In this document: piece by piece, positions 1 to 64,000 of the stretch
Layout of the letters: every line of letters begins with the position of its first letter
Position numbering within the stretch: position 1 is the first letter of the stretch
Assembly (NCBI GenBank): GCA_029061605.1
Contig: JAIDRT010000030.1
Location: 1,693 to 65,692, forward strand
Origin: Clostridia bacterium
GTDB lineage: Bacteria; Bacillota; Clostridia; Christensenellales; UBA3700
Reading direction: 5' to 3'
Length of the DNA: 64,000 bases
Position numbers and translations under genes: made by a program
The notes under the pieces: generated by a model
What the model was told of the DNA's origin: nothing
Databases searched by the model: none
What the model saw: only the letters and a program-made list of their open reading frames with translations

Positions 1-59
1 TTCTAACTTCAATTTTGGTTTTCCCATCTTCCGTATTATATATGATTATTATCCATATT

Positions 60-713
60 TTACCTCACGTCGCTTTGAAATGCTACGGCCTTGCCTAATA
101 TGCGTATTTGGTCAAGTTCTTCGCCTACGAACATAAATGGGGCGTAACTTGGATTTTCAGCCTGCAACATAAGTTTTTGGCGTTCGGGGTAGTAGTACAC
201 TCGTTTGAGAGTAGCCTCGTCGCCTATAAGTACTACGGCGATTTCGCCATTGTCAACCATCTCTTGTTTGCGAACAAACACAAGATCTCCATCGTGGATA
301 CGCGCGCCTATCATACTGTCGCCCTTTGCTCTTAGGCAAAAGTCGGCTTGAATGTTTGTGCCAAGCGCGATATACGACTCTTTGTCTTCTTCTGCATATA
401 TAGGCACTCCACAGGCTACAGAGCCGAGAAATGGAATCTTTTGTGTGGATATGGGGAATATATTGTCAAGTTTGAAAAAGTCAAGAGAGTTTTGGGGTTT
501 GTTCTTTTCTTCCCAACCCATAATATATGCTGGAGTTACCCCCAGAACATTTGCTATAATTTTAATCTTATCCATAGGAATATTGGTTATAATACCATTT
601 TCGTATTTAAAAACAGTCTGTTTAGTAGAGTTAATATGCTTTGCTAATTGATCTTGTGTCATATTTTTTTCAATACGCAACAATTTTATTTTTTTTCCTA
701 TATTGTTATTCAT
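60..713 (-). CDS. Prophage repressor, LexA/CI type (XRE-family HTH plus S24 self-cleaving peptidase domain)
   Basis: 217-aa ORF. N-terminal HTH 'MTQDQLAKHINSTKQTVFKYENG'. C-terminal S24 signatures 'AKGDSM' (Ser nucleophile) and 'EATLKR' (Lys). Divergent from a cro-like gene. Confidence 0.85.
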   Translation of the reverse strand: MNNNIGKKIKLLRIEKNMTQDQLAKHINSTKQTVFKYENGIITNIPMDKIKIIANVLGVTPAYIMGWEEKNKPQNSLDFFKLDNIFPISTQKIPFLGSVACGVPIYAEEDKESYIALGTNIQADFCLRAKGDSMIGARIHDGDLVFVRKQEMVDNGEIAVVLIGDEATLKRVYYYPERQKLMLQAENPSYAPFMFVGEELDQIRILGKAVAFQSDVR

Positions 714-742
714 AGCAATATCCTTTCATAGTTGATACTACA

Positions 743-771
743 AGTATAAATTATTGGACAAGAAAAGTCAA
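743..771 (-). promoter_or_regulatory. Putative sigma-A promoter of the repressor gene
   Basis: On the minus strand, TTGACT (766-771), a 17-nt spacer, then TATACT (743-748). An AAAGGA RBS precedes the ATG at 713. Confidence 0.5.
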
Positions 772-813
772 CTGATAAGATTAAAAATTTTCTTGAAAAG
801 TTACTAAAATTGC

Positions 814-843
814 TTGACAGGTTACATTTGGATAATTTATAAT
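814..843 (+). promoter_or_regulatory. Putative early (cro-side) promoter
   Basis: TTGACA (814-819), an 18-nt spacer, then TATAAT (838-843), back to back with the repressor promoter. Confidence 0.55.
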
Positions 844-847
844 CGGA

Positions 848-864
848 GTAACTCAATAAGTTAC
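848..864. promoter_or_regulatory. 17-bp operator-like palindrome GTAACT-N5-AGTTAC
   Basis: Perfect inverted hexamers just downstream of the -10 of the early promoter. Extra half-sites occur at 799-804 (AGTTAC) and 820-825 (GGTTAC). Confidence 0.5.
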
Positions 865-873
865 GGAGGTAAT

Positions 874-1080
874 ATGAATACAAAAAAATTGGAAACAGCA
901 ATCGTTGCGAGTGGATTAACAAAAAGAGAGGTCGCAATTAAAATCGGCATTACTCCAAAAACGTTCTATAATAAAATGAAAAAAGGCGCTTTTGGCACAG
1001 ATGAAGTTATTAATATGGTAGATTTGTTGAACATAAAAAATCCAAGCGAAATTTTTTTTTGCGAAATAAGTAACTTATAA
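874..1080 (+). CDS. Cro/XRE-like small HTH regulator
   Basis: 68 aa counted from ATG 874, behind RBS ACGGAGG. HTH 'LTKREVAIKIGITPKTFYNKMKKG'. Divergent from the repressor. Confidence 0.7.
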   Translation: MNTKKLETAIVASGLTKREVAIKIGITPKTFYNKMKKGAFGTDEVINMVDLLNIKNPSEIFFCEISNL

Positions 1081-1086
1081 AGTTAC
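1070..1086. promoter_or_regulatory. Second copy of the GTAACT-N5-AGTTAC palindrome, overlapping the cro stop codon
   Basis: Same hexamers and same N5 spacing as at 848-864. Confidence 0.4.
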
Positions 1087-1145
1087 CAAAATAAACAGGA
1101 GGGCAAGATGAAAGACACGAAGCAATTAGCGGAGGTAACTGCAAA

Positions 1146-1532
1146 ATGAACTATAAAGCAGTGTTCAAGTTAAAGGATGGAATAGAAGGTGAAATGAGGA
1201 TTACTGCTCAAAGCGATAGCGACGCATTTATGGCGACTTGTAGAATGTTCGCATTGCAGGACTCTGTAGAGTGGCGTATAGATAAGATGGAGTCGATCTT
1301 TAATCCTAAAGAGGAGATGAAAAAGGCATTGGATAATATTGAGAGGTTAGAGGAACAAGTCAATATGGAATATGATTATGCGCAAGACAAATTGAAAGCG
1401 TTGCCAGAAAAACTTGAGGGCGGGTATGAGCATCAGAGACGAGAAGAGTTAGTAGACAAACTTTACGAGGCGAGTGAATATCTTGCCGACGTTAAGAAGT
1501 ATTTGCAAGAATCTTCTGTATTAATAGAGTAA
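1146..1532 (+). CDS. Hypothetical early phage protein (128 aa, acidic, coiled-coil C-terminal half)
   Basis: ORF with a GCGGAGG RBS. No recognisable motif. Confidence 0.5.
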   Translation: MNYKAVFKLKDGIEGEMRITAQSDSDAFMATCRMFALQDSVEWRIDKMESIFNPKEEMKKALDNIERLEEQVNMEYDYAQDKLKALPEKLEGGYEHQRREELVDKLYEASEYLADVKKYLQESSVLIE

Positions 1533-1565
1533 ACAGATAATCAAAAGGTATAGGAGTTGAGGAGA

Positions 1566-1808
1566 ATGAGTTTTATAGAAGAACAAATCAAAAAGTATGA
1601 ATTTCAATTAAAGTTACTTAATAGCGGATTTTCAACACTGGTAGAGCGCAGAGAAATAGATATCATCAAGAACAAAAATTTACTAAAAATCATTTTAGAT
1701 ATAATAGAAGACACTCAAAGGAGTTTGGACTATTACAATAAAAGGCTGGACGAAGAGGATGTCGCAATAAATTTGGGAGAAAAAAGAATAGGAGGAAGTA
1801 ATGGATAA
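1566..1808 (+). CDS. Hypothetical early phage protein (~80 aa, coiled-coil)
   Basis: ATG 1566 lies behind TAGGAG. Its end overlaps the next start. Confidence 0.45.
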   Translation: MSFIEEQIKKYEFQLKLLNSGFSTLVERREIDIIKNKNLLKIILDIIEDTQRSLDYYNKRLDEEDVAINLGEKRIGGSNG

Positions 1809-2220
1809 ACTGACAAAGCAAATAATCAAGTGCAAAGTAATGCAATATCCGCATTTGCAGAATAAAATAGCAGACGATATTTCAAGCGTAAGTGAGAAAA
1901 TCACAAGCGTTGGAGTGTCAGGCGGAAAGTGCTCAGTGAGGAATATCAGCAGTTTTGACGAACGGCTGGTAAGTATAATGTGTAAGGAGGATTACTTATG
2001 GCGCGAGGCAATAGAGTTGGCAGCGGATTATTTTAAAGAAAGAGGACGTGAAGAAGTAGTCAAAGCAGTTGAAGGGTTGTATTGGAAGCGCACGCTAAAT
2101 GCAGACGGCGTGGCATTAAAACTAAATACTTGTAGAGCGCAGGTATATAGGAAAGTTGATGATTTTTTTGAAATGGTGCATAAATACGCTATTAGAAATG
2201 GAGTGATGTCCGTAAATTAG
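1801..2220 (+). CDS. Putative late-gene transcriptional activator (ArpU/RinA/sigma-70 region-4-like)
   Basis: 139 aa, positioned upstream of the packaging genes. The C-terminal segment 'ADGVALKLNTCRAQVYRKVDDFFEMV' looks like a region-4.2-type HTH. Confidence 0.45.
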   Translation: MDKLTKQIIKCKVMQYPHLQNKIADDISSVSEKITSVGVSGGKCSVRNISSFDERLVSIMCKEDYLWREAIELAADYFKERGREEVVKAVEGLYWKRTLNADGVALKLNTCRAQVYRKVDDFFEMVHKYAIRNGVMSVN

Positions 2221-2229
2221 CGTAAACAT

Positions 2230-2480
2230 ATTGAGACAAGTCTCATACAAAAACTAATATAAAGGGATGTAAAATGGTAATGTCCAAAAGAGGACGAGAG
2301 CGCTGAATAGCGTATGATATATGACTATAAAGACATCTAAAGCGTTGGCAAAAGTGCTGGCGCTTTCTCTATGCAGTAGTTCTCTTAAGGATAAAATATA
2401 AGGCGCTACATTGACAGTAAAATTAATGTGTGGTACAATAATAGCGCCTATCTCTAGGAGGAAGAGAGTGGCAAAGAAAA
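2230..2480 (+). repeat. Copy 1 of a ~250-bp direct repeat (leader module of moron cassette 1)
   Basis: Aligns to 3431-3681 at a constant offset of 1201-1202 nt. By eye the identity is roughly 85%, with two 1-nt indels. Confidence 0.9.
2411..2439 (+). promoter_or_regulatory. Promoter of cassette 1
   Basis: TTGACA, a 17-nt spacer, then TGgTACAAT (extended -10). It is flanked by the inverted heptamers AGGCGCT (2401-2407) and AGCGCCT (2443-2449). Confidence 0.6.
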
Positions 2481-3085
2481 AAACAAAAATAAATAGCGCA
2501 GGATATGAGCAGCCGGTAAATGAAAAGTCGCAATATCAAAGTTACAATAGCGACAATCTGGATATTGAAGATAATTCATACATAAGTGAAATAAAAAGAT
2601 ATCGTCATAATACAAAATACACTCAGATTATAGCAGACGATATAATATCTCAAAGAGGTGCGCAAAGTGGGGCGTTGGACGTTGAGGGCAAGGATGGAGA
2701 ACGCGCCCAAAAACACGCAAATATGATGTATGAGACGTTCAGGAATATAAAGAGTGACGTACCTAAGATAGCCGCAAGCACAGGTTATTCAGAGCAGGAA
2801 ATACAACGAGTAAAAAATCATCTGTTTTTTAATGAGTATGAACTTGCAGACGGAAAACACAAATTTTACCCAGACTTTTATCAGGCTCAGTCGTGGGATA
2901 GGTTGAGAAAAGGAGAGCCAATCGAAATTGATTTCATAATGATAGAGCACGAACTTATAGAAGAGTCGCTTATGCGTAATGGAATAAATTATGATGACGC
3001 TCATAACACAGCAAACGAGACAGCAAATTATCAGCAAGCAATAAAGGAGATTAAATATGGTCAAGTTAAGAAAAAAGGAAATTAA
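2468..3085 (+). CDS. Moron cassette 1, large protein: polymorphic-toxin or polyvalent-protein-like module (function unknown)
   Basis: GTG 2468 lies behind AGGAGG and is homologous to ATG 3669 of cassette 2. The N-terminal ~50 aa are shared with the cassette 2 protein (MAKK..., 'NT.Y..I.A.DII'). The C-terminal domain is different ('FYPDFYQAQSWDRL...IEHELIEESL...AHNTA'). Confidence 0.6.
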   Translation: MAKKKTKINSAGYEQPVNEKSQYQSYNSDNLDIEDNSYISEIKRYRHNTKYTQIIADDIISQRGAQSGALDVEGKDGERAQKHANMMYETFRNIKSDVPKIAASTGYSEQEIQRVKNHLFFNEYELADGKHKFYPDFYQAQSWDRLRKGEPIEIDFIMIEHELIEESLMRNGINYDDAHNTANETANYQQAIKEIKYGQVKKKGN

Positions 3086-3299
3086 AGACGGTATAATATA
3101 TTATTATTATCAAATTGAAGGAAAAGGTGAGTGGGGAGAGTTATTTATAAATACTAATAACGGTCAAAATGGCTGGAACATACTTGCCGAAGGAGATGTT
3201 GAGTGGTTTGACAATTGGCGTCAACACGCTTATTACAGGATGAGAGAATATGTCAAAGAGAACAATTATCCAGAGACAGATATGGTTGCTTGGGGTTAA
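3057..3299 (+). CDS. Moron cassette 1, small partner (immunity or antidote-like, 80 aa)
   Basis: Overlaps the upstream ORF by 29 nt. RBS AAGGAG. Small Trp/Tyr-rich acidic protein. Followed by a terminator. Confidence 0.5.
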   Translation: MVKLRKKEIKDGIIYYYYQIEGKGEWGELFINTNNGQNGWNILAEGDVEWFDNWRQHAYYRMREYVKENNYPETDMVAWG

Positions 3300-3319
3300 T
3301 TAGAATTATTAAAAAAATG

Positions 3320-3345
3320 AAGCGCTCTTTATGGGGCGCTTTTTC
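3320..3345 (+). terminator. Intrinsic terminator of cassette 1
   Basis: AAGCGC / GCGCTT stem followed by a T-run. Confidence 0.6.
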
Positions 3346-3430
3346 GTACCTAAAGTTGAAGTAGTTTGAAAAGATACGTAAGTACATTATAAGCAATAGA
3401 GTTATACTCGTAAATTAACAATAAAAAATA

Positions 3431-3681
3431 ATTGAGACAAGTCTCATACAAAAATGACAATAAAGGGGTGTAAAATGGTATTGTCCAAAAGAGGACGAGA
3501 GCGCTAAATAGCGTATGGTATATGACAATAACGTCATTAAAAGCGTTGGTAAAAAGTGCCAGCGTTTTCTTTATGCAGTAGTTCTCTTAAGAATAAAATA
3601 TAAGGCGCTGTATTGACTGCAATATTAAAGCGTGGTACAATAATAGCGCCTATCTCTGGGAGGAGAGAATGGCAAAGAAAA
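3431..3681 (+). repeat. Copy 2 of the ~250-bp leader repeat
   Basis: See copy 1. Confidence 0.9.
3613..3641 (+). promoter_or_regulatory. Promoter of cassette 2
   Basis: TTGACT, a 17-nt spacer, then TGgTACAAT. The same flanking AGGCGCT / AGCGCCT inverted heptamers are present. Confidence 0.6.
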
Positions 3682-4130
3682 TAGGCGCGGGTGGAAAGCC
3701 GCAAGAATATAATGAGCAGAATGGACAGTATGGATGCAGACAGCCCAAGAAGTTTAAGCAAAATACAAGTTATTCCGAGATACTTGCGGCTGATATAATA
3801 CAACTGCCTGACGAAACATTTCCAAGATCAGTTGGTGCAAAGTGGGCAAACTATGAGATTGAACTTGCTGATGGAGAGATAGTAAGGCTTCAAGAAGGAA
3901 GCAGACTTCATCACAAAGAAGTCTTTGCCGGAAAAGGAACTAAAATACCAATTCGAGAAGTAGACAGGCTTGTAGAGAAATATGGAGGTAAAGCAGAAAA
4001 CTGGCAAAAGATAAAAGCCATTGGTACTATAGAACATAGCAATGGAGAGATAGAAGAGATAGAGATTCATTGGTATGAGGAGCCACAAATAGGCAGAGTA
4101 AAATTAAAAGAGAAAAAAATAAGGAGATAG
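3669..4130 (+). CDS. Moron cassette 2, large protein: same N-terminal module as the 2468-3085 protein, with a different toxin-like C-terminal domain
   Basis: 153 aa. RBS GGGAGGAG. The C-terminal region 'GKGTKIPIREVDRLVEKYGG...WQKIKAIGT...IEIHWYEE' resembles C-terminal modules I recall on Firmicute phage head-morphogenesis and polymorphic-toxin proteins. I did not verify this. Confidence 0.55.
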   Translation: MAKKIGAGGKPQEYNEQNGQYGCRQPKKFKQNTSYSEILAADIIQLPDETFPRSVGAKWANYEIELADGEIVRLQEGSRLHHKEVFAGKGTKIPIREVDRLVEKYGGKAENWQKIKAIGTIEHSNGEIEEIEIHWYEEPQIGRVKLKEKKIRR

Positions 4131-4131
4131 A

Positions 4132-4317
4132 ATGAAAAGAGTAAAGTATATTGGAAAAACCAAGATGGACTATATTGTCCAGAATAACGATATGGATTTA
4201 ATTCCTAATAAGATTTATGAGATAATTGAAGAGACAGAGCGTAGTTACATTGTAATAGACGAAAGCGGTGAAGATTATGCATATCCGAAATCTTTTTTTG
4301 ATTTAATAGAAGATTAA
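4132..4317 (+). CDS. Moron cassette 2, small partner (immunity or antidote-like, 61 aa)
   Basis: Starts 1 nt after the upstream stop. RBS AAGGAG. Small acidic protein. Followed by a terminator. Confidence 0.5.
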   Translation: MKRVKYIGKTKMDYIVQNNDMDLIPNKIYEIIEETERSYIVIDESGEDYAYPKSFFDLIED

Positions 4318-4360
4318 ATTAGTCGTATAAGGAAATATAATGTAATAACAGCACAAACAC

Positions 4361-4388
4361 AAGGCACTCTAACAAGGGTGCTTTTTTC
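4361..4388 (+). terminator. Intrinsic terminator of cassette 2
   Basis: AAGGCAC / GTGCTTT stem followed by TTTTT. Confidence 0.55.
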
Positions 4389-4411
4389 ATATTCAAAAGG
4401 AGGCAATGGCA

Positions 4412-4873
4412 ATGGCGAAATATAATTGGAGCGAACTCAAGATTGCCTTTCTCAACGGCAATTATAAAAGTCTAAAGGATTTTGCAGAGGAAAGAAACAT
4501 ACCGTATCGGACGTTGCGAAAGTCAGCCGTAGGCTGGGGTAAAGAAAAGCGAGAAAAGACAGGAAATATACAGAAAGAATTATTTGCAAGTCAGATAGAA
4601 AAGGGAAGTTCTTGCAGTACATCAAGAAATGAAAGAATATTAAATGCGCAAGACAAGTTGCTTGAATTTTATGAAAATATAAGTCCTAAAGACATAATAG
4701 AGTGGGCGAAGGACTCGCCCAAGATATTTGTATCATTGACAGCAGGTTTGATCAACTTGCAAAAGATACACAGGCTCGCAGAGGGATTGGATAAAGCGAG
4801 TAGCGTAGAGGACGCAAGCGCAAAGTTGGATAAACTTTGCGAGGCTATAAAGGATGTCAAGAAAAATGAATAA
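4412..4873 (+). CDS. terS: Terminase small subunit
   Basis: Lies immediately upstream of TerL and overlaps it. N-terminal HTH-like 'SLKDFAEERNIPYRTLRKSAVGW'. ATG 4412 has better RBS spacing than ATG 4406. Confidence 0.7.
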   Translation: MAKYNWSELKIAFLNGNYKSLKDFAEERNIPYRTLRKSAVGWGKEKREKTGNIQKELFASQIEKGSSCSTSRNERILNAQDKLLEFYENISPKDIIEWAKDSPKIFVSLTAGLINLQKIHRLAEGLDKASSVEDASAKLDKLCEAIKDVKKNE

Positions 4874-6197
4874 TTATTTTACGTCAAAACAACGTCAAGT
4901 TCTTAGACAGGCAAATAAGCGTTGGAACATCTTGACTGGGGCGGTGCGCAGCGGAAAAACCTTTGTGTCGTACTTTCTAATACCTGAGAGAGTAAAGGAA
5001 CACTACGATAACAACATACTATTCGTTGGCAAAACTGTAAACACGTTAGATAGAAACGTATTTGATCCAATGCGTTCAATCTTTGGAGACAAGTATATTT
5101 CCAAGATAATAGATAAGCGGTTTGTATACATATTTGGCAAGAGATGTTACGTCGTGGGAGCAAACGACGAAAGAAGCATAACGAAGATACAGGGCTTATC
5201 GCTTGGGTATTGTTATTGCGACGAGTTGACTACGTATCCCGAGAGTTTCTTTCAGATGCTAAAGTCAAGATTGGATTTAAGCAATAGCAAATGCGACGCG
5301 ACTTGCAACCCAGAGAGCCCAAGCCATTTTGTCAAGCAACATATCGACAACAACGACTTAGACATATATACTGAGCATTTTACGATATACGACAATGACC
5401 GGCTACCTGCGGAGTTTGTCAAAAACTTAGAAAACGAGTATAGAGGTACGGTATACTTTGACAAGTGGATACTTGGAAAGTGGGTCAAAAGCGAGGGGCT
5501 TGTATTCCCATTGTTTAGACGAGAGAAACATTATATAACGTATCAAGAATATTTAAAATATTATGGCAGCAATAAGATAAAGTACGTAATATGGGGAGTG
5601 GACGGCGCTACGACCAACGATAGTACGGCAATTGTGCCTGTTGCGATTTTGCAGACAGGGCAAGCGGTTGTGCTCGACTTGTTCTATCACAATCCAAAGG
5701 TAAACGGTCAGTTGTCTAACGAGCAACTTATACCTTACATTAAGCAATATATGGATGATATGGAAAGTAAGTACCGATTAAAACAAAACGGCGCTTATTT
5801 TTATACCACGGTGGATTGCGCTGCGGCAGACTTGAAGATCACGCTTGGCTCGCACTTGCCAGCATACTTCAACGTGCATAAGTACACTAAGAAAGATATA
5901 CAGCAGACGACGGATATTGTCAACAATGCTTTGGGGCGTAACGCTGTGATTATTCTTGATATCGGCGGTTATTATAACTACGTTAGGCGGACTTTTGTTA
6001 AAGAGGTATCTCCACTCGTAGTTGATATTGAGAATATGACTTGGGATGCAGACAACAAAAAGTACGACCCAAGCGTGCCTAACGATTGCGCAGACGCATT
6101 TAGATATGCATTATGCGCGTACTTTATCAATCCTGATAATCTTTGGAGTACGCCGGAGGCTAATATCTATTTTAAGGAGAGAATAATAAATGAGTGA
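4854..6197 (+). CDS. terL: Terminase large subunit (PBSX/Terminase_3-like)
   Basis: 447 aa. Walker A 'GAVRSGKTF'. 'CYCDELT' is Walker B-like. The C-terminal nuclease part contains 'WGVDGA...' and 'NDCADAFRYA'. Confidence 0.85.
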   Translation: MSRKMNNYFTSKQRQVLRQANKRWNILTGAVRSGKTFVSYFLIPERVKEHYDNNILFVGKTVNTLDRNVFDPMRSIFGDKYISKIIDKRFVYIFGKRCYVVGANDERSITKIQGLSLGYCYCDELTTYPESFFQMLKSRLDLSNSKCDATCNPESPSHFVKQHIDNNDLDIYTEHFTIYDNDRLPAEFVKNLENEYRGTVYFDKWILGKWVKSEGLVFPLFRREKHYITYQEYLKYYGSNKIKYVIWGVDGATTNDSTAIVPVAILQTGQAVVLDLFYHNPKVNGQLSNEQLIPYIKQYMDDMESKYRLKQNGAYFYTTVDCAAADLKITLGSHLPAYFNVHKYTKKDIQQTTDIVNNALGRNAVIILDIGGYYNYVRRTFVKEVSPLVVDIENMTWDADNKKYDPSVPNDCADAFRYALCAYFINPDNLWSTPEANIYFKERIINE

Positions 6198-7809
6198 AGA
6201 ATATCAAAAATTGCGTCTTAACGAAAAGACGCCTGAATACGTAAATGCCTCGGCATTCAATACGTATGCAACTTACGCATTGACGAGTCACGCCGCATTC
6301 TATGCAATGGTAGACTCAACATATAACGGATTTATGAGGCGGTGGGTGCAGAATTGGCTGTGGTGGTATGATGGATACGTGCCATATTTTCATAATCAAC
6401 AGAACGGTATATTCAGTACTAGGATGGGACAAGCGCTCGTTGATAAAATGGCAAAAAAAGTCGTCGGCGGTCGAGTAATGTTCAAAGTCAGCGGAGAAGA
6501 GCGCAATTTACGCAAGGCATCTGATAGACCGTTGACCAACGAGGCGTTGCAATATGTCAACGAGTGGGCGAAAGATACTGACTTTGCAGGAGCCGTTAAG
6601 CGCGTCGTGAGGTTTGCCGCAGCGGCAGGCACTGGGCTTTTGAAGATAAACAAGAGCGGCGGTAAGTATTGGGTGGACGCGTTACGCTTTGACAGTTTTT
6701 TGCCTACGGTAGACTTTAGAGGTCGAATTATTGACGTAAAGTGCTATCTGCAACCTTATACTAGAATGTCGGCAGATAGAAAGGGCAACGGAACAGCGTA
6801 CTATCTCGTTGAGCATAGATATTACGGAGAGTATACGAGGGCGGACGGTAAGGTGATTTGGAACGCTCCTCTTGCGACATATGAAGTGCACGCCGTCAGC
6901 GGCAGTATTGAACTTGCACAGTATGACGCAGGTAAAGGAAGCAGAGTGCCTTACGAGAGTTTACCTAAAGCAGTTCGTAAGAGTATACGCAAGGACTTCG
7001 GCGTTATGATAGACAAACCTATGTTGTTGCCGTTTTCTGAAGATATGAGCCTTGGTTGCGAACTTGTCAAATGGACGGACGGCGTAAGCAATCTGCCTCA
7101 AGTACCATTTGGTGAAAGTTTGTTGGCGCCTGTCATTGCACAACTTATGGCGTACGACTATTACTTCTCGGCGTTCAACACGGATATGTACACCGGCAGA
7201 GCAAGAGTGTTGACCTCAACGGCTATGATGTCTCCAAACAATGGAGGGCAAAACAGCGGTATGGATAATTACTTGCTCACCAAAATACCTAATTATAGCG
7301 GAGACGACCAAAAACCGATACCGCTACAGTTTGACTTGCGTTCGCAATCCTGGGCGGAGATACGTGACCATATAATACAAAATATATCTATTCTTACAGG
7401 AATCAACGTGGCTACTATAGCCTCATTTCTCAATGACAGTCAAGCGCAGAAGACGGCTAGAGAAGTCAGCGTAGAGGAAAATGAGACGGCGTCTGGCATA
7501 TATGAAAAGAGAGAAATTATAGAGCGACCGATAAATCGCATAATCAAGTCGATTATACGACTTGCCGGCTACAACGACGATATCGTCGTTCGGTGGAGTA
7601 CGAGCGAACTTATGAATGCTTTCAATCGTTTGGATTACGCTGTGTCCGGTGTTAACAACGGAATAATGTCCAAGGAGAGAGCAATCAAGATGCTTAATCC
7701 AGATGACGACGACGAACAAATTTTTGACGAGTTAAAAACCATTGAAGAGGATGGCAATAATGCTCAAGTCCAACCAATTGATAATTTGCGGAAAAGATCA
7801 AAATCGTAG
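6190..7809 (+). CDS. Portal protein
   Basis: 539 aa. Overlaps the TerL stop. Size and position are typical of a portal. Confidence 0.7.
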   Translation: MSEEYQKLRLNEKTPEYVNASAFNTYATYALTSHAAFYAMVDSTYNGFMRRWVQNWLWWYDGYVPYFHNQQNGIFSTRMGQALVDKMAKKVVGGRVMFKVSGEERNLRKASDRPLTNEALQYVNEWAKDTDFAGAVKRVVRFAAAAGTGLLKINKSGGKYWVDALRFDSFLPTVDFRGRIIDVKCYLQPYTRMSADRKGNGTAYYLVEHRYYGEYTRADGKVIWNAPLATYEVHAVSGSIELAQYDAGKGSRVPYESLPKAVRKSIRKDFGVMIDKPMLLPFSEDMSLGCELVKWTDGVSNLPQVPFGESLLAPVIAQLMAYDYYFSAFNTDMYTGRARVLTSTAMMSPNNGGQNSGMDNYLLTKIPNYSGDDQKPIPLQFDLRSQSWAEIRDHIIQNISILTGINVATIASFLNDSQAQKTAREVSVEENETASGIYEKREIIERPINRIIKSIIRLAGYNDDIVVRWSTSELMNAFNRLDYAVSGVNNGIMSKERAIKMLNPDDDDEQIFDELKTIEEDGNNAQVQPIDNLRKRSKS

Positions 7810-7863
7810 AGTTTAGATAGCCGTAAGCAATAAATTTGGTAGCAAAAAAATATCAAGACAAAT

Positions 7864-7888
7864 GACAACCGGTGGGTTGTCCTTTTTA
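7864..7888 (+). terminator. Intrinsic terminator-like hairpin after the portal gene
   Basis: GACAACC-GGTG-GGTTGTC followed by CTTTTT. Confidence 0.55.
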
Positions 7889-8072
7889 ATGCAACGAAGA
7901 GGCATTCACCTCTTTATATACAAAGCCTTAGGCAGGGCTTTAACTTGCTAGGACTACCATAGACGCGTGGCTAGGCTGGTTGCGGCGCAGTCGCAAGAGG
8001 CTAAAAACGGCTGGCGCGAGTAAAGGTTGTCCGAAACGAATATATTCGAGACCCAAACAGGAGGTTAAAAAA

Positions 8073-8507
8073 ATGGGTATTTTTAAAAAGAAGATGTCAA
8101 AAGAAGACATCATAGCAGCAATCAACGCTCTTTCAGATGATGAGCAATGCGAGTTGTTTGAAGAGTTGGCAAACGAACTCGAAGAAAATGACGAGGACGC
8201 TCAAGTCGATAATGAGCAAGAACAAGAGACAAGCGACGGAAAAGCAACTCGAAAAGTAATTGAGGAAAGCGAATCGGAACGTGTCGAGGCCGAAGATAGC
8301 GAAGAAGTCAATTCGGCTCTGGGGGCGCGGATAAGCGCGTTAGAAGAGCAACTTGCGGACATCTCAGAGAGGTTGGAGCAAATGCTTTCAAGTCTTGAAA
8401 ACAAAGACTTTGGAGCGCAATCCGGCGGCGGCTCGGAAAAGCCCGCTGAGGAAGAAGACGAAGCGTATATAGACGCTTATTATGCCAAACAACAAAGAAG
8501 AAAATAA
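8073..8507 (+). CDS. Scaffolding protein
   Basis: ATG 8073 lies behind CAGGAGG. 144 aa, very acidic, coiled-coil. Sits between the portal and the capsid genes. Confidence 0.65.
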   Translation: MGIFKKKMSKEDIIAAINALSDDEQCELFEELANELEENDEDAQVDNEQEQETSDGKATRKVIEESESERVEAEDSEEVNSALGARISALEEQLADISERLEQMLSSLENKDFGAQSGGGSEKPAEEEDEAYIDAYYAKQQRRK

Positions 8508-8522
8508 TGGAGGTAAAAAAGT

Positions 8523-9602
8523 ATGGCTAGTATTTTAGGGGATATCAAGACCCCATTCGTAAACGACTTGACTCTTAAGAGGGTTATGTCAAGCGCAGTA
8601 AAAAAGAACATTTTTCAAAACATTTTCACCAAGCCAGGCGAGGCGGTAACTGAGGAATTCAGCGAAGACACGTCCGCTGCTCAAATTCAGGTAATCAGAG
8701 TTAAACCTATCAATGATGATGCAAGACGTATAGGCGGAGCAGTTAACGGTGGCTATTTCAACGAAGACAATGCGGCAATTTCGTCTACGCAGGCTTATCC
8801 TATCAATATGCTTGAGCAAATCGACAGACCTATTGATATTCCTACCAACGCGCAGGATATGATAAACGTCAATCTTGTTGAGGCAGAACTTGCAAATTTG
8901 TCAGGAAGAGTCGCAAGAAACATCAACGCTATGACTATTGCGGTGCAAATAGCAAAGAACTTCAACGATTTGCGCAAAGGATTAGTAGAGAACAACTGGA
9001 TAAAACTTGACGCAGAAAATCCAAACTTTAAGGATGCTATTATTGACGCTGGCGCTCAACTTGACGAGGGTAACGAGGCAGAGGGTATTGACGCATATCC
9101 CGACGATGGCAGAGCGGTATTTATTCGTTCCAAAGTTAAATCTACTTTGCTCAAGACAGGACAACTGATAGTAGGCGGTAGCAATACGGCGCAAGATATG
9201 ATACGCAAAGGAGGACTGGACGCAAGCGCTACTCCTGAAGTTGCAACAAGCGGATATATAGGCGAAGTAAATAATATGCCAGTATACGTTGCAAGCAAGC
9301 CGGTGTGGAGACTCGCGGAGAAATGGCTTGGCTTGGCAGAGGGCGCGTTGGATGGCGTTGAGGCGCTTGTCGTAAGCGGTATTGGTACAGGCAGAGGCTT
9401 GGCGTTCAATCACGCGATCAAGATCGTGGATACTCAAAACGGACAAGGCAAGAGAATTCAACCTTGCTACCGCTTTGGCGCAGAGTGTTGGGACGCGTTG
9501 AGTGTCGTACCTATCGTCAAGAGCGATTTCACCAATCCGTCGGCAGATGCAGACCTTGAGGCAATTCCGCCTAAGTCCAGAACGCCTGTTGCGACGGAAT
9601 AA
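8523..9602 (+). CDS. Major capsid protein
   Basis: 359 aa. Follows the scaffold gene, has a strong RBS, and is followed by a strong terminator. Confidence 0.7.
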   Translation: MASILGDIKTPFVNDLTLKRVMSSAVKKNIFQNIFTKPGEAVTEEFSEDTSAAQIQVIRVKPINDDARRIGGAVNGGYFNEDNAAISSTQAYPINMLEQIDRPIDIPTNAQDMINVNLVEAELANLSGRVARNINAMTIAVQIAKNFNDLRKGLVENNWIKLDAENPNFKDAIIDAGAQLDEGNEAEGIDAYPDDGRAVFIRSKVKSTLLKTGQLIVGGSNTAQDMIRKGGLDASATPEVATSGYIGEVNNMPVYVASKPVWRLAEKWLGLAEGALDGVEALVVSGIGTGRGLAFNHAIKIVDTQNGQGKRIQPCYRFGAECWDALSVVPIVKSDFTNPSADADLEAIPPKSRTPVATE

Positions 9603-9609
9603 CAACTAT

Positions 9610-9632
9610 GGAGAGGGAAACCTCTCCTTTTT
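9610..9632 (+). terminator. Intrinsic terminator after the capsid gene
   Basis: GGAGAGG-GAAA-CCTCTCC followed by TTTTT. Confidence 0.7.
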
Positions 9633-9647
9633 AAGGAGGTAAAGACA

Positions 9648-10133
9648 ATGCCGATGAATGACGAATATATGACATACGACTTCCGTAAACACAGATACAT
9701 ACTTACGGAAAAAGCCGTGTTTGAAGAGGTGGGCATAAACCTCAACGATATTACAGGTGGCAACGTAACGGACAAAAACCTATTTTTGAAAAGAGTGTCG
9801 TCAGACGTATATAGTTATCTGCTCGAGGGGTCGCGTTCGCCCGATTATATAGAGTACATACTCGCTGTTGACACTGACCTCCGCGCCACGGTGCAAGATA
9901 TGCTTGTTGCGCAAGCCGAGTATACCTTGCTCAACGGAGCAATCAGTATGTTTGCAGGAATAAATCTTGCAAAAGGTACAGCGGTGGATATATACAAACT
10001 GCGCGACGAGAGAAAAGTTGCGGAGCAAGTACAATCTGAGGCAAATAAGATATTGCCTCAGTACGGTTTTTGCTTGAAATATGCAGGGACTTTGCCAACG
10101 ATAAGTCCGTCAGTAAAGCACAAGGGGTATTGA
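9648..10133 (+). CDS. Head-tail connector or head completion protein (putative)
   Basis: 161 aa. Called on position only. Confidence 0.4.
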   Translation: MPMNDEYMTYDFRKHRYILTEKAVFEEVGINLNDITGGNVTDKNLFLKRVSSDVYSYLLEGSRSPDYIEYILAVDTDLRATVQDMLVAQAEYTLLNGAISMFAGINLAKGTAVDIYKLRDERKVAEQVQSEANKILPQYGFCLKYAGTLPTISPSVKHKGY

Positions 10134-10134
10134 T

Positions 10135-10698
10135 ATGAGCATTATAGATGTTTATTGGAGATTGAGCCTAGATGGGGCTTTTGAATGGGCGACGTGGCGA
10201 GACAAAAAAATTAAGGTCAAAGCGCTTTCGCCTCAAGCCCTTAAACGCGGCGTATATAACAACGTAATTGCGGACGAGGGCTATATAACCTTGCAGACGC
10301 GCTTTGTAGAAGATTATAAGATCAACGACGAAGTGGAGTACGGAGGCAAGCGCTACGTCATCACCGACGTGACGCGCGAAACGAGCGAGGTAGTTTCTCA
10401 AGCCTCTATATATATGGGTGGACACTTGCAGGACGTGACATTGCAGTTGTTTGAGGTGAACGGTAATACGAGAAACTTGCATTGCGCTACGCCTATAATC
10501 ACAGTCGTTGATAACGTAGCGACTATCACCTGTGACACTATGGATGCAGTGGTATATTACTCGCTTGACGGTTATGTGCCAAGTTCACTTTCGCCTAAGT
10601 ATTCACAGCCGTTTGATATAGGGACGGCAGACAATGTATACGCGTTGGCGTTAAAGGACGGCAGATTACCCTCAAAGATAGGAGTGTGGAGCAAATGA
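10135..10698 (+). CDS. Head-tail or virion protein with a C-terminal chitobiase/hexosaminidase-C-like Ig domain
   Basis: 187 aa. The C-terminal 'ATITCDTMDAVVYYSLDGYVPSSLSPKYSQPFDIGTADNVYALALKDGRLPS' fits the 'IYYTxDGSxP...S..Y..P' pattern of CHB_HEX_C-type domains. Confidence 0.45.
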   Translation: MSIIDVYWRLSLDGAFEWATWRDKKIKVKALSPQALKRGVYNNVIADEGYITLQTRFVEDYKINDEVEYGGKRYVITDVTRETSEVVSQASIYMGGHLQDVTLQLFEVNGNTRNLHCATPIITVVDNVATITCDTMDAVVYYSLDGYVPSSLSPKYSQPFDIGTADNVYALALKDGRLPSKIGVWSK

Positions 10699-11000
10699 CG
10701 AAATATCAGCAAATAGAGTTGGCAATAAAAGATGCAGTATCAGCGGCAAGAGTTCTTATACCAATTGATACAGGAAACTTGAGATACAACTCTTTCAAGA
10801 TTGAGCCGCTAGGGAATATGCGGTGGAAAGTATTTATTGACGATAAGGTTGCGCCGTATGCGCCATACGTCAATGAGTCGTGGATATCGCTCAAGTGGAA
10901 CGGCAAGCAAAACCCAAATGAGGGCTTTTGGAAAAAGGTATTTGAGTTTATTGCAAATCAAATATCTTCAGCAACTAACGGACAAATAAAATGGAGTTAA
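10695..11000 (+). CDS. HK97 gp10-family head-tail joining protein
   Basis: ATGA stop/start overlap. 'PIDTGNLRYNSF' matches the gp10-family 'DTGnLr' motif. Confidence 0.6.
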   Translation: MTKYQQIELAIKDAVSAARVLIPIDTGNLRYNSFKIEPLGNMRWKVFIDDKVAPYAPYVNESWISLKWNGKQNPNEGFWKKVFEFIANQISSATNGQIKWS

Positions 11001-11002
11001 TT

Positions 11003-11815
11003 ATGGCAGAAATAACAATAAATCAAATATACGAGTTACTTTCACGAGAACTGGAAAGTGACTTAAATGCAATATCTGAAATAGTAAAGTTTTCAGTTAA
11101 GCCAAGTTTCAACTATCAAGAGCCCAGTAAATCGTCAAGCGTGATAAACGGCGTAATGAATTTTGCTACAAACAATGTTGCGCCAATAGAAAACTTGGAA
11201 GCATACACGTTGCCGTCGATAGTGTCCTTTGTCTGCGTAAAGGAGTATTCTAATGAGATTATGGCCATTCTGACAAAGTACATAGCGGACAACAAAGGAA
11301 AAGCATTGACGCTGGGCGATTACTTTGCAATACCAACGTACAGCACGCCTTCGCAGAGCGAGTTGCAAATGGTCGGACAGTTGGGCGAAAGTATCAAGAT
11401 AACTATGTATATTGAGTACGCTGTATATAAGGAAATACTTTTTACTAATGACATAAAAGCCACAATTGACGGCAACGTTTTTTTTATCAACGAGTTTGGT
11501 ATATCAAAGCAAAAGGCCTGTGACAGTGACAGCGTAGAGAATAATCAGACGTTGCAAAGTATAGTTACATCACAGTCGTTAACGTTTACGTTCAATGCAT
11601 TTATTTCTTCTAATGCTATGGACATATTCGACGAGATTTTGTCCCTTGAACAACTTGCCAAAGAACATACTCTCATTCTGTCCCTCAAAGATAATACGAC
11701 TTATAAATATAAGGTAGTTTTGAATAACAGTCAAATCAACGGCGTAATTGGAGGCGCAGTATACTGTTCGCTTACGTTTTCGGTTTCGGACGGTAAAAAT
11801 GGAGGCAAGCAATAG
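11003..11815 (+). CDS. Virion structural protein (possible major tail or tube protein)
   Basis: 270 aa. Called on position only. Confidence 0.35.
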   Translation: MAEITINQIYELLSRELESDLNAISEIVKFSVKPSFNYQEPSKSSSVINGVMNFATNNVAPIENLEAYTLPSIVSFVCVKEYSNEIMAILTKYIADNKGKALTLGDYFAIPTYSTPSQSELQMVGQLGESIKITMYIEYAVYKEILFTNDIKATIDGNVFFINEFGISKQKACDSDSVENNQTLQSIVTSQSLTFTFNAFISSNAMDIFDEILSLEQLAKEHTLILSLKDNTTYKYKVVLNNSQINGVIGGAVYCSLTFSVSDGKNGGKQ

Positions 11816-11825
11816 GAGGCGCAAA

Positions 11826-12341
11826 ATGAGTGAATATAGCATTATTATTGAAGTCAAAGGCGACGGCAGTAACGGCTCGTCTTCAAGTGGAAATGGCACT
11901 CAAGGCTCAAACAGTGGCACGGCAGTGGGGGGAACAGGCTCGTCGTCAGAGACCGGACAACTCGTTCAAGGCTCAAATGGGTCGACGCTTAAACAACTCA
12001 AAAAATCCGTGGCTGTGTCAGGCGCAGTGGCTATGGGAATGAAGGTGCTCAACTATAAGACCTCAAGAGTATACACCGAGACAGGAAATAGGCAATGGCA
12101 AGACAATATCAACGCCGCAAAAGAAGTCGGCGGACAGATCGCAGGCGTTATTGGCGGCTTTGTTGCCGGCGGCGCAATTGGTGGAGCAGTGGCTCTTGGC
12201 GGAGTGGCGCTAGACTACGCTTTGAAGTACGAGTCATACAATTTTGCAAAGCAGATGGAAGCCACGACCTTGTCTATCAAGCAGCAACGTATGGGCGTAG
12301 GCGGTATGTCAATGTCACGCTCAAGAGCAAGCAATCAATAG
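11826..12341 (+). CDS. Gly/Ser-rich virion protein with a glycine-zipper hydrophobic segment
   Basis: ATG 11826 lies behind AGGAGG. N-terminal low-complexity 'GSNGSSSSGNGTQGSNSG'. 'IAGVIGGFVAGGAIGGAVALGGVAL' is membrane-like. Confidence 0.45.
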   Translation: MSEYSIIIEVKGDGSNGSSSSGNGTQGSNSGTAVGGTGSSSETGQLVQGSNGSTLKQLKKSVAVSGAVAMGMKVLNYKTSRVYTETGNRQWQDNINAAKEVGGQIAGVIGGFVAGGAIGGAVALGGVALDYALKYESYNFAKQMEATTLSIKQQRMGVGGMSMSRSRASNQ

Positions 12342-12351
12342 GAGAATCACA

Positions 12352-12609
12352 ATGATAGCTATTACAATATACGCCTATCTCAATGGCATTTGGACAGAGC
12401 AAGTAAGTTACACTCGCCCCTTTCAGGGCGAGGATAAACTCGACGAAACACTTGACAGTGCTATCAATGATTTTACGCTAAAAGAGGCAGAACTCCTACT
12501 ACCGTTCACGGAGTATAAGATCGTTGCTAACGACCAATACGGAAATGCCAAGACTTTATATTTTCTAGTAGCGTCACCGTTGGCAGAAAAAGTGCGAATG
12601 GGAGGATAA
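12352..12609 (+). CDS. Hypothetical virion protein (85 aa)
   Basis: An AGGAG RBS and tight spacing to its neighbours. Confidence 0.4.
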   Translation: MIAITIYAYLNGIWTEQVSYTRPFQGEDKLDETLDSAINDFTLKEAELLLPFTEYKIVANDQYGNAKTLYFLVASPLAEKVRMGG

Positions 12610-12610
12610 A

Positions 12611-13366
12611 ATGGCAAAAAAGAAATTTGGAGGTAAAATGCGTCCAGCGAGGATACTTCTTGCTCGCACAGGCAGATTTGTTGATCTTTCAAGAAGTAAA
12701 GAAGATTTGTGGCAAGAGGTTATAGACGGTAATGAAAGTAACGCGAATAGCGGAGTATCCAAGCAAGGTATTAAGATTGAGCGTGTTAGAAAACTTGTAG
12801 ATAAAAAGCATAAAGATGTCAAAAAGAAAAAAGCAAGGGCAAGATTGGCAGATAGGCTTAAGAAAGTTGCGCAGAAGAAACAAAAAGCCTCTTTGGACGC
12901 AAAGCAAAAGATAGCAAACCTAGTACAAAGGTTTAGGAATGGAGAGCGAATAGACCTAGAGACGGAGATTATGGAGTTTGACTCTCGACCCCAAAAGGCG
13001 CTCAAAGAATTGATTGGAGAAAACCTAGATCTAAAAACACTCTCTTTACACCTTGACGAACTCAAGCATATGGAAAACGATCACGGAGAGAATGGTACAT
13101 CAAACCGTGATATGAGGGATATAAAAGATTATCAAGACATAATAGATATTATTACTGATTTTGACGAGCCTCCAAAGTTAGGATTGGACAAAAAAGGAAA
13201 TATAGATCTGTCAAAAAAATATATGGATAAAGATAATAAACCGTCCCCAAAGGTCGCATTTAAAAAGAGTATAAATGGAGTAAAGAGGTTGGCGATTTTA
13301 GCAATATCTAACAACAAGAAGAAACGAGCGCGGTTAATTACAAGTTATAAGGGGAATAAAAAATGA
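12611..13366 (+). CDS. Highly basic Lys-rich protein (possible internal or DNA-associated virion protein)
   Basis: 251 aa. RBS GGAGGA. Contains long K/R runs. Confidence 0.4.
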   Translation: MAKKKFGGKMRPARILLARTGRFVDLSRSKEDLWQEVIDGNESNANSGVSKQGIKIERVRKLVDKKHKDVKKKKARARLADRLKKVAQKKQKASLDAKQKIANLVQRFRNGERIDLETEIMEFDSRPQKALKELIGENLDLKTLSLHLDELKHMENDHGENGTSNRDMRDIKDYQDIIDIITDFDEPPKLGLDKKGNIDLSKKYMDKDNKPSPKVAFKKSINGVKRLAILAISNNKKKRARLITSYKGNKK

Positions 13367-13529
13367 CAAGAGCCATTAAGACTCTTGTCGGACACGTGAG
13401 TTATGCTGCTTTCGCCCCTTCCTCTTACGTCCAAAACCGATCCGTATCACTACTGTTATTATACGCAATAATTGAGGTAAAAGTCAATGGGTTGTGCAAA
13501 AAAAATCGCAGTCGGAATTTTTTATATGA

Positions 13530-14048
13530 TTACTGACCGCTATCAGTCGGCTTGAGATAGTGCTTTTCGAGTATGAGGTACACGACGTCTAGGACAAGCA
13601 AGACAAGGAAGATATAGAATGTAAAGCAAAAGTTGGTGGATAGTTTAACCGTGTTTGCGTCTATATCGTCCATAAGAAAGCCAATCCCTTGCAGGAACAT
13701 AACGAGAACAGCGCAAACAAGCGACCAAGTAAAATTGAATTTCTTGCACTTGAAGTTGCGCACGACGCTAATAATCGCCAAGACAAGGCAGGCTATTAAC
13801 AAAGCCGTATAAATAACATAAACAGCAATGTTTAACTTGTTATTTAAATAGGATTGAGTTGCTTGATCATATGTAATGTTGAACATTGAGTAGGGGACCC
13901 AAATTATAAATGGAAGGAATCCATCAAACTGACCGTTTTTAAGTTTTATATTATCTAACGGAAAGAAAAATAAAACCAAATAGAGAATGGATAGCCCAAG
14001 CGTTATCCATTTTTTGTTCTTAGAAACATTAATAATAAAAGTCTTCAT
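13530..14048 (-). CDS. Reverse-strand polytopic membrane protein (moron) inside the tail module
   Basis: 172 aa counted from ATG 14048, with about five hydrophobic helices. It is the only minus-strand gene between 874 and 21263. Confidence 0.55.
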   Translation of the reverse strand: MKTFIINVSKNKKWITLGLSILYLVLFFFPLDNIKLKNGQFDGFLPFIIWVPYSMFNITYDQATQSYLNNKLNIAVYVIYTALLIACLVLAIISVVRNFKCKKFNFTWSLVCAVLVMFLQGIGFLMDDIDANTVKLSTNFCFTFYIFLVLLVLDVVYLILEKHYLKPTDSGQ

Positions 14049-14088
14049 AGACAAATAATAACATATATGGAGGTAAAAAACAACTATT

Positions 14089-16716
14089 ATGTATAAGACT
14101 AGATTAAATTTAATTGAGCCAACAAAACTCTTGGAACGTGTGACTGTAGACAATTTACGTTTCCTTAACCCACTTGGGCACGATTACGCAAGCGGAGCAT
14201 ACGACATAAGTCCACAAGTGAGCGATAAGCAGTTCGCGGACAACTTTGCAGAATATACTACAGATAGAGGCACAACTGCGCCGCAAAGAACAAATTTGCG
14301 AAACGAGGTATATAAAAATATATATACAACGAATACGTCAATATCAATCTATAAACTGTGTTTTTGGAGTATGACATCATTAGGCAACGTAAACTTGTCA
14401 ACAGTAATAACCTTAAAAGCGCCCGACAACAGCGCATTGTGGACAGGAGAAACAAACCAAACTACCAACGAGGTAATGGCGATTTTGCCACTCACTCAAA
14501 AAGGTACATATATGTTAGAATACAGAACAAAGAATACTGCAATGGGGGCAGACTATGATATGGCTACTTACACTTTTAATGTAATAGGTTTTACCACTCG
14601 CAAGCCCTACACAATAACGGACGTAATCAACCGCATTTTGAATGCAGGCGTAGGGGCTTGGAACGGCTACTATAAGTTAGACCCTGCATTGGCGGAGCGT
14701 TGGTCGAAGATACCTGCGCCGGAGTTTGAAATTACAGGCAAGACGCTGTATGAAGCGCTTCTTATGATAGGCGGATATAAGGACATACAGGGCATACCGA
14801 GACTTGGACCCACGCCAGGGAGCGAGAAGAGCGGCGAGGATTGGAAGTTTAACTATATTACGTTCAGATTGCTCAACGAGGGTACGGAGTGGGTACCGCC
14901 GAGCGGTTGTATAGATAGGCAAGTGGTACACAATGGCGAAAGTTACTGCGGAGGATTGGAGAGTTATGTAGATAATTTTGTGGACAATGCTAAGAACGGT
15001 GCCGTGCGTATACCTTACCCGACAACGGTGCGAACGGAGACGACAGACCTTGTTATTGACGACAACTACGCCATAATCAAGACTGACTTCCCAATATACA
15101 AGGTCAATAAGGTTACACAATATAGCGTAAATTCAAGTAGCGTACCTGTTGGTGACATAACGCCGTATATCTTTGAGAAGAGCGAGTACGACAACTTGAG
15201 TTCATATGTTGGCGAATTTCCAACTGCCAAGCAATTCGCAATGTACTACATACAAGGACAGCCCAATATATACGGACTTGTACTTAAGCCCGAAGTTGCA
15301 ACGGCGTTGGGGCTTGCGACTGATAAAGGACAATTCGCAGCGGTGCAGATAGCAGACAAGAGAAGCGGGCAAAAATACTTTAGCGGATATGGCATCTCGG
15401 CGTTTGCTTATAGCGTAGACTATACGCCAATGACAAGTCGCAGAGTAAGGCAGTTTAGACCAACGGATAAATACCCAAACGGAAACTTGTTGTATTACAA
15501 CCAAAGCGCAAATATCGTTGACAGCAAGAATTACGGCGGACGAATGAAGAGTGAACTTGCGAGAATTGGAAACAAAGTGGAGTTGGAGACTTATAGAATA
15601 TATGATTTGGCGCATAAGCCTAAAGTTGGGCAGACCAAAGACGGTAAGAAAATAACGCAGGTAGATTGGGAAATTGGCACGACGTCAATCAAGGTAACGA
15701 TACATCTCGTTGAGAATTACAACAGAATAAGCGAATATATAGGAATCAATTCTATGCAGAGATTTTACGAGGTCAGCGAAAAACAAGCGACTGATAGGGC
15801 TTGTAACTTCTCGTATTTTGCAAAAGTCAACGGCGTTGCTGGTGATAAGCGTGTATTGACGCCCGCAGGTGTCAATGCGTTTGCTAAGGTCTTTCAGAAT
15901 ATTCCAGAAGAGCAGGTCGGAGATGATGAGATTACTTTTGTTGTGGCTACAGCGTATTCCAAAGACGGAGAGCGGATACAAAGTCCTACAGTACACGCCG
16001 TAAGTAGTAACGGCTTCGGCAATTCAATATGTTTCTTTTTTAGTTTTGAGGATAACTATTCAGCGGGCGGACAAGCAGTCAGAAACGGAGATGCAAGAAA
16101 AGTGCAAGTTGCAGTGCCTTATGGAGACGAGTACGGCGAATTTTATTCTCTCAAAATGGACTTTTATAAGTATAAGACAGATAGAAGCAAGACTAAGTAT
16201 CCTAACGGCTTTACATATCTGGATCAAATAGAAAATGGTTGGTGCGATTTGTTGCCAGAAGTGCAAACAGACGACTTTGACGGAGATCCATATATGAGTT
16301 ACACCGCGGTTATAGACAAGAACAGCGGAGAGAAGATCTCAGTCGAGACGCAAATACACTTCCAAGCCGGCAATCCTGATACGATAATAGGCACTGCGCT
16401 TGGCGAAGATAACCCGCTTGTGAGTAACGAGCGTCATACGCATACGTTTGTATGCTTGCCATATAGATTGGAGGCTTTGCAAGAGAGAATACCTGTCGAA
16501 GACATAGAGAAATATAAAATCGCAACGCCAAAAATCACGGCATTTATTAGCGCAGTTGATATTGGCACAATCACCAATACGACAGGACAGGACGCATTAT
16601 CCTGGGCTTGCGTCAACGAGAATGGAGATATATTGCTGGGCAGAAATCAAGCGATAAAAAATGGTCGGTATGAAACCGCGCCTGCATCAATAAATCTAGA
16701 TTTATCTATCAAATAG
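14089..16716 (+). CDS. Large tail or baseplate structural protein (875 aa)
   Basis: Size and position upstream of the fibre gene. No coiled-coil tape-measure character. Confidence 0.5.
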   Translation: MYKTRLNLIEPTKLLERVTVDNLRFLNPLGHDYASGAYDISPQVSDKQFADNFAEYTTDRGTTAPQRTNLRNEVYKNIYTTNTSISIYKLCFWSMTSLGNVNLSTVITLKAPDNSALWTGETNQTTNEVMAILPLTQKGTYMLEYRTKNTAMGADYDMATYTFNVIGFTTRKPYTITDVINRILNAGVGAWNGYYKLDPALAERWSKIPAPEFEITGKTLYEALLMIGGYKDIQGIPRLGPTPGSEKSGEDWKFNYITFRLLNEGTEWVPPSGCIDRQVVHNGESYCGGLESYVDNFVDNAKNGAVRIPYPTTVRTETTDLVIDDNYAIIKTDFPIYKVNKVTQYSVNSSSVPVGDITPYIFEKSEYDNLSSYVGEFPTAKQFAMYYIQGQPNIYGLVLKPEVATALGLATDKGQFAAVQIADKRSGQKYFSGYGISAFAYSVDYTPMTSRRVRQFRPTDKYPNGNLLYYNQSANIVDSKNYGGRMKSELARIGNKVELETYRIYDLAHKPKVGQTKDGKKITQVDWEIGTTSIKVTIHLVENYNRISEYIGINSMQRFYEVSEKQATDRACNFSYFAKVNGVAGDKRVLTPAGVNAFAKVFQNIPEEQVGDDEITFVVATAYSKDGERIQSPTVHAVSSNGFGNSICFFFSFEDNYSAGGQAVRNGDARKVQVAVPYGDEYGEFYSLKMDFYKYKTDRSKTKYPNGFTYLDQIENGWCDLLPEVQTDDFDGDPYMSYTAVIDKNSGEKISVETQIHFQAGNPDTIIGTALGEDNPLVSNERHTHTFVCLPYRLEALQERIPVEDIEKYKIATPKITAFISAVDIGTITNTTGQDALSWACVNENGDILLGRNQAIKNGRYETAPASINLDLSIK

Positions 16717-16726
16717 GAGGTAAAAA

Positions 16727-18517
16727 ATGATAGTAATATACATAAACGGCGAGGGGACGGCAGAGAAGTTGTCCCCTCAGCACGTTTACCAAGGAAGCAA
16801 CCAAAGCGGAGTGTTGGTGTTTGCGCCGACGCCACCGCAGACAGAAGTGGGCATAGCGTTTAAGTTGCCCGACGGTACAAGTACGCCATATTATCATATG
16901 ACATATCAAGGCAATTACGAGGGGCTGTCGCAGTATGAGTTTACGTTGCCGTCAAGCATAACGCAGTTGTCAGGACACGCGGCAATAGCCTTGCAAGCGA
17001 TATATAGCGACGGACAGCGGACGAGTCAACTTATTGATTTTGAGATAGAAGAGAGCGTTGTCGTATTACCGCCTGAGTTGCCGCCTAACGTGTATGATTT
17101 GTTGCGACAGGCAATAGCCAAGAATACGTCGGATATATCGGGCATACAAGGGCAGATAGATAAAATTGAGGACTTAGCTCAAAAAGCAGAACAAGCATCG
17201 GTAGATGCCGTAGAGACGGCTAATCAAGCCAAAGAAACAGCCGACGGATTAGCAGATAGTATTGCAAAGGCGAATGCTACTGCACAAGAGGCAGTAGAGA
17301 CAGTCAATGGCGCGGTAAACGATATAGAGCAGTATAAGAACGAAACGGACAACGAGATTGAAAGTTTTAAAAATACAGTCAATGGACAAATTGCAGACAT
17401 AGAGTCTACAGTAAATTCAGCAGTCAATACAGCCAACGACGCAAAGAGTACTGCAGATGGATTGGCAAGCAGTATAGCCCAAGCCAACGCCACCGCAAGT
17501 GAAGCAAAAGAAATAGCAGAAGAGGCGCTGGAGCAGTCCAAAGTAACCGGTACAAAAGTAAATATCGCTGGAGAATTTGCAACAGAGGTCAATTTTGACA
17601 GCGACCCGCAAACGCAGTTGAACGACAAGGTCAACAAGTCAGGCGATACAATGACTGGTCCACTATCTATCAATAATGGTTATGATTTGTCGGGATTAAA
17701 GCGTTTTGTTGTTGATGGCTCTGCATTAGCAGGGGATACTTGGTATCCAATTACTATAAAGGTGCCTACAGATAGAATAGCGACTATTGAATGTTTCGCT
17801 AATTTCGGTGGTGCCAGTGGAGTTGTGTCTTGGAGTACCCACGAATCTAAAACTATATCATATAAAGCAAAGTGGACAGTACAGGGTGGAGGTTACGGAG
17901 CAAATTACATTACGCGAATGATTTATGATTATTGCTGGCGTTGGGGAGACAATGTTTTTGGATATATTGATCAAATGGAAAATAGTAGCAATGAATATAT
18001 CTATGTGAGAGGCGGAGCAAAATATGTGTTTTATGTCTCTGAGGGCGTTGAGCAGCCTGTAATTAGGACTTCCGCATTTACTGCGAGCAGTCAGACTGTT
18101 TCTCCTACAACAACATATATTCCGTTTGTACCGTCTAATTCATTTTGCTCAATGCAAGCGATATATGAAAACACGAAAAGGGTGTTAAGTGTTAACACAA
18201 CTCAACTTGAGCCGACAACAGCCAATGGATGGACGATAGGCGGTCCGAACTTGGTAATAAATTCTGACGGAGTATATTTAGCGCAATGTAAATATGATAA
18301 CAAATGGTCTAATTGTGGAATTATGATTAGAGCAAATAATAATACTGGCTCTAATGACACTTTATTTTCTGCTATGCCTATTTCGAATAACTTTAAAGCA
18401 GATTTTTATCAATTAACATACACATTTGCAAAGTTATTAAATGCGACGGTGTGGACGCTAGTAGGAGAAAATAAATCTGATCTTCCAACTCAAGTTGCAT
18501 ACAAGAAAATAGCATAG
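16727..18517 (+). CDS. Tail fibre or receptor-binding protein
   Basis: 596 aa. Central Ala/Asn/Glu coiled coil with an internal duplication ('TANQAKETADGLADSIAKANATAQEA' and 'TANDAKSTADGLASSIAQANATASEA'). Contains 'KSGDTMTGPLSI', a motif common in phage tail fibres. Confidence 0.75.
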   Translation: MIVIYINGEGTAEKLSPQHVYQGSNQSGVLVFAPTPPQTEVGIAFKLPDGTSTPYYHMTYQGNYEGLSQYEFTLPSSITQLSGHAAIALQAIYSDGQRTSQLIDFEIEESVVVLPPELPPNVYDLLRQAIAKNTSDISGIQGQIDKIEDLAQKAEQASVDAVETANQAKETADGLADSIAKANATAQEAVETVNGAVNDIEQYKNETDNEIESFKNTVNGQIADIESTVNSAVNTANDAKSTADGLASSIAQANATASEAKEIAEEALEQSKVTGTKVNIAGEFATEVNFDSDPQTQLNDKVNKSGDTMTGPLSINNGYDLSGLKRFVVDGSALAGDTWYPITIKVPTDRIATIECFANFGGASGVVSWSTHESKTISYKAKWTVQGGGYGANYITRMIYDYCWRWGDNVFGYIDQMENSSNEYIYVRGGAKYVFYVSEGVEQPVIRTSAFTASSQTVSPTTTYIPFVPSNSFCSMQAIYENTKRVLSVNTTQLEPTTANGWTIGGPNLVINSDGVYLAQCKYDNKWSNCGIMIRANNNTGSNDTLFSAMPISNNFKADFYQLTYTFAKLLNATVWTLVGENKSDLPTQVAYKKIA

Positions 18518-18529
18518 GAGGAATTAACA

Positions 18530-18883
18530 ATGGGATTTTACGATAAAAACATCAACGGCTTTGTGCCGTATCAGAACGAAGAGGGAACGCTCCCCGAGTA
18601 TACAGACGAACAAATAATGGAAATGCTCTCGCAAGGCAATATAGTTGCAGGTGCAGACGGCAGACCTGTCGTAGTGCCAAGACCAGAGCCGACGGCGGAG
18701 CAAAAACAAGCGCAATATGAAGCAAGAGTAGAGAGCCTTATACGCGAGCGATACACTGTATCACAAGAACTCGCTATAATTCGTCAACAAGAGAGCAAGG
18801 CTGAAGAATATCAAGCCTACTACAACTACTGCGAAGAGTGCAAGGCAAAAGCAAAAGTGGAGGTGTACGACAATGAGGTTTAA
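18530..18883 (+). CDS. Tail-fibre-associated small protein (assembly chaperone or XkdW-like, putative)
   Basis: 117 aa, immediately after the fibre gene. Confidence 0.35.
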   Translation: MGFYDKNINGFVPYQNEEGTLPEYTDEQIMEMLSQGNIVAGADGRPVVVPRPEPTAEQKQAQYEARVESLIRERYTVSQELAIIRQQESKAEEYQAYYNYCEECKAKAKVEVYDNEV

Positions 18884-19403
18884 GATAATAGGCTCTACGG
18901 CTCAACCTATTGAGGCGCAAGTGATGTTTCTTGAGAATGGCGCGCTTGAACTTGAGTTCGACGAATTAAAGACACCTAACAATATATTATACGCTCGTGT
19001 CAAAGGCAAGACCTACGAAACAGCGATAAGAGACAGCAAAGCAAAGATACCCCGCTCAGCAATGGAAAGCGGGGTTTTATATTGCGAAATTGTCGGATAT
19101 ACAGCAGATGGCAAAGCGGCAAACAAAGTTGTGTGCGCACCTATACAGATAGCGTCAGCGCATAGCCAAGTCGAAGAGCCATTGTGCGCGTATCCGCAAA
19201 TCAATGAAGTGCTTGAGAATATGGCAAGGCTTACGCTTGAGGCGCAAGAACTCAAGATAGAATATGAGGCAAAATATAACAAAGTAATTGAACAGCAAGA
19301 GGCAATGCTTGCAGAACTGAAGAAGATTGCGAAATCTTACAACTTGGGTATATCCCTATTCAATATAAATACGGAGGTAAATAACAATGAGAACAAAGGT
19401 TAA
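18873..19403 (+). CDS. Hypothetical phage protein (176 aa, C-terminal coiled coil)
   Basis: ORF whose start overlaps the preceding gene. Confidence 0.4.
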   Translation: MRFKIIGSTAQPIEAQVMFLENGALELEFDELKTPNNILYARVKGKTYETAIRDSKAKIPRSAMESGVLYCEIVGYTADGKAANKVVCAPIQIASAHSQVEEPLCAYPQINEVLENMARLTLEAQELKIEYEAKYNKVIEQQEAMLAELKKIAKSYNLGISLFNINTEVNNNENKG

Positions 19404-19953
19404 AACAACAATTTTGATAGCGTCCTTGATACTTGTCTTGGCGCTTTGTGCAATGGTAGCAACTGTGGGCATTACGTCCACAGCAAATGCGGAAGTCGCA
19501 AGTGGAGAGGCAGAGAGTGGCGAGGTAAGCGCAGTTCCGGAAGAGGAAAGCAAAGGCAATTGGTTTAGCGAGAATTGGAAAGCCATTGTTGAGATAATTA
19601 CGTCAAGCGGTGCGTTGGCAGTCATATTTGCGATAATAAAATTATTTGGTAAGATAGCCAAGTTGAGAGGAGATCTGGGCAGTACCAACACTGACAACAA
19701 GGCAATCAAAGAGGCGTTCAACACAATGGTAGACGAGGTTGAGGGCTTTAAGAAAGAACTTGAAGAGATACATAAGTGGAATGCAATACTCAAGAGCGAA
19801 GTGGCAACGAGCGGAGAGAAGAGTTCGGCAGTACTTGCAATCTTTGAGAAACTTATAGGCGCAAGCGACTTGCCAAACGAGACCAAGCAGGCAATGCAGG
19901 CGGTAATCAACAAGGCTACAATTGGGGAGGATAAGAGCAATGACGAGGCATAA
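19387..19953 (+). CDS. Membrane-anchored coiled-coil protein (lysis-module position)
   Basis: An N-terminal signal/TM segment 'TTILIASLILVLALCAMVATV', a second TM segment 'SSGALAVIFAIIKLF', then a coiled coil. Confidence 0.45.
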   Translation: MRTKVKTTILIASLILVLALCAMVATVGITSTANAEVASGEAESGEVSAVPEEESKGNWFSENWKAIVEIITSSGALAVIFAIIKLFGKIAKLRGDLGSTNTDNKAIKEAFNTMVDEVEGFKKELEEIHKWNAILKSEVATSGEKSSAVLAIFEKLIGASDLPNETKQAMQAVINKATIGEDKSNDEA

Positions 19954-20350
19954 GCAAGGCGTGATATTGTATTATACAGGCATTGTCGTGTCCGTCGTTG
20001 CTCCGCTCATTACCGCTTTGACGCAATTCCCTGTGTGGACTTCTAAAGTACCTAAGACGCAACTGGGCGGTATGTTTATCTTTACCGCCTTGCTGTCGTG
20101 CATACCGTTCCTTAAGCATATCCGAATGCAACTCAAAACGCCGTCCGCAGTGACGGTGTGGGCGATAATATTCTTGATATGTTGGTCTATGAATAAGATA
20201 ATCGTGCAGTTGTATTTGATTGCGCTAGTGGGGCTTATAGCCAACGTCGTGGGAGCGATATTGTGTGCAGTCGGCAATAGATTGAAACGACCGCCTATAT
20301 TTAATAATCAATATATAAATAAGGAGAAAGAGGACAATGCAGAAACTTGA
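19940..20350 (+). CDS. Four-TM small membrane protein (holin candidate)
   Basis: 136 aa counted from ATG 19940, behind GGGGAGG. Four hydrophobic helices and a charged C-terminus. Confidence 0.4.
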   Translation: MTRHKQGVILYYTGIVVSVVAPLITALTQFPVWTSKVPKTQLGGMFIFTALLSCIPFLKHIRMQLKTPSAVTVWAIIFLICWSMNKIIVQLYLIALVGLIANVVGAILCAVGNRLKRPPIFNNQYINKEKEDNAET

Positions 20351-21263
20351 GAATAGAACAGAGAGAATAGACAACTCTCCTGTGGCAAAGAAACTCAATG
20401 TCACGACCAAAGAGTTTTTGGGAATGGCAGTCAATGCATTCTTGATACTTGTCTTGGCTCTGTCTATGTACGTTACGGTCAGCACTTCGTTTGATATAGA
20501 TTGGGGCAAACTCGGATTTACTTCCATATTCGTCTACTTGATAAGTTGCGTAATATACTCCAACTCGCTCAACTTGGGCGAGTCTGCCGTAGCAAAAAAG
20601 CAGGAGTACAAGGACGTTTGCAAGAACTGTATAGACGCCATAGACACGCTCGTCAAGAATAAATACATAGAGCATATAGACGAGTATTGCTCGGAGAAGC
20701 AGAAAGCAGATCTGGAAATGCGTAGGAAAAGCGTATTGGGAGCGGTGTATATCTCTTGGGATAAGTACGTAGAAGAGTATGCGCAAAAGAGCATAAGAGA
20801 GATGCGAGCAATGAAACGAGAGAAAAAAGAGGGCGAGAAAAAGCCTGCGCCATACTTCAACAAGGAGCAAATCATAGCCTTGATAAAAGTAAGGCGAATG
20901 AAGTGTCATAAGTTTTCTCCGCAACAACTCACACGTCCAATAGACGCAAAGAGTGAAGAGTTCTTGGAGGATATATCCAAACTCCGCCGCAAGACAATGG
21001 CAAGGAAAATGCTTATGTCGCTAATGCTGACGCTCATTGCAGTGAGTTTCAGTGTGGAAATGGTCAATGACTTTTCGTATAGGACAGTAGTAGAGGGCGT
21101 CGTTAAACTCATTCCAATGGCGTGGTCTTGGGCGAGCGGACACTTTGCAGGTTACAACATAGCGTCCAACAATAAAATGGCGTATTACAAGGACAAGGCT
21201 CGGTATTGCTTGCAGGCGGACAATTGGCTTAATGAGCGATATAGACAAGCCAACAATAATTAA
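20337..21263 (+). CDS. Membrane protein with a large cytoplasmic basic/coiled domain; last prophage gene
   Basis: 308 aa. Two N-terminal and one or two C-terminal TM helices. No muralytic motif recognised. Confidence 0.4.
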   Translation: MQKLENRTERIDNSPVAKKLNVTTKEFLGMAVNAFLILVLALSMYVTVSTSFDIDWGKLGFTSIFVYLISCVIYSNSLNLGESAVAKKQEYKDVCKNCIDAIDTLVKNKYIEHIDEYCSEKQKADLEMRRKSVLGAVYISWDKYVEEYAQKSIREMRAMKREKKEGEKKPAPYFNKEQIIALIKVRRMKCHKFSPQQLTRPIDAKSEEFLEDISKLRRKTMARKMLMSLMLTLIAVSFSVEMVNDFSYRTVVEGVVKLIPMAWSWASGHFAGYNIASNNKMAYYKDKARYCLQADNWLNERYRQANNN

Positions 21264-21301
21264 AGACAAATCCTCAGTTTGTGTTATTATATGGGGAGAG
21301 G

Positions 21302-21326
21302 GGCAGGGGAAACCTTGCCATTTTTC
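21302..21326 (+). terminator. Intrinsic terminator at the end of the prophage late operon
   Basis: GGCAGGG-GAAA-CCTTGCC (one G.U pair) followed by ATTTTT. Confidence 0.55.
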
Positions 21327-21438
21327 TCTATGCAAAAAAAGGTTACTTATATTTACTTTTCTCATTTACCTCGCAAGTAACAAACCTATATAGCCATTTA
21401 CGATTATAAGACGTAATGGGTTTGTATTTGAGCGGTGA

Positions 21439-21459
21439 TGGCAGAGAGTGAGGTATTTG
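21439..21459. repeat. Partial duplicate of the tRNA-Ser 3' end (att-type direct repeat, distal copy)
   Basis: TGGCAGAGAGTGAGG is identical to 27318-27332 (15/15). The next six positions match 5/6, giving 20/21 overall. Confidence 0.75.
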
Positions 21460-21891
21460 TAAGGAGCGAAGCGACGGAATAGCGAGCAAACAATATTTAA
21501 AAAGGCGAGCGTCACAATTTCAGTGATCTGCAACTCTCGCAAAACTTAAGGACACTTTGGAAAGTGTCCTTTAAAATGTGCGTGATGAACAAAAAGGATT
21601 TTTTTAGGGGATACCAGAAGTCGGGACTTGAACTCCACTCGCATAGCCGAAGGCGGGATTTGAACCCCTAAAATCAATTTTTTTCTTATTTAAATTATAT
21701 CACAAAAGGTGTGTTGCGTCAATAGTTGGAGACAAATTTTTTAAAAATTTTATAGATAATAAAAATGTTAAAAAGACGATGTGCAAAATAGAAAAACTAA
21801 TTGTAAAAAATTTATAACAATTTATGGCTTTAAATGAAAAATAGTATAACATTTTGTTAAATAATTTTTTTTGTAAACTATTAGAAAATAG

Positions 21892-21920
21892 TTGACAACT
21901 TTTTTAAAAAATATTAAGAT
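21892..21920 (+). promoter_or_regulatory. Promoter of the island ORF-A/ORF-B operon
   Basis: TTGACA, a 17-nt spacer, then TAAGAT. The palindrome AACTATT-AGAA-AATAGTT (21876-21893) abuts the -35. Confidence 0.5.
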
Positions 21921-21963
21921 ATAATTCTAAACAAAAACCTATTTAAATCGGGGGTGATTTATC

Positions 21964-22890
21964 TTGCCAGAATTACGCAGAATATATTGGGAAATTGCTC
22001 ATAAGGTAAGTTTAGAGTTTTCAAACTTTTCTTATGAATTTGATGTTAATGATTTGAATAGAAGAATAGATAAAATTTTGCTTGAAATAAAAGAAAAATA
22101 TGGCATTGCAAATATGCCTTCTATAAACATTTCAAAAGATGTAGATTTAGTAAATATGACTGATGATGCTGTAAGATTTATTATTAGTGATGAAAATAGT
22201 GCGATTAACGATAATAAATTTGTAAATAGTTCATATATAATTTCTTGTAAAATTGCTAAAGTAATGAAAAAGGGCACAAACAAAAATTACAGCATTGAGT
22301 TAGTTACTAATGATGTTAAAAAAATATATAGTCTTATAATCGATGCAATGTTAGATACTCATATGTTTTATTTGTATGGCTGGAATAATGAGTATGGCAA
22401 TTTAGAAAAGAAGAAAGAGTTTTCTAAATTAAAAGTTAGTTTTTGCAAAAAACATAAATTAACTAGTGTTTTAGATGAATATATAGATTATGATAACTAT
22501 TGTTCCTTTGCTACTTTTTGTAGGAATGATGATTATTCTTTAGACATAGAAAAATTTGTACAACTATGGAAAAAGTTTTCTAGTGAGCTTTTATCAAATT
22601 TGAATCATAAGGATAAAGAGTCTATAGTAGAAGACATTTGCAAGAATTATAAGCATGGTGCAATTTCTAAAAGAAAATTGAAAAACATGATGAAAGATTT
22701 ACCAATGGGTAAGTATTCATTTATACGTATAAGTCGGAAAGTACCTAATTTCCATGCAAAAAAAATGGAATCATTATTTAATGGATCTATAAAAATAGGA
22801 AATATGATTATAATTGATACAATAAAGAAATATAATTATAAAAGGTATTTTGATGCAAAGTACATAGACATAACCGATTTTATTATTTGA
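21964..22890 (+). CDS. Island ORF-A: hypothetical protein, no recognisable domain
   Basis: 308 aa. A TTG start lies 7 nt after GGGGGTG. Rich in Lys, Asn and Ile. Confidence 0.6.
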   Translation: MPELRRIYWEIAHKVSLEFSNFSYEFDVNDLNRRIDKILLEIKEKYGIANMPSINISKDVDLVNMTDDAVRFIISDENSAINDNKFVNSSYIISCKIAKVMKKGTNKNYSIELVTNDVKKIYSLIIDAMLDTHMFYLYGWNNEYGNLEKKKEFSKLKVSFCKKHKLTSVLDEYIDYDNYCSFATFCRNDDYSLDIEKFVQLWKKFSSELLSNLNHKDKESIVEDICKNYKHGAISKRKLKNMMKDLPMGKYSFIRISRKVPNFHAKKMESLFNGSIKIGNMIIIDTIKKYNYKRYFDAKYIDITDFII

Positions 22891-22900
22891 TGATTTATAT

Positions 22901-23860
22901 ATGGGGAAAGAGAATAAGAAGACATTCATTGCTTTTTTTGATTTGCTTGGTGTTAAATCAACGGCTGAATATGATTTTAAATTATATTTTAATTATATAA
23001 ATAGATTTCAATCTCATTTACAGGATTTGGTAAAAGGTCATAATGAGGTTGAAATCTATGCGTTTAGTGATTGTGCATATCTTGAAAGCGAATCATTAAG
23101 TAGTTTATTACAAATTTTAAGAGATTTGCGTAGAGTATTATTTTTAGAAAGAATATATTTTAATGCGGCAGTAACAGAAGGTAGTTTAAACGCCACAAAG
23201 AAATCAGGTGAAAAAATAGATTTTACTTTGTTTAAGTCTGCATCTACAGTTAAAGTTTTTTCATTACAAGTAAACTTTACAGGTATAGGTATTTTTATAG
23301 ACGAACATATAAAAAAGTATATGAAAGGAAATTTAAAGAAACTATTAATTGAAAGTGCTTATTGTGTTAATTTTGAACCTAAAGGTATTAGTACATTTAA
23401 TAAGTTTCTTGATGTTAAATTTATAGAGGTATCGAATCAATTACTAAAATATCTTATAGAGCAGTATTTATCCACTATGACATTAAACGTAAAAGCTTCT
23501 AGATACTATTTATCAGCTATTAATACTTTAATTAATCAAGTAGATTTTGATGATTTAGGGGAATTCATAGATGAAATATATAGTTTATTTTATAAGGACA
23601 CATTTGCAACAGCATTTCTACCAATTGATTTAATGTTTATTAATGCTATTTATAATGGTTTTAGGGAAAAACATGAAGGTCAAATTAATTTATTAGACGA
23701 GTATAATAATTTTTCAGATATCAGTAGAGTTTTAGATAAAGTAATAAAAAAATCGTACTTGGTTAAAGGCATTGTAGATTTAAGATTACAGTCAGATTGT
23801 TTAATAAGTAAAGATAATAAGCATTTATTAGCCAATTATCTGAGTATATATAAAGGATAG
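22901..23860 (+). CDS. Island ORF-B: protein with a class III nucleotidyl-cyclase/GGDEF-palm-like N-terminal domain (putative)
   Basis: 319 aa, starting 10 nt after ORF-A. 'FIAFFD14LLGV' compares with 'FADIxGFT'. 'IYAFSD57CAYL' compares with 'KILGDCYY'. 'IYFNAAVTEGSL' and 'VNF' follow. The Asp-Asp spacing is 43 aa. This is a motif-level call only. Confidence 0.35.
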   Translation: MGKENKKTFIAFFDLLGVKSTAEYDFKLYFNYINRFQSHLQDLVKGHNEVEIYAFSDCAYLESESLSSLLQILRDLRRVLFLERIYFNAAVTEGSLNATKKSGEKIDFTLFKSASTVKVFSLQVNFTGIGIFIDEHIKKYMKGNLKKLLIESAYCVNFEPKGISTFNKFLDVKFIEVSNQLLKYLIEQYLSTMTLNVKASRYYLSAINTLINQVDFDDLGEFIDEIYSLFYKDTFATAFLPIDLMFINAIYNGFREKHEGQINLLDEYNNFSDISRVLDKVIKKSYLVKGIVDLRLQSDCLISKDNKHLLANYLSIYKG

Positions 23861-23950
23861 GATAAATTTTTGCTTTTCAAAGGTGCTTATAATGGCAAAA
23901 TAATTAGAAAACACTTATGAAGAATAGAATTATAAGAGCCTTGGCAAAAA

Positions 23951-24013
23951 GCAAGCCGTTACATAAGTAGCGGTTTCTTCCATTGCCACATAAATCATTA
24001 TTTGTTAGAATAA
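23951..24013 (+). repeat. Copy 1 of a 63-bp terminator-plus-promoter junction repeat
   Basis: Hairpin GCCGTTAC-ATAA-GTAGCGGT with a T-rich tail. Then TTGCCA (23983-23988), a 17-nt spacer, and TAGAAT (24006-24011). About 85% identical to 26122-26183. Confidence 0.75.
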
Positions 24014-24053
24014 GAATGCCAAAACATAAAACAAATGATAGGGAGAGAATTCC

Positions 24054-25190
24054 ATGACAGCATCGGAACAAATTTGCAATGAAATTGGAGCAAAGTTTTT
24101 TAGCAAAGATTTTGTTTATGAAAATTTAAAATTTTATAATGAAAGTAATAAAAGAGTTGAGTTGTGTGACGCCTTATTTGAGTATGCTTCGGTATATGTA
24201 CCTATACAAATAAAGGAACGATCGAAAAATAAAGGCAACAAAACAGAAGAGTCATGGTTAAATGAAATTGTTTATGGAGCAGCGTTTAATCAAATTAAAG
24301 CCACAGTTAAAGCAATTAGAACGGATAATATTGAAGTGAACGATTTATATCATCAAAAGGTTAAATTATGCAAAGATAATTTAATATTCCCAATGATAGT
24401 ATTTGATAATCCCAATATTACTGATTATAAGAGAATTATCATAGATGGGGAACTTATAATCAATGTGTTCAAATTGGAAGATTATGAATCTATGATGCAA
24501 GCAATAATACATCCGTATGACATTATATATTATCTACAAGAGAGAGCTAATTGGATTCAGGATTATAATTTGCCTAATATCGTAATTGGCGAGGGGGTGC
24601 ATAGTACAATTCTTGCTTCAATTAAAACGGAACAGGATTTTGCTTTGTTTTTTATGCAATATATTTACGAAGGTCAAAGTGATAAGCAAAGAGAGGCGTT
24701 ACGTCACCTTAGTTTGATAAATACATTTAGGGATCGTTTAATAAAGAAAGTTTCAAATTATAAAGTGATATTAAATATTCTAGAATTAATAGAACCGAGA
24801 AATGCCGATGGATTTATGAAATGGTTTGATTATGCTTGGAGATGTGCTTGTGATGATAAATTTGATTTTACAAAATCAGTTCAAGTACTATACAATAGTA
24901 AAAAAACGGACATAGTATTCTTTTCTATTGGAAGAAAAGAGTTGGCTTCTAAAAAATACTATCAGTTGCTTCTTGATGCAAAACAATTGCAGCATAAAGC
25001 GGACGCAGTGTTAATTTTCGCATTTATTGGTGATGAGGGAAATAAATGCCACAATGATTGGGTTTATATGGAAAAAGAATACGAGGAAGATGATGATTTC
25101 TTAAGATTTTATGACTCAATAGGAATGTTTAATGGTACAATGAGTTATGAGATTTATGATGAACTATGCAGAAAAATGATTGGCAAATAA
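24054..25190 (+). CDS. Island ORF-C: protein with an N-terminal PD-(D/E)xK (NERD/restriction-endonuclease-like) motif and an unknown C-terminal domain
   Basis: 378 aa. RBS GGGAGAG. 'RVE36LCD39ALFEYASVYVPIQ52IK54E'. Confidence 0.45.
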   Translation: MTASEQICNEIGAKFFSKDFVYENLKFYNESNKRVELCDALFEYASVYVPIQIKERSKNKGNKTEESWLNEIVYGAAFNQIKATVKAIRTDNIEVNDLYHQKVKLCKDNLIFPMIVFDNPNITDYKRIIIDGELIINVFKLEDYESMMQAIIHPYDIIYYLQERANWIQDYNLPNIVIGEGVHSTILASIKTEQDFALFFMQYIYEGQSDKQREALRHLSLINTFRDRLIKKVSNYKVILNILELIEPRNADGFMKWFDYAWRCACDDKFDFTKSVQVLYNSKKTDIVFFSIGRKELASKKYYQLLLDAKQLQHKADAVLIFAFIGDEGNKCHNDWVYMEKEYEEDDDFLRFYDSIGMFNGTMSYEIYDELCRKMIGK

Positions 25191-25226
25191 CCTAATTCAA
25201 GTCTTGTTATCCGCACCAAGTGTATT

Positions 25227-25260
25227 GGTCTAAAAGTCTTCTGACGTTTAGACCGTTTTT
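25227..25260 (+). terminator. Intrinsic terminator after ORF-C
   Basis: GGTCTAAA / TTTAGACC 8-bp stem followed by GTTTTT. Confidence 0.65.
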
Positions 25261-25512
25261 CATCCTAATATAGCAAAATTAGGGCATTTATTGGCATTTC
25301 GAGTTGATTTTTAGTATTTAGCAGCAACTTAATTGGCACAGAACAATGTTTGCACGATAGATTTTGTCAAGAAAAATAAGCAAGGAGCGTAATACAATTT
25401 CTATCTTGGATATGGACTTGAACCTATTATGGCTTTATAAATTGATAAGGTGGAAGTAATAATTAGATTGCAAATAAGTGAGAATATTGGCAAAAGTGTT
25501 TAGAAGGATAAT

Positions 25513-25541
25513 TTGATTTTTGATGGCAGATATGATATAAT
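25513..25541 (+). promoter_or_regulatory. Promoter of ORF-D
   Basis: TTGATT, a 17-nt spacer, then TGaTATAAT (extended -10). Confidence 0.55.
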
Positions 25542-25566
25542 CGCATTAATTTAAATGAGGAAAAGT

Positions 25567-26091
25567 ATGATTGAGAGACTAATTAAAGAAGTAGAATGTT
25601 GTTTGAAAAATGAACTTTATATGTCGGCTTTAACGATCGTATTAACTTTGCCGGATATTTGTGGTAAAGCGGAATTTCCTGAATTAGGGAATGGAGAACG
25701 TTATAGAAAATGGTTGGATCAATATGCTTGTTCACAAGACTTCAATATAATTAGGAGTGAAGAGATATATAAATTGCGTAATAGCATGCTGCACCAGGGT
25801 TCCCCAACAACAAAAAAGAAAGGGGAAGACATTGATGAATTTGAGTTACTTATACAAGATCCAAATAGAGCGAGCAAAATGATGCAATCTAGGTATCAAG
25901 ATTTCAATAAATGTGTATTGAGTATAAATATAGAGTCTTTATGTGGACTTATTTGTTCGGCATCAACAAAATACTATGCTAATAATAAAGAGAAATTTGG
26001 TTTTATTAATTATCGAATAGTAAGCATGGATTATAGTACAGCGAAAATTTTTAGAATAGACAGAGAAGCTGTTAAAATAAAATTTGATTAA
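25567..26091 (+). CDS. Island ORF-D: small helical protein with a HEPN-type RNxxxH motif (putative RNase, Abi-like)
   Basis: About 174 aa counted from ATG 25567, with a GAGG RBS 6 nt upstream. 'KLR75NSMLH80QG' (numbering from ATG 25555) fits Rx4-6H with Asn after the Arg. Confidence 0.4.
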   Translation: MIERLIKEVECCLKNELYMSALTIVLTLPDICGKAEFPELGNGERYRKWLDQYACSQDFNIIRSEEIYKLRNSMLHQGSPTTKKKGEDIDEFELLIQDPNRASKMMQSRYQDFNKCVLSINIESLCGLICSASTKYYANNKEKFGFINYRIVSMDYSTAKIFRIDREAVKIKFD

Positions 26092-26121
26092 ACCATATGA
26101 AAGATGAGCAAATTAATAAAC

Positions 26122-26183
26122 GCAAGCCGTTACGTAAGTAGTGGCTTTTCCATTGACACATAAACCATTACTTGTTATAATAA
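26122..26183 (+). repeat. Copy 2 of the terminator-plus-promoter junction repeat
   Basis: Hairpin GCCGTTAC-GTAA-GTAGTGGC with a T-tail. Then the consensus TTGACA (26153-26158), a 17-nt spacer, and TATAAT (26176-26181). Confidence 0.75.
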
Positions 26184-26309
26184 TGGAAAGATCATTGAAC
26201 ATAGTGGCGCAGTAAATACCTTTGAGTTTTTTTGGGAAAACGGGTTGATTAAGCCATCATAAATATAAATTTCAATCTAACATAATGAAAATCAAAGAGG
26301 TATTACAAT

Positions 26310-27020
26310 ATGAGAATCCAGACATTTGGCAACAAAAATAATAAGGCGGTTTTGCTAATTCATACGCTATTTACAAGCGCGGACTTTTTTGCTCCCATAA
26401 CACAGTTGCTTGCAAATGACTATTTCGTTATCGTTCCAACGTTGTCTGGGCACTATGAAAATTCTGCGTATGTATCAACAGTTGATGAGATAAGACAAAT
26501 AAAAGAGTTCTTGGCTGAAAATAATATCAAAGTCCTTTATGCTGTTGCAGGATTTTCTTTGGGTGGCAATATCGCGTATGAGTTCTTTTGCAATAATGCC
26601 ACAATGATTGAAAAAGTAGTCATAGATAGTGCGCCACTATTCAATTTTCCCAAATTTGTAAAAAATCATTTTCTTAAAAATTATACGAAATGCTTAAAAA
26701 GAATTAAATCGGGTAAGTATGACGTTGCTCATGAATTGAACAAACATTTTAACGGTATGGGGGAATACCAAAAGTATATTGCGCCCATTGTTTCGCAGGA
26801 AAGTCTAGACAGTCTTGTGGGAAGCTGTTACAACACAAAAGTTTACAAACTGCCCCCAACCGAATTGAAAAAAGTTACCTTTATTTATGGCAGTAAGGAT
26901 ATAGCCAGACTTTGTAATATGCGATTAAAAAAGTATCATATCCGTAAGATGAAAGACTATGGGCATTGCGGATTTTATCGGGAAGATCCCGTTGAGTGGG
27001 TAAAACAATTTATTCTGTAA
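26310..27020 (+). CDS. Alpha/beta-fold hydrolase
   Basis: 236 aa. Nucleophile elbow 'GFSLGG'. C-terminal 'DYGHCGF' is a candidate catalytic His. Confidence 0.7.
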   Translation: MRIQTFGNKNNKAVLLIHTLFTSADFFAPITQLLANDYFVIVPTLSGHYENSAYVSTVDEIRQIKEFLAENNIKVLYAVAGFSLGGNIAYEFFCNNATMIEKVVIDSAPLFNFPKFVKNHFLKNYTKCLKRIKSGKYDVAHELNKHFNGMGEYQKYIAPIVSQESLDSLVGSCYNTKVYKLPPTELKKVTFIYGSKDIARLCNMRLKKYHIRKMKDYGHCGFYREDPVEWVKQFIL

Positions 27021-27080
27021 GGTAACATAAACTGTAATTTAGCGTTCCAAAGTAAAAAATTAAGTATTGAGAAGAGCAGG

Positions 27081-27108
27081 GCTACGGCAAAACCGTAGCT
27101 CTTTCTTA
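27081..27108 (+). terminator. Intrinsic terminator after the hydrolase gene
   Basis: GCTACGG-CAAAA-CCGTAGC followed by a T-rich tail. Confidence 0.6.
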
Positions 27109-27263
27109 GATTTAGATAGATTAAAATATTATAATTATTATAATAAAAGGAAAATCCTTTTTGTACAATGAGAACCTAATATGGGGAGTGGAGAGCAGTT
27201 GCTCACAGAAGAAGAGACGGCAAGGCAAGAAGAGAAAAAGTAGGCAAAAAAGCCTAAAAACAA

Positions 27264-27311
27264 AGAAAAACACACGCTTTCGGAGTAATTTGTACGCTCC
27301 TTTTGCGTGTG
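27264..27311 (-). terminator. Terminator downstream of tRNA-Ser (minus strand)
   Basis: On the minus strand, a CACACGC / GCGTGTG stem with an inner stem, followed by TTTTT. Confidence 0.5.
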
Positions 27312-27317
27312 CTTGGG

Positions 27318-27338
27318 TGGCAGAGAGTGAGGGATTTG
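27318..27338. repeat. Proximal copy of the att-type direct repeat (inside the tRNA-Ser 3' end)
   Basis: See 21439-21459. Confidence 0.75.
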
Positions 27339-27407
27339 AACCCTCGGAACGGTTTCCCGTTCACACGATTTCCAATCGTGCGCCTTCGACCACTCAGCCA
27401 ACTCTCT
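27318..27407 (-). tRNA. tRNA-Ser(GGA): tRNA-Ser (anticodon GGA)
   Basis: The reverse complement folds as a cloverleaf. Acceptor AGAGAGT / ACTCTCT. Anticodon arm CACGA-TTGGAAA-TCGTG. Long variable arm GAACGGGAAACCGTTC. T-arm GAGGG-TTCAAAT-CCCTC. Discriminator G and an encoded CCA. Confidence 0.9.
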
Positions 27408-27753
27408 ATAAAATCTATTAGGGTTTGGACAAAATCTATGTGGAGATTTTGTCGTCACTTGCGTGAACAACTGTGATAATAGCATAAAAAAAGTTTTTTT
27501 GCAAGCAATTTATTGATCAAATATGGATAAAATAAATTATATAAAGTAATTGCGTGTCATTGCGGATTGAAGAATTAAGTAACAAAAGGCAAGTCAAAGG
27601 TGATGGTTTTGTGCTATTATTGAGAAAAATGTAAAATTTTGTATAAATTTTTCCTAAATAAAAAAACATTACGCAATTTATGATTGCATAATTGGCATTG
27701 GCAGTGTTATACTATTGTTGAATTTTATTGATATTATAGCCTACGGAGGGACT

Positions 27754-29241
27754 ATGGAAGAGAATACCAATGGAGAATTGACTTTTAGAAAGATTTGGCA
27801 ACAAATTAAAAAGAGCGGAGTAAGGATAATAGTTTATGCTTTTATTGCGATCATTGTTTGCGGCGGAATTTTGGGAATTTGCGATATATTCGTAAGTCAA
27901 AGTCAATATGAAACAAGAATTACTTATTATTATTCCGGAGCAGAACTTGGCGAAAACCCTTGGGGCGGTCAAGAAGACGTCGTATCTGACATCAAGTCGG
28001 CAAACAACGTATCCACGGCTTTGGAAAAACTGCAATACAGCGACGAAGAGAAGGACGCTTTGGTGAATTTGATTATAAGAAATCTAAACGTGATGTCTAC
28101 GGTTGACAAAGAGGTTGTCAGCGAAGCGGGCGTATTGATGAGCGCAAATTACAGTTATAGAATAGTTCTGTCCCAAGATCCGGCTATAGATAAACTTCTC
28201 AAATCAAGAAACGATTACAACAATATATTGAGCGCGGTAACTACAAATCATATTGAAACATTCAAGAGAAAGTTTTCTTTCAGCACGTCTCTTGGAAACT
28301 TGACGGTTTTGGACAGTTACAATGCATTTCAAAAGTATGATACGATACGCGGATATCTCAACGCATTCTCCGAAGAAAGCAAAACTTGGGCAGAGAAGGC
28401 TCCTGCTTTTGTATCAACGAGCCAAGATATGTCATTTGCTTCTTTGAATACCCGCATTCAAATGGCGTCGCAGAAGTTGGAGAATTATCTCAACTTTATA
28501 CTCTTCAACGGAATCAACGCGCACGGTGAAATTCAATACGTTGAATTGAAATTAAAAGAGGCTAACGACACAATAGCAAACTGTGAGGAAAAACTCAAGA
28601 CGCTCAACGAAGTGCTTGCGGTGATAATGCAAAACTACGACGTTAATTTGCCAAGTTCCGGCACAATAATTGTCAATCCTCCGGCAGAGTTGAAGACGGT
28701 GGTAGACGATATAAGCCAGGCTGTGAGCGAAAAGACGCTGGCTCAAACGGATAAAAACTCTTGGGAAACTCGTAAGACGTATTTTAATTCTCAAGACTTT
28801 GACAGTAAGACGGAAGAGCAAAAGAATGCTCTTATCAACACCGCTAATACTCTTGAACTTGAGGCTATCAACGAGTATAATGCGCTTGTAGACGGATACA
28901 AACTTATGATCGAAGAGTACAACAGCGGATATAACGTAAGTTCACTCGTTAGAATGACGTCGGTGCCGACGCAATCAACAAATTCTCCAATCACTGTGAA
29001 AATAGGCTTGATAGTGGAGTTGATGGTATTGATAATTGCAGTCATCATAGCAATGCTTGTGACAAGTAAAAAGGGCGCTATGGTACTCAAGAAGAAAGCC
29101 GCTGAAGAGTCTCAAGAAGTCGTATTGATAGAGAACAGTCAAGTTGGCGACGAAGAGGAAAATGCCGAGCCGCAAGGTTTGCCTGCTCAGGGCTTGGGAG
29201 ATCCGACGGATCGCGATATAGATTCAAGCGAAGTTGAATAG
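27754..29241 (+). CDS. Polysaccharide chain-length-determinant-like (Wzz/CpsC-type) bitopic membrane protein
   Basis: ATG 27754 lies behind GGAGGG. One N-terminal and one C-terminal TM helix flank a coiled hydrophilic domain of about 400 aa. Adjacent to an O-antigen-ligase-like gene. Confidence 0.5.
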   Translation: MEENTNGELTFRKIWQQIKKSGVRIIVYAFIAIIVCGGILGICDIFVSQSQYETRITYYYSGAELGENPWGGQEDVVSDIKSANNVSTALEKLQYSDEEKDALVNLIIRNLNVMSTVDKEVVSEAGVLMSANYSYRIVLSQDPAIDKLLKSRNDYNNILSAVTTNHIETFKRKFSFSTSLGNLTVLDSYNAFQKYDTIRGYLNAFSEESKTWAEKAPAFVSTSQDMSFASLNTRIQMASQKLENYLNFILFNGINAHGEIQYVELKLKEANDTIANCEEKLKTLNEVLAVIMQNYDVNLPSSGTIIVNPPAELKTVVDDISQAVSEKTLAQTDKNSWETRKTYFNSQDFDSKTEEQKNALINTANTLELEAINEYNALVDGYKLMIEEYNSGYNVSSLVRMTSVPTQSTNSPITVKIGLIVELMVLIIAVIIAMLVTSKKGAMVLKKKAAEESQEVVLIENSQVGDEEENAEPQGLPAQGLGDPTDRDIDSSEVE

Positions 29242-29283
29242 AAAACAAAAACGCTTAAAAGAATAAATTATACAAATTTTGAC

Positions 29284-29310
29284 AAAACCCGACTTTGAAG
29301 TCGGGTTTTG
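29284..29310 (+). terminator. Intrinsic terminator
   Basis: AAAACCCGAC / GTCGGGTTTT 10-bp stem. Confidence 0.7.
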
Positions 29311-29349
29311 CTATTGACAAACCTTTTGTCATTGGTTTAAAATAAACGT

Positions 29350-30801
29350 ATGGATACTGTGGTAATCGGTGAAATAAACAAAAGAAGTCAAAAGTTTGAG
29401 ACCTTGCAAAAAAGGGTGGCGTACGTCTTGTTTGCGGGAGTTATGCTGGTGCTGTTGCAGGCATTTTTTTGTTTGACGCTTGTAGGCACAGTTACAAACA
29501 CCGTGTCAAATAAATCCCATTTTATGTATTATTCGCAGGTGTATTTGAAATTTTGCTCAATGCTTTTGACGGTTTTTTTGCTTACGTACTACATTATCAA
29601 AATATACGTGAACGTTGAGAAAAGTACGGTGAAGATGGGCAAATTCACGCAAGATAATATGATACTTCTTCCATTTGCGTTTATGCTTTTATGGGCGCTT
29701 ATCGCAACCTTTAAATCTCCGTATTTTGAAAAATCCCTATACGGCGCAGGGTATATCAACGAGGGCTATTTTACAGTCTTGCAATACGCCGTTGTATTTC
29801 TTTCGGCGTATGCAATTAGGGACGAAATAAAGTGGGCTAAAGAAGCAATGCTTTGGACGTTCATATGTATGGCAGGGCTAATATGTTTTGTATTCATAGG
29901 TATTGAAATTACGAAGTACAAGATCCCTACGTCGTTGAAGTCGGGAGTGTTCAATAACTCTAATCATTACGGTTATTTTTTGGCTATGTCGTCTACCGCT
30001 ACGTTTGGAGCGCTTGTATATTCCAAGAGGAAGTGGCAGATATTTTTATCAGCAATTTTGCTACCTTTAAATATTTTTAACCTTTTGGCGTGCAACACTT
30101 TGGGCGCGAATATAGCGTATATATGCGGAATATTTTTTATATTATGCAGTGGCTTGATAACCAAAAAACTTGACTGGAAAAGACTTGTTATCGCTTGCGT
30201 TTTGTCAGGCGTCGTCAACTTGATAATAGAGGTTTCCGGCAGGACGAATATGTGGGAATCCTACGTTCAGTTATTTAAAGATATCAAAAGGGTAATTTCG
30301 CCGGGATCGGGCAGCGAGGGCGGAGACGATAACAGTTCTGCAGGTACTGGCAGATTTGGTCTTTGGGTACGCACTATTGCCGTAATAAAGCAAGTGCCTT
30401 GGTTTGGCAAAGGACTTGATTTGTATCACGCAAACAATATCTATGACACGTCTCTTGACGTGTCGCACAACGAATATATTACAATGGCAAGCAATATAGG
30501 CATACCGGGTCTTGTGATGTATCTTGGTACGGTGATATGGTGGTTTATCAGAGCCGTAAAAGCGAGAAAAATACTCACGGTATGCGATCTTACGTTGCTT
30601 GCCACAACATTTGCTTATTTGATTTCTGCGGTATTTGGCAATTCGTTTACGTATACGTATCCCTACCTTCTCATATTTTTGGCGTTGAGTATGCAAAAAC
30701 CGTGCGTCAGAGAAGATAAGTATAAAAAGTTGCAAGAAGCAAACGACGGTCTTATCAATACTTCTCAACTTGAAAAAGCAAGTGAGAGAGTTGCGGCGTA
30801 A
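29350..30801 (+). CDS. O-antigen ligase/polymerase family (Wzy_C-like) polytopic membrane protein
   Basis: 483 aa with at least 10 hydrophobic helices. Loop 'SHNEYITMASNIGIPGLVMYL' is typical of the family. Confidence 0.6.
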   Translation: MDTVVIGEINKRSQKFETLQKRVAYVLFAGVMLVLLQAFFCLTLVGTVTNTVSNKSHFMYYSQVYLKFCSMLLTVFLLTYYIIKIYVNVEKSTVKMGKFTQDNMILLPFAFMLLWALIATFKSPYFEKSLYGAGYINEGYFTVLQYAVVFLSAYAIRDEIKWAKEAMLWTFICMAGLICFVFIGIEITKYKIPTSLKSGVFNNSNHYGYFLAMSSTATFGALVYSKRKWQIFLSAILLPLNIFNLLACNTLGANIAYICGIFFILCSGLITKKLDWKRLVIACVLSGVVNLIIEVSGRTNMWESYVQLFKDIKRVISPGSGSEGGDDNSSAGTGRFGLWVRTIAVIKQVPWFGKGLDLYHANNIYDTSLDVSHNEYITMASNIGIPGLVMYLGTVIWWFIRAVKARKILTVCDLTLLATTFAYLISAVFGNSFTYTYPYLLIFLALSMQKPCVREDKYKKLQEANDGLINTSQLEKASERVAA

Positions 30802-30979
30802 ACTATTTTAAAAAATTTTGAGGTATTTTTGCAAAGAGAGTATAATTTTATTTGCGGAAGCGTATCATTTGTTCAAACAAAATGAAAAATTATTCAAAAT
30901 CTTATTGCAATATAATTAATATTATATTATAATTATACTTGCTATTATATTACTTCGTTCGCTAAATAGGAGTTTAAGA

Positions 30980-32506
30980 ATGAAAAAAATATCAATAATT
31001 TTGATAATTTGCCTGGTGGCTTGTATGGGAATTGCGATTTTTACAGGTTGTAATCCTTCATTCGGTCCGGTGGGCACAATGGAATACAAGGACAGTCCAG
31101 TCGTCAACAACGGCGGGCTCGTCGTACAGCAGGGCGGATATCTCTATTACGTCAACGGAATGGACTCTACGTCTAATATCGTCAAGCCTGAAGACAACGC
31201 TTTTGGCAAGGCTTCTGTCAAGGGAAGCATTATGAAGAGCAAAATCGACGCCGACGGAAATTTGAGCGATACGGCAGTCGTAGTGCCAAAGATGTTCTAT
31301 ACTGCGGCATCAAACGGCGGTTTTTATATCTACGGAGAGTGGATATATTATCTCTCGCCCAACACTAAGGCTGACAATAAGTCAAACGTATTGTCGTCGC
31401 AGTCCGTTGCATTCCGTACTAAGATCGACGGAACAAAAACTCAAGAGATTGCCACGCTGACGTCAAATTCTACGCAATATACCTTTACTGACAAAGAATT
31501 CATATATTTTGAAGACAGCGTTTTGAAGAAAGTCAGTTATGACAACGACAAAATCAATAAAAAGACGGAAAATATTCAAGAGGACGTAACATCCGCTTTG
31601 TTTACAGCAAAGTCAAACGTGGTATTCTTTTTGAAGTCTACCGACTCTAAAGTGCGTCTCAACAACAATATCTACGCTTACGTCAACGGTGAAGTAAAGG
31701 CAATCACCAACGACGCGACTTATGATACGGAAGGCAATTTGAGCGACGATAACTTGAAGAAGCAATATACTTTTACTCTCCTGACTTTTGACGCGAAGGA
31801 AAATACGCTTTTCTACAGCAAGGTAAGCAACGACGCCGACGCTTCTAAGAAGACTTCGACTTACGCTTATAAATTTGACGAGAGTTATTCGTTTGATACG
31901 GCAAAGGAAGTAAGATATGCTACTTCCGCTCTTACAGGATCGTCTATAATAAATCTTGGAGAGAGTAAGATACTTTATACGGCAGCGGCTGAATTGCAAA
32001 TCTATAAAGCCATATCTGAGACTGCAAGTGAAAACGATACGCAAAAGGGCGCTACGCTTTTGGCTACAGGCGCAGAAATCGTCAAGATAGACGGCAACGA
32101 TATGTACTATATTTTGAGCAATACGCTTTATAAGATCGATTATACTGATAAGAATGCCATAACTCAGAAGTTGAGCGAAGACGCAATTCATACTTCTTGG
32201 CTCACGCGTTCAGTAATAGGCAACTACTTGTATTTTATTGACAATACCTATAACTATATGTATAGAGTTGACCTCACGGCGTTTAAAGGTGAAAACAACA
32301 ACTTCGAATATGCGGAGGGCGCTATTGTCAGCGGCACTCGCAAGGCGACTTTGACCAAAGATGACGACGATAAAATAGTCATCAATTACGTTGCTGACGA
32401 CGCAAACGAAGAGGGCGTGAAGTATTATCAAATTCCTAAGTTTATGACTTCTGACGACGCTCAAAAATATGCCGAAGCCATTTACGAAGATGAAGACGAT
32501 AAATAA
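30980..32506 (+). CDS. Lipoprotein with Tyr-rich beta-propeller-like repeats (DUF5050-like)
   Basis: Signal peptide with lipobox 'IFTGC'. Repeated 'GGYLYYVNG', 'GEWIYYLS', 'DMYYILSNTLYKIDY' and 'GNYLYFID'. Confidence 0.55.
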   Translation: MKKISIILIICLVACMGIAIFTGCNPSFGPVGTMEYKDSPVVNNGGLVVQQGGYLYYVNGMDSTSNIVKPEDNAFGKASVKGSIMKSKIDADGNLSDTAVVVPKMFYTAASNGGFYIYGEWIYYLSPNTKADNKSNVLSSQSVAFRTKIDGTKTQEIATLTSNSTQYTFTDKEFIYFEDSVLKKVSYDNDKINKKTENIQEDVTSALFTAKSNVVFFLKSTDSKVRLNNNIYAYVNGEVKAITNDATYDTEGNLSDDNLKKQYTFTLLTFDAKENTLFYSKVSNDADASKKTSTYAYKFDESYSFDTAKEVRYATSALTGSSIINLGESKILYTAAAELQIYKAISETASENDTQKGATLLATGAEIVKIDGNDMYYILSNTLYKIDYTDKNAITQKLSEDAIHTSWLTRSVIGNYLYFIDNTYNYMYRVDLTAFKGENNNFEYAEGAIVSGTRKATLTKDDDDKIVINYVADDANEEGVKYYQIPKFMTSDDAQKYAEAIYEDEDDK

Positions 32507-32544
32507 TCGTTGAAAACTTAAATAACAAAGTTATTAAAAAAATA

Positions 32545-32563
32545 CGCTCCCGAATTGGGAGCG
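32545..32563. terminator. Bidirectional terminator between convergent genes
   Basis: CGCTCCC-GAATT-GGGAGCG flanked by A-rich and T-rich runs. Confidence 0.6.
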
Positions 32564-32583
32564 CATATATTTTACGTTGATTT

Positions 32584-33615
32584 TTAAAGCGTAATAGTTA
32601 CCTTATTAAGGTTTCTCGGAGTGTCGACGTTGAGACCTTTTGCAAGACCTATATTGAGCGCCAATAGGCTTACGGCAGTGCCGTAAAGCACAGGGGCTTC
32701 AAAGACGTCCGCGTCGGGCATAACTATAGCGTTGGTTGCGCAAGCAAGTACTTCAGGAATATTGCTAAACGCAGTCAAATTCGCTCCGAGACCTTTTATT
32801 CTTTGCGCCATTGCTGCGAATTCGGCGTCAAAGTTGCCCTTTGGCGCAAGCATAATTACGTTGGCGTTTTCGTCAAGAAGGGAAAGCGGACCGTGCATAA
32901 AGTTGGCGGAAGAATAAGAACGATTGAAGAGGTAACAGCACTCTGTCAATTTCAAAGCGCACTCGTCGCCTGTGCCAAGCATTGTTCCGCGCGAAAGTAC
33001 TATAAAGTTGTTGAGCGTATGCAGATTCTTTGCCACGCCTTCGATAGTAGGATTGAGATTGAGAATTTCCTGTATTCTGTCAGCGAGTTCTGCATAACTT
33101 GCGTTAAAGTCGCCTTTAAGGGCGCTGGTAAGCATATACAGAGCAAAAAGTTCGCCTATATAGGTCTTTGTCGCAGCGACGCTCTTTTCTTCTTCAACGT
33201 CCATAAACAGATGGAAATCGCACGCTTTTGCAATGGGGCTGTCTTGATTGTTGGTTACGGCAATCGTCATAGCGCCGTTTTTGATAGCCTTTTCCATTAC
33301 GGCTACCGTATCTTTGGACATCCCGCTTTGGGATATTATTACCATACAGGTATTTTTCATATCGACGTCGGCGTCGTATACGGTCGTCAACGACGGATGA
33401 TATTTTCCTACTTTAATGCCTGTGATAAGGGGACATACGAATGAAAATACCGTTGCGGCGTTGTCGGAAGTACCTCTAGCCATAGTTATGATATTGGTAA
33501 TGCCTTTGTCTTTAAACGCCTTATAAATTGCCGGCAATATGGGCTTGCAGGCGTTTATAGTGCGTTTCATCATAGAAGGCTCGCTGAAAATTTCTTGTTG
33601 CATTAACGTGGTCAT
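32584..33615 (-). CDS. SIS-domain sugar-phosphate isomerase/deglycase-like protein (GlmS isomerase-domain / AgaS / FrlB type)
   Basis: 343 aa. 'ARGTSDNAA' and 'VIISQSGMSKDT' are SIS motifs. No glutaminase domain. Confidence 0.7.
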   Translation of the reverse strand: MTTLMQQEIFSEPSMMKRTINACKPILPAIYKAFKDKGITNIITMARGTSDNAATVFSFVCPLITGIKVGKYHPSLTTVYDADVDMKNTCMVIISQSGMSKDTVAVMEKAIKNGAMTIAVTNNQDSPIAKACDFHLFMDVEEEKSVAATKTYIGELFALYMLTSALKGDFNASYAELADRIQEILNLNPTIEGVAKNLHTLNNFIVLSRGTMLGTGDECALKLTECCYLFNRSYSSANFMHGPLSLLDENANVIMLAPKGNFDAEFAAMAQRIKGLGANLTAFSNIPEVLACATNAIVMPDADVFEAPVLYGTAVSLLALNIGLAKGLNVDTPRNLNKVTITL

Positions 33616-33773
33616 TTTACACCTCTCAACTATTTTTATATTATACGCCCCGCCAAAGCGCTTAAATTTGCAGAGGCGGAGTATTTAATTGTCTTATATA
33701 TTATATCATATTACGCGGACTTAAGCAATATATACTGTCTTTATTATATGTAAATAAAATCAAATGATTTCCA

Positions 33774-35015
33774 TCAATGCAATAAAGAGAGCACGAATTG
33801 CTCTGCCATACGTCCAGACCTTATTCCGTTGCGTATTGCCCAGGTCAACGCCTTTTTTTCAAGAGCGCTATCGTCTATATCAACGTCGTATCTTCTGGCA
33901 AGTTGGCGTACGATATTGAGAAACTCCTGTTGGTCGGGCGAAGGATAGTATATAGAAAGACCAAAGCGCGCTACGAGAGACAGTTTTTCATTCTTCGTAT
34001 CGGACTTGTGAAGTTCGTCCATAGGATCTATGTCGTTGCCGTCGCTGTAATGTTCTTTTATCAGGTGTCTACGGTTGGAAGTTGCGTAGATAAGCACATT
34101 GTCGGGTTTGACTTCCAGTCCGCCGTCGATTATTGCCTTAAAATATTTGTATTCGACCTCAAAGTCGTCAAAAGAGAGGTCGTCGAGATAAAGTATATAT
34201 TTGTAATTCCTACCTGAGATTTTGCTTATTAGGTCACTGATATGCATAAATTGATGTTTGTACAATTCTATTACTCGCAATCCCTCGTCATAAAACTCGT
34301 TGATAAGCGCTTTTATCGTCGAAGATTTGCCTGTGCCCATATCTCCGTAAAGAAGTACGTTGTTTGCCTTTTTCCCCTCAAGAAAAGCCTTGGTATTTTG
34401 CAAAACTTTTTGCTTTTGCAAATCGTAGCCCACGAGATCGTCGAGACGCTTGTTGTCCATACACGTTATGGGCAGAAGTCTTGCGCGGTTATTTTCGTCA
34501 ACAACTCTAAAGGCTTTGTTGAGCCCCAATTCGCCCACTCCGTATGCGCGGTAAAATCCCACTGTCGTATCTAAAAACGATTGTGTTGTCTTGCACTTTG
34601 AAAGATCAAAGGCAAGTTTTTCAATTAGATTGGCGTACGGCAACGTCGACTGCGTCACAGTGCTTTTAAAATTCGTTATTGGTTTTAAACTTTTTTCTAC
34701 CGTCGGCAGAATAGATGGGGACGTATTAAAAACGTCCATAAGAATACGGCAGTCGTCGTAGGCAAATTCTAGAAGAGTTCCGCTTACGCTTTGCTTTCGT
34801 TCGCAAGCCAAAGAAAAGACGTTTTCGTTGCTTGCTATGAAATAAGCGATATAATAATGCCAAGCGTTGCCTTGCACTGCGTGTTTTTCAGCAAAAGCAA
34901 TTAACTTTCCAATCAAGTTGAAGGCTTGCAAATTGTTTTGCGGAAATTCTGCAAAATCTTTTAAAAGCGAGCCTTTAAGGTCGTATAGTCTTAAGTCTTT
35001 TATGTTTTTTATCAT
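33774..35015 (-). CDS. P-loop ATPase (DUF815/AAA-like)
   Basis: 413 aa. Walker A 'YGDMGTGKSS'. Walker B 'ILYLDDLSF'. Confidence 0.7.
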   Translation of the reverse strand: MIKNIKDLRLYDLKGSLLKDFAEFPQNNLQAFNLIGKLIAFAEKHAVQGNAWHYYIAYFIASNENVFSLACERKQSVSGTLLEFAYDDCRILMDVFNTSPSILPTVEKSLKPITNFKSTVTQSTLPYANLIEKLAFDLSKCKTTQSFLDTTVGFYRAYGVGELGLNKAFRVVDENNRARLLPITCMDNKRLDDLVGYDLQKQKVLQNTKAFLEGKKANNVLLYGDMGTGKSSTIKALINEFYDEGLRVIELYKHQFMHISDLISKISGRNYKYILYLDDLSFDDFEVEYKYFKAIIDGGLEVKPDNVLIYATSNRRHLIKEHYSDGNDIDPMDELHKSDTKNEKLSLVARFGLSIYYPSPDQQEFLNIVRQLARRYDVDIDDSALEKKALTWAIRNGIRSGRMAEQFVLSLLH

Positions 35016-35221
35016 AATGCGTCTCTCACAGTCAGTTATAGTTATGATTATATACTATAAAGCGCTTGCTATGCAAGAAATAAATCCTTATTGAGTAATG
35101 ATTGTTTTCCCATTGCCAAATTTTGTGTGTTGAATAGACGCATATTGAATGTTAAAATTAAGTTACAGAAAGACATATTGTCTGATAAAAGCGAGATAAT
35201 CGCTTAGGGTAGGAGGAGAAA

Positions 35222-36127
35222 ATGATTAAGAAAATATCAAAATTGACAATGATAATGCTTCTATTGGGATCGCTCTTGGTGGGCAGCGCGGTTGCGTGCC
35301 AAAGTCAAGCCCCGCAAGAAGAGGGTGAGTTTGGCGATTGGAGCGTGGATTGGAATGGATACCGTCCAAGTGTAAAACCGCCTCAAGTAAGCGATCCGCA
35401 GCCGCCTGACGATAACACCCCAGATGATAATGAAGGGGGAGTGACGGTGACGCCTCCAAGCGAATTGACGCCCGCTACAAAGCCTGCTACGTATACGGCT
35501 ATGATAAAGAGCGCTACCAACAGCCTCAACGTGCGCTCTGCGCCGTCAACAAGCGGACAGGTGCTTGGCACGCTTGACAAGGGGGATATGGTGCGATACG
35601 AAGGACTGCAAAACGGCTGGTATAAGACTGTATATAAGCAAAAGACGGCTTATATATATGCAGGTAACAACTACGCCAGCGTGGTGTATATGAAGCAAGG
35701 CAGTGAGAAGGTAGAAAGCGTAATATCCGTAGGCGAAGAACTGTTGGGCTATCCCTACGTTTGGGGAAGTCAACGCTATCACTGGGGCAACGGAACGCTC
35801 AACGCTAACTTTATTCCCGGTCAGTTTGACTGCTCTGCGCTTATGCAATATATATTCTACAAGGGCGCCGGAGTGTTGATGGATCTCAATACTCGCTCGC
35901 AAGTTTTGCAGGGCAAGGAAGTGCCGCTTTCTGACCTGCAAAGAGGCGACGTAATGTTCTTCACCAACGACAGTAGATATAATAATACCGGTGTGGAGAG
36001 AGTGGGACACGTGGCTTTGTATCTAGGCGATAATTACATACTCCATACGGCTTCCGATCACGCCGTAATAGAGGAGATAAGCGCCAAGAGATGGAGTTAT
36101 TTCATAGTGGCAAAACGCTTTATATAA
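35222..36127 (+). CDS. Secreted SH3b plus NlpC/P60 (C40) cell-wall peptidase
   Basis: Signal/lipobox 'GSAVAC'. Pro-rich linker. SH3b 'LNVRSAPSTSGQVLGTLDKGDMV'. Catalytic 'FDCSALMQYIF' and 'GHVALYLG'. Confidence 0.8.
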   Translation: MIKKISKLTMIMLLLGSLLVGSAVACQSQAPQEEGEFGDWSVDWNGYRPSVKPPQVSDPQPPDDNTPDDNEGGVTVTPPSELTPATKPATYTAMIKSATNSLNVRSAPSTSGQVLGTLDKGDMVRYEGLQNGWYKTVYKQKTAYIYAGNNYASVVYMKQGSEKVESVISVGEELLGYPYVWGSQRYHWGNGTLNANFIPGQFDCSALMQYIFYKGAGVLMDLNTRSQVLQGKEVPLSDLQRGDVMFFTNDSRYNNTGVERVGHVALYLGDNYILHTASDHAVIEEISAKRWSYFIVAKRFI

Positions 36128-36420
36128 ATATGGACGAAGTAGGGAAAAATAGCAGAATTGATTTTTGTTTTGCCTAGACTGCGTCAAAAAATAAAGCAAT
36201 ACGTCACTTCAAATATATCGCTACGCACGTTTTAGAAAAACGTCGCAATAAAAGTAAAGTGTATGGACAAAATAGTATGCTAAAGTTTGCTCTCGACAAC
36301 TAAAATTGCCATAATAAACAGTAAAACTGCCTCCAAATTATTTACTATCGTTGTTGAGAGATATCCTTCCTGTATAAACGTGCCTTTAGATGGGTATGAT
36401 TGATACAGGGAGGATTTTTT

Positions 36421-36957
36421 ATGAAAGTAATGGACAAGAGCAATACCTATGAAAATATCATTAAGGAGATAGAGAGTAGAGGTAAGAATATGGCGGTGCT
36501 GAGCGTCTTTTCTGACAGGGCGAGAGAGCAAGGTTATTTTACAGTTGCAGATAGATTGGATAATATCGCTCGACAGGAGAGCGAGCATTGCAAAGTATTG
36601 TATAGGATTATGCAGGAAGGCGACGAGGTGGATACTCTCGCCAATCTAATATATTGCGCAGGACAGTTGCACGCTTCTGCCAAGAGACTAAAGGAGGCTT
36701 TTGCGACGACGGCAAGACAGGAAGGTTTTGAATATATCGCCGGTGTCATAGAAGAAGTCGCCAAGGTGGATAGCGCGACAGAAGAAGAGTTGAAGGGAGT
36801 TATGTCAGACCTAAAGGTAGGCAAATTGTATAAAGACAGCAAGATTGTTAAATGGCAGTGCATCAAATGCGGATATTTGTCTCACGGAGCAGACGCGCCT
36901 CAAATGTGTCCGTTGTGTTCGTCGCAAAAAGGATTTTTTCAAAAGTTGCAAAAATAA
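36421..36957 (+). CDS. rbr: Rubrerythrin
   Basis: ATG 36421 lies behind GGGAGGA. Ferritin-like diiron helices ('RQESEHCKVL'). C-terminal rubredoxin 'CIKCGY...CPLCSS'. Confidence 0.8.
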   Translation: MKVMDKSNTYENIIKEIESRGKNMAVLSVFSDRAREQGYFTVADRLDNIARQESEHCKVLYRIMQEGDEVDTLANLIYCAGQLHASAKRLKEAFATTARQEGFEYIAGVIEEVAKVDSATEEELKGVMSDLKVGKLYKDSKIVKWQCIKCGYLSHGADAPQMCPLCSSQKGFFQKLQK

Positions 36958-37057
36958 ACGCTTAACTCGCGCTGTATAAAATAAGTATTGATTTATTGGG
37001 TTATGCCGTGCTATAATAACTAAGTCGACGCGATTATGAAATGCGTCAAGGTGAGAA

Positions 37058-37744
37058 ATGAAATTTTTAGTTATAGACGACGACAGCAGAATGAATCAGA
37101 GTATCGTCGACACTCTCGGCAAACTTGGAAGTTGTGACAGCGCCTACGACGGTGTCGAAGGTCTTTATATGGCTGAGGCTAAGTCGTATGATTTGGTCGT
37201 CACAGAACTGATATTGCCTAAAAAGAGCGGGTTTGAGATAATAAGAGATCTGAGAAAAAAGAGCAATTGCCCTATTTTGACAGTTTCTGCGATAAATTCT
37301 GTTGAAAAGAGGATTGAAGGGTTGCGTTTGGGCGCGGACGACTATTTGAGCAAGCCCTTCAATAATGAAGAATTATTGGCGAGGGCAGAAGCAATATTGC
37401 GCCGTTATAACAATAATTTTCATAGCAAGTACGTCAACAAAGATATAGAATTAGATTACAACAACAAAATGTTGAGAATTAAGGGCGTTTACGTCAGACT
37501 GTCCGGCAAAATCTACGATATATTGGAGTGCCTGATACGCAGTCGCAATATAATAATCTCCAAAGATCAACTTTTCAACAAAATATGGGGACTTGATAGC
37601 GAGACAGTGATTACAGTTGTTGAAGTCTATGTCTCTAAATTGAGAAAATTACTTGAAAATCACGGTTGCGGAGGCTACCTTAAGACTATAAAAAACTTGG
37701 GGTATATGTGGTCGGATACAAAGCAGCCGGCAACTGAAGAGTAG
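37058..37744 (+). CDS. Orphan OmpR/PhoB-family response regulator with Glu at the phospho-acceptor position
   Basis: 228 aa. Receiver domain with D7-D9, 'LTVSA' and 'SKPF' conserved, but 'DLVVTE50LILP' where the family has 'DLxxLDxxLP'. C-terminal winged helix 'VEVYVSKLRKLL...IKNLGYMW'. No histidine kinase gene nearby. Confidence 0.8.
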   Translation: MKFLVIDDDSRMNQSIVDTLGKLGSCDSAYDGVEGLYMAEAKSYDLVVTELILPKKSGFEIIRDLRKKSNCPILTVSAINSVEKRIEGLRLGADDYLSKPFNNEELLARAEAILRRYNNNFHSKYVNKDIELDYNNKMLRIKGVYVRLSGKIYDILECLIRSRNIIISKDQLFNKIWGLDSETVITVVEVYVSKLRKLLENHGCGGYLKTIKNLGYMWSDTKQPATEE

Positions 37745-37769
37745 TAAAATTAAAGACTTTATAATTCTG

Positions 37770-37791
37770 TTTTAAGAAACTTTTAAGAAAA
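37770..37791 (+). promoter_or_regulatory. Tandem 11-bp direct repeat TTTTAAGAAAC / TTTTAAGAAAA
   Basis: Seen directly in the sequence. Lies just downstream of the regulator gene. Confidence 0.3.
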
Positions 37792-37941
37792 CCAATGTAA
37801 AATTTTTGTAAATTCTTAAAAAGCATTTTAATATATTTCTTGTGTCAAACGACGCTTTTAGCACTAGATATTGTGTATTCAGCGCTATAAAAATATCTAA
37901 AAGTTATTTGTTATCGTACGCGTATATATATGCGATAAAAA

Positions 37942-37962
37942 TGTTTAAGGTTTGTTTAAGGT
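37942..37962 (+). promoter_or_regulatory. Direct repeat TGTTTAAGGT-T-TGTTTAAGGT (11-bp period) over the -35 position of the giant-protein operon
   Basis: Two perfect 10-mers. TAAAAT at 37971-37976 is a plausible -10. The architecture resembles OmpR/PhoB/WalR-type hexamer-N5-hexamer sites. Confidence 0.4.
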
Positions 37963-38014
37963 ATATATTTTAAAATAAACGTGAAATAAAATAGCAATCA
38001 TAAGAGAGGGAATT

Positions 38015-41000
38015 ATGAAAAAGACTAAGTTTATTACCGTACTTTTGCTGTTAGCGGTATTGGCAAGTGTGCTTCTCGTAGCGTTTGTTGCCTGCGAGCC
38101 TAAGCCAGACGTTAAAGACGATAATCAACAAAGCGGCAATAGTGGCGAAATCCCGCCAGATGAGCAGCCGCCTTGGACGCCTCCAGATAACGGCGGTGGT
38201 AATAACAAGCCAAAGCCGCCAACCTATACAGCCAAGGAGATGCTCACTAAGATCATTGAATCAGTGGAGGTGCCTGAACAGGCTCTCAATATTGACATAA
38301 ACGCAAAAGTTGATACCGAAGATCAAGTGACGACTATAAACTTGAAAGGTAACTTCTATAACGAAGTCCGCAACGAACTTTGTTTTGCCGTTTACCAACA
38401 ACAAAAGGGCGAGGCTGACTCGCAAAGGCAGTTGGTCTTTGCAATTTACATAGTCAACGACAAGATTTATATAGATATGGCAGACGGTACGCCGCTTATT
38501 TATCTGTCTGATTTTGACTTCAATTATTTAGTTCAAATCATTGAAGGCGCAGGCGGTATGGTGTCAGACTTGATGGGCTCTCTTGACCAGTATAAGGGTC
38601 TCATAGATCTTGTGTTCAATTTTTTATTCGCTACTCCTCAAGTAACTGTCAACGAAGATAATTCTCAATCGCTTGCAATGGAGTTGAAATTAAAGGGACT
38701 CTTGAGCGGCGCCAGTTCTTTGATCGGTTTGTTGCCGTTTGATATTCCTGTAGATCTCAAGCCTCTCTTAGACTACTTATCAAATTTAATTCCCGATCAT
38801 ACTTTATATATAAATGCAAAATTTGACAGCGATAGCAATTTGGAAACCGTAGGCGTCAGCGGCGTCGATAAGACCGCTAACAATAAAGACGTCTTCGATT
38901 TGAGCGTAACGATAGACATACGCGACGAGGCAGAGACTGATATAGGTTTGCCGGGAGACTTGGCAGATAGGGCTATATCTGAATTTAGTTTTACAAATTT
39001 GCAATTCTCTATTGATTTCATAGTAGACTCTGTAAAAGACGAGAGCGGTCACAATAAGAACTTTGACCTTGGAAAGATGCTCAACAGTTTCCTTGGAACG
39101 TCTACGACGATAAGAATACCTGAGGGCTTATTGCTTCTCAACGGCGGCACAGGCGTGAGACTTACGTTTAAGTTGGACTTGGATCTCAACTATGACAAGT
39201 TGCCGCAGGATAACAACAAAGTTGCGATTGAACTGTATCTAATCAATCCTGACGGCACTCTCGTAGATAAAAACTTCAAGCCTCAAATGGGAATTTACTA
39301 TAAAGAAGGTAGTTTTTATCTCAATACGGACAATATGTTGCCTCAATATCTCAACGGACTCAATATAAAACTTGACGCAAGTCTCAACGATTTGGTATCC
39401 AAACTCGTCGATCTCATTACTGACGCTATTGACGGCGTATTCGGTCTTGATTTTGCGGGACTTCGCAAGAATGAAATACAAGTAAACGACAACGGCTCTT
39501 TGACGCTCTCAAGTATGTCTGCGGTGCAGAAGGTAATGGCGTCTACAAGCGCAAGCGTAGTCGCGCTTTCTACTGAAAGCGACGGCAGTTATAAACTTTC
39601 GGCGGGTATCGGAAGTTTTGTTGATATGTTGGCAAGTCTTTTGGGACTCGGCGGACAGATTAAAGACGGCGTCGTGGTAGTAGAGCCTAATATATATACC
39701 GACGATACAAGCATAAAAGTCGTCGTAAACGACAATTTCTTTGAAGTGCTTAGCGGTCTTATACCGCAATTGAAAGGCGTGTCCTTGCCAAAGGAAATAG
39801 GTGATATAGTATTGTCCGTCAACACCTCTCAAGTGGGACTTGACAGCGTCACGGTAGAGACTGTGCTCAACAATACGTCGCAAGTACCCGGTCCAAACAA
39901 CAGTACGGTTACAATTACCGATCCAGCGTTTGCAATACGTCTAGGACTTGGAGGATTTGTTATTGGCTTAAAGGACGATACTTTCTCGGATTACATAGAC
40001 AGCAGAGTGGATGTTGAAAATACCGACTATCTCTCGTCGCTCAACGGCGTGATAGAACATATGCTTGGCGGTATTAGATTTAGCAGCGGATTCTCTCTTG
40101 ACTTTGCGGCAGGCACGTATGATCTTGCGCCGTTTATCGCAGGATTCGGGGTGTCGGAAGTAGAGTCTTCGCAAATCTTGTGGACGTTTGACAACGACTT
40201 CACATTAGACGCGTCACTCAACTTGCAAATTGCGCTCAATAGAACGGATACGGCAAGATCTATGATAGTTTTGGAGATGAAGACTGAGAGCGGAATCAAA
40301 GTCGGCGACCACCAGATCATAGAAAAGGATCAAGTCTTGCTGGGTATATACGGATATAATAATAATATTTATATAGATATATCCAACTTCAATATTGCGG
40401 GTATCGTATTGCCAAAATTGAGTTTCTCGCTCAACTTCACAGACTTGGTATACACGCTTCTTGACAACGTAATAAGCGACTTGCTTAAAAATATTAACGT
40501 GCAAGGCGGAGATCTCAAGTTTGAACTTGACTTCAAGGAATTGCTTGGACTTACGTCTAGCGTCGTAGCGCAAGCAGGCGAAACGCAAAATTCAACTTCG
40601 CGCCTTGCAACTTACGCTCAAACACAAGAAATTGATCCGACTGCGGCAATAATATTTGCATTCAATGCGGATAAGTTCGTTCCGTCGATCTCGCTTGCCG
40701 CAATTCTCGCGGTGCTCAGCGCAACCAATACCGATATAGGCAATACCTTGGCAGAGGCTCTCAGCCTTATGGAATTGGATCTGTCAATTGAGTTGGGAAG
40801 AAACGACGGATTTATCTTCTCCTTTAGCGGTGAATTTATACCTAAACTTGACGAAAACGGCGAAAGCGTATATTACTTTGACGACAAAGGTAATCCTATC
40901 GCAAAAGAAGAGGGCAAGATATACAGAAATATCAAAGATAAGCCTACAAGCAACGAAAACGTAAATCCCAACGTAGTTTACTATACGACTAAGAAGTATA

Positions 41001-44000
41001 ATTACGGCAGCGATATGAAACTGGTATTCTCGGCGGGAACTCCCGACCACCGCGTTATCGTGGGTAATCTTGGAGAGCATAAGTATCCAATTGAGCAGAA
41101 AGCGCAAGAATTTGTAGATTATAAGTCTGATCTCATTGAGGCTATCGTCAATACTGTGGGTAAGGCTTCGGTACAACTGGATATAGACCTCCATACTCTT
41201 GACAATGAGATGAACGTCACACGTCTCATCAACAGTATCTTGGCAAACGTAGGTAAAAAACTCGAATTGCCGATATATCTTGACCTTGACGATTGGAACA
41301 CGCACGTTCAACTTGCATTGGCTTGGGACCTTGACTTGAATAGATCCTCCAATAGCAAGATAATGCTTGAATTGAGATATGAACAAAAAATTATTATGGG
41401 TGTGTATATTCACCGTAATAGCATTATCGTCGACCTTACAGGTTTGGGCTTGTTCAGCGGTGAAATTGTCAATTCTACTATCGTCTCCAAAGTATTCGCA
41501 ATGATAGACGGAGTTATCAAGAATATAGGCAATCTTGACCTCAACGATATAATCAACGATTTGTTGAAGAACAACGGTTTACCGACGGTGGGAACAAAAC
41601 CCGAAGATACTGACAAACTTGCTTTGGGCGAAGAAGTTGCCGCAGACGGCAGCGTGGCTACGCTTGGCGAGGGATTGGAAGTCAAAGATTTCATTAAGTA
41701 CTTGACGCAAGCCATCCATTTGGAGAATACGGCTATCGTCATAGACTTTACTTCTTCGATCATCAATGGAATGCTTAACGACCTTGTTGGCATCAATCTG
41801 GGACTTAATCTTGGACTGGACGGCGTATTCGACTTGTTCGGAGACAGTTTTGATATGGGCTTTACCGTAGAAGACATCACTATGGACTTGTCTCTCAGTT
41901 TGTCACTTGGTAAGGAAGTTATTATACCTATCAACTTCGACGACGTGCCTGACTGGGATGCAACGAGCGGAGAGAGATTTGTTACCACTTTGCTCAACAA
42001 CCTTGATATAGGATTTACTATTGACCTTGCCAACTATACCGGCGACACGGTCAACCTTGAGAATTCCAACAGCGGCGATAGCGTTACGGACAACAATAGG
42101 ATGTATACGAGAATTATTATTGAGAAGGTTACTACGTCAAGCGGTAAAAAACTGACCGGAGTGCAAGGAACGCCAGTGGCTCCGCAAGGCACCTTTGTAG
42201 TTACGCTCGCGCATATCAACAAGGCTATGTACGACGATAATCAGTCTGCATCGGCAAGCGCAACTCCTCTCGTATATGTAGTGCTCGACCACAGAAAGAC
42301 TTCAGGACAGTTGATGTTGGCTCTTACCTCTAATATTCTTACGTTTGGAGCGTTTAACATAGGAAATATGGTGGGAACGCAATACATAAATTTGGATATC
42401 GTGGGTATGTTGGGACCTGTAATAGACAATCTATTCTCGTCCATAGACGGCGCGTTGGACGGTATGAATAACCAGACTGTTGCAGCGATGGCGTTGGACG
42501 ACGGCATTTCAGCGCAGGAAGAAGAGCCGACCGGACTTAACAAAGTATTTGCAGAACTCGATTTAATCAAGTTGCTTGGCGAGAAAGGTATAATGATCAA
42601 TTTGAGAGCCAACGGCACCTTCAACGTAACGATCAATTTTGATACCTATCTTATCAACAAACTTATTGACGATATTTTGAGCCACGTGTTTGCAAAGAAT
42701 ACAGGACACGCTTCGATAGTTGATTTGAGCGTTATGGCGCCTGATATGTTTGACAAAGACTATCTCGGTATGGTCACCTGGACGAGAGAGACGTTTGGCG
42801 CGCAAGGAAAGAGCAATACTTTCTGGGGCGATTTCAGAGAGATTATAGTGCCTATGCTTCAAAGCCTTGTGAAAGGTTTGGGATATAAAGAAGCAGCGCC
42901 ATTATTGGGAGGCGCAGGCTTCTTATTGGGAGACATATTCTACCAAGTAAGACAGATACTGTCAGGCTTGTTGCCGTTTGCGGTATGGAATACTGCGACG
43001 CTCGAAGTCAACGTTGTGGACGCAACCATATCCAATATCCACTTCATAGGTGAGGACACTGACGAGGATATCTATTATGACAATGATCCTAGCAAGGGCG
43101 TAGCCTACAGCAAGGATAAGGATGCGAGAGTCAAAGGTTATTTCACAGAGATATTTATCTACAACTCTTCAAAGAGCGTAGGCGGATCTACTGCGGACGG
43201 TACAAACAACGGTATCGTGACGTGGGCTGACATTCCGACCAGCATAACCTTTATGCCATATATATATACCACGGTCAAAGATGGCGTAGATGAATTGATT
43301 GAGGCACACTTTAAAAACAAAGTGGCAATTTACCAAAAGGGTACCACTATAATGAGATCCAACGTTAAGTTCAAAATAGTTAACGCCAACGGTAGTGAAG
43401 AGGATGTCGGACCTGAAAACCTTTTGGCTAGGTTAAGCGTGGCAGGACACTTCCAAATCAAAGCCATTGCCAACTTCTCAGGCGGAATTACTAGCACGTT
43501 GATGATAGACGTGGAGTCAAGAGATACCGGCGGCGGTCTAGATTACGTAGAAGATATTGAGATGCACGCTTATGACGATACGTTGCCTGATTTCTTGACG
43601 ATATACACAAAAGACGGCAAGTCGAGAAAGATAAATACAGAGTACTTGTCTGTGTCAAATTGGAGACCGACTGATTACAAGGCGCACGACGTGCAGGCTA
43701 CAGTTGCGTTCAAGAACGGCACTACGTTGCCAATGACTATACATTACCTTGATAGCACGGTAACTAAGATAATTATCGACGGTACGGAAGGTATCAACGT
43801 CAATATCGATCTCTATCAGTTTGACATTAATACGTCTAAGATAGACGACTTTACTCCGTCGACGCTGTACTTCAAGTATCCCGACGGCAAGGCAGTGGGA
43901 CTTGACGTACTCAGCGGTTGGGAAACCTCGGCGGCAACTGCTAATCTCTTTGGCAGACCTATTGACGTAGACGGCAAGTATTCTTCAGACGTCAGCGGCG

Positions 44001-45910
44001 GTAGATTTACGATCTCAACGAGAATTGCCGCATTTGACGGTAGCGCTCCGCAGACGGTGGAGTTGACCTTCGTAGTTAGATCTAAGAACGTATATTCTTT
44101 GACTATAAACGACGCTATAAATACCATCAATATAGATCCGTATAAGTATTATATGTATATGATAGGCGAGAGCGACGAAAATCCGTTCCCAAGCGTGGTA
44201 GAGGCAAATTACTTTGAAGAGTATGCTAATCCGAATTACAATCCTGATATTGCTGAGAGCGAAAGCAATTCTAAGATTATCAGAGACGAGTATGACGAAG
44301 ACGTCAACGTCGTATGGAAGAATCTTGAGAACGTCGTGTTCGATTGGAACAACAACAATGACACGGTTAACAAAGTAGACGTGGCTTTGGACAACGGCGC
44401 ATATCCAAACGGTTCATTCACTTGGACGTTCAAGAAGACGGAAGTTGCCGTAATGAGAAACGAGGTTGAGGCAATCTACTTTGACGAAGCGTTGACGCAG
44501 TCTGCGTTATTCATAGATCCATTCCAATATCTCATCAACGGAAAGGGAATCAACAACTTCCCGGATCACGCATACGTTCAGTTCACAAACGGCGCGGTGT
44601 ACTATATGCCAATCGCTTGGAAAGGACTTGACGACTTCAATATCAATCCGGATAGACCTGCTCAATTCATACAGTTTGACGTGGTAATAGGCTTTGATCC
44701 GAACGTATATAAGAGCACTGGACAAATCGTTGATTACAGCGGTATCAACGGAACTCTCTTGCAAGAGAAGTACGTCAACGTGCAAGTAGAAGACCGCGTA
44801 CCTGTGGGTATAGAGGTCGACGGAAGCGCGCTTATCGGCGGTACGTATTACATTGATCCTGTTCAGGTACTCTATTACGGAGCAAATCCGTTCCCAGAGA
44901 ACGTGACGGTGAGATATATGAGCGGCAAGACTTCTGTGCTTGAAGTGTCTGACAGCCATTGGGATAGAAACTTCGCGATAACGTTGAAGGGCAGAAAGAA
45001 TCTCAAAGCAACGCTTGCGCTCAACGATAAGTATTCGTTTGATATTGACGTGGAGATCATAGACAGAAGCAACCTTAAGTCTGAATTGACGGATATGTCG
45101 ATTGATCCGTACGTATACACAACGGACGAGAGAGGCAATAGAGTCTACAACGTCTACGCTGACAACATCAACTTGTATCAATGCGTGGGTACGTTTGACC
45201 TTGAGACGTTTGCCGTATTGGGAAGAAAACAATTCTCAGGCGATATATCCAAGGCAAGCAAGACTTTCTTGAAATACGTGCTCACTTATGAGTTGAACGG
45301 CGAGCAAAAGAGCATAGCGGAGACTGATATCGACTATATTAAGGACTTCATTGCAAACAACAAAGATACTGTCACAATCATATCGGCAGAGGTATGGGAA
45401 TATTTTAACGTACCTGTCGTATGGAATCTGAATGAAATCAACTACAGCATCGCAGATACCTACACTGTCAAGACGATAGTGCAGGCTGCAGATCCCGCTT
45501 TCAACAAAGAATACAAAGTCAACGTTGAAGTGAGAGCAAAGAAGGCTGTGACTATCTCGGGCGACGTTCAGTACATTATGGTTGGCGGCACCAACTTGAG
45601 CGAGACTGCTAAGTTGACTCAAAAACTTACGATGACCAAGACCGTTGTCTTCGACGACGGTACGTCGGGAGTATATGAAGTTACGCTTGACCTCACGAAG
45701 ATACAGTACAGCAACGCAATATCCGCAACTCTCAGATGGAGCAGAGACTCGGCAGGTAATATGATAATTACTGACTTGAGAACTAATACAGAAATCAAGT
45801 CTGACCAAGTCGCAGATTGCGCAATGGATATCGAAGTCACGGTATGTAGCGGAGATATTGCTCAGACGTGTACAATGAAAGTCCACGTATTGGACAATCA
45901 GATGGGATAA
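38015..45910 (+). CDS. Giant surface lipoprotein (2631 aa): unassigned N-terminal ~1900 aa plus C-terminal Ig-like (Big_4-type) repeats
   Basis: Signal peptide with lipobox 'AFVAC'. Pro-rich linker. The C-terminal third has repeated modules of the form '...V.V....G......V.W......' (for example 'YMPIAWKGLDDF' and 'NVPVVWNLNEINY'). Confidence 0.75.
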   Translation: MKKTKFITVLLLLAVLASVLLVAFVACEPKPDVKDDNQQSGNSGEIPPDEQPPWTPPDNGGGNNKPKPPTYTAKEMLTKIIESVEVPEQALNIDINAKVDTEDQVTTINLKGNFYNEVRNELCFAVYQQQKGEADSQRQLVFAIYIVNDKIYIDMADGTPLIYLSDFDFNYLVQIIEGAGGMVSDLMGSLDQYKGLIDLVFNFLFATPQVTVNEDNSQSLAMELKLKGLLSGASSLIGLLPFDIPVDLKPLLDYLSNLIPDHTLYINAKFDSDSNLETVGVSGVDKTANNKDVFDLSVTIDIRDEAETDIGLPGDLADRAISEFSFTNLQFSIDFIVDSVKDESGHNKNFDLGKMLNSFLGTSTTIRIPEGLLLLNGGTGVRLTFKLDLDLNYDKLPQDNNKVAIELYLINPDGTLVDKNFKPQMGIYYKEGSFYLNTDNMLPQYLNGLNIKLDASLNDLVSKLVDLITDAIDGVFGLDFAGLRKNEIQVNDNGSLTLSSMSAVQKVMASTSASVVALSTESDGSYKLSAGIGSFVDMLASLLGLGGQIKDGVVVVEPNIYTDDTSIKVVVNDNFFEVLSGLIPQLKGVSLPKEIGDIVLSVNTSQVGLDSVTVETVLNNTSQVPGPNNSTVTITDPAFAIRLGLGGFVIGLKDDTFSDYIDSRVDVENTDYLSSLNGVIEHMLGGIRFSSGFSLDFAAGTYDLAPFIAGFGVSEVESSQILWTFDNDFTLDASLNLQIALNRTDTARSMIVLEMKTESGIKVGDHQIIEKDQVLLGIYGYNNNIYIDISNFNIAGIVLPKLSFSLNFTDLVYTLLDNVISDLLKNINVQGGDLKFELDFKELLGLTSSVVAQAGETQNSTSRLATYAQTQEIDPTAAIIFAFNADKFVPSISLAAILAVLSATNTDIGNTLAEALSLMELDLSIELGRNDGFIFSFSGEFIPKLDENGESVYYFDDKGNPIAKEEGKIYRNIKDKPTSNENVNPNVVYYTTKKYNYGSDMKLVFSAGTPDHRVIVGNLGEHKYPIEQKAQEFVDYKSDLIEAIVNTVGKASVQLDIDLHTLDNEMNVTRLINSILANVGKKLELPIYLDLDDWNTHVQLALAWDLDLNRSSNSKIMLELRYEQKIIMGVYIHRNSIIVDLTGLGLFSGEIVNSTIVSKVFAMIDGVIKNIGNLDLNDIINDLLKNNGLPTVGTKPEDTDKLALGEEVAADGSVATLGEGLEVKDFIKYLTQAIHLENTAIVIDFTSSIINGMLNDLVGINLGLNLGLDGVFDLFGDSFDMGFTVEDITMDLSLSLSLGKEVIIPINFDDVPDWDATSGERFVTTLLNNLDIGFTIDLANYTGDTVNLENSNSGDSVTDNNRMYTRIIIEKVTTSSGKKLTGVQGTPVAPQGTFVVTLAHINKAMYDDNQSASASATPLVYVVLDHRKTSGQLMLALTSNILTFGAFNIGNMVGTQYINLDIVGMLGPVIDNLFSSIDGALDGMNNQTVAAMALDDGISAQEEEPTGLNKVFAELDLIKLLGEKGIMINLRANGTFNVTINFDTYLINKLIDDILSHVFAKNTGHASIVDLSVMAPDMFDKDYLGMVTWTRETFGAQGKSNTFWGDFREIIVPMLQSLVKGLGYKEAAPLLGGAGFLLGDIFYQVRQILSGLLPFAVWNTATLEVNVVDATISNIHFIGEDTDEDIYYDNDPSKGVAYSKDKDARVKGYFTEIFIYNSSKSVGGSTADGTNNGIVTWADIPTSITFMPYIYTTVKDGVDELIEAHFKNKVAIYQKGTTIMRSNVKFKIVNANGSEEDVGPENLLARLSVAGHFQIKAIANFSGGITSTLMIDVESRDTGGGLDYVEDIEMHAYDDTLPDFLTIYTKDGKSRKINTEYLSVSNWRPTDYKAHDVQATVAFKNGTTLPMTIHYLDSTVTKIIIDGTEGINVNIDLYQFDINTSKIDDFTPSTLYFKYPDGKAVGLDVLSGWETSAATANLFGRPIDVDGKYSSDVSGGRFTISTRIAAFDGSAPQTVELTFVVRSKNVYSLTINDAINTINIDPYKYYMYMIGESDENPFPSVVEANYFEEYANPNYNPDIAESESNSKIIRDEYDEDVNVVWKNLENVVFDWNNNNDTVNKVDVALDNGAYPNGSFTWTFKKTEVAVMRNEVEAIYFDEALTQSALFIDPFQYLINGKGINNFPDHAYVQFTNGAVYYMPIAWKGLDDFNINPDRPAQFIQFDVVIGFDPNVYKSTGQIVDYSGINGTLLQEKYVNVQVEDRVPVGIEVDGSALIGGTYYIDPVQVLYYGANPFPENVTVRYMSGKTSVLEVSDSHWDRNFAITLKGRKNLKATLALNDKYSFDIDVEIIDRSNLKSELTDMSIDPYVYTTDERGNRVYNVYADNINLYQCVGTFDLETFAVLGRKQFSGDISKASKTFLKYVLTYELNGEQKSIAETDIDYIKDFIANNKDTVTIISAEVWEYFNVPVVWNLNEINYSIADTYTVKTIVQAADPAFNKEYKVNVEVRAKKAVTISGDVQYIMVGGTNLSETAKLTQKLTMTKTVVFDDGTSGVYEVTLDLTKIQYSNAISATLRWSRDSAGNMIITDLRTNTEIKSDQVADCAMDIEVTVCSGDIAQTCTMKVHVLDNQMG

Positions 45911-45925
45911 TTGGGGGAGAATTAG

Positions 45926-48900
45926 ATGAGAGTAAAAACTTTAAAGAGAATAAGTCTAATATCAATTTTAATAATAGCAGCGCTTGTTGTGTCTTTGGTT
46001 GCAGTGACGTTTTTGACGGATACTCAACCTAAGGCGCAGGCTGCTGCGGGTACGCTTTATACGGCGGAGTATCAAGGTGACAACGGCACCTTGGACGGAC
46101 AACATTACGATAGAAATTTTATAGCCGCAAAATACGGCGTTTCTACAAGCCAAGTTTTTTCCATCGCTTCTGGCTTGGAATTGTATAAATTTCTCAATGG
46201 AGAGTACAGCAGTTATAAAGTAGGTTTTCTTACTCGTGACGTGGCTATTGCTTATAACGCCAGCGTAGACGGATATGATACTATATCTGAAAACAGTTCG
46301 GCTGCTATCTTTGACGACATATTCGACGGTAACGGTTATACTGTAAAAATCTATGGCGGAGCAGGCGAGGCCAATTCTACCGTAGAGATCGAAGATGATT
46401 ACGATTATAGATTGACGTATAGAGATGGCAATCCAAAATACGACAACAACGGCAATTATCAAGTTTGGTACGAATATACAGGATTTTTAGTTGCTCAAAA
46501 CTACGGTACTATTGCCAACTTTACTATTGACTATACTTCTCCTCACAACGTAATCGAGGCGGTCAAAGTCGGAGATTTGAAAATTACTACAGCGAATAGA
46601 TTGCTCTCAAAAAGAGAGGGCGTCTTTGTTGCGGGAATAGTCGCAGGACTCAACGGATACGGCGGAGTCATTGACAACTTGAAGATCAATGTTAAAAATG
46701 CTTTTACAGTAGTTAAGCAGAACAGTGCTGATAAAGATGGCGGAGTACCTAATAAGAGTGCAGGTTATGCGGGCGGTATTGCCGGCAGAATAGAGGACAA
46801 CAGCAAAATTAACAACTGTTGGGTAGACTTGGCTTACGGCGCAGGTGTATCTGCCGGCGCTGAAGGTAGAGTATCTCAATTTCCAGCGACGGATAATAAC
46901 AATACCTTTGCGGTTGCAGGCGGAATCGTCGGCAATATTGACACAGGTACTGCTCAACTTACTTACTGCGCTTTGTCAGGCAGCGGACAAGTCAAAGCAT
47001 TTGCCAACAGAGGATCAAACGACTCAAAGTTTAGGGCTTATTCGGGAGGAATAGCAGGCGGTTGTATTAGATTTACGGGTACATCAACCAAAGGTACGGC
47101 AATCGTAGTCGACTGCAATAGCGACACCAACGTGCGGGTTAAGTCAGGACAAATAAAAGGTATTATTTCGTCCTGGACAGGAAGCAGATTCACCAACTTC
47201 AATAATAATCCGAAAGAATCTATGGGGTCGCTTTTTGACGCTGTGGGAAGCGATGACGAAATAGAGAGTCTTGCAATTCTATTTAATCTTGAGACTTTGA
47301 TGGACAATAACCCCACTGCGCACAAACCGACGTCAACTGATGGAAAACTTGTGTTGGACTCTTCGGGTAATTTAAGAAATTGGCTGGAGATACATCCTGC
47401 TTCCGAAGGCGGAACAATGGGTGTAATGTTTGACACAGACAATTCTAATTATGATATAAGAATACATATAATTGCGGACGGACACGACGAATTCAAAAAC
47501 AGCGGAGTTATGAACAATGTCGATATGAGCGGCTCAGCGCGTTATTATCAATACAAAATGCGCGAGGGCGACGGCGGAGGCTTCATTTGGTCGGGTACTT
47601 TTTCAAACGCTAACGACTCATCCAATCACATAAGTCTTGCTCTTGATGATCCTATCTACGCAGAGATCTATATGATTTCTTCGACAAATACCGGTAGTTA
47701 TAATTATGAGTTCGGACGTATGGGAATACTTGAGTACAGCGATACCAACGGAAACAACGGAGTAAAGCCGTATAACGGTACGGCAGATCCGCTTAAACTT
47801 CCATCTGTCTCAATGACGAATTATCCTGCGTTTGATACGAGCGTATTTACAAATGAGAATCTTTGGAATATTTCGCGTAGCGGCAAAAATGTAAGTCTCT
47901 CTCAGACTTATATGCCCGGTACGTACAGTATGAGAGTTGAGACTAAACTTGGCGAGCGTTCGTACGGATATTATAATGAGACGGAAAGGATGCTTGCTTG
48001 GCAACCTAGTGCGGATTACGTGTTTACGATATTGCAAGGCGTGCTTAGTTTTGGTAATAGAACAACGACTGCGGACGGCTGGCAGGATCAAGTTACGTTC
48101 GAACTCACTATGAATAGCGCAAGCGACTTTGACAGTATTGAATTCCAACGCAACGGAGAATTCCCAAGTAATTCAACAGAGGGCTTTACACGAAGCGGAG
48201 CAAGCGCATTCTATACTGTAACTGAGACTACAGGTAAAAACGGTACGGCTTATACATTCTATGCTTACAAGAGAGACGCTGTCACTGAAGAAAACGTCGT
48301 GGTAGCAATAAGCGAGAGCAGAACTGTGCGTATAGACAGAGAGGCGCCTGAAGTAAGCGAAATAGAGTACTATATGGTCGAAGACGGCGGAGAGAGACTT
48401 TTGTCCGACGAGGACTTAGAATATATTCAAGAGCACTGGACAAAAAATCAGATTTTGGCAAAGTTCTCCGTAAGCGACAACGGAAAGTCAGGTATTGCCA
48501 TTGCGGCTACAGGCAACAATATAGAAGAAACTGTGCTTAATAACAATGGAGACAGAGAGGTCGTGGTTACTATCAACGACAGCAAGCCGTTGATATTGGA
48601 GTACACTGACGCAAGAGGTCATACAACGCCTGTAAAATTGCAAGTCAATATAGATAGAGTAGAAGGCAGACTATCATTCTCAGGCTCGTCCTATAGAACA
48701 GAAGGTAGATTTAACTACAGTACCAAAAACGTATCAGTGCGCTACGTTGCCAACTTCGGTATGTCGGGTTGGAGAATGTATTACAGTTATCAAAGAGACG
48801 CGCAGGGCGAAGATATTTGGATAGCAAGTCCAGATCTTTTGACGGACAGCGGAGCAGTAAAGACATTTACTATTGACTGGAATATGGGCAACATCAACAC

Positions 48901-51631
48901 TGGGCTCGGCGACGACTTTAAAATAAAGATGGTCAACGAAGCGGGCTTGTACGAAGAGGAAGTTTTCCCAACTGACGCAAGAGGCGATAGGCTTCCAAAT
49001 GACGTCATCGGCAATTATATAATTTGGTTGAGAGTAGCAAATATTTATCTTGACACCAATCTCAACAATATCTTTGTCAATGACGGCGGCAACGTCTTGA
49101 GCGTTGAGGAGATACTCAAGAGCGAAGAAGATAAAGCAAAGTATTTTGACAAGCAATACGACGGTACTGACGAGTATGCAGGTAAAAAGAATTATCAATT
49201 CTACACAGATTTGTCTGCTCTAAATAAATACGGATTCTACTTCAACGAAAAGTTGGGCGTAATATACTCTCCATCAGGAATTTTCTTAAGAAGTCCTATT
49301 GACTTGGGCGAGAACGGTATCGTTCCTGTTGAAATGAGATATACGTCAACTGAAGTGGGAGATTCAAAACTGTCTTTCCAAGTTGTTTTGACTGGTGTGG
49401 ACGGCTATAATTACATAGTTTATTTCACAGATCTGTCGGGTATTGACTTTGAAGAGGACGTCGAAGTTGAGGAAGGAACGTATTGGGAGTCTATAGAAAT
49501 AGACGTCAAAATCACAAAGCGCGAAGTCGTAATAGACCTCGACAGCCAAGAGGCGTTCAGTAGCGCAAAGCAATATTATTACGGAGATGACGTGCCTAAC
49601 GCAATAGACGTATACGTTGAGTCTACCGGAGAATACATTTCTGTCAAGATTGAGACTAAGGCGTCTTCGACGGCAAACATAGACGAGTATGACGTCAAAG
49701 GCATATCGCCAAGTGGCTACGGAAATATAGAATACATTATCAATCCTACGACGATAGTTATCAATCCTAGACCTGTTGCCGTTGATTTGAGATTTGACGG
49801 CGGATCTATCGGCAATATACCTACCGGTATCAAGGCAGGCAAGGTACATTCTATCACAGGTACGTATCAAGACGTCAACGGTGAGGAACAAAAGGCAAAC
49901 ATTGAGTACGTTCTCAACAATAAGCCTGTCAATTCTTTGAGCATAGTTGGTTTGTATACGATAAATATTACTTTGTCCAACAACAACTACGTCATTGACG
50001 GACAGAAGTCCTTTAAGTTTAGTATTGCAAGAGGACAGTTGGATATTGAGACAGGCGTGAGGATAAAGGATTATACTGAGGAACAAGTGGAGTATGACTT
50101 GGTTATTGACAAAGAGGCAAAAGATCAGGGATTATATTCTGACAGCGATTTGAAGGTAACGTATTATGAGTATCTTGAAGGCGCTGTGTATAACTCGGTA
50201 ACGCAAAAAATTGAGGGTAAAGTAAGCGATTATCCTATGTCGGAATATCCTACGGACAGAGGATTGTATCTTGTGAGAGTTGAGTTTGTCACAAAAGACA
50301 ATCCCAACTTCTTCCCAAAGAGCGACTACGCTGAGGGGTATCTCGTCATTGTAAGCGCAGAGACGACTGTAAACGTAGAAAAAGTCGTGTTGGAATACAG
50401 TTATACGGCAGAAAAGTTTACGTATGATCTTGTTGACGCAGTTGCAGAAGTCAGATCGTCAAGCAACAAACAACTTTGGTCTGCAAGTATGGCTGCGGAC
50501 GGAATCGTCAAAGTGCAGTATAAAGATACTGACGGAAGTTTTGTAGACGTTGCTTCAAGTCCAAATGAAGGCGGCGGCTGGTATTCGGAGACAGGTAGAT
50601 ACGAGTATAGAGTAAGTTATAACGGTAACGACGATTACAACGAAAGTTCTATAGACGTTGTTATGATTATCAACGAGGCGGAACTCAAAGGCATTACTTT
50701 TAACTCTGTCGAAGCAGTTTATGACGGAAAAAGTCACGTGCCTACGGTCAACGGATTGTTCAATTACACAGGTCTGGAGATTACATTCAGACACGGCGTC
50801 ACCCAAATTTATTGCGACGGAACTAACGCCAACGAGGCAATCAAAGAATTAAATCTTGTGGATGCAAGAGAATATACAGTGACAATGGTCATTTCTAAAG
50901 AAGGATATGCGACTAAGGAATACCAAACTAAGGTTGTAATCAAGAAGGCTCAAATGGAAGGCGTAACGGCAAGTCTTCTGGACGTAGTTTATGACGGAAA
51001 TAGACACGACGTTACTTTCTTGGGGCTTAAATATGAAGACAATGGCAGTATGACCTATAATGGCGAATCAGTCATTATCAGCAGCGGTAACTCAGAAGGA
51101 AACGCTTATGCCACCAACGTATATATCGAGCCGGGCGTGGGTCCGTCCTACTATACAGGCGAGGTTACGTTGAGATCTGCCAACTATGAAGATTTGGTAC
51201 TCAAGACTCAAATAACTATAAGACAAGCGCTCTTGCCATATCAAGAGATCAGCAAGACGTTGCCTAATAAGGTGCCAAGCGGTATGAGCCTCAGCGGATA
51301 CAAAGGATATTTTGTAGACACTAGCGGAAGATCAGTTGAGTGTACTTTGCAGTACCGCAAGTATCTCAAGGGCAATGAAGACAAAGGCGAAATCGTTACG
51401 CCTGACGAGAATGGAGTTATTGCTGACGGAAGATACACCGTGTGGATAGTAATTCCTAACGACAACTTCTATATCGACAGATATTGGACGGTTGACGTCG
51501 GCGAGATCAACAGCGCAGAAATCTCTACCGTCGGTTGGGTCGCAATAGGCGCTGTCGTAGTACTTATGGCGGCTGCGGCGATTACGGCAGTAGTCGTTGT
51601 CAAGAAGAGAAAGAAAGCAGGCATTGTCTAA
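45926..51631 (+). CDS. Giant surface protein (1901 aa) with GLUG-motif region, MBG/Ig-like repeats and a C-terminal TM anchor
   Basis: N-terminal signal/TM segment. 'AGGIAGRIEDNSKINNC' and 'AGGIVGNIDTGT' are GLUG-type motifs. Repeated '...YYYGDDVP...' and 'AVYDGKSH' modules. C-terminal 'AAAITAVVVVKKRKKAGIV'. Confidence 0.75.
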   Translation: MRVKTLKRISLISILIIAALVVSLVAVTFLTDTQPKAQAAAGTLYTAEYQGDNGTLDGQHYDRNFIAAKYGVSTSQVFSIASGLELYKFLNGEYSSYKVGFLTRDVAIAYNASVDGYDTISENSSAAIFDDIFDGNGYTVKIYGGAGEANSTVEIEDDYDYRLTYRDGNPKYDNNGNYQVWYEYTGFLVAQNYGTIANFTIDYTSPHNVIEAVKVGDLKITTANRLLSKREGVFVAGIVAGLNGYGGVIDNLKINVKNAFTVVKQNSADKDGGVPNKSAGYAGGIAGRIEDNSKINNCWVDLAYGAGVSAGAEGRVSQFPATDNNNTFAVAGGIVGNIDTGTAQLTYCALSGSGQVKAFANRGSNDSKFRAYSGGIAGGCIRFTGTSTKGTAIVVDCNSDTNVRVKSGQIKGIISSWTGSRFTNFNNNPKESMGSLFDAVGSDDEIESLAILFNLETLMDNNPTAHKPTSTDGKLVLDSSGNLRNWLEIHPASEGGTMGVMFDTDNSNYDIRIHIIADGHDEFKNSGVMNNVDMSGSARYYQYKMREGDGGGFIWSGTFSNANDSSNHISLALDDPIYAEIYMISSTNTGSYNYEFGRMGILEYSDTNGNNGVKPYNGTADPLKLPSVSMTNYPAFDTSVFTNENLWNISRSGKNVSLSQTYMPGTYSMRVETKLGERSYGYYNETERMLAWQPSADYVFTILQGVLSFGNRTTTADGWQDQVTFELTMNSASDFDSIEFQRNGEFPSNSTEGFTRSGASAFYTVTETTGKNGTAYTFYAYKRDAVTEENVVVAISESRTVRIDREAPEVSEIEYYMVEDGGERLLSDEDLEYIQEHWTKNQILAKFSVSDNGKSGIAIAATGNNIEETVLNNNGDREVVVTINDSKPLILEYTDARGHTTPVKLQVNIDRVEGRLSFSGSSYRTEGRFNYSTKNVSVRYVANFGMSGWRMYYSYQRDAQGEDIWIASPDLLTDSGAVKTFTIDWNMGNINTGLGDDFKIKMVNEAGLYEEEVFPTDARGDRLPNDVIGNYIIWLRVANIYLDTNLNNIFVNDGGNVLSVEEILKSEEDKAKYFDKQYDGTDEYAGKKNYQFYTDLSALNKYGFYFNEKLGVIYSPSGIFLRSPIDLGENGIVPVEMRYTSTEVGDSKLSFQVVLTGVDGYNYIVYFTDLSGIDFEEDVEVEEGTYWESIEIDVKITKREVVIDLDSQEAFSSAKQYYYGDDVPNAIDVYVESTGEYISVKIETKASSTANIDEYDVKGISPSGYGNIEYIINPTTIVINPRPVAVDLRFDGGSIGNIPTGIKAGKVHSITGTYQDVNGEEQKANIEYVLNNKPVNSLSIVGLYTINITLSNNNYVIDGQKSFKFSIARGQLDIETGVRIKDYTEEQVEYDLVIDKEAKDQGLYSDSDLKVTYYEYLEGAVYNSVTQKIEGKVSDYPMSEYPTDRGLYLVRVEFVTKDNPNFFPKSDYAEGYLVIVSAETTVNVEKVVLEYSYTAEKFTYDLVDAVAEVRSSSNKQLWSASMAADGIVKVQYKDTDGSFVDVASSPNEGGGWYSETGRYEYRVSYNGNDDYNESSIDVVMIINEAELKGITFNSVEAVYDGKSHVPTVNGLFNYTGLEITFRHGVTQIYCDGTNANEAIKELNLVDAREYTVTMVISKEGYATKEYQTKVVIKKAQMEGVTASLLDVVYDGNRHDVTFLGLKYEDNGSMTYNGESVIISSGNSEGNAYATNVYIEPGVGPSYYTGEVTLRSANYEDLVLKTQITIRQALLPYQEISKTLPNKVPSGMSLSGYKGYFVDTSGRSVECTLQYRKYLKGNEDKGEIVTPDENGVIADGRYTVWIVIPNDNFYIDRYWTVDVGEINSAEISTVGWVAIGAVVVLMAAAAITAVVVVKKRKKAGIV

Positions 51632-51646
51632 TATGGAGGAAGAATT

Positions 51647-54600
51647 ATGACGCAGACAAAAAAGAAAACTTTAACGGTTTTGGGAATAACTTTAATATTG
51701 CTTCTGGTCTTTATCATATCGTTTGCAGGACAGAACGCAGAGATTGCAAGCGCAGATTCGACTTCCGCGCTCAATGCCACGCAAGATAAATTGGGCAGTA
51801 TTATGTCCAATGGCGAAGTTCACGGAAATATAAGCAATGACGGTACGCCGATTGCCACCGCAGAACAATTGAGGAATTTCTTGAAGTCAGGAAACGGCAA
51901 GGGATATCTCACAACTGATATCAATGATTTTTATTGGGACGACAGACGCCTTACGAACACTCTTGCGTCGGCAAATATGACAGAACTCAACGGCAACGGA
52001 CACACAATCACTTTGACCGCAACCAAAGCCGCAACGTCGCCAGACTTGCCCTTTAGTGATTTTGGCAATACTAGTTTTTTTGCAGATACGTACGCAGGAA
52101 CGTGGAAAGGTACTGATTATATAGATATTCACGGAGGTTTGATAGGCTTTCTTCGTCAAAATCAAACTATAAAGAACTGCAAATTCGTATTTTCGGGTAG
52201 CATAGACGACACAACTCAGACTGCAAATCCGGGTACACTGGGATTGATCGTAGGTTTTTCTTTGGGTGATATAGACAATTGCAGTTTGACGGTAAACGGA
52301 AACGTAAAATTTTTTAGCGACACTACGTGGACAGGTTCAGTAACGACTTATCATCAGGAGACGATGTCTAAGCACTCTTTTGCAATGGGTGGCTACGTAG
52401 GCACGTTGACGCTCAACGCCAGAGTTTCCAACAGCAAATTGGTGCTCAACAAAGATCTTGCTTTACAAGTTCAGGGTATCAATCAAAATAACGGTATTGG
52501 ACAAAGCGAGTTTAGAAGTAACTACGCAAGAGCGTGGACTGGCGGAATCGTAGGCTGGATGGCAAACGGTGCGTCTGTATTCAATATCGTGACGGAAGGT
52601 AGCGGAAATCTTGATGCAAGAGTGGTCAATCCGCAAAAAAGTCAGACTCGTTCTTTCTCAGGTATAGTCGCAGGCGTTTCAGGCGGAGACGGAGTAGAGG
52701 CTCTGGATTCTCTTACAGGAAAGGTCACTACGTACGGAACTATCAACGGTGTTATAAACAAATGGACAGGATCTGCAAAGTACTATACGGATGACACGCA
52801 ATATTCCCCTACCGGTGTAAATGAAAATTCAATTCCGCGCCTTGTCGTGGGACTTGCAGGTATGAATAATAATACGAATTCCAACGTGCAAGACATTTAT
52901 ATGACGCAAGAAGTATACTCCGGAACTACGTTCTCGATTGCATTTGACTATTCGGTGGCAAAGGGAACTAACGGAATAAATAAAGGTAGATATTATTCAA
53001 CAAATATATTGATGCAAGACGTGCTTTCTCAAGCCGACGGCTCTGAGAATTATACTCAGGCATCAGATGCGCACGCATATTTGGCATTTGCGGGTACTGA
53101 AACAAGTTCTCCGTTATGGGCGGTATATGATATCAAGAACGATAATGGTATTCTCTGGTCGAAGTCTGTGGCAAATACGTTTACAGGCAGAACGGATCTT
53201 GAGTATTATTACGATCAAGCCACTTCTATAGAAGACGCTAAGAAGTTCGACGTTACGCATACGGAAATACCGCGAGGTCAAAATCAAAATTACTTGATAA
53301 GATATACGCACGGAAAGGCAGTTTATTTCACAAAGTCTTACGTTAACGCGCAAGACCAGTCCAATCCTAACAGAGTTGTGCTGTCTCCAGTAAGATACGG
53401 CGCGGGACTGACGGCTCCAAGTTTGAATCTATTCTATGACAAAGAACATACTCAACGTATCAGAACGCTTACAGAAAAGAGTTATTGGGTATCAAGAAGC
53501 AGCAAAAGCAACGTGCTTGTGAGAATGTCTGACGCTATCGTATCTCCTGATACTTACGAGTCATTCCTATATCTTGAAAGCACTGAGGGACGTAATTACA
53601 GTTATATCCAATTTGTTGACACGACGTATAGATACGTATCTTATATAAATGACGATCCTGTCTTCTTGGAATATAAAAAGACGCATCCCGATTATGAGCC
53701 TGTTAAAAATGGCGAAAAGCAAATAGATTGGCAACAAAGAGTTATTCAGACTGTAGAGCCTAAGTTGACTTCTATAGATTGGGGATATGCCAGCGATATT
53801 AACAAAACAGGAGACCTCGAAAGCGATCCTGCTACTGGCGAAATAATATCTTACGGCAAATATAAGACAATGTATGACGGCGATCCGGTCGTGTTTAGTA
53901 TCTCCATTCCTGACGGCACGCTTATCAATAATGATACGTGCACGGCAAATTACGAATACAGGATGTTGGACGAGTATACGAAGGAGTACTATAAAGTTGA
54001 CAGTTGTGTCAATGCAGGTACGTATAAAGTCGTTGTGACAAGTCTGTCCAACAGTAATTATGCGCTTGCAGGAGCAGGAAAGGTTGAATACTGCATTGAC
54101 TTTGAGATCGAACGACGTCAAATCGGCTTTATCAATAAAATAACTGACGAATTGCAAGATGATAAATACTATGTCAAAGTTGCATATCAGGCGCGCGATA
54201 TAGATTTGGCAAATGAAGTAGAGATATACCCCAACCAGTCGCAAGCAAACGCTTCCGGCGCAAGATTGGTTCTTTACAACGTGCTTAATAAAGATAAAAA
54301 CATCATCAAATTTGACTACATTGCTCACGGCGACGGAGAATTGAATATGCGCAACGTGGGTCAATTCGAAATGGAAATGAGTTTGCTAAGCGGTATCAAC
54401 TCAAGCAATTACGTTTTGCCTGAAGTGACAAAATTCTTGGTGGAAATCATTCCGGCAGAAGCAACGTTGAGTACGCAGACAAGTTTTTCGTATCCATACG
54501 GTTTCCTTGTTAAGGACAGAGTAGAGCCGTCCGTAACTGTTACTGGCGTGGACGGAATGGAATTGACATTTGACGGCTTTACTTATTACAAGGAGATAGA

Positions 54601-57600
54601 AGATGGCGTATATGAAGAGACTCCCAACGAGCCGTTCGACGCAGGAAAATATAGAATAAAATACGACTTCCTCAATTCGTCGTATACCAACTATAACGAC
54701 GCTTCTATCACAGTTGACGTGACTATTCGAAAGAGAGAAGTGTTTGCAACGTATATTGACGGAAACAACCAAAATTTGGTAGTTCCGTACGGAACATCTG
54801 TAGAAGAAGTTGCAGTCAAGTTGGACAGACAGATAGGTGAGGGCGGTATTATTGCATATGAGTATAGTTCAAGTTTTGCTACTTTCAGTTTTAATAGATT
54901 GGAAGAGGTTAGTCCCGGAACTTGGCGTCCTACGGATATTTGGGTGGACAAGGCAGTTGACGCAGGAAGTTATTGGATCAAAGTCGGCGTTGACTTCAGA
55001 GTTGGTACAACTTCTACCGGCTGGCAAATAAACGAGCATACTAAAGATAACTATACAGTCTTATACGATTATTATATGGTCACAATTGAAAAGAAGACCG
55101 TATATATTGATATAAGCGACTATAGCAGAGAGTACGGCAGCGCTTTGCCGGAATTGATAGGCAACGCTAATGCGGCGGATAAAGTAAGGGCTTGGCAGTA
55201 TTCAAAAGATATTGGAGATGACAACTATTTCTTCCCTGGAGATAATATCGTAATTTTGCCGTACTTGAGCAATACCGATATATTCGCGTTTGCAGGAGGC
55301 GTGTATACCGTAAAGACTGATTATGACAAGGCTCATATGTCTGATATCGATCACCTTAATGATCCAGACTTAGATACCTATAACAAGGTAGACAATTATG
55401 ATATCCGCGTCAATTCAGAAGGTAAATATACAATCACTCCAAGAAAGGTCAAGATCAAGGTATATCTCAATACCAACAGCGTAGTTTACGGTGACGCTTT
55501 GCCCGGATTTGTCAGCGCGGATGTCGTCGGCGATAAGGGATTCTTTGACAACGACGGTATTCAACTTATAGAATTGTGGGACGGCGTTAAAGAGGGTAGC
55601 CCTGTCGGAAATTATTTAGTTTCTGTAAGAATAAAAGAAATGCCTAACGGTATGCATTCGAATTATGAACTCGATATTGAAGAGGCAGAGTTTGAAATAA
55701 CTCCAAAAACGCTTACGATAATTGATGCGGAAGTAGTGGGAGATAGTGACTTTAAGTTTGACGGTGAAATCCACAAGCCAAGTGTCATTCCTACGTTTGC
55801 AGAAGAAGTGGTCGGCGACGATAAGATAGAGTTTAATTACAACTACTTTGAGATAGTCGACGGAGTTATGTCCACAGAGGCGACTGAAAATCCGCAATAC
55901 GTAGGCTCTTATAGAGTATTTATTGCAGACGCGTCCAACCCGAATTATACAGTCGTGTTTGGTGAAGATTACGTGCGTGGCAACGTCGTGATGAATATCA
56001 CCAAGAGAGACGTAAAAATCGACGTATTGCCGGCATACAGAATCTATTCAGTCACCGGCTCGTTGACGCCTATTATGAGAGGAGAAATTCACGAAGAGCC
56101 GGGCTGGCACTATTATTCTAAGGAAGAAGCGGAAGCCATTTACGGCGAAGACTTCTATAAGCCTTATAAGTATGCAGAAGACACAGTAGATCAATTCGTG
56201 CAGAACGAAGAAGATCTCAAAGCCACTATGTATATCGACGAGTACTACAAAGAACTCGGCGTAAAGAACGGCGTCGTCAAGTTGAGATTTGACGGTCTTG
56301 TAAAAGACGAGACTTGCGTGGACGCCGACGGCGAGTGGATCATTGGCGAAGAGGAGAAGGACGGAGCGGTAATTCTCCACGGATATCGCAATTATAATAT
56401 TATCGTTAATTTTGGAGACTTGCACGTGCTTGGCGGAGACTTGTCAGACGTCGAGAGATACGTAAGTTTGCGCAGTTATGAGCAGGTTTACAACGGACAG
56501 GATAGATACGACGACTTTAGAGTTCTCACGTCCAATGAGAATATCGCAAATGCGCTTAAGTTCAGCATATTCAAGTACGTTGCGATCTCAAGTCTTTCTA
56601 AGACAGAAGCAGACGCTTTGGCAAGCGCTTACGGCAAGTATACTCAGACTGAAGATGACGGCGAGATTGCTTACGTGAGAGACGACGAAGCGGGAACGTA
56701 CGTGCGTAAGTTCTTCCGTAGAGTGGAGAACGGCGACTCTGTCAGCGATAAGATAGCCGACGCAGGTCAATACTTCGTGTATATCGCTCCGGCAGACGAA
56801 GAAGCAGGAATTTTTGAAGGCGTGTCCGATACGATATCCTTCACGATAAACAAGGCAGAGAGAGTAGTCTCGGCTGACGATATCAAAGTGTCTGTCAACT
56901 ACAATCAGATCAGGCTCTCAAGCAGTATTGAGGGAATGGAAGTAAGTTTCAACGGCGCAGGCTACGTCAACAGAAATACATTTGTTGACCTTAGCGCAAA
57001 TACTTCGTACGTAGTCAAAGTGAGATTTGCCGAAACTGCAAACTATAAGCAATCTCAAGAGATTACGCTCAATCTGCGCACAGGTATAGATATATCTGCT
57101 ATAAAGAGCACGCTTGCAAAATTTGACAAGATAGACTTCTCTAATATTGAGGAATTTGAGAGCAAAGTTCTTGCGTTTATAGATTCGGTATCTCAAGAAG
57201 ATATGGCGCTCATAGACCAAGCGAAGTTGGCTAAGTTGCAGGCTTCTTACGAGCAACTTCTCCGCGGAGCAAATAACGTAATAGCAGGCGCTCAAAAGGC
57301 AGGCGCAACGGCTGTGGGTAAGTCCGGTAAGACTAGCGCTACGGCTAAGACGGTTGCGCTTTCAATGAGCGGAGCAAGTTTGTTGATGGCAGGACTTATG
57401 TTCTTCGCAAAGAAAAAGAAAGACGACGAGAAAGAAGTGGCAGCCAAGAAGGCAAAGCGCGTCAACGTCAAGAAAGCAAGCAAAATCTTGGTAATGGTAG
57501 TAGCAGTCGTTCTCGTATGCTTGACGGTATTTGTTGGTTGTACGCCTAGCGGTGACAACGGCGAATTTTCTAAGGCAGATTTGTATAAGATCGCTTCCTA

Positions 57601-57988
57601 TCAGTCAGACGGACAGACCGGTAATCGCGATTTGACTATCGAAGTTTCGTCCAGCGGTATACAATTGTATAAGTACGCAAATGGCAAAGAGACTGTCGAC
57701 GATAGACTTGACGTGTCAAATATCACGTTTGGAGCAGACGGCATAGGATTTGAGTTTGACGACTTGTATTTTGAGAATGCTCAATTTAAAGTCGAAGACG
57801 GACTTGCAACGTTTGATGCGGATATCAGAGAAACTCTCGTATTTTTGGGAGTAAATAACGCCGTTAACGGCAAGGTATCCGTAACAGTCAACGTCGAAAA
57901 GAAGAGTCTCAATACCATTGACGTCAGTTACGACGTAGTCAATGCGGGTATTACGTATAACGTGTCAATATCCGTCAAGGTTAATTGA
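51647..57988 (+). CDS. Giant surface protein (2113 aa) with GLUG motifs and MBG (YGD/YDG) repeats. The C-terminus carries a TM anchor fused in frame to a lipoprotein-like module.
   Basis: Signal peptide. 'HGGLIGFLRQNQTIKNC' and 'TGGIVGWMANG'. 'VVYGDALPGF' and 'REYGSALPEL'. 'LLMAGLMFFAKKKK' is followed by 'KKASKILVMVVAVVLVCLTVFVGC' and about 150 more aa. Confidence 0.75.
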   Translation: MTQTKKKTLTVLGITLILLLVFIISFAGQNAEIASADSTSALNATQDKLGSIMSNGEVHGNISNDGTPIATAEQLRNFLKSGNGKGYLTTDINDFYWDDRRLTNTLASANMTELNGNGHTITLTATKAATSPDLPFSDFGNTSFFADTYAGTWKGTDYIDIHGGLIGFLRQNQTIKNCKFVFSGSIDDTTQTANPGTLGLIVGFSLGDIDNCSLTVNGNVKFFSDTTWTGSVTTYHQETMSKHSFAMGGYVGTLTLNARVSNSKLVLNKDLALQVQGINQNNGIGQSEFRSNYARAWTGGIVGWMANGASVFNIVTEGSGNLDARVVNPQKSQTRSFSGIVAGVSGGDGVEALDSLTGKVTTYGTINGVINKWTGSAKYYTDDTQYSPTGVNENSIPRLVVGLAGMNNNTNSNVQDIYMTQEVYSGTTFSIAFDYSVAKGTNGINKGRYYSTNILMQDVLSQADGSENYTQASDAHAYLAFAGTETSSPLWAVYDIKNDNGILWSKSVANTFTGRTDLEYYYDQATSIEDAKKFDVTHTEIPRGQNQNYLIRYTHGKAVYFTKSYVNAQDQSNPNRVVLSPVRYGAGLTAPSLNLFYDKEHTQRIRTLTEKSYWVSRSSKSNVLVRMSDAIVSPDTYESFLYLESTEGRNYSYIQFVDTTYRYVSYINDDPVFLEYKKTHPDYEPVKNGEKQIDWQQRVIQTVEPKLTSIDWGYASDINKTGDLESDPATGEIISYGKYKTMYDGDPVVFSISIPDGTLINNDTCTANYEYRMLDEYTKEYYKVDSCVNAGTYKVVVTSLSNSNYALAGAGKVEYCIDFEIERRQIGFINKITDELQDDKYYVKVAYQARDIDLANEVEIYPNQSQANASGARLVLYNVLNKDKNIIKFDYIAHGDGELNMRNVGQFEMEMSLLSGINSSNYVLPEVTKFLVEIIPAEATLSTQTSFSYPYGFLVKDRVEPSVTVTGVDGMELTFDGFTYYKEIEDGVYEETPNEPFDAGKYRIKYDFLNSSYTNYNDASITVDVTIRKREVFATYIDGNNQNLVVPYGTSVEEVAVKLDRQIGEGGIIAYEYSSSFATFSFNRLEEVSPGTWRPTDIWVDKAVDAGSYWIKVGVDFRVGTTSTGWQINEHTKDNYTVLYDYYMVTIEKKTVYIDISDYSREYGSALPELIGNANAADKVRAWQYSKDIGDDNYFFPGDNIVILPYLSNTDIFAFAGGVYTVKTDYDKAHMSDIDHLNDPDLDTYNKVDNYDIRVNSEGKYTITPRKVKIKVYLNTNSVVYGDALPGFVSADVVGDKGFFDNDGIQLIELWDGVKEGSPVGNYLVSVRIKEMPNGMHSNYELDIEEAEFEITPKTLTIIDAEVVGDSDFKFDGEIHKPSVIPTFAEEVVGDDKIEFNYNYFEIVDGVMSTEATENPQYVGSYRVFIADASNPNYTVVFGEDYVRGNVVMNITKRDVKIDVLPAYRIYSVTGSLTPIMRGEIHEEPGWHYYSKEEAEAIYGEDFYKPYKYAEDTVDQFVQNEEDLKATMYIDEYYKELGVKNGVVKLRFDGLVKDETCVDADGEWIIGEEEKDGAVILHGYRNYNIIVNFGDLHVLGGDLSDVERYVSLRSYEQVYNGQDRYDDFRVLTSNENIANALKFSIFKYVAISSLSKTEADALASAYGKYTQTEDDGEIAYVRDDEAGTYVRKFFRRVENGDSVSDKIADAGQYFVYIAPADEEAGIFEGVSDTISFTINKAERVVSADDIKVSVNYNQIRLSSSIEGMEVSFNGAGYVNRNTFVDLSANTSYVVKVRFAETANYKQSQEITLNLRTGIDISAIKSTLAKFDKIDFSNIEEFESKVLAFIDSVSQEDMALIDQAKLAKLQASYEQLLRGANNVIAGAQKAGATAVGKSGKTSATAKTVALSMSGASLLMAGLMFFAKKKKDDEKEVAAKKAKRVNVKKASKILVMVVAVVLVCLTVFVGCTPSGDNGEFSKADLYKIASYQSDGQTGNRDLTIEVSSSGIQLYKYANGKETVDDRLDVSNITFGADGIGFEFDDLYFENAQFKVEDGLATFDADIRETLVFLGVNNAVNGKVSVTVNVEKKSLNTIDVSYDVVNAGITYNVSISVKVN

Positions 57989-58029
57989 TTTTAAAGTTTT
58001 GGATATGAGAGGTGTCCAATATATAAATG

Positions 58030-58064
58030 GACCGACGCAAATTTGATCGCGCCGGTCTTTTTTA
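58030..58064 (+). terminator. Intrinsic terminator of the giant-protein operon
   Basis: GACCGACGC / GCGCCGGTC stem with one mismatch, followed by TTTTTT. Confidence 0.65.
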
Positions 58065-58171
58065 TATGCAAGACGGATCGTTGAGAGGCAAAGTGGCTTC
58101 TTCACTTGCAAATTGATGACCTATAATCTATAATGAATATATATTTACCTTTGATAAGAAAGGAGAGCGGT

Positions 58172-59335
58172 ATGGACGATATATTAATAATCGGCGGCGG
58201 AGCAAGCGGACTTATGTGCGCATATCTACTTGCTAAGAATGGAAAAAGCGTTACGGTATTGGAAAAGAACGACCGCGTTGGTAAAAAGTTGCTTGCCACC
58301 GGTAACGGAAAGTGCAATTTGACAAATACAAACGTCACGCTTCAAGATTATAATACAACTCTTATCAAAGATATATTAGACGAGTTTACGCCCCAAAGAG
58401 TTATTGAGGAGTTTGCTCAAATGGGGCTCTTGACAAAAGCCGACGCTGAGGGCAGAGTTTATCCTTACAGCGAAAGCGCCACTACAGTGCTCAACGTACT
58501 GTTGCGCAGACTTGACGAATTTGGCGTTAAAATCGTTTGCGACGCTCGCGTTGACAAGATAATACCAGTTGACGGAAAATGGAAGGCGGTTACTTCAAAA
58601 GACGAATATACAGGCGATAAAGTAATATTTGCCTGCGGCAGCAACGCAACGAGCGGGCTTGACAGCCTCGGCTTGATGAGCAGTCTCGGACATTGCATAA
58701 TACCTTTTAAATACGCTATCGCTCCGCTTACGTGCAACGGCGTCAAAGGCGCTAACGGCGTTCGCGCAAAAGTATACGCAACTTTGTTTATCAACGGCAA
58801 AGAGACAATGGGCGAGCGCGGAGAATTTTTATTCAAGGATGACGCGCTGTCAGGAATACTTGCCTTTAGGCTTTCTTCTGCGCTTGCAAGATATGGCGAT
58901 AAGGTTGAGAGTTGCAAAGTGACGGTGGACTTTGTGCCCGATATGCAACAGGATCAACTTGCAGAATTTATATACTCAAATTGCAGCGTTTATTCGCCTC
59001 TCGAAGGAATACTTCACAAGGCTATTGCGCAAAACGTCGTATCGCGTACACCTATGGACAGGTCGTGGATAATGTCGCGCAAAAAAGCCAACGATATTGC
59101 AAAAGCGTGCAAGGCATATGACGTAACTATTCTTGGAGTTGGCTCAAGAGCCAACGCGCAAGTCGCGTGCGGAGGAGTTGCGCTTGAGGAACTTGACGCG
59201 CGTACTTTGCAGTCTAGATTGCACGGCGGACTTTATTGCGTAGGCGAAAGCGTCGACGTGGACGGACTTTGCGGAGGTTGCAATCTTCATTGGGCTTGGG
59301 CAAGCGCAATGGCGGTGAGCAAGGACTTGATATGA
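58172..59335 (+). CDS. NAD(P)/FAD-dependent oxidoreductase, HI0933/BaiN family
   Basis: ATG 58172 lies behind AAGGAGAG. 'IIGGGASGL', 'ATGNGKCNLTN', and C-terminal 'GESVDVDGLCGGCNLHWAWAS'. Confidence 0.8.
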   Translation: MDDILIIGGGASGLMCAYLLAKNGKSVTVLEKNDRVGKKLLATGNGKCNLTNTNVTLQDYNTTLIKDILDEFTPQRVIEEFAQMGLLTKADAEGRVYPYSESATTVLNVLLRRLDEFGVKIVCDARVDKIIPVDGKWKAVTSKDEYTGDKVIFACGSNATSGLDSLGLMSSLGHCIIPFKYAIAPLTCNGVKGANGVRAKVYATLFINGKETMGERGEFLFKDDALSGILAFRLSSALARYGDKVESCKVTVDFVPDMQQDQLAEFIYSNCSVYSPLEGILHKAIAQNVVSRTPMDRSWIMSRKKANDIAKACKAYDVTILGVGSRANAQVACGGVALEELDARTLQSRLHGGLYCVGESVDVDGLCGGCNLHWAWASAMAVSKDLI

Positions 59336-60924
59336 TTAGAGTAGATCAGATAAAACTTCCTATAGATCACTGCGACAGCGACGTCAAAAAAGGCGTCGCC
59401 AAGGCGCTTGGCGTAAGCGGCGGAGATATCAAAAGTTTTGAGATAATCAAAAAGTCAATCGACAGCAGAGATAAGAGCCGTATCAGGTACGTTCTCAGCG
59501 TTGCGGCTGCGTTGGATTGTGAAAAGAGATATCTGGAAAGACATCCCAACGCAAAGGCGTATACTCCGCCTGCGCGGCAAATCGAGAGCATACTGCCAAA
59601 GGATATACCTGCGCCTTCAAAAAGACCGGTGATCGTGGGATTGGGACCCGCAGGGCTTTTTGCCGGATTGACGCTTGCAAAGGCAGGTCTAAAGCCTATA
59701 ATCATTGAGAGAGGCAAAAGCGTTGACGAAAGAGAAAAGAGCGTCAGTGATTTTTTAGAGACTTGCGTACTTGATACGCAAAGCAATTTGCAGTTTGGAG
59801 AGGGCGGAGCAGGTACGTTTTCAGACGGAAAACTCAACACAGGGACAGGTTCTGCGCTTATAAGCGTAGTTTTTGGCGAATTTGTCAAGTTTGGCGCGCC
59901 TCAGCAAATACTATACGACGCAAAACCGCACGTGGGTACGGACAAATTGAGGAACGTCATCAAAAATATGCGCAATGAGATACTTTCCCTCGGTGGAGAA
60001 GTTTATTTTGACAGCCGGCTAGTTGACGTCAAGACAAATGGTAACAAACTCGTTGCGGCGGTTGTTGATACAAAAGATAAAGGACGTTGGAGTGTGGATT
60101 GCGACTGTTGCATACTTGCGATAGGACATAGCGCAAGAGATACTTTTGAGATGCTTGTCTCAAAGGTGGCGATAGAACAAAAGCCTTTTTCTGTCGGCGT
60201 GCGTATAGAACACCTTCAAAGCGCGATAGATAGGGGACAATACGGCGAGCAAAAGGGGCTTCCGCCGGCAAACTATTCTCTCTCCTGTCATCTTGACAAC
60301 GGTAGGTCGTGCTATACTTTCTGTATGTGTCCAGGGGGTTACGTGATGCCTGCGACTTCGGAGGAGAATGCCGTCGTTACCAACGGTATGAGTTATTACG
60401 CTCGCGACGGCGTCAACGCCAACAGCGCTTTGCTAGTTGGAGTGCAACCTCAGGACTTTGCTTCTGCCCACCCTTTGGCAGGAGTGGAATTTCAACGCAA
60501 ATACGAAAGACTTGCTTATTCGCTGTCGGGTACATATAAGGCGCCTTGCCAAAGATACGAAGACTTGGCAAAAGGCAGAGAAAGTAAAGGCTTCGGACAG
60601 GTATTGCCGACATATCCAATAGGAGTATCGCAAGCCGACTTGAGGGCGTGTCTGCCAAATTACGTGACGGACAGTATAGTGGAAGCGGTAAAAGTCTTTG
60701 ACAGAAAACTCAAAGGTTTTGCTGACGGCGACGCGCTGTTGACCGGTGTGGAGAGCCGCTCTTCAAGTCCAATAAGAATAATTCGCAATGAGATGGGGGA
60801 CAGTTCTATAGAGGGACTTATGCCTTGCGGCGAGGGCGCAGGGTATGCCGGAGGCATTACTTCTGCCAGCGTAGACGGCATCAATATTGCACTCAAATAT
60901 ATAAGCAAGATATACAGTCAATGA
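59332..60924 (+). CDS. FAD-dependent dehydrogenase (COG2509-like)
   Basis: ATGA overlap with the upstream stop. 'VIVGLGPAGLFAGL' dinucleotide fold. 'CPGGYV', and 'GEGAGYAGGITSASVDG' at the C-terminus. Confidence 0.75.
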   Translation: MIRVDQIKLPIDHCDSDVKKGVAKALGVSGGDIKSFEIIKKSIDSRDKSRIRYVLSVAAALDCEKRYLERHPNAKAYTPPARQIESILPKDIPAPSKRPVIVGLGPAGLFAGLTLAKAGLKPIIIERGKSVDEREKSVSDFLETCVLDTQSNLQFGEGGAGTFSDGKLNTGTGSALISVVFGEFVKFGAPQQILYDAKPHVGTDKLRNVIKNMRNEILSLGGEVYFDSRLVDVKTNGNKLVAAVVDTKDKGRWSVDCDCCILAIGHSARDTFEMLVSKVAIEQKPFSVGVRIEHLQSAIDRGQYGEQKGLPPANYSLSCHLDNGRSCYTFCMCPGGYVMPATSEENAVVTNGMSYYARDGVNANSALLVGVQPQDFASAHPLAGVEFQRKYERLAYSLSGTYKAPCQRYEDLAKGRESKGFGQVLPTYPIGVSQADLRACLPNYVTDSIVEAVKVFDRKLKGFADGDALLTGVESRSSSPIRIIRNEMGDSSIEGLMPCGEGAGYAGGITSASVDGINIALKYISKIYSQ

Positions 60925-61102
60925 TTTTTAAGTCGAAAAGCAATGAAAATCATAGATATTTTTGGCTTTTGTTATAATATATAATATATTTAAATAATTG
61001 TAATTTGCTTTTTGGTATGTTATAATATAAAAACGGAGATATGGGAATAATCATTATACGCCATTCTTCGTTATAAACAGAGTAATTTGTTATGAGGTTA
61101 AT

Positions 61103-62770
61103 ATGACAAACAAGACAAGACAAATAATCGTTGTGGTCGCGGTATTCGCAATTGCGCTTGCATCGCTGGGTACGGTGATCGGACTATTGGTCAACACCGG
61201 ACAGATGTCAGAATATTCAGACGGTTTTAGATACGATCTCAACGGTTCAAGAGCAACTATCGTTGGTTATGAGGGTAGCGATACGGACGTAGTAGTGCCG
61301 GACAGAGTTAAAGGTAACAGAGTTGTTGGAATTGAAAGAGACGCTTTCAAGGATTTGGCAGGCTCAATCAAATCTATTAAATTCAACTGTACCTACTCTT
61401 CTTTTGAAATAGCAAGCGAGGCGTTTAAGGATATGACCGCGCTTGAAAAAGTCGTATTGCCAGCCAATATAAAAGAGATTTCCGACGGCGCGTTTAGAGG
61501 TTGCACTTCGCTCAAGAGTGTAATTATGCCAAGCGGAGTTACGTATATAGGCAACAATGCATTCAAAGGCTGTACGTCATTGAACTTTATTTACAACAGC
61601 GAGAATTATTCCACCGAGGGAGACGGCGCAATCAAGAGCGACGCAGTATATTTACCTCAATCATTGCTAGAAATAGGCTCTTATGCATTTGACGGTTGTA
61701 TTGCAATAGTAGAAATGCATTTGGCAAAAGACTTGGAAAAGATAGGCAGTTATGCTTTTAACGCTTGCACAAGACTTAGCGATCTTGAAGTCGAAGCAGA
61801 CATAGAAGTGACTAGCATAGGCGAGTGGGCTTTTTACAACACTATGCTTAGTTCGACCGAGTCAAATAAACTTTCTTTCCCAAATCTCGTTTCAATAGGC
61901 GAAAACGCATTTAAGAGCGTCAAGACCAACTTCTCATATTTTGCTTTGCCTAAGTCAATAAAGAGCATAGGCGCAAACGCATTTGCAGAATGTACTTCTA
62001 TGAGCAAGTTTGCAATAGCAGAGGACGCCCAACTCGAGACTATGGGCGAGGGCGTATTTGAGGGCTGTACGCAGTTGACTAGCGTAACTTTGCCTACGGA
62101 AATCAAAGAGATACCAGCAAAAACCTTTATGGGTTGCTATAGACTTTTGTATAACAACGACTTTGTGATAGGCAAGAGCGTTGAGAGTATCGGCGAAGGC
62201 GCGTTTGCGATCTACACAGGCAGAGGTACCAACGTAAACGTCACGACTTATTCAACACACGTATTAAAAGTCGACGAGGAAAACGAAAACTTTGTTATCA
62301 CAAGACTTGAAGACAACAGAAGAGACGGCAATACCACTTCGACGTATCAGCAAGGTTTGCTCACTGACGCAGACGGCGCGACGGTATACGCTTATTACGG
62401 CTCTTACGACTCGTCGTCGACGAATACTATGGGCAGAACGTTCAGATTCTTGGACGTAGAGGGCAACTTCTTGACGAGCATAACGTCAATAAAGGCGTAC
62501 GCTTTTGCAGGAGTGGATTTTGAGTATATCCAACTTCCTACGACCATAAAGGATGTGGGCGACTATATCTTCTTTGGAAGCAAGATCACCGCGTGCTATA
62601 CTTCGGCAGTACCTTGGGAATTGACTAAGTTTTCATTCAGCAAGACCGTTGACGGAGATCCGGAAATCGAGGTATTGCTCCTCAAAAATACCGCAGGCGT
62701 AGAAGACTTTATGCGTACGCTTGGAGAATACGGTATTGAGGCAAGAACGTATAGCGGCACTTTGCAGTAA
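61103..62770 (+). CDS. BspA-type leucine-rich-repeat surface protein
   Basis: N-terminal TM/signal segment. More than 10 repeats of the pattern 'I..I...AF..C..L..V.LP'. Confidence 0.75.
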   Translation: MTNKTRQIIVVVAVFAIALASLGTVIGLLVNTGQMSEYSDGFRYDLNGSRATIVGYEGSDTDVVVPDRVKGNRVVGIERDAFKDLAGSIKSIKFNCTYSSFEIASEAFKDMTALEKVVLPANIKEISDGAFRGCTSLKSVIMPSGVTYIGNNAFKGCTSLNFIYNSENYSTEGDGAIKSDAVYLPQSLLEIGSYAFDGCIAIVEMHLAKDLEKIGSYAFNACTRLSDLEVEADIEVTSIGEWAFYNTMLSSTESNKLSFPNLVSIGENAFKSVKTNFSYFALPKSIKSIGANAFAECTSMSKFAIAEDAQLETMGEGVFEGCTQLTSVTLPTEIKEIPAKTFMGCYRLLYNNDFVIGKSVESIGEGAFAIYTGRGTNVNVTTYSTHVLKVDEENENFVITRLEDNRRDGNTTSTYQQGLLTDADGATVYAYYGSYDSSSTNTMGRTFRFLDVEGNFLTSITSIKAYAFAGVDFEYIQLPTTIKDVGDYIFFGSKITACYTSAVPWELTKFSFSKTVDGDPEIEVLLLKNTAGVEDFMRTLGEYGIEARTYSGTLQ

Positions 62771-62794
62771 TACCCATATGCAAAAATAACTTTA

Positions 62795-62825
62795 ATGCGC
62801 CTTTGGATAAAGGGCGCATTTTTGC
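62795..62825. terminator. Intrinsic terminator nested in a 12-bp outer palindrome
   Basis: ATGCGCC / GGCGCAT stem followed by TTTTT. Outer arms ATATGCAAAAAT / ATTTTTGCATAT. Confidence 0.65.
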
Positions 62826-62894
62826 ATATCAATGATATTTTAACGGCTGTGGATAAAACGGTTTGCTTTGCTTATACTATGCTCGGAGGTCAAT

Positions 62895-63419
62895 ATGAAA
62901 GAGACAGGTATAGTAAGAAGAATTGACGAATTGGGAAGAGTGGTCATCCCAAAAGAATTGAGAAAGGTGCTCAAGTTGAAAGAGGGCGAACTTCTCGAAA
63001 TATTCACAAACGAAAGCGGTGAATTGGTGTTCAAGAAATACAACGAAGTCGGCGCTACGCCTGAACAACTTGACGCCATAAGCAAGGTGCTTTACAAGAA
63101 TACAGGCAAGGAAGTCGCAATTTGCGACACCAGCAGTATACTTGCGCACGTTGGCGGTAAAGAAGGCTTGCAGGGCGAAGATATAAGCGACGAACTTTAC
63201 GGCGTGCTTGACGACAGAAAGTCTCGACTTATCAAGGACAGAAGCGTGCGACTTGTCGACGATATGCAAGTCAACAAAAACGGCGAACAGTATATTGTTC
63301 CGCTCATCAGCAGCGGCGACTTGTACGGAGGTATTATCCTTTCGGCAGAAAAACTCGGTGCGGTAGATATGGCGCTTTGCGACGCAATGGCTGGTTATCT
63401 GACGTACAATATCGGGTAA
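62895..63419 (+). CDS. spoVT: Stage V sporulation protein T (AbrB-type swapped-hairpin N-domain plus GAF-like C-domain)
   Basis: ATG 62895 lies behind GGAGG. 'TGIVRRIDELGRVVIPKELRKVLKLKEGELLEIF' is the canonical SpoVT/AbrB N-terminus. 174 aa. Confidence 0.85.
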   Translation: MKETGIVRRIDELGRVVIPKELRKVLKLKEGELLEIFTNESGELVFKKYNEVGATPEQLDAISKVLYKNTGKEVAICDTSSILAHVGGKEGLQGEDISDELYGVLDDRKSRLIKDRSVRLVDDMQVNKNGEQYIVPLISSGDLYGGIILSAEKLGAVDMALCDAMAGYLTYNIG

Positions 63420-63420
63420 T

Positions 63421-64000
63421 ATGAAAAGACGTACGATAGCGCAAGGCGCAATATTGCTTGCGGTATGCTCAATAGTGGCAAAGTTGCTGGGCGGAGCGTA
63501 CCGCATAGCGCTTACCTACGTTATGGGCGCAGAAGGCATAGGATATTATCAGTTGGTATTTCCGTTTTTTGCGCTTTTGCTCGCCATTACCAGCAATGCG
63601 ATACCCCTTACGCTGTCGAGGCAGATATCGGCGGAATTGTCGCGTGACAGAGGCGGCGCAGTAAAGGCGATCGTCAGGAAGGCGGTGTTGTATGCCGTCT
63701 TTGCAGGAGCAGTGGGAGCAACCGTTACGGTGTTGCTCTCCAGGCTTATGGCAAGCGCGCAGTCTCAGTCGGGAGTATATATATGCTATATTGCCATAGC
63801 GCCGGCAATCGTCTTCGTAGCCTTGGCGGGCGTCTTTAAAGGCTGGTTTTTAGGACACGGCAACACGACTCCGTCAGGCGTAAGCCAAATAGTAGAAGTA
63901 TTTGTCAAGTTTGGGCTTGGATTGCTATTTGCATATCTATTGATGCCAAAGGGGCTTATGCAAGCCGTGGCAGGCGCGTTGATTGCCGTAAGCATAAGTG
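63421..64000 (+). CDS. MOP-superfamily (MurJ/YabM/SpoVB-like) flippase, 5' partial (runs off the window)
   Basis: My own translation reads 'MKRRTIAQGAILLAVCSIVAKLLGGAYRIALTYVMGAEGIGYYQLVFPFFALLL...'. Its position after spoVT matches the spoVT-yabM arrangement I recall from Bacillus subtilis. Confidence 0.7.
   Translation, partial: MKRRTIAQGAILLAVCSIVAKLLGGAYRIALTYVMGAEGIGYYQLVFPFFALLLAITSNAIPLTLSRQISAELSRDRGGAVKAIVRKAVLYAVFAGAVGATVTVLLSRLMASAQSQSGVYICYIAIAPAIVFVALAGVFKGWFLGHGNTTPSGVSQIVEVFVKFGLGLLFAYLLMPKGLMQAVAGALIAVSIS

Follow-up and report, generated by a model that had tools for sequence, protein, structure and literature searches.

Two back-to-back two-gene cassettes in a Clostridia phage are probably tandem, self-contained polymorphic effector/immunity cassettes sited in the late-promoter region, whose effectors would be packaged and delivered to the next cell. 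The sequence studied, referred to here as the window, comprises 64,000 nt of Clostridia bacterium (GCA_029061605.1, contig JAIDRT010000030.1, positions 1,693-65,692, forward strand). The cassettes are located between a presumed late-regulator gene and the DNA-packaging genes, and each consists of a leader, a larger ORF (205 or 153 aa), a small acidic ORF (80 or 61 aa) which overlaps or abuts it, and a terminator. Promoters and terminators were assigned by sequence pattern and predicted folding, and their activity is to be read as predicted. We infer the toxicity of the effectors, their neutralisation by the partner proteins and their packaging in virions from the sequence; as the effectors matched no family or fold, the label toxin is drawn from context. 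The features are as follows.

1801-2220, forward: 139-aa regulator-like gene (PHROG phrog_36), the presumed late regulator, directly upstream of cassette 1
2232-2245, no strand: perfect palindrome TGAGAC-AA-GTCTCA, candidate late-regulator operator, read from sequence (copy 2 at 3433-3446)
2270-2279, forward: P1, a -10 box plus the conserved TAAAATGGTA, no good -35 (copy 2 at 3471-3480, -10 box 3471-3476)
2339-2370, forward: terminator-like 12-bp hairpin followed by TTTCTCT, between P1 and P2 (copy 2 at 3540-3574)
2401-2449, forward: P2, sigma-70-type extended -10 promoter (TTGACA 2411-2416, TGgTACAAT 2431-2439)
2468-3085, forward: effector 1, 205 aa, GTG start, leader peptide plus helical family 1 domain
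2641-2646, forward: TATAAT spelled by codons D-I-I, weak copy of the junction promoter in effector 1, read from sequence
3057-3299, forward: partner 1, 80 aa, pI 5.07, SD AAGGAG, overlapping effector 1 by 29 nt, immunity-like
3319-3345, forward: intrinsic terminator of cassette 1 (10-bp stem, -14.5 kcal/mol, then TTTTT)
3431-3664, forward: whole second leader copy (palindrome 3433-3446, P1, hairpin 3540-3568, P2 3613-3641, SD 3658-3663)
3669-4130, forward: effector 2, 153 aa, leader peptide plus beta-rich family 2 domain (residues ~42-150)
3791-3799, forward: TGaTATAAT, a perfect extended -10 spelled by codons A-D-I-I at the effector 2 junction, read from sequence
4132-4317, forward: partner 2, 61 aa, pI 4.46, own SD, DUF6501 member, starting 2 nt after the effector 2 stop, immunity-like
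4361-4390, forward: intrinsic terminator of cassette 2 (-12.0 kcal/mol, then TTTTTT), 16 nt before the terS-like gene
4406-4873, forward: terS-like gene (PHROG terS, E 0.012)
4854-6197, forward: terminase large subunit (Terminase_6N, E 1.9e-13)
6190-7809, forward: portal gene (phrog_533, E 5e-30)

Phage setting and the duplicated leader

The host element of the cassettes is a temperate Clostridia phage or prophage of the gut. An S24/HTH repressor is encoded at 60-713, the terS-like, terL and portal genes follow directly downstream of the cassettes, and the element's sequence was present in gut-metagenome DNA runs only. The order of regulator-like gene, cassette and terS/terL was also found in four relatives with enough context. 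An earlier note on this DNA had placed the cassettes between a late activator and terS; the position holds, while the identity of the activator is less firm, resting on a single weak library match for the 1801-2220 gene (PHROG phrog_36, transcriptional regulator, E 0.0057) together with positional support. In relatives the equivalent position is taken by regulator-like genes of 134-143 aa, which belong to two or more families, and no similarity to these proteins was detectable in the window's own. No MuF gene was recognised with Pfam and PHROG among the next seven ORFs of at least 90 aa downstream of the portal gene, which is consistent with the need for a tag acting in trans.

The leader copies at 2230-2462 and 3431-3664 are about 90% identical, a similarity far above chance, and there are no further copies in the 64-kb window. 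Ungapped identity was 88-89% for 2230-2353 with 3431-3554 and for 2350-2462 with 3552-3664, and 92% in a MAFFT alignment. The earlier note had described a conserved leader, an extended -10 promoter and an intrinsic terminator in each unit, and all three were recovered in both, with the promoters near consensus and the terminators at 3319-3345 and 4361-4390. It had treated the leader as one unit; the repeat is real, and its upstream half turned out to be a second promoter-like unit with palindrome, -10 box and hairpin. Read in this way, what the two units share is a duplicate of the late-promoter region with a consensus extended -10 promoter behind it. With Rfam covariance models at gathering score the leader was unmatched, and the sole match in the window was a tRNA at 27321-27407.

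P1 would be a regulator-dependent late promoter. It aligns with TGnTATAATGGTA in eleven loci (L001, L004, L005, L009, L010, L052, L074, L083, L157, L159 and L167), and its counterpart in L007 is the variant TGCTATAATGATA. In relatives the same place, some 20-25 nt before the P1 -10 box, is occupied by a palindrome of other sequence; the possibility that the leader palindrome forms an RNA hairpin was ruled out by its 2-nt loop. The hairpin between P1 and P2 has predicted folding energies of -14.7 and -14.1 kcal/mol in the two copies, the differences between the copies preserve pairing, and in most relatives a hairpin lies immediately 5' of P2, often with a T-run.

P2 is kept in all relatives. 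In unit 1 it reads TTGACA-17-TGgTACAAT (2411-2439), with 11 of 12 consensus matches plus the TG motif, and in unit 2 TTGACT-17-TGgTACAAT (3613-3641). It is bracketed by an inverted repeat, AGGCGCTA (2401-2408) and TAGCGCCT (2442-2449), which co-varies among relatives. Autonomous expression of each unit as a moron, also part of the earlier description, is plausible for the window, where P2 is followed by its own SD (AGGAGG at 2456-2461 in unit 1) and start, and does not extend to several relatives, in which P2 cannot serve the start codon of the large ORF. The conserved job of P2 is therefore more likely to be expression of the partner gene.

The SD behind P2 is predicted to be unpaired in P2 transcripts, so the effectors may also be made in lysogens, which would be compatible both with packaging and with residence as a moron or TA-like pair. 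One alternative is thus that the cassettes are resident toxin-antitoxin or abortive-infection morons, expressed from P2 in the lysogen, acting in the host only and never packaged, with a role in prophage stabilisation or defence against other phages and with the leader peptide as a leftover of fusion. Each unit has its own consensus promoter, accessible SD and terminator, the gene order, with the small acidic partner behind the large protein, is like that of some TA pairs, and locus L164 carries an orphan copy outside a phage context, directly after a terminator. We nevertheless consider this unlikely, as searches with PADLOC and TA families gave no match and, where context was available, the genes had the orientation of late genes and were located within or next to the packaging or head module; the fusions and the leader conservation described below also argue against it.

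Effector domains and their partners

In effector 1, a leader of residues ~1-60 (MAKKK..NSAGYEQPVNEKSQY .. YRHNTKYTQIIADDII) precedes the family 1 domain (~62-205), whose AlphaFold core had a pLDDT of 80-93. The leader of effector 2 is MAKKIGAGGKPQEYNEQNGQYG .. FKQNTSYSEILAADII, and the core of this protein was modelled at pLDDT 80-92. Neither protein matched Pfam, PHROG, NCBIfam or PADLOC, or any fold in PDB (for effector 1 also BFVD), and the two had no Pfam match at E <= 1 except a chance X8 match. The library searches accordingly gave the large proteins no hits to ordinary structural or DNA-metabolism families, which the earlier note had named as grounds against its reading. Their C-terminal domains are also unrelated to each other, as it had proposed.

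The relatives place both domains in proteins of the virion. A profile search with family 1 returned 2075 clusters, and many of these have the domain at the C-terminal end of a Phage_Mu_F or Phage_min_cap2 protein; a scan of ten longer members showed an N-terminal Phage_Mu_F or Phage_min_cap2 domain in eight and PBECR3 in one. The domain is present in giant polyvalent proteins (5865 and 6656 aa) as well, and the induced S. suis phage Clyde carries it in a protein annotated as minor head protein; in Clyde a small ORF overlaps the end of the family 1 gene and matches partner 1 by position. Family 2 was found in 37 IMG/VR loci, mostly as the C-terminus of 440-540-aa MuF-like proteins and twice on portal proteins. 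Fusion of the domains to MuF, of family 2 to portal and of family 1 into polyvalent virion-associated proteins would not be expected of resident morons that act in the host only.

The same fusions could suggest that the cassettes are split head-assembly proteins, that is, ordinary MuF structural or assembly modules that became separate genes without any part in conflict. For both domains the most frequent setting is the C-terminus of a MuF or minor-capsid-2 protein, and GenBank names proteins bearing them 'minor head protein' or 'capsid and scaffold protein'. This is very improbable, because many MuF proteins are without these domains, short MuF proteins being the majority (PMC5576092), and because behind the same leader their place can be taken by ADP-ribosyltransferase, Zeta-toxin and nuclease domains. 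Each domain also comes with a small partner of its own, a single phage carries two unrelated domains in succession, and family 1 extends to the 5865-6656-aa polyvalent proteins.

The small acidic ORFs had been assigned to the immunity position, and their overlapping or abutting arrangement and the recurrence of their families support this. Partner 2 matched DUF6501 (Pfam PF20111) with 28.2 bits against a gathering cut-off of 23.8 (E 1.8e-6, residues 1-57); this was the only family found for the four proteins in PADLOC, Pfam and NCBIfam, where no known TA or defence family was matched. On direct comparison the two partners were unrelated. Homologues of partner 1 (78-85 aa) follow family 1 in the solo loci L001 and L044, and more divergent partner-1-like ORFs follow it in most of the MuF-fused loci examined, such as L150 and L151. 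For family 2, all the domains examined, be they solo, MuF-fused or portal-fused, had a DUF6501-like ORF of 52-62 aa behind them. Since each domain keeps its own partner family in all the architectures compared, the pairs appear to be cognate and immunity-like, and the partner is most likely an immunity protein which would block the effector in the producing and the lysogenic cell.

The partner could instead be a packaging chaperone, an adaptor or a timing inhibitor released on ejection, if the effectors were packaged anti-defence or take-over proteins that are non-toxic to the producer. A role against host defences on entry has been suggested for polyvalent and MuF-fused cargo (PMC5512222), the partner gene shows the translational coupling or overlap often seen with chaperone genes, and neither effector matches a known toxin family. 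We regard this as quite unlikely. In several relatives the position of the dedicated constitutive promoter would let it serve the partner and not the effector start, which fits protection of lysogens better than a late-only chaperone, and the characterised MuF cargo proteins Apk2 and Bxa are toxic and neutralised by adjacent small proteins (PMC11699363, PMC12226406).

The leader peptide, cargo swapping and the junction promoter

The leader peptides are disordered and 40-60 residues long, with a motif A, AG-x3-Q-x-[YV]-x-E-x2-[GS]-x-Y, and a motif B, [YF]-[RK]-[QH]-N-T-x-Y-x2-I-[IL]. The two effectors are similar in their N-terminal part only (BLASTP residues 43-60 against 27-44), to which the profile-profile signal is likewise confined. 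Nucleotide identity between the units ends approximately 12 nt into the ORFs, so the N-termini share motifs and not an identical block; of the earlier claim that the large proteins share their first ~50 aa, the N-terminal location of the similarity stands and the common block does not.

From their motifs, the effector N-termini are variants of one leader, related to F-x-E-x-x-HPRD-x-x-GKFT, a widespread leader. A profile built from HPRD-type leaders alone matched both window effectors (E 1.3e-5 and 2.4e-3) and nothing else significantly among the 268 window ORFs. The HPRD leader was found in 140 IMG/VR loci, as the N-terminus of 47 distinct small proteins and also at internal domain junctions of ~700-1700-aa proteins, and the same leader types occur on family 1 and family 2 proteins. 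Ten HPRD-led small proteins were scanned, and their domains included ADPrib_exo_Tox, ART-PolyVal plus GNAT, Zeta_toxin, PBECR1, PBECR3 and LPD13. In a mechanical count, 66% of HPRD-leader genes had a small ORF downstream compared with 44% in the background, a modest excess. Conservation of the leader motif across 140 loci and many cargo types argues for a function and not a relic, and therefore against resident morons with a leftover leader. The leader could still be a gene-fission relic of fused ancestors, or a protease site, instead of a docking tag.

Swapping of cargo behind one leader was seen directly, so that the C-terminal variability for which the earlier note had proposed a survey is present. 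Locus L161 has family 2 and DUF6501 after its leader, while L159, L160 and L162, with near-identical leader DNA, continue into a different domain with a 70-aa zinc-ribbon-like partner; L166 has related leader DNA with family 2 and DUF6501, and in L127, L128 and L163 the same peptide leader is followed by other types of cargo. A conserved N-terminus with diverse C-termini, the mark of polymorphic toxins, is thus found with both effector families and with three or more further cargo types. Together with the MuF, portal and polyvalent fusions and the recurring partners, these mosaic leaders support the polymorphic-toxin or polyvalent-protein organisation that the earlier note had recognised.

Both -10 boxes within the effector genes sit at the junction of leader and domain. 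A sigma-70-type promoter was found at this junction in 16 of 17 MuF- or portal-fused family 2 loci, compared with 0.6% of background windows, and promoter-like sites in 9 of 17 MuF-fused family 1 loci, compared with 2.2%, with some of these loci related to one another, so that the counts overstate their independence. As judged from its sequence and placement, the 3791-3799 site is a promoter read as protein, the positional homologue of the junction promoter of the fused loci.

These cassettes point to a short peptide tag, and not a fused head protein, for the loading of swappable effectors, in line with the packaging signal that the earlier note had considered for the shared N-terminus. More tentatively, it is possible, if somewhat doubtful, that the leader is a portable capsid-loading and ejection tag which also marks module boundaries in polyvalent proteins, and that cassettes with a built-in sigma-A immunity promoter form a general plug-in system. 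The tag would consist of motif A (here AG-x3-Q-x-Y-x-E-x2-G-x-Y) or its commoner sister F-x-E-x2-HPRD-x2-GKFT, followed by motif B (YRQNT-x-Y-x2-IL). If this is true, tailed phages of Firmicutes, even those without a MuF gene, could load any small effector in trans, and the sigma-A promoter that keeps the immunity gene on would be written in the first codons of each cargo cassette.

Proposed delivery route and comparison with known systems

In the packaged-effector reading that we prefer, each effector is a solo version of a cargo domain that is elsewhere fused to capsid-internal proteins, headed here by a leader peptide. During lytic growth, transcription from P1 would read through the leader hairpin and give the effector protein, which the leader peptide would dock in the procapsid as a trans version of the MuF or portal fusion in cis. 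The effector would then exit with the DNA into the next cell and act on a bacterial target, in host take-over, kin discrimination or competition. Constitutive sigma-A promoters (P2 and the junction -10 box) would keep the partner gene on in lysogens, so that carriers of the prophage are protected. The twin arrangement could have arisen when one cassette was added beside the other by recombination through the conserved leader.

Zhang et al., in 2012, reportedly described polymorphic toxin systems (CDI, Rhs) with orphan toxin/immunity cassettes. Like these systems and the operons of nuclease colicins, the cassettes combine a conserved trafficking part at the 5' end with an exchangeable toxin part at the 3' end and an immunity gene directly downstream, and, as in CDI and Rhs, they are tandem-stacked and would be exchanged through the conserved part. 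In colicins the immunity gene has its own promoter within the toxin-coding region or at its beginning, as is predicted for the window. CDI and Rhs toxins are delivered by secretion systems, whereas delivery here would be by the phage capsid, and the conserved part in the window is only a short peptide and a non-coding promoter leader.

The internal proteins of T4 carry a short N-terminal capsid targeting sequence that is common to otherwise unrelated small proteins. Their genes form part of a hypervariable locus, and the proteins enter the head and leave it together with the DNA; some act against host defence. They are not known to have an immunity partner. The short shared N-terminal peptide of the window effectors is alike by analogy only, with no sequence relation, and each of these effectors, unlike the T4 proteins, has a small immunity-like partner.

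Toxins fused to MuF and accompanied by an adjacent immunity gene form an established class, for which MuF has been hypothesised to provide the targeting to the capsid (PMC5576092, PMC11699363, PMC12226406), and Apk2 (PMC12226406) and Bxa (PMC11699363) are characterised members. As in this class (Jamet et al. 2017, PMC5576092), the genes in the window belong to a temperate Firmicutes phage, lie in or beside the packaging module, and pair a variable cargo domain at the C-terminus with a small ORF of immunity type, in both cassettes shorter than 150 aa and directly downstream (80 and 61 aa). Both effectors have a C-terminal domain of the kind found on MuF proteins, and in other phages these domains are indeed C-termini of Phage_Mu_F or Phage_min_cap2 proteins. 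The window differs in that neither effector has an N-terminal MuF domain (PF04233 or PF06152 type), for which 205 and 153 aa are too short, the carrier being a leader peptide of 40-60 aa. Its genes are upstream of terS whereas MuF genes come after portal, its cassettes are in tandem, each with a copy of the late-promoter leader, a consensus promoter and a terminator, and neither cargo is a known toxin family.

The likeness to polyvalent proteins (Iyer et al. 2017, PMC5512222) lies in the occurrence of family 1 within the 5865- and 6656-aa proteins and beside PBECR3, and in the HPRD leader, which stands at junctions of the ~700-1700-aa proteins and heads solo PBECR, ART-PolyVal and LPD13. Solo versions of PBECR have been noted in phages (PMC5512222); neither 'HPR' nor 'linker' occurs in the text of that paper. 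Polyvalent proteins are multidomain chains with two to fifteen effector domains per polypeptide, whereas the window proteins are single-cargo solos, each with one folded domain and a disordered leader.

Two tandem cassettes beside the packaging genes

Two tandem units, unit 1 at 2230-3345 and unit 2 at 3431-4388, were found between a gene for a 139-aa regulator-like protein and terS, next to the packaging genes. In each unit a leader is followed by a larger ORF (effector 1 and effector 2), a small partner ORF and a terminator.

Gene order from the start of the window to the capsid-like ORF
60-713, minus strand: S24/HTH repressor, in the phage immunity region that opens the window
814-1080: cro-like ORF, followed by two small ORFs
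1801-2220: 139-aa regulator-like ORF (PHROG 'transcriptional regulator', weak match, E 0.0057)
2230-2462 and 3431-3664: the two leader copies, 88-92% identical
2468-3085: effector 1 ORF, 205 aa, GTG start
3057-3299: unit 1 partner ORF, 80 aa, overlapping the 205-aa ORF by 29 nt
3319-3345: unit 1 terminator
3669-4130: effector 2 ORF, 153 aa
4132-4317: unit 2 partner ORF, 61 aa
4361-4390: unit 2 terminator
4406-4873: terS-like gene
4854-6197: terL (Terminase_6N, E 1.9e-13)
6190-7809: portal (phrog_533, E 5e-30)
7980-8507: acidic scaffold-like ORF, 3' of the portal
8523-9602: capsid-like ORF, 359 aa, a capsid candidate without a family match in Pfam or PHROGs

The twin cassettes described in the earlier note are real, as the near-identity of the leaders and the matching layout of ORF, partner and terminator demonstrate, and the comparison of the 205-aa and 153-aa proteins agrees with its view that the large proteins are alike only in their N-terminal parts, with unrelated C-termini. 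The nucleotide identity of the leaders stops approximately 12 nt inside the effector ORFs, and nothing resembling a third leader copy was found elsewhere in the 64-kb window. The small proteins are both acidic (pI 5.07 for the 80-aa and 4.46 for the 61-aa protein), and no relationship between them was found. No MuF or minor-capsid-2 gene was recognised by Pfam or PHROGs in the stretch from the portal to the scaffold-like and capsid-like ORFs (6190-9602).

An ORF in the tail region at 12611-13366 (251 aa, pI 10.05, beginning MAKKKFGGK) was considered as a third effector and dropped, because the leader-peptide profiles do not match it; its PBECR3 match (E 0.0015) was below the cut-off. A 57-aa ORF lies directly 3' of it at 13363-13536.

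Between the cro-like gene and terS (814-4405) there are three small ORFs and the two cassettes, and no replication genes are visible in this interval. In the related phages at L001 and L002 (L numbers denote relative loci from IMG/VR contigs and MAGs), an SSAP, a DnaA/IstB-like gene and an SSB precede the corresponding regulator. The element might be a particle producer of the PBSX kind, defective in replication; alternatively, the replication genes could be situated left of window base 1.

Cargo domains, fixed partners and exchangeable leader peptides

Neither large protein matched Pfam, PHROGs, NCBIfam or PADLOC. The AlphaFold models of both have cores with pLDDT 80-93 and disordered N-termini; Foldseek returned nothing with E < 0.08 against the PDB (both models) or BFVD (the effector 1 model only), and profile searches against PDB sequences gave no match for either domain. 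Conserved residues are H83, an HE-x2-E motif (residues 161-165) and H179 in family 1 (the domain of effector 1), and E76/G77 and H134/W135 in family 2 (the domain of effector 2).

Homologues of effector 1 (family 1) formed 2075 clusters at 50% identity in a profile search of 1.84 billion representatives. Many of the matches are the C-terminus of 350-730-aa proteins, two are internal to far longer proteins (5865 and 6656 aa), and among ten longer members scanned, eight carried an N-terminal Phage_Mu_F or Phage_min_cap2 domain and one carried PBECR3. Family 1 is also present in deposited, cultured phages of Streptococcus, Staphylococcus and Clostridium; in the induced S. suis phage Clyde, for instance, it belongs to the annotated 'minor head protein'. 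For effector 2 (family 2), 53 clusters of homologues close to it in size were found, and 37 IMG/VR loci; in these loci the domain mostly forms the last ~110 residues of a 440-540-aa MuF-like protein and in two loci is carried on the portal protein. Both domains are therefore capsid-borne cargo elsewhere, at the end of capsid-internal proteins, and the window proteins are free-standing, solo versions of these cargo domains. MuF polymorphic toxins (PMC5576092) and polyvalent proteins (PMC5512222) are built in this way.

The partners are fixed to their cargo. The 61-aa protein is a member of DUF6501 (E 1.8e-6, above threshold), and a DUF6501-like ORF of 52-62 aa was the next gene in 19/19 family 2 loci examined, whether solo, MuF-fused or portal-fused, and likewise in further solo loci. 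These ORFs share the signature MKVKYxGK...EKGWYRIVDxSGEDYLYPP..FEIVE and usually overlap the family 2 stop codon by ~10 nt. Close relatives of the 80-aa partner follow family 1 in the solo loci L001 and L044, and divergent ORFs of 78-85 aa follow it in most MuF-fused loci examined (for example MVYIKKNYIKDNKISYFYQPEKRGEFGEV...ACWY in L151). In both window units the partner gene has its own SD, AAGGAG. Immunity proteins of polymorphic toxin systems behave in this way, staying in place whatever the carrier, and a partner of this kind also accompanies Apk2 (PMC12226406) and Bxa (PMC11699363), the MuF toxins characterised so far. We infer that the partners would neutralise the large proteins. The pairing of DUF6501 with family 2 gives this DUF a probable role. 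A mechanical count of small ORFs downstream of genes with the HPRD leader described below failed to discriminate them from background.

The N-termini are mosaic in the alignments of both families, and a few leader types recur across the two: MAxKxGAGGKPQEYxExxGxYG, ..NSAGExQPVxExSxY, MxxFDESKHPRDxxGKFT and ..QWITVNGxHIPI, often followed by [YF]RQNTxYxxIL. The two leaders of the window align as variants of one motif. A profile built from HPRD-type leaders only (F-x-E-x-x-HPRD-x-x-GKFT), with none from the window, matched exactly the two effectors among the 268 window ORFs (E 1.3e-5 and 2.4e-3) and 140 loci in IMG/VR. Among small proteins, 47 distinct ones have the HPRD motif 4-60 residues from the N-terminus, and their C-termini are very diverse; ten of these proteins were scanned and contained ADPrib_exo_Tox, ART-PolyVal with GNAT, Zeta_toxin, PBECR1, PBECR3 and LPD13 domains. 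One to three internal copies also occur in proteins of ~700-1700 aa, behind several hundred residues of sequence and ahead of a long C-terminal part, and we read these copies as probable module boundaries. No mention of the HPRD leader was found in the polyvalent-protein paper (PMC5512222), and a search of a large protein database with the N-terminal region returned only the query itself.

The leader type of the window is rarer than the HPRD leader; MAGs of Clostridia and Christensenella contain it. Its cargo is not limited to families 1 and 2, since it also precedes an ART-like domain (L163), a domain that has an HHxRHAxEMG motif and is paired with a 70-aa zinc-ribbon-like partner (L158-L160, L162, L165), and two further cargo types (L127, L128). 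The upstream ~200 nt of L161 are nearly identical to those of L159, L160 and L162, and cargo and partner differ. The C-terminal variants which the earlier note had proposed to look for behind the same leader were therefore seen, with cargo and partner swapped together.

Two observations concern the same modules. On the 37-kb contig IMGVR_UViG_3300006204_000048 (L044-L048), at least four genes begin MFDESKHPR..GRFT..YRQNT.Y.(D/E)I(L/I) with C-terminal parts that are all different, and one of them is a solo family 1 gene with an 80-aa partner, situated in the position normally occupied by MuF, with the apparent 3' end of a portal gene before it and an acidic scaffold-like ORF after it. In L007 (L007/L156, 4725-5330), a third gene beginning MTAHEGREPQ.. 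lies 3' of the family 2/DUF6501 pair. Some family 1 and family 2 proteins contain this sequence as an internal linker, 'YPQYLIRMTAHEGRPKESGAISGA', which may be another module boundary; the first half of the gene carries the HHLRHAREMGYKN-type domain that L165 has fused behind the GAGGKPQ leader.

Predicted promoters in the leader and at the leader/domain junction

The leader was dissected by aligning the upstream regions of relatives, which resolved it into two promoter-like units, P1 upstream and P2 downstream.

Elements of the leader and of the junction
2232-2245: perfect palindrome TGAGAC-AA-GTCTCA, P1 unit
2270-2279: P1 -10 box with conserved downstream bases, TAAAATGGTA, without a good -35
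2411-2439 and 3613-3641: P2, a near-consensus sigma-70-type extended -10 promoter
2641-2646: TATAAT in effector 1, codons D-I-I, homologous junction
3791-3799: TGaTATAAT in effector 2, codons A-D-I-I, homologous junction

The palindrome has a loop of 2 nt and is therefore a candidate DNA site, not an RNA hairpin. Its sequence differs in the relatives, whose upstream regulator genes belong to at least two families; the P1 counterpart in most of them is TGnTATAATGGTA. Such a pattern would be expected of an activator-dependent late promoter. In most loci a hairpin, in many cases with a T-run, closes a short transcribed stretch 3' of P1 and lies immediately before P2; the window hairpin (2339-2370) has a predicted energy of -14.7 kcal/mol and is retained in the second copy through pair-preserving changes.

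A conserved structured RNA gene was considered for the leader, as the predicted folding of both copies is more stable than that of shuffled sequences (z -3.4 and -3.9), and was rejected: the P1-P2 stretch varies from about 40 to 110 nt in relatives with only the pre-P2 hairpin kept, and Rfam gives no match. The leader is best read as a promoter/terminator architecture rather than an RNA gene, from sequence pattern and predicted folding. A mini-ORF, MVMSKRGRER, was also rejected; its ATGGTA belongs to the conserved -10/discriminator TATAATGGTA, and the frames downstream are wholly different in relatives (M-V-S-stop in L001). Searches with the exact leader DNA found nothing in IMG/VR, GTDB genomes or JGI metagenomes, nor by blastn among deposited phages.

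P2 is kept in every relative, in two sub-types. In the first (the window, L007, L010, L083, L158-L167) a ~28-nt UTR with an SD precedes the start codon. In the second (L001, L004-L006, L009, L074) the ATG begins 1 nt past the -10 hexamer and the SD lies within the promoter spacer, therefore a P2 transcript cannot hold the start codon of the large ORF, an argument valid for these six loci only. Translation gating, with the SD and start hidden in P2 transcripts and exposed in read-through, was unsupported in the window, where the SD is predicted to be unpaired in P2 and read-through transcripts alike.

A further predicted promoter was found within coding sequence. At the start of the family 2 domain in MuF and portal fusions, the codons (..D-[TI]-I-K-L..) spell a sigma-70 extended -10 promoter, which in L027 reads TTGACA-16-TGaTATAAT (12/12 matches). 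The site was present in 16/17 junction windows against 9/1534 background windows of the same loci for family 2, and in 9/17 against 23/1030 for family 1, counts that are not independent trials because the loci are partly related. The peptide 'ADDII/AADII', which the earlier note had listed among the features common to the two effectors, is accounted for by this -10 box being read as codons at the leader/domain junction. No mention of a native or junction promoter was found in those parts of the MuF-toxin literature that were examined for promoters.

Judged from the junction promoters, and from relatives whose P2 overlaps the start codon, the simplest reading is that both promoters would have the conserved function of transcribing the partner independently of late transcription. 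The main rival is a resident 'moron' or TA-like unit with both proteins expressed in the lysogen; in the window P2 can also serve the effector ORF, because of its predicted unpaired SD.

An inverted repeat, AGGCGCTA ... TAGCGCCT, surrounds P2 in the window (2401-2408/2442-2449, and 3603-3610/3644-3651 in copy 2), and repeats of 6-11 bp do so in L007, L010, L083, L158, L159, L162, L163 and L165-L167. The arms co-vary among loci (GCGC to GCAC/GTGC), some pairs being G-U on the plus strand, and cognate arms pair modestly better than non-cognate ones (-12.6 versus -9.8 kcal/mol). In read-through transcripts the repeat could form an RNA stem; alternatively, its arms could be two half-operators.

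No promoter was recognised between the unit 2 terminator and terS, and the sole candidate, the P1-like TATAATGTAAT at 4337-4347, lies in front of that terminator, therefore the late operon seems to rely on read-through. A -10 box, a short leader and a hairpin with a T-run occur three times in succession (2270-2370, 3471-3574 and 4337-4390), preceding cassette 1, cassette 2 and terS, respectively. This resembles a promoter-proximal terminator requiring antitermination, in the style of lambda PR'-tR'/Q, and by this analogy the 139-aa regulator may act in antitermination instead of activation.

Proposed delivery of the cargo and origin of the twins

The effector would be made from late transcripts and docked in the procapsid by its leader peptide in trans, a role filled in cis by a MuF or portal fusion. 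It would then be ejected with the DNA and act on a bacterial target, while the constitutive promoters would keep the partner on in lysogens, so that carriers are protected.

The closest known kind are the MuF polymorphic toxins, which have in common with the window a MuF-type cargo domain, a downstream small ORF and the packaging-module context of a temperate phage. The window proteins differ in having no defining MuF domain, as in a polymorphic toxin system with its trafficking part reduced to a peptide; the capsid-targeting sequence of T4 internal proteins resembles the leader by analogy only. The MuF toxins of phages, although recognised as a class, have hardly been tested, with only two cargo types characterised and cargo delivery still a hypothesis. 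To this class the window adds two cargo/partner families that are as yet uncharacterised, together with two proposed design rules: a peptide tag and a junction promoter. A short peptide may replace a whole head protein as carrier; if so, it could be used to load proteins of choice into phage particles, and its motif to find injected proteins in metagenomes. The junction promoter would account for one mobile cassette combining a toxin that is late and packaged with immunity that is always on.

The likeliest origin of the twins is recombination through the conserved leader. Both cassettes were present in 4/4 gut-metagenome runs from one study, with no single-cassette intermediate seen among them, and no RNA runs carrying the element were found. 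With their duplicated late-promoter leader, the twins show how cassettes can be gained and stacked.

In L164, a GTDB MAG of an uncultured Clostridia bacterium, a family 2/DUF6501 cassette (2200-3130) directly follows a terminator, and the end of the upstream ORF resembles a ribosomal-protein gene. P2 is present, P1 is absent and no phage genes are visible upstream; this looks like an orphan cassette with its 5' boundary at the P2 -35 box.

Follow-up and report, generated by a model that had tools for sequence, protein, structure and literature searches.

Does a low-GC run of four genes beside a tRNA-Ser gene encode one anti-phage system or several? The window, a 64,000-nucleotide stretch of a Clostridia bacterium contig (JAIDRT010000030.1), holds four same-strand ORFs of 308, 319, 378 and 174/178 aa at 21964-26091, here called ORF-A to ORF-D. 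A first-pass annotation had read them from the sequence as a candidate defence locus. ORF calling returned the four frames at the sizes it had given, and the collapse in base composition that it had noted by hand was reproduced by computation (GC 25-31% in the block vs 42-43% in the flanks). We consider it probable, if well short of assured, that the block is a defence-island stack of three independent, horizontally mobile modules (A-B, C and D), with A-B as a candidate system that is Pycsar-like but not Pycsar.

The tRNA-Ser island and its cargo

The 4.1-kb block is carried by an integrase-less island of 5.9 kb (21441-27317) located between a prophage and tRNA-Ser (Table 1). The proposed tRNA-linked island adjoining a prophage was thereby borne out, through the tRNA call and sequence comparison of the boundaries. 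A degenerate copy of the tRNA 3' end, of which 14 nt are exact (GGCAGAGAGTGAGG) and the remainder partial, coincides with the GC transition and is the att-like left boundary, dividing the island from the prophage. The conserved region next to it, which holds a hairpin terminator and two more tRNA 3'-half-like fragments (~21610-21672), is homologous to the left ends of four other islands (L007-L010) whose cargo differs and in which the right-end segment directly adjoins the left-end region.

GC is 24.8% in ORF-A, 25.4% in ORF-B, 30.1% in ORF-C and 31.0% in ORF-D, compared with 42.0% in the prophage and 43.0% in the host flank. None of the four proteins matched Pfam, NCBIfam or PADLOC at E<=1 with a meaningful score. 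The sole profile match in the block was that of ORF-D to phrog_18591, a family of unknown function (9e-30). The first-pass annotation had assigned none of the four to a named family or defence system and had proposed a PADLOC run; these searches, that run included, agreed with it.

Table 1. Features of the island and its borders (window coordinates)
Feature	Position	Strand	Remarks
Degenerate direct copy of tRNA-Ser 3' end	21441-21462	.	compared with tRNA 3' end
Conserved island left-end region	21463-21680	.	blastn 79-87% identity and alignment
Promoter-like TTGACA-17-TAAGAT	21892-21920	+	5' of ORF-A; consensus match only
ORF-A	21964-22890	+	308 aa, TTG start; orphan family; obligate upstream partner of ORF-B
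ORF-B	22901-23860	+	319 aa; cyclase-fold domain and C-terminal domain
Hairpin 3' of ORF-B	23953-23976	+	deltaG -15.4 kcal/mol, z = -4.2
Promoter-like TTGCCA-17-TAGAAT, with TG	23983-24011	+	5' of ORF-C
ORF-C	24054-25190	+	378 aa; stand-alone predicted PD-(D/E)xK-like nuclease
Terminator-like hairpin and U-run (intrinsic type)	25226-25265	+	3' of ORF-C; z = -4.3
Promoter-like TTGATT-17-TATAAT, with TG	25513-25541	+	5' of ORF-D
ORF-D (probable start, M5)	25567-26091	+	174 aa from M5; 178 aa from first ATG at 25555
Second hairpin-plus-promoter repeat copy	26124-26181	+	between ORF-D and hydrolase gene
Alpha/beta-hydrolase gene	26310-27020	+	236 aa; final island cargo gene; GC 35.7%
Island right-end segment	27265-27317	.	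abuts tRNA 3' end; conserved in L007-L010
tRNA-Ser(GGA)	27318-27407	-	3' end towards island; integration site

Linkage of the four genes

Perhaps the four genes form a single signalling system, with a cyclase-made signal that acts through the nuclease and HEPN protein as effectors? The shared strand, close spacing and common low GC favor this reading, and the block does combine typical building blocks of defence systems. However, beyond the window no locus has more than the A-B pair. In tblastn and HMM scans of the fetched loci, each locus with ORF-B (about 17 distinct contexts in three phyla) had ORF-A directly upstream of it, while neither ORF-C nor ORF-D was ever found near the pair. The most divergent pairs were backed by hhalign (L030 at 96.7%; a Rhizobium megaplasmid pair at 64%, E 6e-5). 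The same scans found no A, B or D in the fetched ORF-C loci, whose neighbours vary, being unlike ORF-D and unlike one another.

DNA homology to other genomes also breaks exactly between modules: 22174-23826 matches only A-B loci (70%), and a cassette at 24006-25426 matches only ORF-C loci (88.5%, L007-L010). GC splits the block in the same way, with A and B at 25% vs 30-31% for C and D. Promoter-like sites lie 5' of A, C and D and hairpins 3' of B, C and D, giving ORF-C and ORF-D signals of their own, though promoter-like sites in the region are no more numerous in total than in shuffled sequence. The hairpin behind ORF-B makes up the first half of a direct repeat of 63 nt (23951-24013); the second copy (26122-26183) contains a perfect TTGACA-17-TATAAT. 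Finally, in related genomes an orthologous ECF-sigma hotspot carries the modules one at a time and with different companions: ORF-C in L007, A-B in L021 and ORF-D in L037.

We conclude that a four-component system is highly improbable. The first-pass suggestion of one new signalling system fails because homologues co-occur only as A-B; the co-occurrence that it had proposed to look for exists for that pair and is absent for ORF-C and ORF-D. The DNA sharing, GC and promoter and terminator signals favor the alternative that it had offered, a stack of two or three small systems.

The A-B pair as a candidate signalling system

A-B is a candidate new signalling-type anti-phage system and the block's most interesting module, because it is a conserved, unnamed pair whose second protein has a nucleotide-cyclase fold. 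In the AlphaFold2 model of ORF-B (pLDDT 89.6, pTM 0.90), residues ~8-175 form a predicted class III nucleotidyl-cyclase-fold domain and residues ~179-319 an all-alpha C-terminal domain with a conserved ARYYLS. When this model was compared with the PDB by Foldseek, a check proposed at the outset, the best 50 matches, without exception, fell to the catalytic domains of class III AC/GC enzymes (probability 1.00, E down to 2e-6, target-normalised TM up to 0.72). ORF-B shares the fold and secondary-structure order of such domains (Cya2 2W01, Rv1900c 1YBT, Ma1120 4WPA, sGC 3UVJ), as well as their Asp on beta1 and on the beta2-beta3 hairpin: in the model, D14 closes beta1 and D57 lies within the hairpin. 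Among 20 homologues, D14 is nearly invariant and F55-S56-D57 invariant. The suspected class III cyclase likeness is thus upheld by both the fold match and the conserved Asp pair.

ORF-B nevertheless differs from these domains: it is only 8-16% identical to them with no profile-level match (none to Pfam Guanylate_cyc), and instead of being joined to signalling sensor domains it sits in a mobile two-gene module. Canonical class III cyclases bear a transition-state Asn/Arg pair on one helix. This pair is not evident in ORF-B, whose equivalent helix has no invariant N or R (S113, T116, V119 and Q123 are conserved). Since the pair is not conserved, the product may be other than 3',5'-cNMP, or the role of ORF-B may be regulatory.

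The A and B genes are tightly coupled, with a 10-nt spacer here and a 4-nt overlap in Rhizobium. ORF-A conserves R71, S90-H91, D127/D131 (DVMLDIQMFY) and K157 (RKEFSxLK). Sequence searches recognised neither a domain nor a TM segment nor a cNMP-binding signature in ORF-A; for that reason, its role as the effector is a guess.

The closest known system is Pycsar, likewise a two-gene operon with a class III-fold cyclase (PMC11224242, PMC13069673) and two conserved metal-binding Asp ~43-44 residues apart. The spacing of D14 and D57 is 43 residues, comparable to that of the PycC catalytic pair D102/D146 (PMC11224242). Clade F Pycsar also shares the effector-then-cyclase gene order and the defence-island setting, A-B once lying directly before a Thoeris-like pair; a cyclase pair followed by Thoeris in one operon has a validated precedent in clade F Pycsar with type IV Thoeris (PMC13069673). 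In contrast to Pycsar, ORF-B and its 19 relatives matched no PADLOC PycC or Pfam cyclase model, ORF-B is extended at its C-terminus by a helical domain of ~140 aa, and ORF-A shows no CNBD, TM or TIR domain at the sequence level. The logic of A-B may be Pycsar-like, then, and its parts non-Pycsar.

Gene context suggests an anti-phage role for the genes of the block. As judged by eye in about 15 contexts (L001, L029, L035 and L039 were uninformative or unscanned), A-B keeps company with defence genes. TIR (PF10137, 5.5e-38) and ThsA_Macro genes lie immediately downstream of it in L025. Other loci have nearby an HD/dGTPase-like gene and integrase (L026), SLFN_AlbA_2 (L027), ArdC (L028), Cap4_nuclease and IS21 (L030), IS elements and RT (L031), AbiEi/AbiEii (L032-34), a serine recombinase, UvrD-PDDEXK and methyltransferase (L006), or Rep/integrase and DUF4062 (L021). 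In the mechanism that we propose, ORF-B, a cyclase-fold enzyme with both metal-binding aspartates encoded in a conserved two-gene operon, would make a nucleotide second messenger upon phage infection; this messenger would act on ORF-A, the presumed receptor/effector, and the infected cell would be stopped.

Might A-B serve mobile elements rather than immunity, as a selfish addiction module or a regulatory one, such as a toxin-antitoxin-like pair or a cNMP-based maintenance regulator? Such a role would account for its presence in islands. The pair invariably sits on mobile DNA or next to it (integrases, Rep, IS elements, ArdC, a megaplasmid), its genes are tightly linked, and PADLOC has no match for it. 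Its immediate neighbours, however, are repeatedly bona fide defence genes (TIR/ThsA-Macro, AbiE, Cap4 nuclease, dGTPase-like HD) and not transfer or replication genes. We regard this explanation as unlikely, and it overlaps with a defence role because many of the validated defence systems themselves resemble TA modules.

A further reading, which we hold to be distinctly unlikely, keeps the palm/cyclase fold but gives ORF-B another chemistry or makes it a catalytically dead sensor, with ORF-A an enzyme or toxin otherwise controlled. That chemistry could be NTP depletion or the production of a signal, either linear or oligonucleotide or a constitutive "guard" signal of the Panoptes type. The unconserved Asn/Arg pair, the lack of a Guanylate_cyc or PycC profile match in ORF-B and of a cNMP-binding domain signature in ORF-A are consistent with it, and the palm enzyme mCpol of Panoptes does use inhibitory signalling (PMC12657218, PMC12657230). 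Yet both metal-binding Asp of ORF-B and several residues around them vary little or not at all, an argument for catalysis, and its closest structural matches are all genuine cyclases rather than Cas10, GGDEF or polymerases. Like A-B, Panoptes (mCpol/OptS with the 2TM-beta effector OptE) is small and has two genes, one for a palm-fold nucleotide synthase and one for a partner that does not look enzymatic; it offers an alternative "guard" logic (PMC12657218). However, ORF-B resembles class III cyclases rather than Cas10/mCpol, and ORF-A lacks the TM helices of Panoptes effectors.

ORF-C and ORF-D

The motifs flagged in ORF-B, ORF-C and ORF-D are conserved across their families, so they are real and not chance occurrences; the biochemical activities proposed for all modules are predictions. 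In ORF-C, E36, D39, Q52, I53 and K54 are invariant among 38 homologues. The model places E5 on helix 1, D39 at the start of beta2 and Q52-x-K54 on beta3, so that the D...QxK motif noted earlier falls on the canonical strands; it also contains a C-terminal alpha/beta domain. High-probability fold matches were to McrC, R.BspD6I, Cas4 and the R2 restriction-like endonuclease, all above E = 1e-3 (E >= 6e-3) but consistently PD-(D/E)xK nucleases. The suspected PD-(D/E)xK likeness is supported by the motif and its strand placement, and more weakly by the fold.

ORF-C moves alone in ICE or island cargo with changing neighbours, as after DndBCDE in an ICE or beside DUF4238 and an integrase. As a one-gene module of ~380 aa that bears D...(Q/E)xK on beta2/beta3 and has such cargo company, it resembles stand-alone PD-(D/E)xK nucleases (McrC/Mrr-type type IV restriction, Shedu SduA, Cas4-like). 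It differs from them in its weak fold matches and in matching neither DUF4263 (Shedu), Mrr_cat, McrC nor PADLOC models; its C-terminal 200 aa matched nothing in Pfam, NCBIfam or PADLOC. ORF-C would be a stand-alone PD-(D/E)xK-type nuclease (E5/D39/Q52-x-K54) acting as a restriction-like, DNA-targeting defence.

ORF-D probably starts at M5, because the family alignments begin there, in agreement with the length of about 174 aa first given. It belongs to a family of small genes with 1,322 representative clusters and invariant LxxPDxC and R-x4-H. In the motif picked out earlier, R75 and H80 do not vary across 48 relatives, the most distant of which are 23% identical. The label "HEPN-like" is suggested by this motif alone: no family member (48 searched) matched a HEPN profile significantly, HEPN_Apea giving 2 of 48 at a marginal E ~0.03. 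The residue after R in HEPN motifs is commonly polar (N/D/H), whereas in the ORF-D family it is usually Cys. ORF-D is nonetheless like HEPN Abi/toxin RNases (Apea-like HEPN, AbiU2/AbiV-type) in its small size and invariant R-x4-H, and could be a HEPN-type RNase for abortive infection or superinfection exclusion. Also as in those RNases, its family is carried by temperate phages: relatives in SE-1, Bowser and TCUAN1 occupy an accessory slot close to the lysis and integrase genes.

Independent modules in an apparent operon

ORF calling recovered the four same-strand genes, ORF-A to ORF-D, that a first-pass annotation had described beside a tRNA-Ser gene (table), and the collapse in base composition reported there was confirmed: GC content is 24.8-31.0% across the block, against 42.0% in the prophage to its left and 43.0% in the chromosome to its right. 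For ORF-D the shorter gene is likelier because its relatives align from residue 5. As anticipated, no named family could be assigned. Neither the single proteins nor their whole families matched Pfam, NCBIfam or PADLOC, the last being a check that had been proposed at the outset. The sole match in the Pfam, NCBIfam, PADLOC and PHROG scans of all four was that of ORF-D to phrog_18591, of unknown function. PDB sequences, searched with single sequences and family profiles of all four proteins, gave nothing usable, and a TM segment is absent from every one.

Coordinates of features in the window and in loci of other genomes
Feature	Position	Strand	Length	GC	Remarks
CI-like repressor (prophage)	60-713	minus
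Direct repeat, prophage early region	2230-2462 / 3431-3664		~235 nt		88-89% identical, 1.2-kb spacing
Last prophage genes	18873-21263				small or membrane proteins
Membrane protein (prophage)	20337-21263		308 aa
Prophage terminator	near 21302-21319
Degenerate tRNA-Ser 3' end copy	21441-21462		14 nt exact		precisely at GC drop
T-arm/acceptor-like fragments	~21610-21640; ~21645-21672				both kept in L007-L010
ORF-A	21964-22890		308 aa	24.8%	TTG start
ORF-B	22901-23860		319 aa	25.4%	starts 10 nt past ORF-A stop
DNA shared with A-B loci	22174-23826				70%
Direct repeat	23951-24013 / 26122-26183		63 nt		87% identical, 2171-bp spacing
DNA shared with ORF-C loci	24006-25426				88.5%
ORF-C	24054-25190		378 aa	30.1%
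ORF-D	25555-26091		178 aa	31.0%	likelier gene 25567-26091, 174 aa
Sigma-70-type promoter consensus upstream of hydrolase gene	26153-26181				perfect consensus
Alpha/beta-hydrolase gene	26310-27020		236 aa	35.7%	last cargo gene of island
tRNA-Ser(GGA)	27318-27407	minus
Three giant ORFs (host flank)	38015-57988	plus	2631, 1901, 2113 aa		consecutive
Third gene upstream of A-B	L001 4339-5373; L032 2928-3959; L035 3894-4958		~345 aa		39-68% identical among the three
TIR and ThsA-Macro genes after A-B	L025 7014-10575				Ruminococcus MAG; CAP12/Pycsar-type TIR (PF10137, 5.5e-38)
Dnd cluster with ORF-C relative	L011-L013 1208-8140				ORF-C relative (45% identical) directly past DndB-C-D-E, with a 281-aa gene also in the cluster; ICE with PcfJ/PcfK/ArdA

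Do these genes form one new signalling system, or a stack of small systems? Both had been considered. Homologue searches found 20 clusters for ORF-B and 68 for ORF-C; for ORF-A they found only 3. No cluster carried a Pfam domain or an informative name. We searched fetched loci of other genomes with tblastn and family HMMs. In every locus with an ORF-B relative, the gene was directly preceded by a same-strand ORF-A relative (the A-B pair); none of the A-B loci contained a relative of ORF-C or ORF-D, and none of the ORF-C loci contained a relative of ORF-A, ORF-B or ORF-D. Homologue co-occurrence, then, held for A-B, but did not extend to ORF-C and ORF-D, and the four-gene signalling system was not borne out. 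The hosts of A-B are Ruminococcus, Lachnospiraceae, Acutalibacteraceae, rumen MAGs and a Chitinophagales MAG. Of the two most divergent cases, the pair at L030 was recognized by hhalign with a probability of 96.7%; the other, whose genes overlap by 4 nt, lies on a Rhizobium leguminosarum megaplasmid (64%, E 6e-5), which probably carries a divergent A-B pair. By hhalign, the ORF-A profile showed no relationship to those of ORF-B, ORF-C or ORF-D. Genes of 215, 244 and 281 aa that neighbour ORF-C relatives in three contexts were considered as ORF-D relatives and proved unrelated to ORF-D and to each other.

The DNA is partitioned in the same way, the A-B segment matching only A-B loci and the ORF-C segment only ORF-C loci. 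Promoter-like sites (at least 10 of 12 matches) lie upstream of ORF-A, ORF-C, ORF-D and the hydrolase gene that follows the block, and stable hairpins stand 3' of ORF-B, ORF-C (with a U-run), ORF-D and the hydrolase gene. A 63-nt direct repeat, consisting of a 10-bp-stem hairpin and then a promoter-like -35/-10 pair, brackets the C-D segment and is a possible site of cassette exchange or recombination. Elsewhere, an orthologous operon encoding an ECF sigma factor (190 aa) and proteins of 283 and 220 aa (56-73% identity) lies just downstream of ORF-C at L007 and of A-B at L021; on L037, a 3-kb contig too short for the 220-aa gene, the sigma and 283-aa genes follow an ORF-D that is 92% identical. 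The company differs each time: hexapeptide transferase and GTPase with ORF-C, Rep/integrase, DUF4062 and YfbU with A-B, and YpsA with ORF-D. This operon marks a variable hotspot in related gut Firmicutes. From the co-occurrence pattern, the DNA sharing, the promoter and hairpin signals, the 63-nt repeat and the ECF-sigma loci with their different company, we conclude that the block is a stack of three independent modules and not a four-gene system; of the two initial alternatives, that of stacked small systems was correct, with only ORF-A and ORF-B occurring together in the fetched loci. Three results are of practical use: an apparent single operon can be a stack of independent cassettes, the ends of the island are conserved while its cargo is swappable, and ORF-D comes from a very large family that lacks annotation.

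The cyclase-fold protein ORF-B and its partner ORF-A

The first-pass annotation had seen in ORF-B two Asp motifs arranged as in class III nucleotidyl cyclases. In the family alignment D14 (IAFFDLLG) is nearly invariant and F55-S56-D57 (FSDCAY) is invariant; R77, F87-N88-A89, G128, G130 and a C-terminal ARYYLS motif are also conserved. Class III cyclases carry two metal-binding aspartates, at the end of beta1 and in the beta2-beta3 hairpin. In an AlphaFold2 model of ORF-B (pLDDT 89.6, pTM 0.90), D14 closes strand beta1 and D57 lies in the beta2-beta3 hairpin, as those aspartates do. In a Foldseek comparison with the PDB, the matching part was residues 1 to ~175, and all top 50 matches were class III AC/GC catalytic domains (E down to 2e-6, probability 1.00; for single-domain chains, TM score normalised to target 0.53-0.72). 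The C-terminal domain (~179-319) is all-helical and had no match. Pycsar cyclases combine a class III core with two catalytic metal-binding Asp, and the 43-residue spacing of D14 and D57 resembles that of D102/D146 in one such cyclase (PMC11224242). Hence the cyclase-fold assignment is well supported, by the Foldseek matches and by the placement and spacing of D14 and D57. Membership at the sequence level was not: ORF-B did not match Pfam Guanylate_cyc or any other Pfam or NCBIfam profile at E <= 1, its family profile found no cyclase among PDB sequences, and none of the 20 family members matched the PADLOC Pycsar models, PycC included, at E <= 1. An IMG/VR scan found no ORF-B relatives.

A transition-state Asn/Arg pair normally lies on helix alpha4 of class III cyclases. 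The ORF-B helix 114-125, considered without residue-level superposition, has conserved S113, T116, V119 and Q123 and no invariant N or R.

What is the partner? Eleven diverse ORF-A members share R71, S90-H91, W202 and G279, together with a DVMLDIQMFY helix (D127, D131) and RKEFSxLK (K157). None of these 11 matched a Pfam domain, cNMP_binding and TIR included; ORF-A has no sequence relative in the PDB and no phosphate-binding-cassette (cNMP-binding) motif. With a maximum 19-residue hydropathy of 0.91, it is taken to have no TM segment. By sequence, ORF-A is an orphan. In one subclade (L001, L032-35) a third conserved gene lies upstream of the pair; its product is HTH-like at the N-terminus and matches DUF6471 weakly, and the gene is absent from the window.

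We judged the context of A-B by eye in independent contexts with usable flanks, which is guilt by association without statistics. In most of them, genes of defence or of mobile elements lay no more than a few kilobases away. These were an HD/HD_assoc dGTPase-like gene and an integrase (L026), SLFN_AlbA_2 (L027), ArdC (L028), AbiEi/AbiEii (L032-34), a Cap4-type nuclease with IS21 (L030), IS elements with a reverse transcriptase (L031), a serine recombinase, protein kinase, UvrD-PDDEXK and methyltransferase (L006), Rep_1, an integrase fragment and DUF4062 (L021), SRA and DUF4326 (L002) and, in the window, the prophage and the tRNA-linked island. A 6-kb faecal scaffold, deposited under the name 'Bacteriophage sp.', likewise carries the pair. 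At L025 the TIR gene starts 15 nt past ORF-B and the ThsA-Macro gene follows after 20 nt; the locus may be a four-gene operon of cyclase pair and Thoeris-like pair. A cyclase pair followed by Thoeris in one operon is a validated arrangement for clade F Pycsar and type IV Thoeris (PMC13069673).

Could A-B belong to a system already named? It resembles Pycsar in pairing a class III-fold cyclase with one partner, in its mobility and in its occurrence in defence islands. Two features that define Pycsar membership, a PycC profile match in the cyclase and a CNBD-TM or TIR effector, are lacking at the sequence level. Pycsar is further characterised by the synthesis of cCMP or cUMP and by abortive infection set off by phage. 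CBASS uses a CD-NTase of the Pol-beta fold, which the first-pass annotation had already contrasted with the class III fold of ORF-B; Foldseek agreed and PADLOC gave no CBASS match, and the fold of its cyclase sets A-B apart from CBASS. Nor is it Panoptes: the structures closest to ORF-B are of another kind than Cas10, and ORF-A lacks a TM segment. We classify A-B as a candidate for cyclase-based signalling defence that would work most like Pycsar. A smaller but real probability goes to a genuinely new system whose effector, and perhaps whose signal, would be new. Similarly tentative is a joint reading in which A-B would be an undescribed second-messenger immune system of Bacillota, Bacteroidota and, with a probable divergent pair, Alphaproteobacteria, its divergent class III-fold cyclase, with a helical sensor domain of its own, signalling to ORF-A as an effector of entirely new fold and mechanism, perhaps by a non-canonical product if the Asn/Arg pair is indeed missing, and in which ORF-D would separately represent an unannotated phage-carried HEPN-like abortive-infection family of >1,300 clusters.

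Few fields of bacterial immunity are as productive as signalling by cyclic nucleotides (CBASS, Pycsar, type III CRISPR, Thoeris, Panoptes), in which new chemistry has come with every new pairing of synthase and effector. A-B is a small, clean and testable case of two genes in 1.9 kb with mutable candidate catalytic residues: a class III-fold cyclase that escapes Pfam, NCBIfam and PADLOC, and a partner unlike any known protein. Should the pair protect against phage, cyclase-based immunity would extend beyond the Pycsar families and gain a new type of effector.

ORF-C and ORF-D

For ORF-C, the first-pass annotation had pointed to E36/D39...Q52-x-K54 as a PD-(D/E)xK-like signature. The motif stood: none of E5, E36, D39, Q52, I53, K54 and R56 varies among 38 homologues. 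In a model with pLDDT 89.2, E5 lies in helix 1 (3-15), D39 precedes strand 40-44, and Q52-x-K54 is on strand 47-55, which a long helix follows; so modelled, the residues would form a canonical PD-(D/E)xK site of the QxK variant. Fold matches were less decisive. The superfamily has a restriction-endonuclease-like alpha-beta-beta-beta-alpha-beta core, and the high-probability Foldseek matches were nucleases of the restriction fold, namely McrC (7VSR_M, 0.99), R.BspD6I (2P14, 0.99), Cas4, R2 RLE, Bax1 and bunyaviral cap-snatching endonucleases, all at E >= 6e-3 and with low TM scores; matches in BFVD were weak and mixed. The Shedu domain DUF4263 was not matched in Pfam or PADLOC. No relative was found in the phage collection, and plasmids yielded only ~20%-identical matches on two Vibrio plasmids. 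ORF-C is most likely a stand-alone restriction-like nuclease, as predicted from these features. Its relatives follow a hexapeptide-transferase/GTPase pair in islands with the same conserved ends (L007-L010), and another lies beside DUF4238 and an integrase in a second ICE. The Dnd loci L011-L013 raise the question of whether some relatives are the restriction partner of phosphorothioate modification.

The ORF-D family is very large and unannotated, and its small proteins are found in temperate phages. An exhaustive HMMER search with a cutoff of E <= 1e-3 found 1,322 representative clusters, for the most part stand-alone proteins of 160-200 aa. Across 48 diverse members A21, D30, C32, R71 and H76 (counted from M5) are invariant, corresponding to LxxPDxC and R-x4-H motifs. 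The R75...H80 signature first remarked on is this same R71/H76 pair and was thus borne out; both residues are also invariant in the phage homologues, and their spacing is within the R-x4-6-H of HEPN proteins, a class with an all-alpha helical-bundle fold. Two of the 48 members matched HEPN_Apea marginally (E ~0.03); no other described HEPN family profile and no PDB sequence was matched, and members with extra domains (317-413 aa) showed no Pfam domain in the fusions. On these motifs, whether ORF-D is HEPN-like is evenly poised. Three phages, SE-1 of Erysipelothrix, Bowser of Gordonia and TCUAN1 of Acinetobacter, carry homologues with the lysis cassette on one side and the integrase or genome end on the other, the usual phage slot for accessory genes. 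ORF-C and ORF-D would be unannotated new members of broad mechanistic classes. Overall, the initial observation was confirmed, and its inferences of fold and motif were largely right.

The island and its flanks

The intact tRNA gene faces a degenerate copy of its 3' end, with 5.9 kb between them. Could the copy be a chance match? Counting both strands, 64 kb should contain about 0.0005 such 14-nt matches by chance, the copy sits exactly at the GC break, and the region that follows is homologous to the ends of other islands. We therefore rejected chance and take the copy to be an att remnant. No integrase was found within the 5.9 kb. The ~200 nt that follow this left repeat contain a hairpin and a further pair of tRNA-3'-half-like fragments; the three fragments (21441-21680) look like scars of serial integration or like an island-family end with multiple att sites. 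The other island end is the ~50 nt abutting the tRNA. Both end segments are kept at 79-97% in L007-L010, where the two adjoin and the cargo behind them is different. We read this as a family of tRNA-targeting islands that keep their ends and exchange their cargo, the present one being stacked in tandem with a prophage. The hydrolase gene has its own terminator in addition to the promoter consensus upstream. An Rfam match ('Plastid-psbl-rps4') on the strand opposite the tRNA was below the gathering score and was dismissed as an artefact.

Besides the CI-like repressor, the prophage encodes a large terminase, portal and tail genes and a spanin-like gene, the latter resting on one weak match among its last genes; the prophage ORFs scanned included no recognisable endolysin. 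Other contigs carry close relatives of the 308-aa membrane protein near the prophage end, the early region contains a long direct repeat, and in the host flank beyond the tRNA three giant ORFs follow one another.

Follow-up and report, generated by a model that had tools for sequence, protein, structure and literature searches.

The 64,000-nucleotide stretch of DNA analysed here (hereafter the window) carries a two-gene cassette, ORF-A followed by ORF-B, in which both open reading frames are genuine and whose second product is predicted to contain a very divergent enzyme domain of the class III cyclase fold. The reading that we prefer, with a probability of roughly 0.45, is that the pair is a mobile anti-phage cassette in which ORF-B would make a nucleotide signal or product and ORF-A would serve as its effector or receptor; the analysis shows the predicted fold, the conserved residues, the obligate pairing and the mobile, defence-rich surroundings, and from these we infer that ORF-B is catalytic, what it produces, what ORF-A does and which phenotype results. 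The features on which this reading draws are collected in Table 1.

Table 1. Features of the ORF-A/ORF-B cassette and its surroundings (window coordinates).
Feature	Position	Strand	Remarks
Left att-like direct repeat	21439-21459	+	copy of the tRNA-Ser 3'-terminal 21 nt; 20 of 21 positions match 27318-27338
Sigma-70-like promoter candidate, TTGACA-17-TAAGAT	21892-21920	+	44 nt before ORF-A start; consensus match only
ORF-A Shine-Dalgarno, GGGGGTGA	21950-21957	+	6 nt before TTG; read from sequence
ORF-A	21964-22890	+	TTG start, 308 aa, TGA stop ending 22890
A-B junction	22891-22900	+	exactly 10 nt, TGATTTATAT
ORF-B	22901-23860	+	ATG start, 319 aa
ORF-B N-terminal domain, aa 1-135	22901-23305	+	class III cyclase-homology (palm) fold, AF2 prediction
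ORF-B C-terminal region, aa 136-319 + stop	23306-23860	+	two strands, then helical bundle (AF2 prediction)
Stable hairpin downstream of ORF-B	23942-23988	+	dG -22.1 kcal/mol, z -5.0
tRNA-Ser(GGA)	27318-27407	-	3'-terminal 21 nt (27318-27338) = right att-like repeat

The initial annotation had described a class III cyclase-like palm in ORF-B, and structure prediction points the same way. The AF2 model of the protein (pLDDT 89.6, pTM 0.90) has the order strand-helix-strand-strand-helix-strand, and the best 50 matches returned by a Foldseek search of the PDB are without exception catalytic domains of class III cyclases, adenylyl or guanylyl, with E from 2e-6 to 7e-5 and TM scores, scaled to target length, of 0.55-0.72. 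A structure search of BFVD likewise ranked guanylate-cyclase-domain proteins first (E 2e-5), with reverse transcriptases at ~1e-2 and the best GGDEF-type match at E 0.046 (about 5e-2). A class III cyclase-homology fold is thus predicted with confidence for residues 1-135, the model containing the palm core and cyclases standing far above GGDEF proteins. Conserved positions of the C-terminal region that follows are D171 and an R201-Y202-Y203 motif.

As far as prediction goes, this fold is visible through structure only, not through sequence profiles. Scanned singly, neither ORF-B nor any of 143 relatives matched PF00211 at E<=1, and the cyclase, GGDEF and mCpol profiles gave zero matches in the same set, even at E<=1. 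PADLOC, including its PycC models, matched neither ORF-A nor ORF-B at E<=1, and Pfam, PADLOC, PHROGs and NCBIfam returned nothing for either protein. PDB profile searches with ORF-B had no cyclase among their matches; what the PDB profile searches of this analysis did bring up (a designed repeat protein, malate dehydrogenase, CdiI and Rep) was discarded as spurious. Alignment of ORF-B with the Rv1625c cyclase by hhalign reached a probability of 0.3%, and homology to canonical cyclases is not detectable at the sequence level. A look-up of the exact sequence of the window ORF-B found no record, and full-text literature searches found no description of the ORF-A/ORF-B family.

Conservation was evaluated across 143 diverse homologs of ORF-B (20-60% identical, mean column identity 14%). 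D57 is conserved in 100% of them, and D14, G17, S56, R77, G128, D171 and Y203 in 99% each. In the model, D14 lies in strand 9-16 and D57 in the turn that joins strand 50-55 to strand 58-63, in the strand 2-3 hairpin; R77 sits on the helix after this hairpin and is followed by G94, F111, G128 and G130. The two aspartates are 43 residues apart, the metal-binding pair of Rv1625c being separated by 44 residues, as are D102 and D146 of EaPycC (PMC11224242). In a colinear, non-significant alignment, hhalign places D14 and D57 onto the two metal-binding aspartates of Rv1625c. Taken together with the model, these observations support the assignment of D14 and D57 to the topological positions of the two metal-binding aspartates of class III cyclases.

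In canonical class III cyclases, an Asn/Arg pair stabilises the transition state. Neither a conserved Asn nor a conserved Arg of this pair (helix 4, xVNxAxR) was found in helix 114-125 of the 143 homologs, where K118 is K in 32%, D in 15% and R in 10% of the sequences, L122 is L in 28% and Q123 is conserved in 79%; the purine-specifying Lys/Asp of class III cyclases also have no recognisable counterpart in ORF-B. All of the peptides on which the initial annotation relied (KTFIAFFD14LLGVKS, EIYAFSD57CAYLES, LERIYFNAAVTEGSL and FSLQVNFTGIG) were found in ORF-B, and its claim that order, spacing and local chemistry all match holds for the placement of D14 and D57 and for the 43-residue gap. The claim was overstated as regards local chemistry because the Asn/Arg pair is absent and the 'VN' motif was wrongly assigned: V124-N125 stands at the end of helix 114-125, N125 is present in merely 18% of homologs, and the position aligned with the canonical Asn is the variable K118. 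Given the absence of the Asn/Arg pair and of the purine-specifying residues, the chemistry of ORF-B may therefore differ from cyclisation.

ORF-A, judged by its sequence, is the soluble partner protein and belongs to an orphan family, in which R71 and D131 are invariant and conservation reaches 90% or more at R6, S90, H91, K157 and Y179; in the window copy the near-invariant H91 is replaced by Y91. The partner had been described as non-TM, non-TIR and non-cNMP-binding, in keeping with what we find: its Kyte-Doolittle hydropathy, taken over 19 residues, peaks at 0.91, a value that predicts no TM helix, and family profiles including cNMP_binding and TIR had no match in ORF-A and about 25 relatives scanned singly. 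A PDB profile search with ORF-A gave no genuine match. Since AF2 gave a poor model of ORF-A (pLDDT 59.9, six sequences in the alignment) and the Foldseek search with it came back empty (best E 0.9), we make no claim as to its fold. Matches of this model to NucC were disregarded (probability 0.03), and the idea that ORF-A is a degenerate second cyclase domain (C2-like) was dropped, hhalign against ORF-B and Rv1625c giving ~0.1% and no colinear alignment.

That the two genes form an obligate pair is well supported: all 68 loci with enough flanking DNA, and five further ones (L075-L079), have a homolog of ORF-A immediately before ORF-B and in the same orientation. No conserved third gene was found beside the pair among the loci compared; the islet genes encoding a 378-aa protein, a 178-aa protein and an alpha/beta hydrolase, together with the upstream gene for a 308-aa membrane protein, were excluded as members of the system because they are absent beside the pair elsewhere. 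The initial annotation had placed the start of ORF-B 10 nt past the ORF-A stop, devoid of a ribosome-binding site, and had proposed translational coupling. Coordinates and junction agree with that placement, no purine-rich Shine-Dalgarno motif for ORF-B being present in the 10-nt gap or immediately upstream, and coupling of ORF-B to ORF-A appears likely from the arrangement of the sequence. Tight spacing is a trait of the whole family: across 35 distinct junctions most gaps lie between -4 (the ATGA overlap, which is frequent) and about +15 nt, and a few only have longer gaps with their own Shine-Dalgarno motif. As for transcription, promoter-like sites in this AT-rich region are not enriched (38 vs 33.9 expected), and a 28-nt near-copy of the promoter candidate lies at 21731-21758. 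The hairpin downstream of ORF-B is the probable transcript end; a simple terminator scan did not call it because a clean T-run is absent after it, and its 30-nt core recurs at 26118-26147.

This gene order also bears on an unlikely alternative, namely that the pair is an AbiE-like toxin-antitoxin or Abi pair in which ORF-B would be a palm nucleotidyltransferase toxin and ORF-A its protein antitoxin or inhibitor, infection freeing the toxin to nucleotidylate a macromolecule (e.g. tRNA) or to make a toxic nucleotide. Toxin-antitoxin operons of types II and IV typically show this partner-first order and such frequent ATGA overlaps, and the strict 1:1 co-occurrence with no third gene, the mobile location and the retention of only two metal-binding aspartates, enough for generic nucleotidyl transfer, are all consistent with it. 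However, ORF-A is as large as ORF-B, its conserved R71, D131, H91 and K157 resemble an active or binding site, profile scans detected no HTH or other antitoxin domain in it, and the predicted fold of ORF-B fits cyclases far better than polymerase or transferase palms.

Class III cyclases require a second subunit for a complete active site, and ORF-B is devoid of the Asn/Arg half of that site. One could envisage a single heteromeric enzyme or sensor-enzyme complex in which ORF-A senses a phage cue or provides the missing substrate-binding residues, and which acts directly, for instance by depleting the NTP pool, with no diffusible messenger. The invariant Arg, Lys and Asp residues of ORF-A are suggestive of such an assembly, coupled translation would favour a fixed stoichiometry, and class III cyclases are described as head-to-tail dimers (PMC11224242). 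We nevertheless regard this option as quite doubtful, as ORF-A resembles neither ORF-B nor a cyclase domain, its model being weak and lacking any fold match. To this is added the want of a precedent, as we know of no cyclase-fold NTP depleter among known defence effectors.

The surroundings of the pair are those of a mobile element. In the window it lies inside a 5.9 kb AT-rich islet adjoining a prophage, with a GC content of 0.25-0.31 vs 0.40-0.47 elsewhere in the window. The repeat of the tRNA-Ser 3' end, whose two copies bound the islet, has two matches in the window vs 0 expected in 100 shuffles; its left copy marks the left edge of the islet and, probably, the right end of the prophage. 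An Rfam scan of the region for structured RNA found the tRNA alone. For the window prophage no closely related phage was found, and a search of the 2.9 million viral contigs of IMG/VR gave no homolog; one copy of the pair is on a contig labelled 'Bacteriophage sp.'. The pair itself occurs in three phyla, represented by Bacillota, Bacteroidota (Chitinophagales) and Rhizobium, with a patchy distribution and variable flanking genes; the ORF-B family amounts to 377 clusters at 50% identity, and some strains carry frameshifted copies. Elsewhere, mobility genes near the pair include an integrase with a Rep_1 element and a serine recombinase. At one locus (L007), genes for a CAP12/Pycsar-type TIR protein and ThsA_Macro come directly after the pair; as effectors they were set aside, being confined to that lineage and looking like a separate Thoeris-type system. 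A Cap4 nuclease lies beside the pair at another locus, and other neighbours include AbiLi (AbiL), AriA/GajA-like (Gabija-like) ATPases and methylases. Of the 148 clusters of neighbouring genes that were scanned, only the smaller part are defence genes, and many neighbours are housekeeping genes. The context of the pair is described as mobile and defence-rich in the sense of a supported, qualitative association.

Such surroundings make it improbable that the pair is a non-defence signalling or regulatory module serving either the mobile element (control of lysogeny or maintenance) or host physiology. Most class III cyclases serve ordinary signalling, and this, the many housekeeping neighbours and the failure of PADLOC to find anything in the pair speak in its favour; set against these are the patchy cross-phylum distribution with variable flanks, the anomalous GC content and att-like repeats of the islet, the repeated adjacency of known defence genes, and the frameshifted copies, which are expected of dispensable, costly cargo. 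Finally, the notion of ORF-B as an inactive, cyclase-like scaffold whose fold resemblance is enzymatically meaningless would account for the missing canonical Asn/Arg and base-specifying residues and for the failure of cyclase profiles to match, but is scarcely credible given the near-absolute retention of D14 and D57 with G17, S56 and R77 in 143 sequences, which is hard to explain without catalysis.

Returning to the preferred reading, the pair would be a self-contained, horizontally mobile module, most likely anti-phage and of the abortive-infection type. ORF-B would be a very divergent class III cyclase-fold enzyme in which D14 and D57 bind two divalent metals and the NTP, R77 and K19 being candidates for holding the phosphates, and would convert the NTP to a cyclic or otherwise modified nucleotide; its C-terminal helical domain is probably regulatory or sensing. 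ORF-A, translated first and coupled to ORF-B, would be the obligate partner and most likely the receptor or effector, binding the product through the conserved R6, R71, H91, K157, Y179 and D131 and then arresting the cell or the phage. The predicted fold, the conserved Asp dyad, the obligate pairing, the surroundings and a gene order with the effector first, as known from clade F Pycsar, favour this reading. Weighing against it are the failure of cyclase, GGDEF and mCpol profiles to match ORF-B or its relatives, the missing Asn/Arg pair, the poor model of ORF-A and its want of a recognisable domain for ligand binding or effector action, Y91 of the window copy, the minority share of defence genes among the neighbours and the negative search of IMG/VR. 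We consider it possible, though only tentatively, that the pair represents an as yet unrecognised form of horizontally spread nucleotide-signalling immunity, in which ORF-B would use a non-canonical site (the Asp dyad and R77), the messenger might lie beyond the 3',5'-cNMPs and ORF-A would be a soluble reader with a fold as yet unseen among defence systems. The spread considered here covers gut Firmicutes, Bacteroidota and Rhizobium.

Pycsar was reportedly discovered by searching defence islands for proteins matching cyclase profiles. Cyclases too divergent for such profiles are invisible to a search of this type, and the ORF-B family would be a case in point. If active, it would open a new branch among the enzymes that generate signals, perhaps along with a novel messenger or a novel use of the cyclase fold, and would bring bacterial immunity a new fold for an effector or receptor. 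It would also indicate that screening at the level of folds can reveal such systems among tightly coupled orphan gene pairs of tRNA-linked islets. As the system spans ~1.9 kb and comprises two soluble proteins with clear active-site mutants (D14A/D57A), it is directly testable.

Among known systems, AbiE is a type IV toxin-antitoxin and abortive infection system made of the AbiEi antitoxin and the AbiEii nucleotidyltransferase. It shares with the pair a partner of ~300 aa encoded first, a nucleotide-using enzyme encoded second and the character of a tightly coupled mobile module. AbiEii, however, has a Pol-beta fold whereas ORF-B is predicted to have a palm/cyclase fold, AbiEi has a winged-helix DNA-binding domain of a kind not detected in ORF-A, and the PADLOC AbiE models did not match the pair. 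Compared with canonical class III cyclases (Cya2 2W01, Rv1625c 4P2X/1YK9, Rv1900c 1YBT and sGC 3UVJ), ORF-B resembles them in predicted fold and strand order, in the strand-1 Asp with a Gly three residues on (FxDxxG), in the second Asp on the strand 2-3 hairpin and in a Gly-containing strand 4. It differs from them in that the helix-4 Asn/Arg, the base-reading Lys/Asp or Glu/Cys and the strand-4 Arg are unconserved, the family having its own invariants instead (S56, R77, D171 and RYY201-203).

Panoptes, in which mCpol, a minimal Cas10-palm synthase, is paired with a 2TM-beta or CARF-TM effector, illustrates that cryptic palm enzymes can serve as defence signal generators (PMC12657218, PMC12657230). 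The likeness lies in a two-gene operon that joins a small nucleotide synthase of the palm type to one partner; unlike Panoptes, ORF-B has no mCpol or GGDEF profile match and carries FSDC rather than GGDD or GGDEF in its hairpin, Foldseek places cyclases far above GGDEF-type palms, and ORF-A appears soluble and devoid of a CARF domain. Pycsar differs in that the PycC and Guanylate_cyc profiles fail on ORF-B, which is short of the class III motifs save for the two Asp and has an additional helical C-terminal domain of ~180 aa, and in that the Pycsar effector has a cNMP-binding domain with TM or TIR, none of which was detected in ORF-A. Like Pycsar, the ORF-A/ORF-B pair is a two-gene operon combining a predicted cyclase-fold enzyme (two Asp ~44 residues apart) with one partner and, as a qualitative likeness, is found in defence islands and mobile elements. 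The resemblance extends to clade F Pycsar, in which the effector comes first and the cyclase second and a Thoeris neighbour occurs (PMC13069673), just as ORF-A precedes ORF-B and the pair at L007 has Thoeris-type neighbour genes.

ORF-B, the second gene of the two-gene cassette at window 21964-23860 (ORF-A and ORF-B together being referred to here as the pair, or A-B), matched no family in Pfam, PADLOC, PHROGs or NCBIfam, and a profile search of the PDB gave no relevant match. Twenty homologs were found in a 5.8-billion-protein collection, and an exhaustive profile search returned 377 cluster representatives at 50% identity, nearly all of them 300-370 aa long and 143 of them below 1e-30. The AlphaFold2 model built on the 20-sequence alignment is confident (pLDDT 89.6, pTM 0.90), and in this predicted structure the class III cyclase fold proposed by the initial annotation holds. 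Foldseek yielded 114 PDB matches at E<=1e-3, the best 50 of which are all class III adenylyl or guanylyl cyclase catalytic domains (E from 2e-6; TM 0.55-0.72, normalised by target length); these include Cya2 (2W01), Rv1625c-like 5O5L, Rv1900c (1YBT/1YBU), Ma1120, soluble guanylate cyclase, CyaC, CyaB, bPAC and OaPAC. Among predicted viral structures, guanylate-cyclase-domain proteins scored best (2e-5 to 1e-3), followed by reverse transcriptases (~1e-2) and GGDEF domains (~5e-2). Since cyclase matches outscore both of the latter, the palm modelled for ORF-B is specifically cyclase-like, and the Foldseek comparison with cyclases and GGDEF proteins proposed at the outset comes out on the cyclase side.

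Conservation in ORF-B was read from an alignment of 143 diverse relatives, 20-63% identical to it, with a mean column identity of 14%. D57 is kept in 100% of these, D14, G17, S56, R77, G128, D171 and Y203 in 99% each, and F111, G94, G130 and Y29 in 93-94%. D14 belongs to the strand-1 motif (Y)IAFxDLLGTK and S56-D57 to the turn joining strands 2 and 3 (motif FSDCAY), so that in the model the two aspartates occupy the topological places of the metal-binding pair of class III cyclases. Their spacing is 43 residues, compared with 44 in the Pycsar cyclase EaPycC (D102/D146; PMC11224242) and 44 in Rv1625c, whose sequence was checked against PDB 4P2X/1YK9. An hhalign comparison of the ORF-B profile with Rv1625c, statistically meaningless at a probability of 0.3%, is colinear over 150 columns and sets D14 and D57 on both metal-binding aspartates; the same non-significant alignment places the canonical helix-4 Asn and Arg columns at K118 and L122, both of which are variable. 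In class III cyclases, the Asn/Arg pair stabilises the transition state, while Lys/Asp or Glu/Cys read the base. No conserved Asn or Arg was found in helix 114-125 of ORF-B among the 143 relatives. Every peptide motif quoted in the initial annotation is found in ORF-B and its Asp dyad stands, but the 'VN' taken for a cyclase motif (V124-N125) lies at the opposite end of this helix, with N125 in only 18% of relatives, and the statement that the local chemistry matches throughout was too strong, the Asn/Arg pair being absent. Because D14 and D57 are near-invariant and the Asn/Arg positions variable, the alignment argues that the metal-binding half of the cyclase site is strictly kept and the other half replaced by the family-specific invariants R77, D171 and RYY201-203. 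Given the missing Asn/Arg half-site, the chemistry of ORF-B may be other than simple 3',5'-cyclisation.

Both reading frames were recovered where they had been placed originally. ORF-A has a Shine-Dalgarno sequence, GGGGGTGA, 6 nt 5' of its start, and its stop is separated from the ORF-B start by 10 nt, TGATTTATAT. Reading of this junction bore out the claim that ORF-B lacks a ribosome-binding site, no Shine-Dalgarno sequence being found in the gap or in the bases before it. A 10-nt gap is also present in the closest relative pair; of 35 distinct junctions, at least nine overlap by ATGA (-4), most fall between -1 and +15, and a few span 24-77 nt, the ORF-B homolog then having its own Shine-Dalgarno sequence. 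As short or overlapping junctions recur across these 35 and in the closest relative, we infer that coupled translation, suggested earlier for this pair, is a family trait. The ORF that follows ORF-B has its own promoter-like site, and A-B is thus probably a bicistronic unit. We note that a 28-nt repeat, 82% identical (21731-21758 and 21894-21921), duplicates the promoter-like region of ORF-A 163 nt further upstream, and that the minus strand carries a strong promoter-like site of divergent orientation (21722-21694). Both ORF-B and a 178-aa ORF are followed by copies (23947-23976 and 26118-26147) of a 30-nt repeat, 87% identical to each other; the repeat forms a hairpin at both sites and looks like a terminator-like element common to them.

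Features of the window and elements of the ORF-B model
Feature	Position	Strand	Remarks
Prophage	1 to ~21.3 kb
CI-like repressor (prophage)	60-713	-
Terminase (prophage)	4854-6197
Portal (prophage)	6190-7809
Tail genes (prophage)	up to 18.5 kb		
Lysis-like genes (prophage)
Terminator (prophage)	21302-21319
Promoter-like site TTGACA-17-TAAGAT	44 nt 5' of ORF-A	+	consensus match
ORF-A	21964-22890	+	TTG start, 308 aa
ORF-B	22901-23860	+	ATG start, 319 aa
Stable hairpin downstream of ORF-B	23942-23988		dG -22.1 kcal/mol, z -5
378-aa orphan ORF (islet)	24054-25190	+	own promoter-like site
178-aa orphan ORF (islet)	25555-26091	+	phrog_18591 (unknown function, E 9e-30); own promoter-like site
tRNA-Ser(GGA)	27318-27407	-
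ORF-B model, strand, then helices	residues 9-16; 18-45
ORF-B model, two strands, then helix	residues 50-55, 58-63; 66-82
ORF-B model, three strands, then helix	residues 86-93, 98-102, 107-111; 114-125
ORF-B model, strand, then two more strands and helical bundle	residues 130-133; up to 317

A direct search with ORF-A returned only two relatives. The gene upstream of ORF-B homologs on unrelated contigs is an ORF-A homolog: in 74 loci drawn from collections of genomes and metagenomes, with ORF-A homologs identified by locally iterated HMMs, one lies directly upstream on the same strand in 68/68 cases with enough upstream DNA, and the six loci without it all begin less than 250 nt from a contig end. 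Five later loci have the same pairing, and no conserved third gene was found around the pair among the loci compared. ORF-B homologs broken into two or three frames in human-gut metagenome contigs (L058, L061-L066) are pseudogenes or assembly errors. ORF-A lacks a transmembrane segment, matched neither Pfam nor PDB profiles, and resembles neither ORF-B nor a cyclase domain in sequence; its AlphaFold2 model is poor (pLDDT 59.9, six admissible sequences) and gave no fold match. R71 and D131 are invariant in its family, and R6, S90, H91, K157 and Y179 are kept in at least 90%; these basic and aromatic residues, with one Asp, suit a putative nucleotide or nucleic-acid site. Codon 91 of the window copy (22234-22236) encodes Tyr in place of the His of the S-H motif present in 23/25 aligned members, including its two closest relatives; this copy could therefore be functionally variant or weakened.

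The pair is found in Ruminococcus, Lachnospiraceae and Acutalibacteraceae MAGs, one Chitinophagales MAG, many contigs from human and termite gut, and a human-faeces contig labelled 'Bacteriophage sp.' (unverified). A high-GC alphaproteobacterial version with an ATGA overlap maps to a Rhizobium leguminosarum megaplasmid (NZ_CP016287.1; locus L078, 5958-8026), with a large serine recombinase, a transposase-like HTH protein and a radical-SAM protein of 1046 aa in its flanks. The element carrying the closest relative pair also encodes an integrase and a Rep_1 initiator, and a DUF4062 protein adjoins the pair. Among 148 neighbour clusters within ~3 kb of the pair are AbiLi (3), AriA/GajA-like ATPases (3), cytosine methylases (2), Fic (2) and recombinases (2), besides many unrelated ones; other immediate neighbours include an HD/dGTPase-like protein, an adenosine-deaminase-domain protein and a Cap4 nuclease gene. 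In a Ruminococcus MAG (L007, 9032-10575; also L012, 1264-1901) a CAP12/Pycsar-type TIR protein starts 15 nt after ORF-B and is followed by a ThsA_Macro protein; the two are a Thoeris-like pair that may share an operon with A-B. Judged by gene content, these surroundings are the signature of mobile defence-island cargo, as a qualitative association.

In the window, the last 21 nt of tRNA-Ser (27318-27338) recur at 21439-21459 (20/21 identical; none expected by chance). The 5.9 kb between the repeats, here the islet, is the only strongly AT-rich stretch (GC 0.25-0.31 versus 0.40-0.47 elsewhere); it holds A-B, the 378-aa and 178-aa ORFs and an alpha/beta hydrolase, and no integrase. As the repeats bracket this segment, the pair sits on a separate att-bounded islet, outside the prophage proper, a remnant or else a hitch-hiker that has accreted between prophage and tRNA; the position of the islet suggests that elements have accumulated in tandem at a single tRNA att site. 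The 378-aa and 178-aa ORFs, without Pfam, PADLOC or NCBIfam matches and never beside A-B at other loci, may be separate cargo genes. Elsewhere in the window, three consecutive giant ORFs (2631/1901/2113 aa; 38015-57988, plus strand) matched no Pfam domain at E<=1e-5, unusual at such size, and the host part encodes a DUF815 AAA ATPase (E 1e-89; 33774-35015, minus strand) with weak STAND-NTPase similarity.

The best-supported reading, to which we give a probability of about 0.45, is that A-B is a two-component immune module in which ORF-B makes a nucleotide product and ORF-A is its receptor or effector. D14 and D57 of ORF-B would serve to bind two metals and NTP, R77 and K19 are candidate ligands of the phosphates, and the C-terminal helical domain of the enzyme would control product formation; ORF-A, supplied in fixed proportion by coupled translation, would act as receptor or effector. 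That the two form a toxin-antitoxin pair of the AbiE kind, in which ORF-B is the nucleotidyltransferase toxin and ORF-A the antitoxin, is unlikely; that they make up one heteromeric enzyme or sensor complex acting directly, for instance by NTP depletion, is slightly less likely still. A non-defence regulatory module of a mobile element is quite improbable, and an inert scaffold, hard to reconcile with the invariant Asp dyad of ORF-B, highly improbable.

The proposed immune module resembles Pycsar in outline. Clade F Pycsar has an effector-first gene order and also shares operons with Thoeris (PMC13069673); A-B likewise has its partner gene first, and the association with Thoeris-like genes at L007 recalls Pycsar-Thoeris operons. 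A-B nevertheless fails the membership tests for both Pycsar and class III cyclases: ORF-A has no cNMP-binding, TM or TIR domain, and ORF-B, although cyclase-like in predicted fold, has neither a profile match nor the Asn/Arg pair. Nor is ORF-B a GGDEF or mCpol enzyme as in Panoptes (PMC12657218, PMC12657230). Full-text literature searches found no description of the ORF-A/ORF-B family, and the novelty of architecture put forward in the initial annotation holds, together with the fold, the Asp dyad and the coupling, once the 'VN' motif and the full chemical match are set aside. What is new relative to these systems is a sequence-invisible cyclase-fold enzyme with an altered active site and an obligate, entirely uncharacterised partner.
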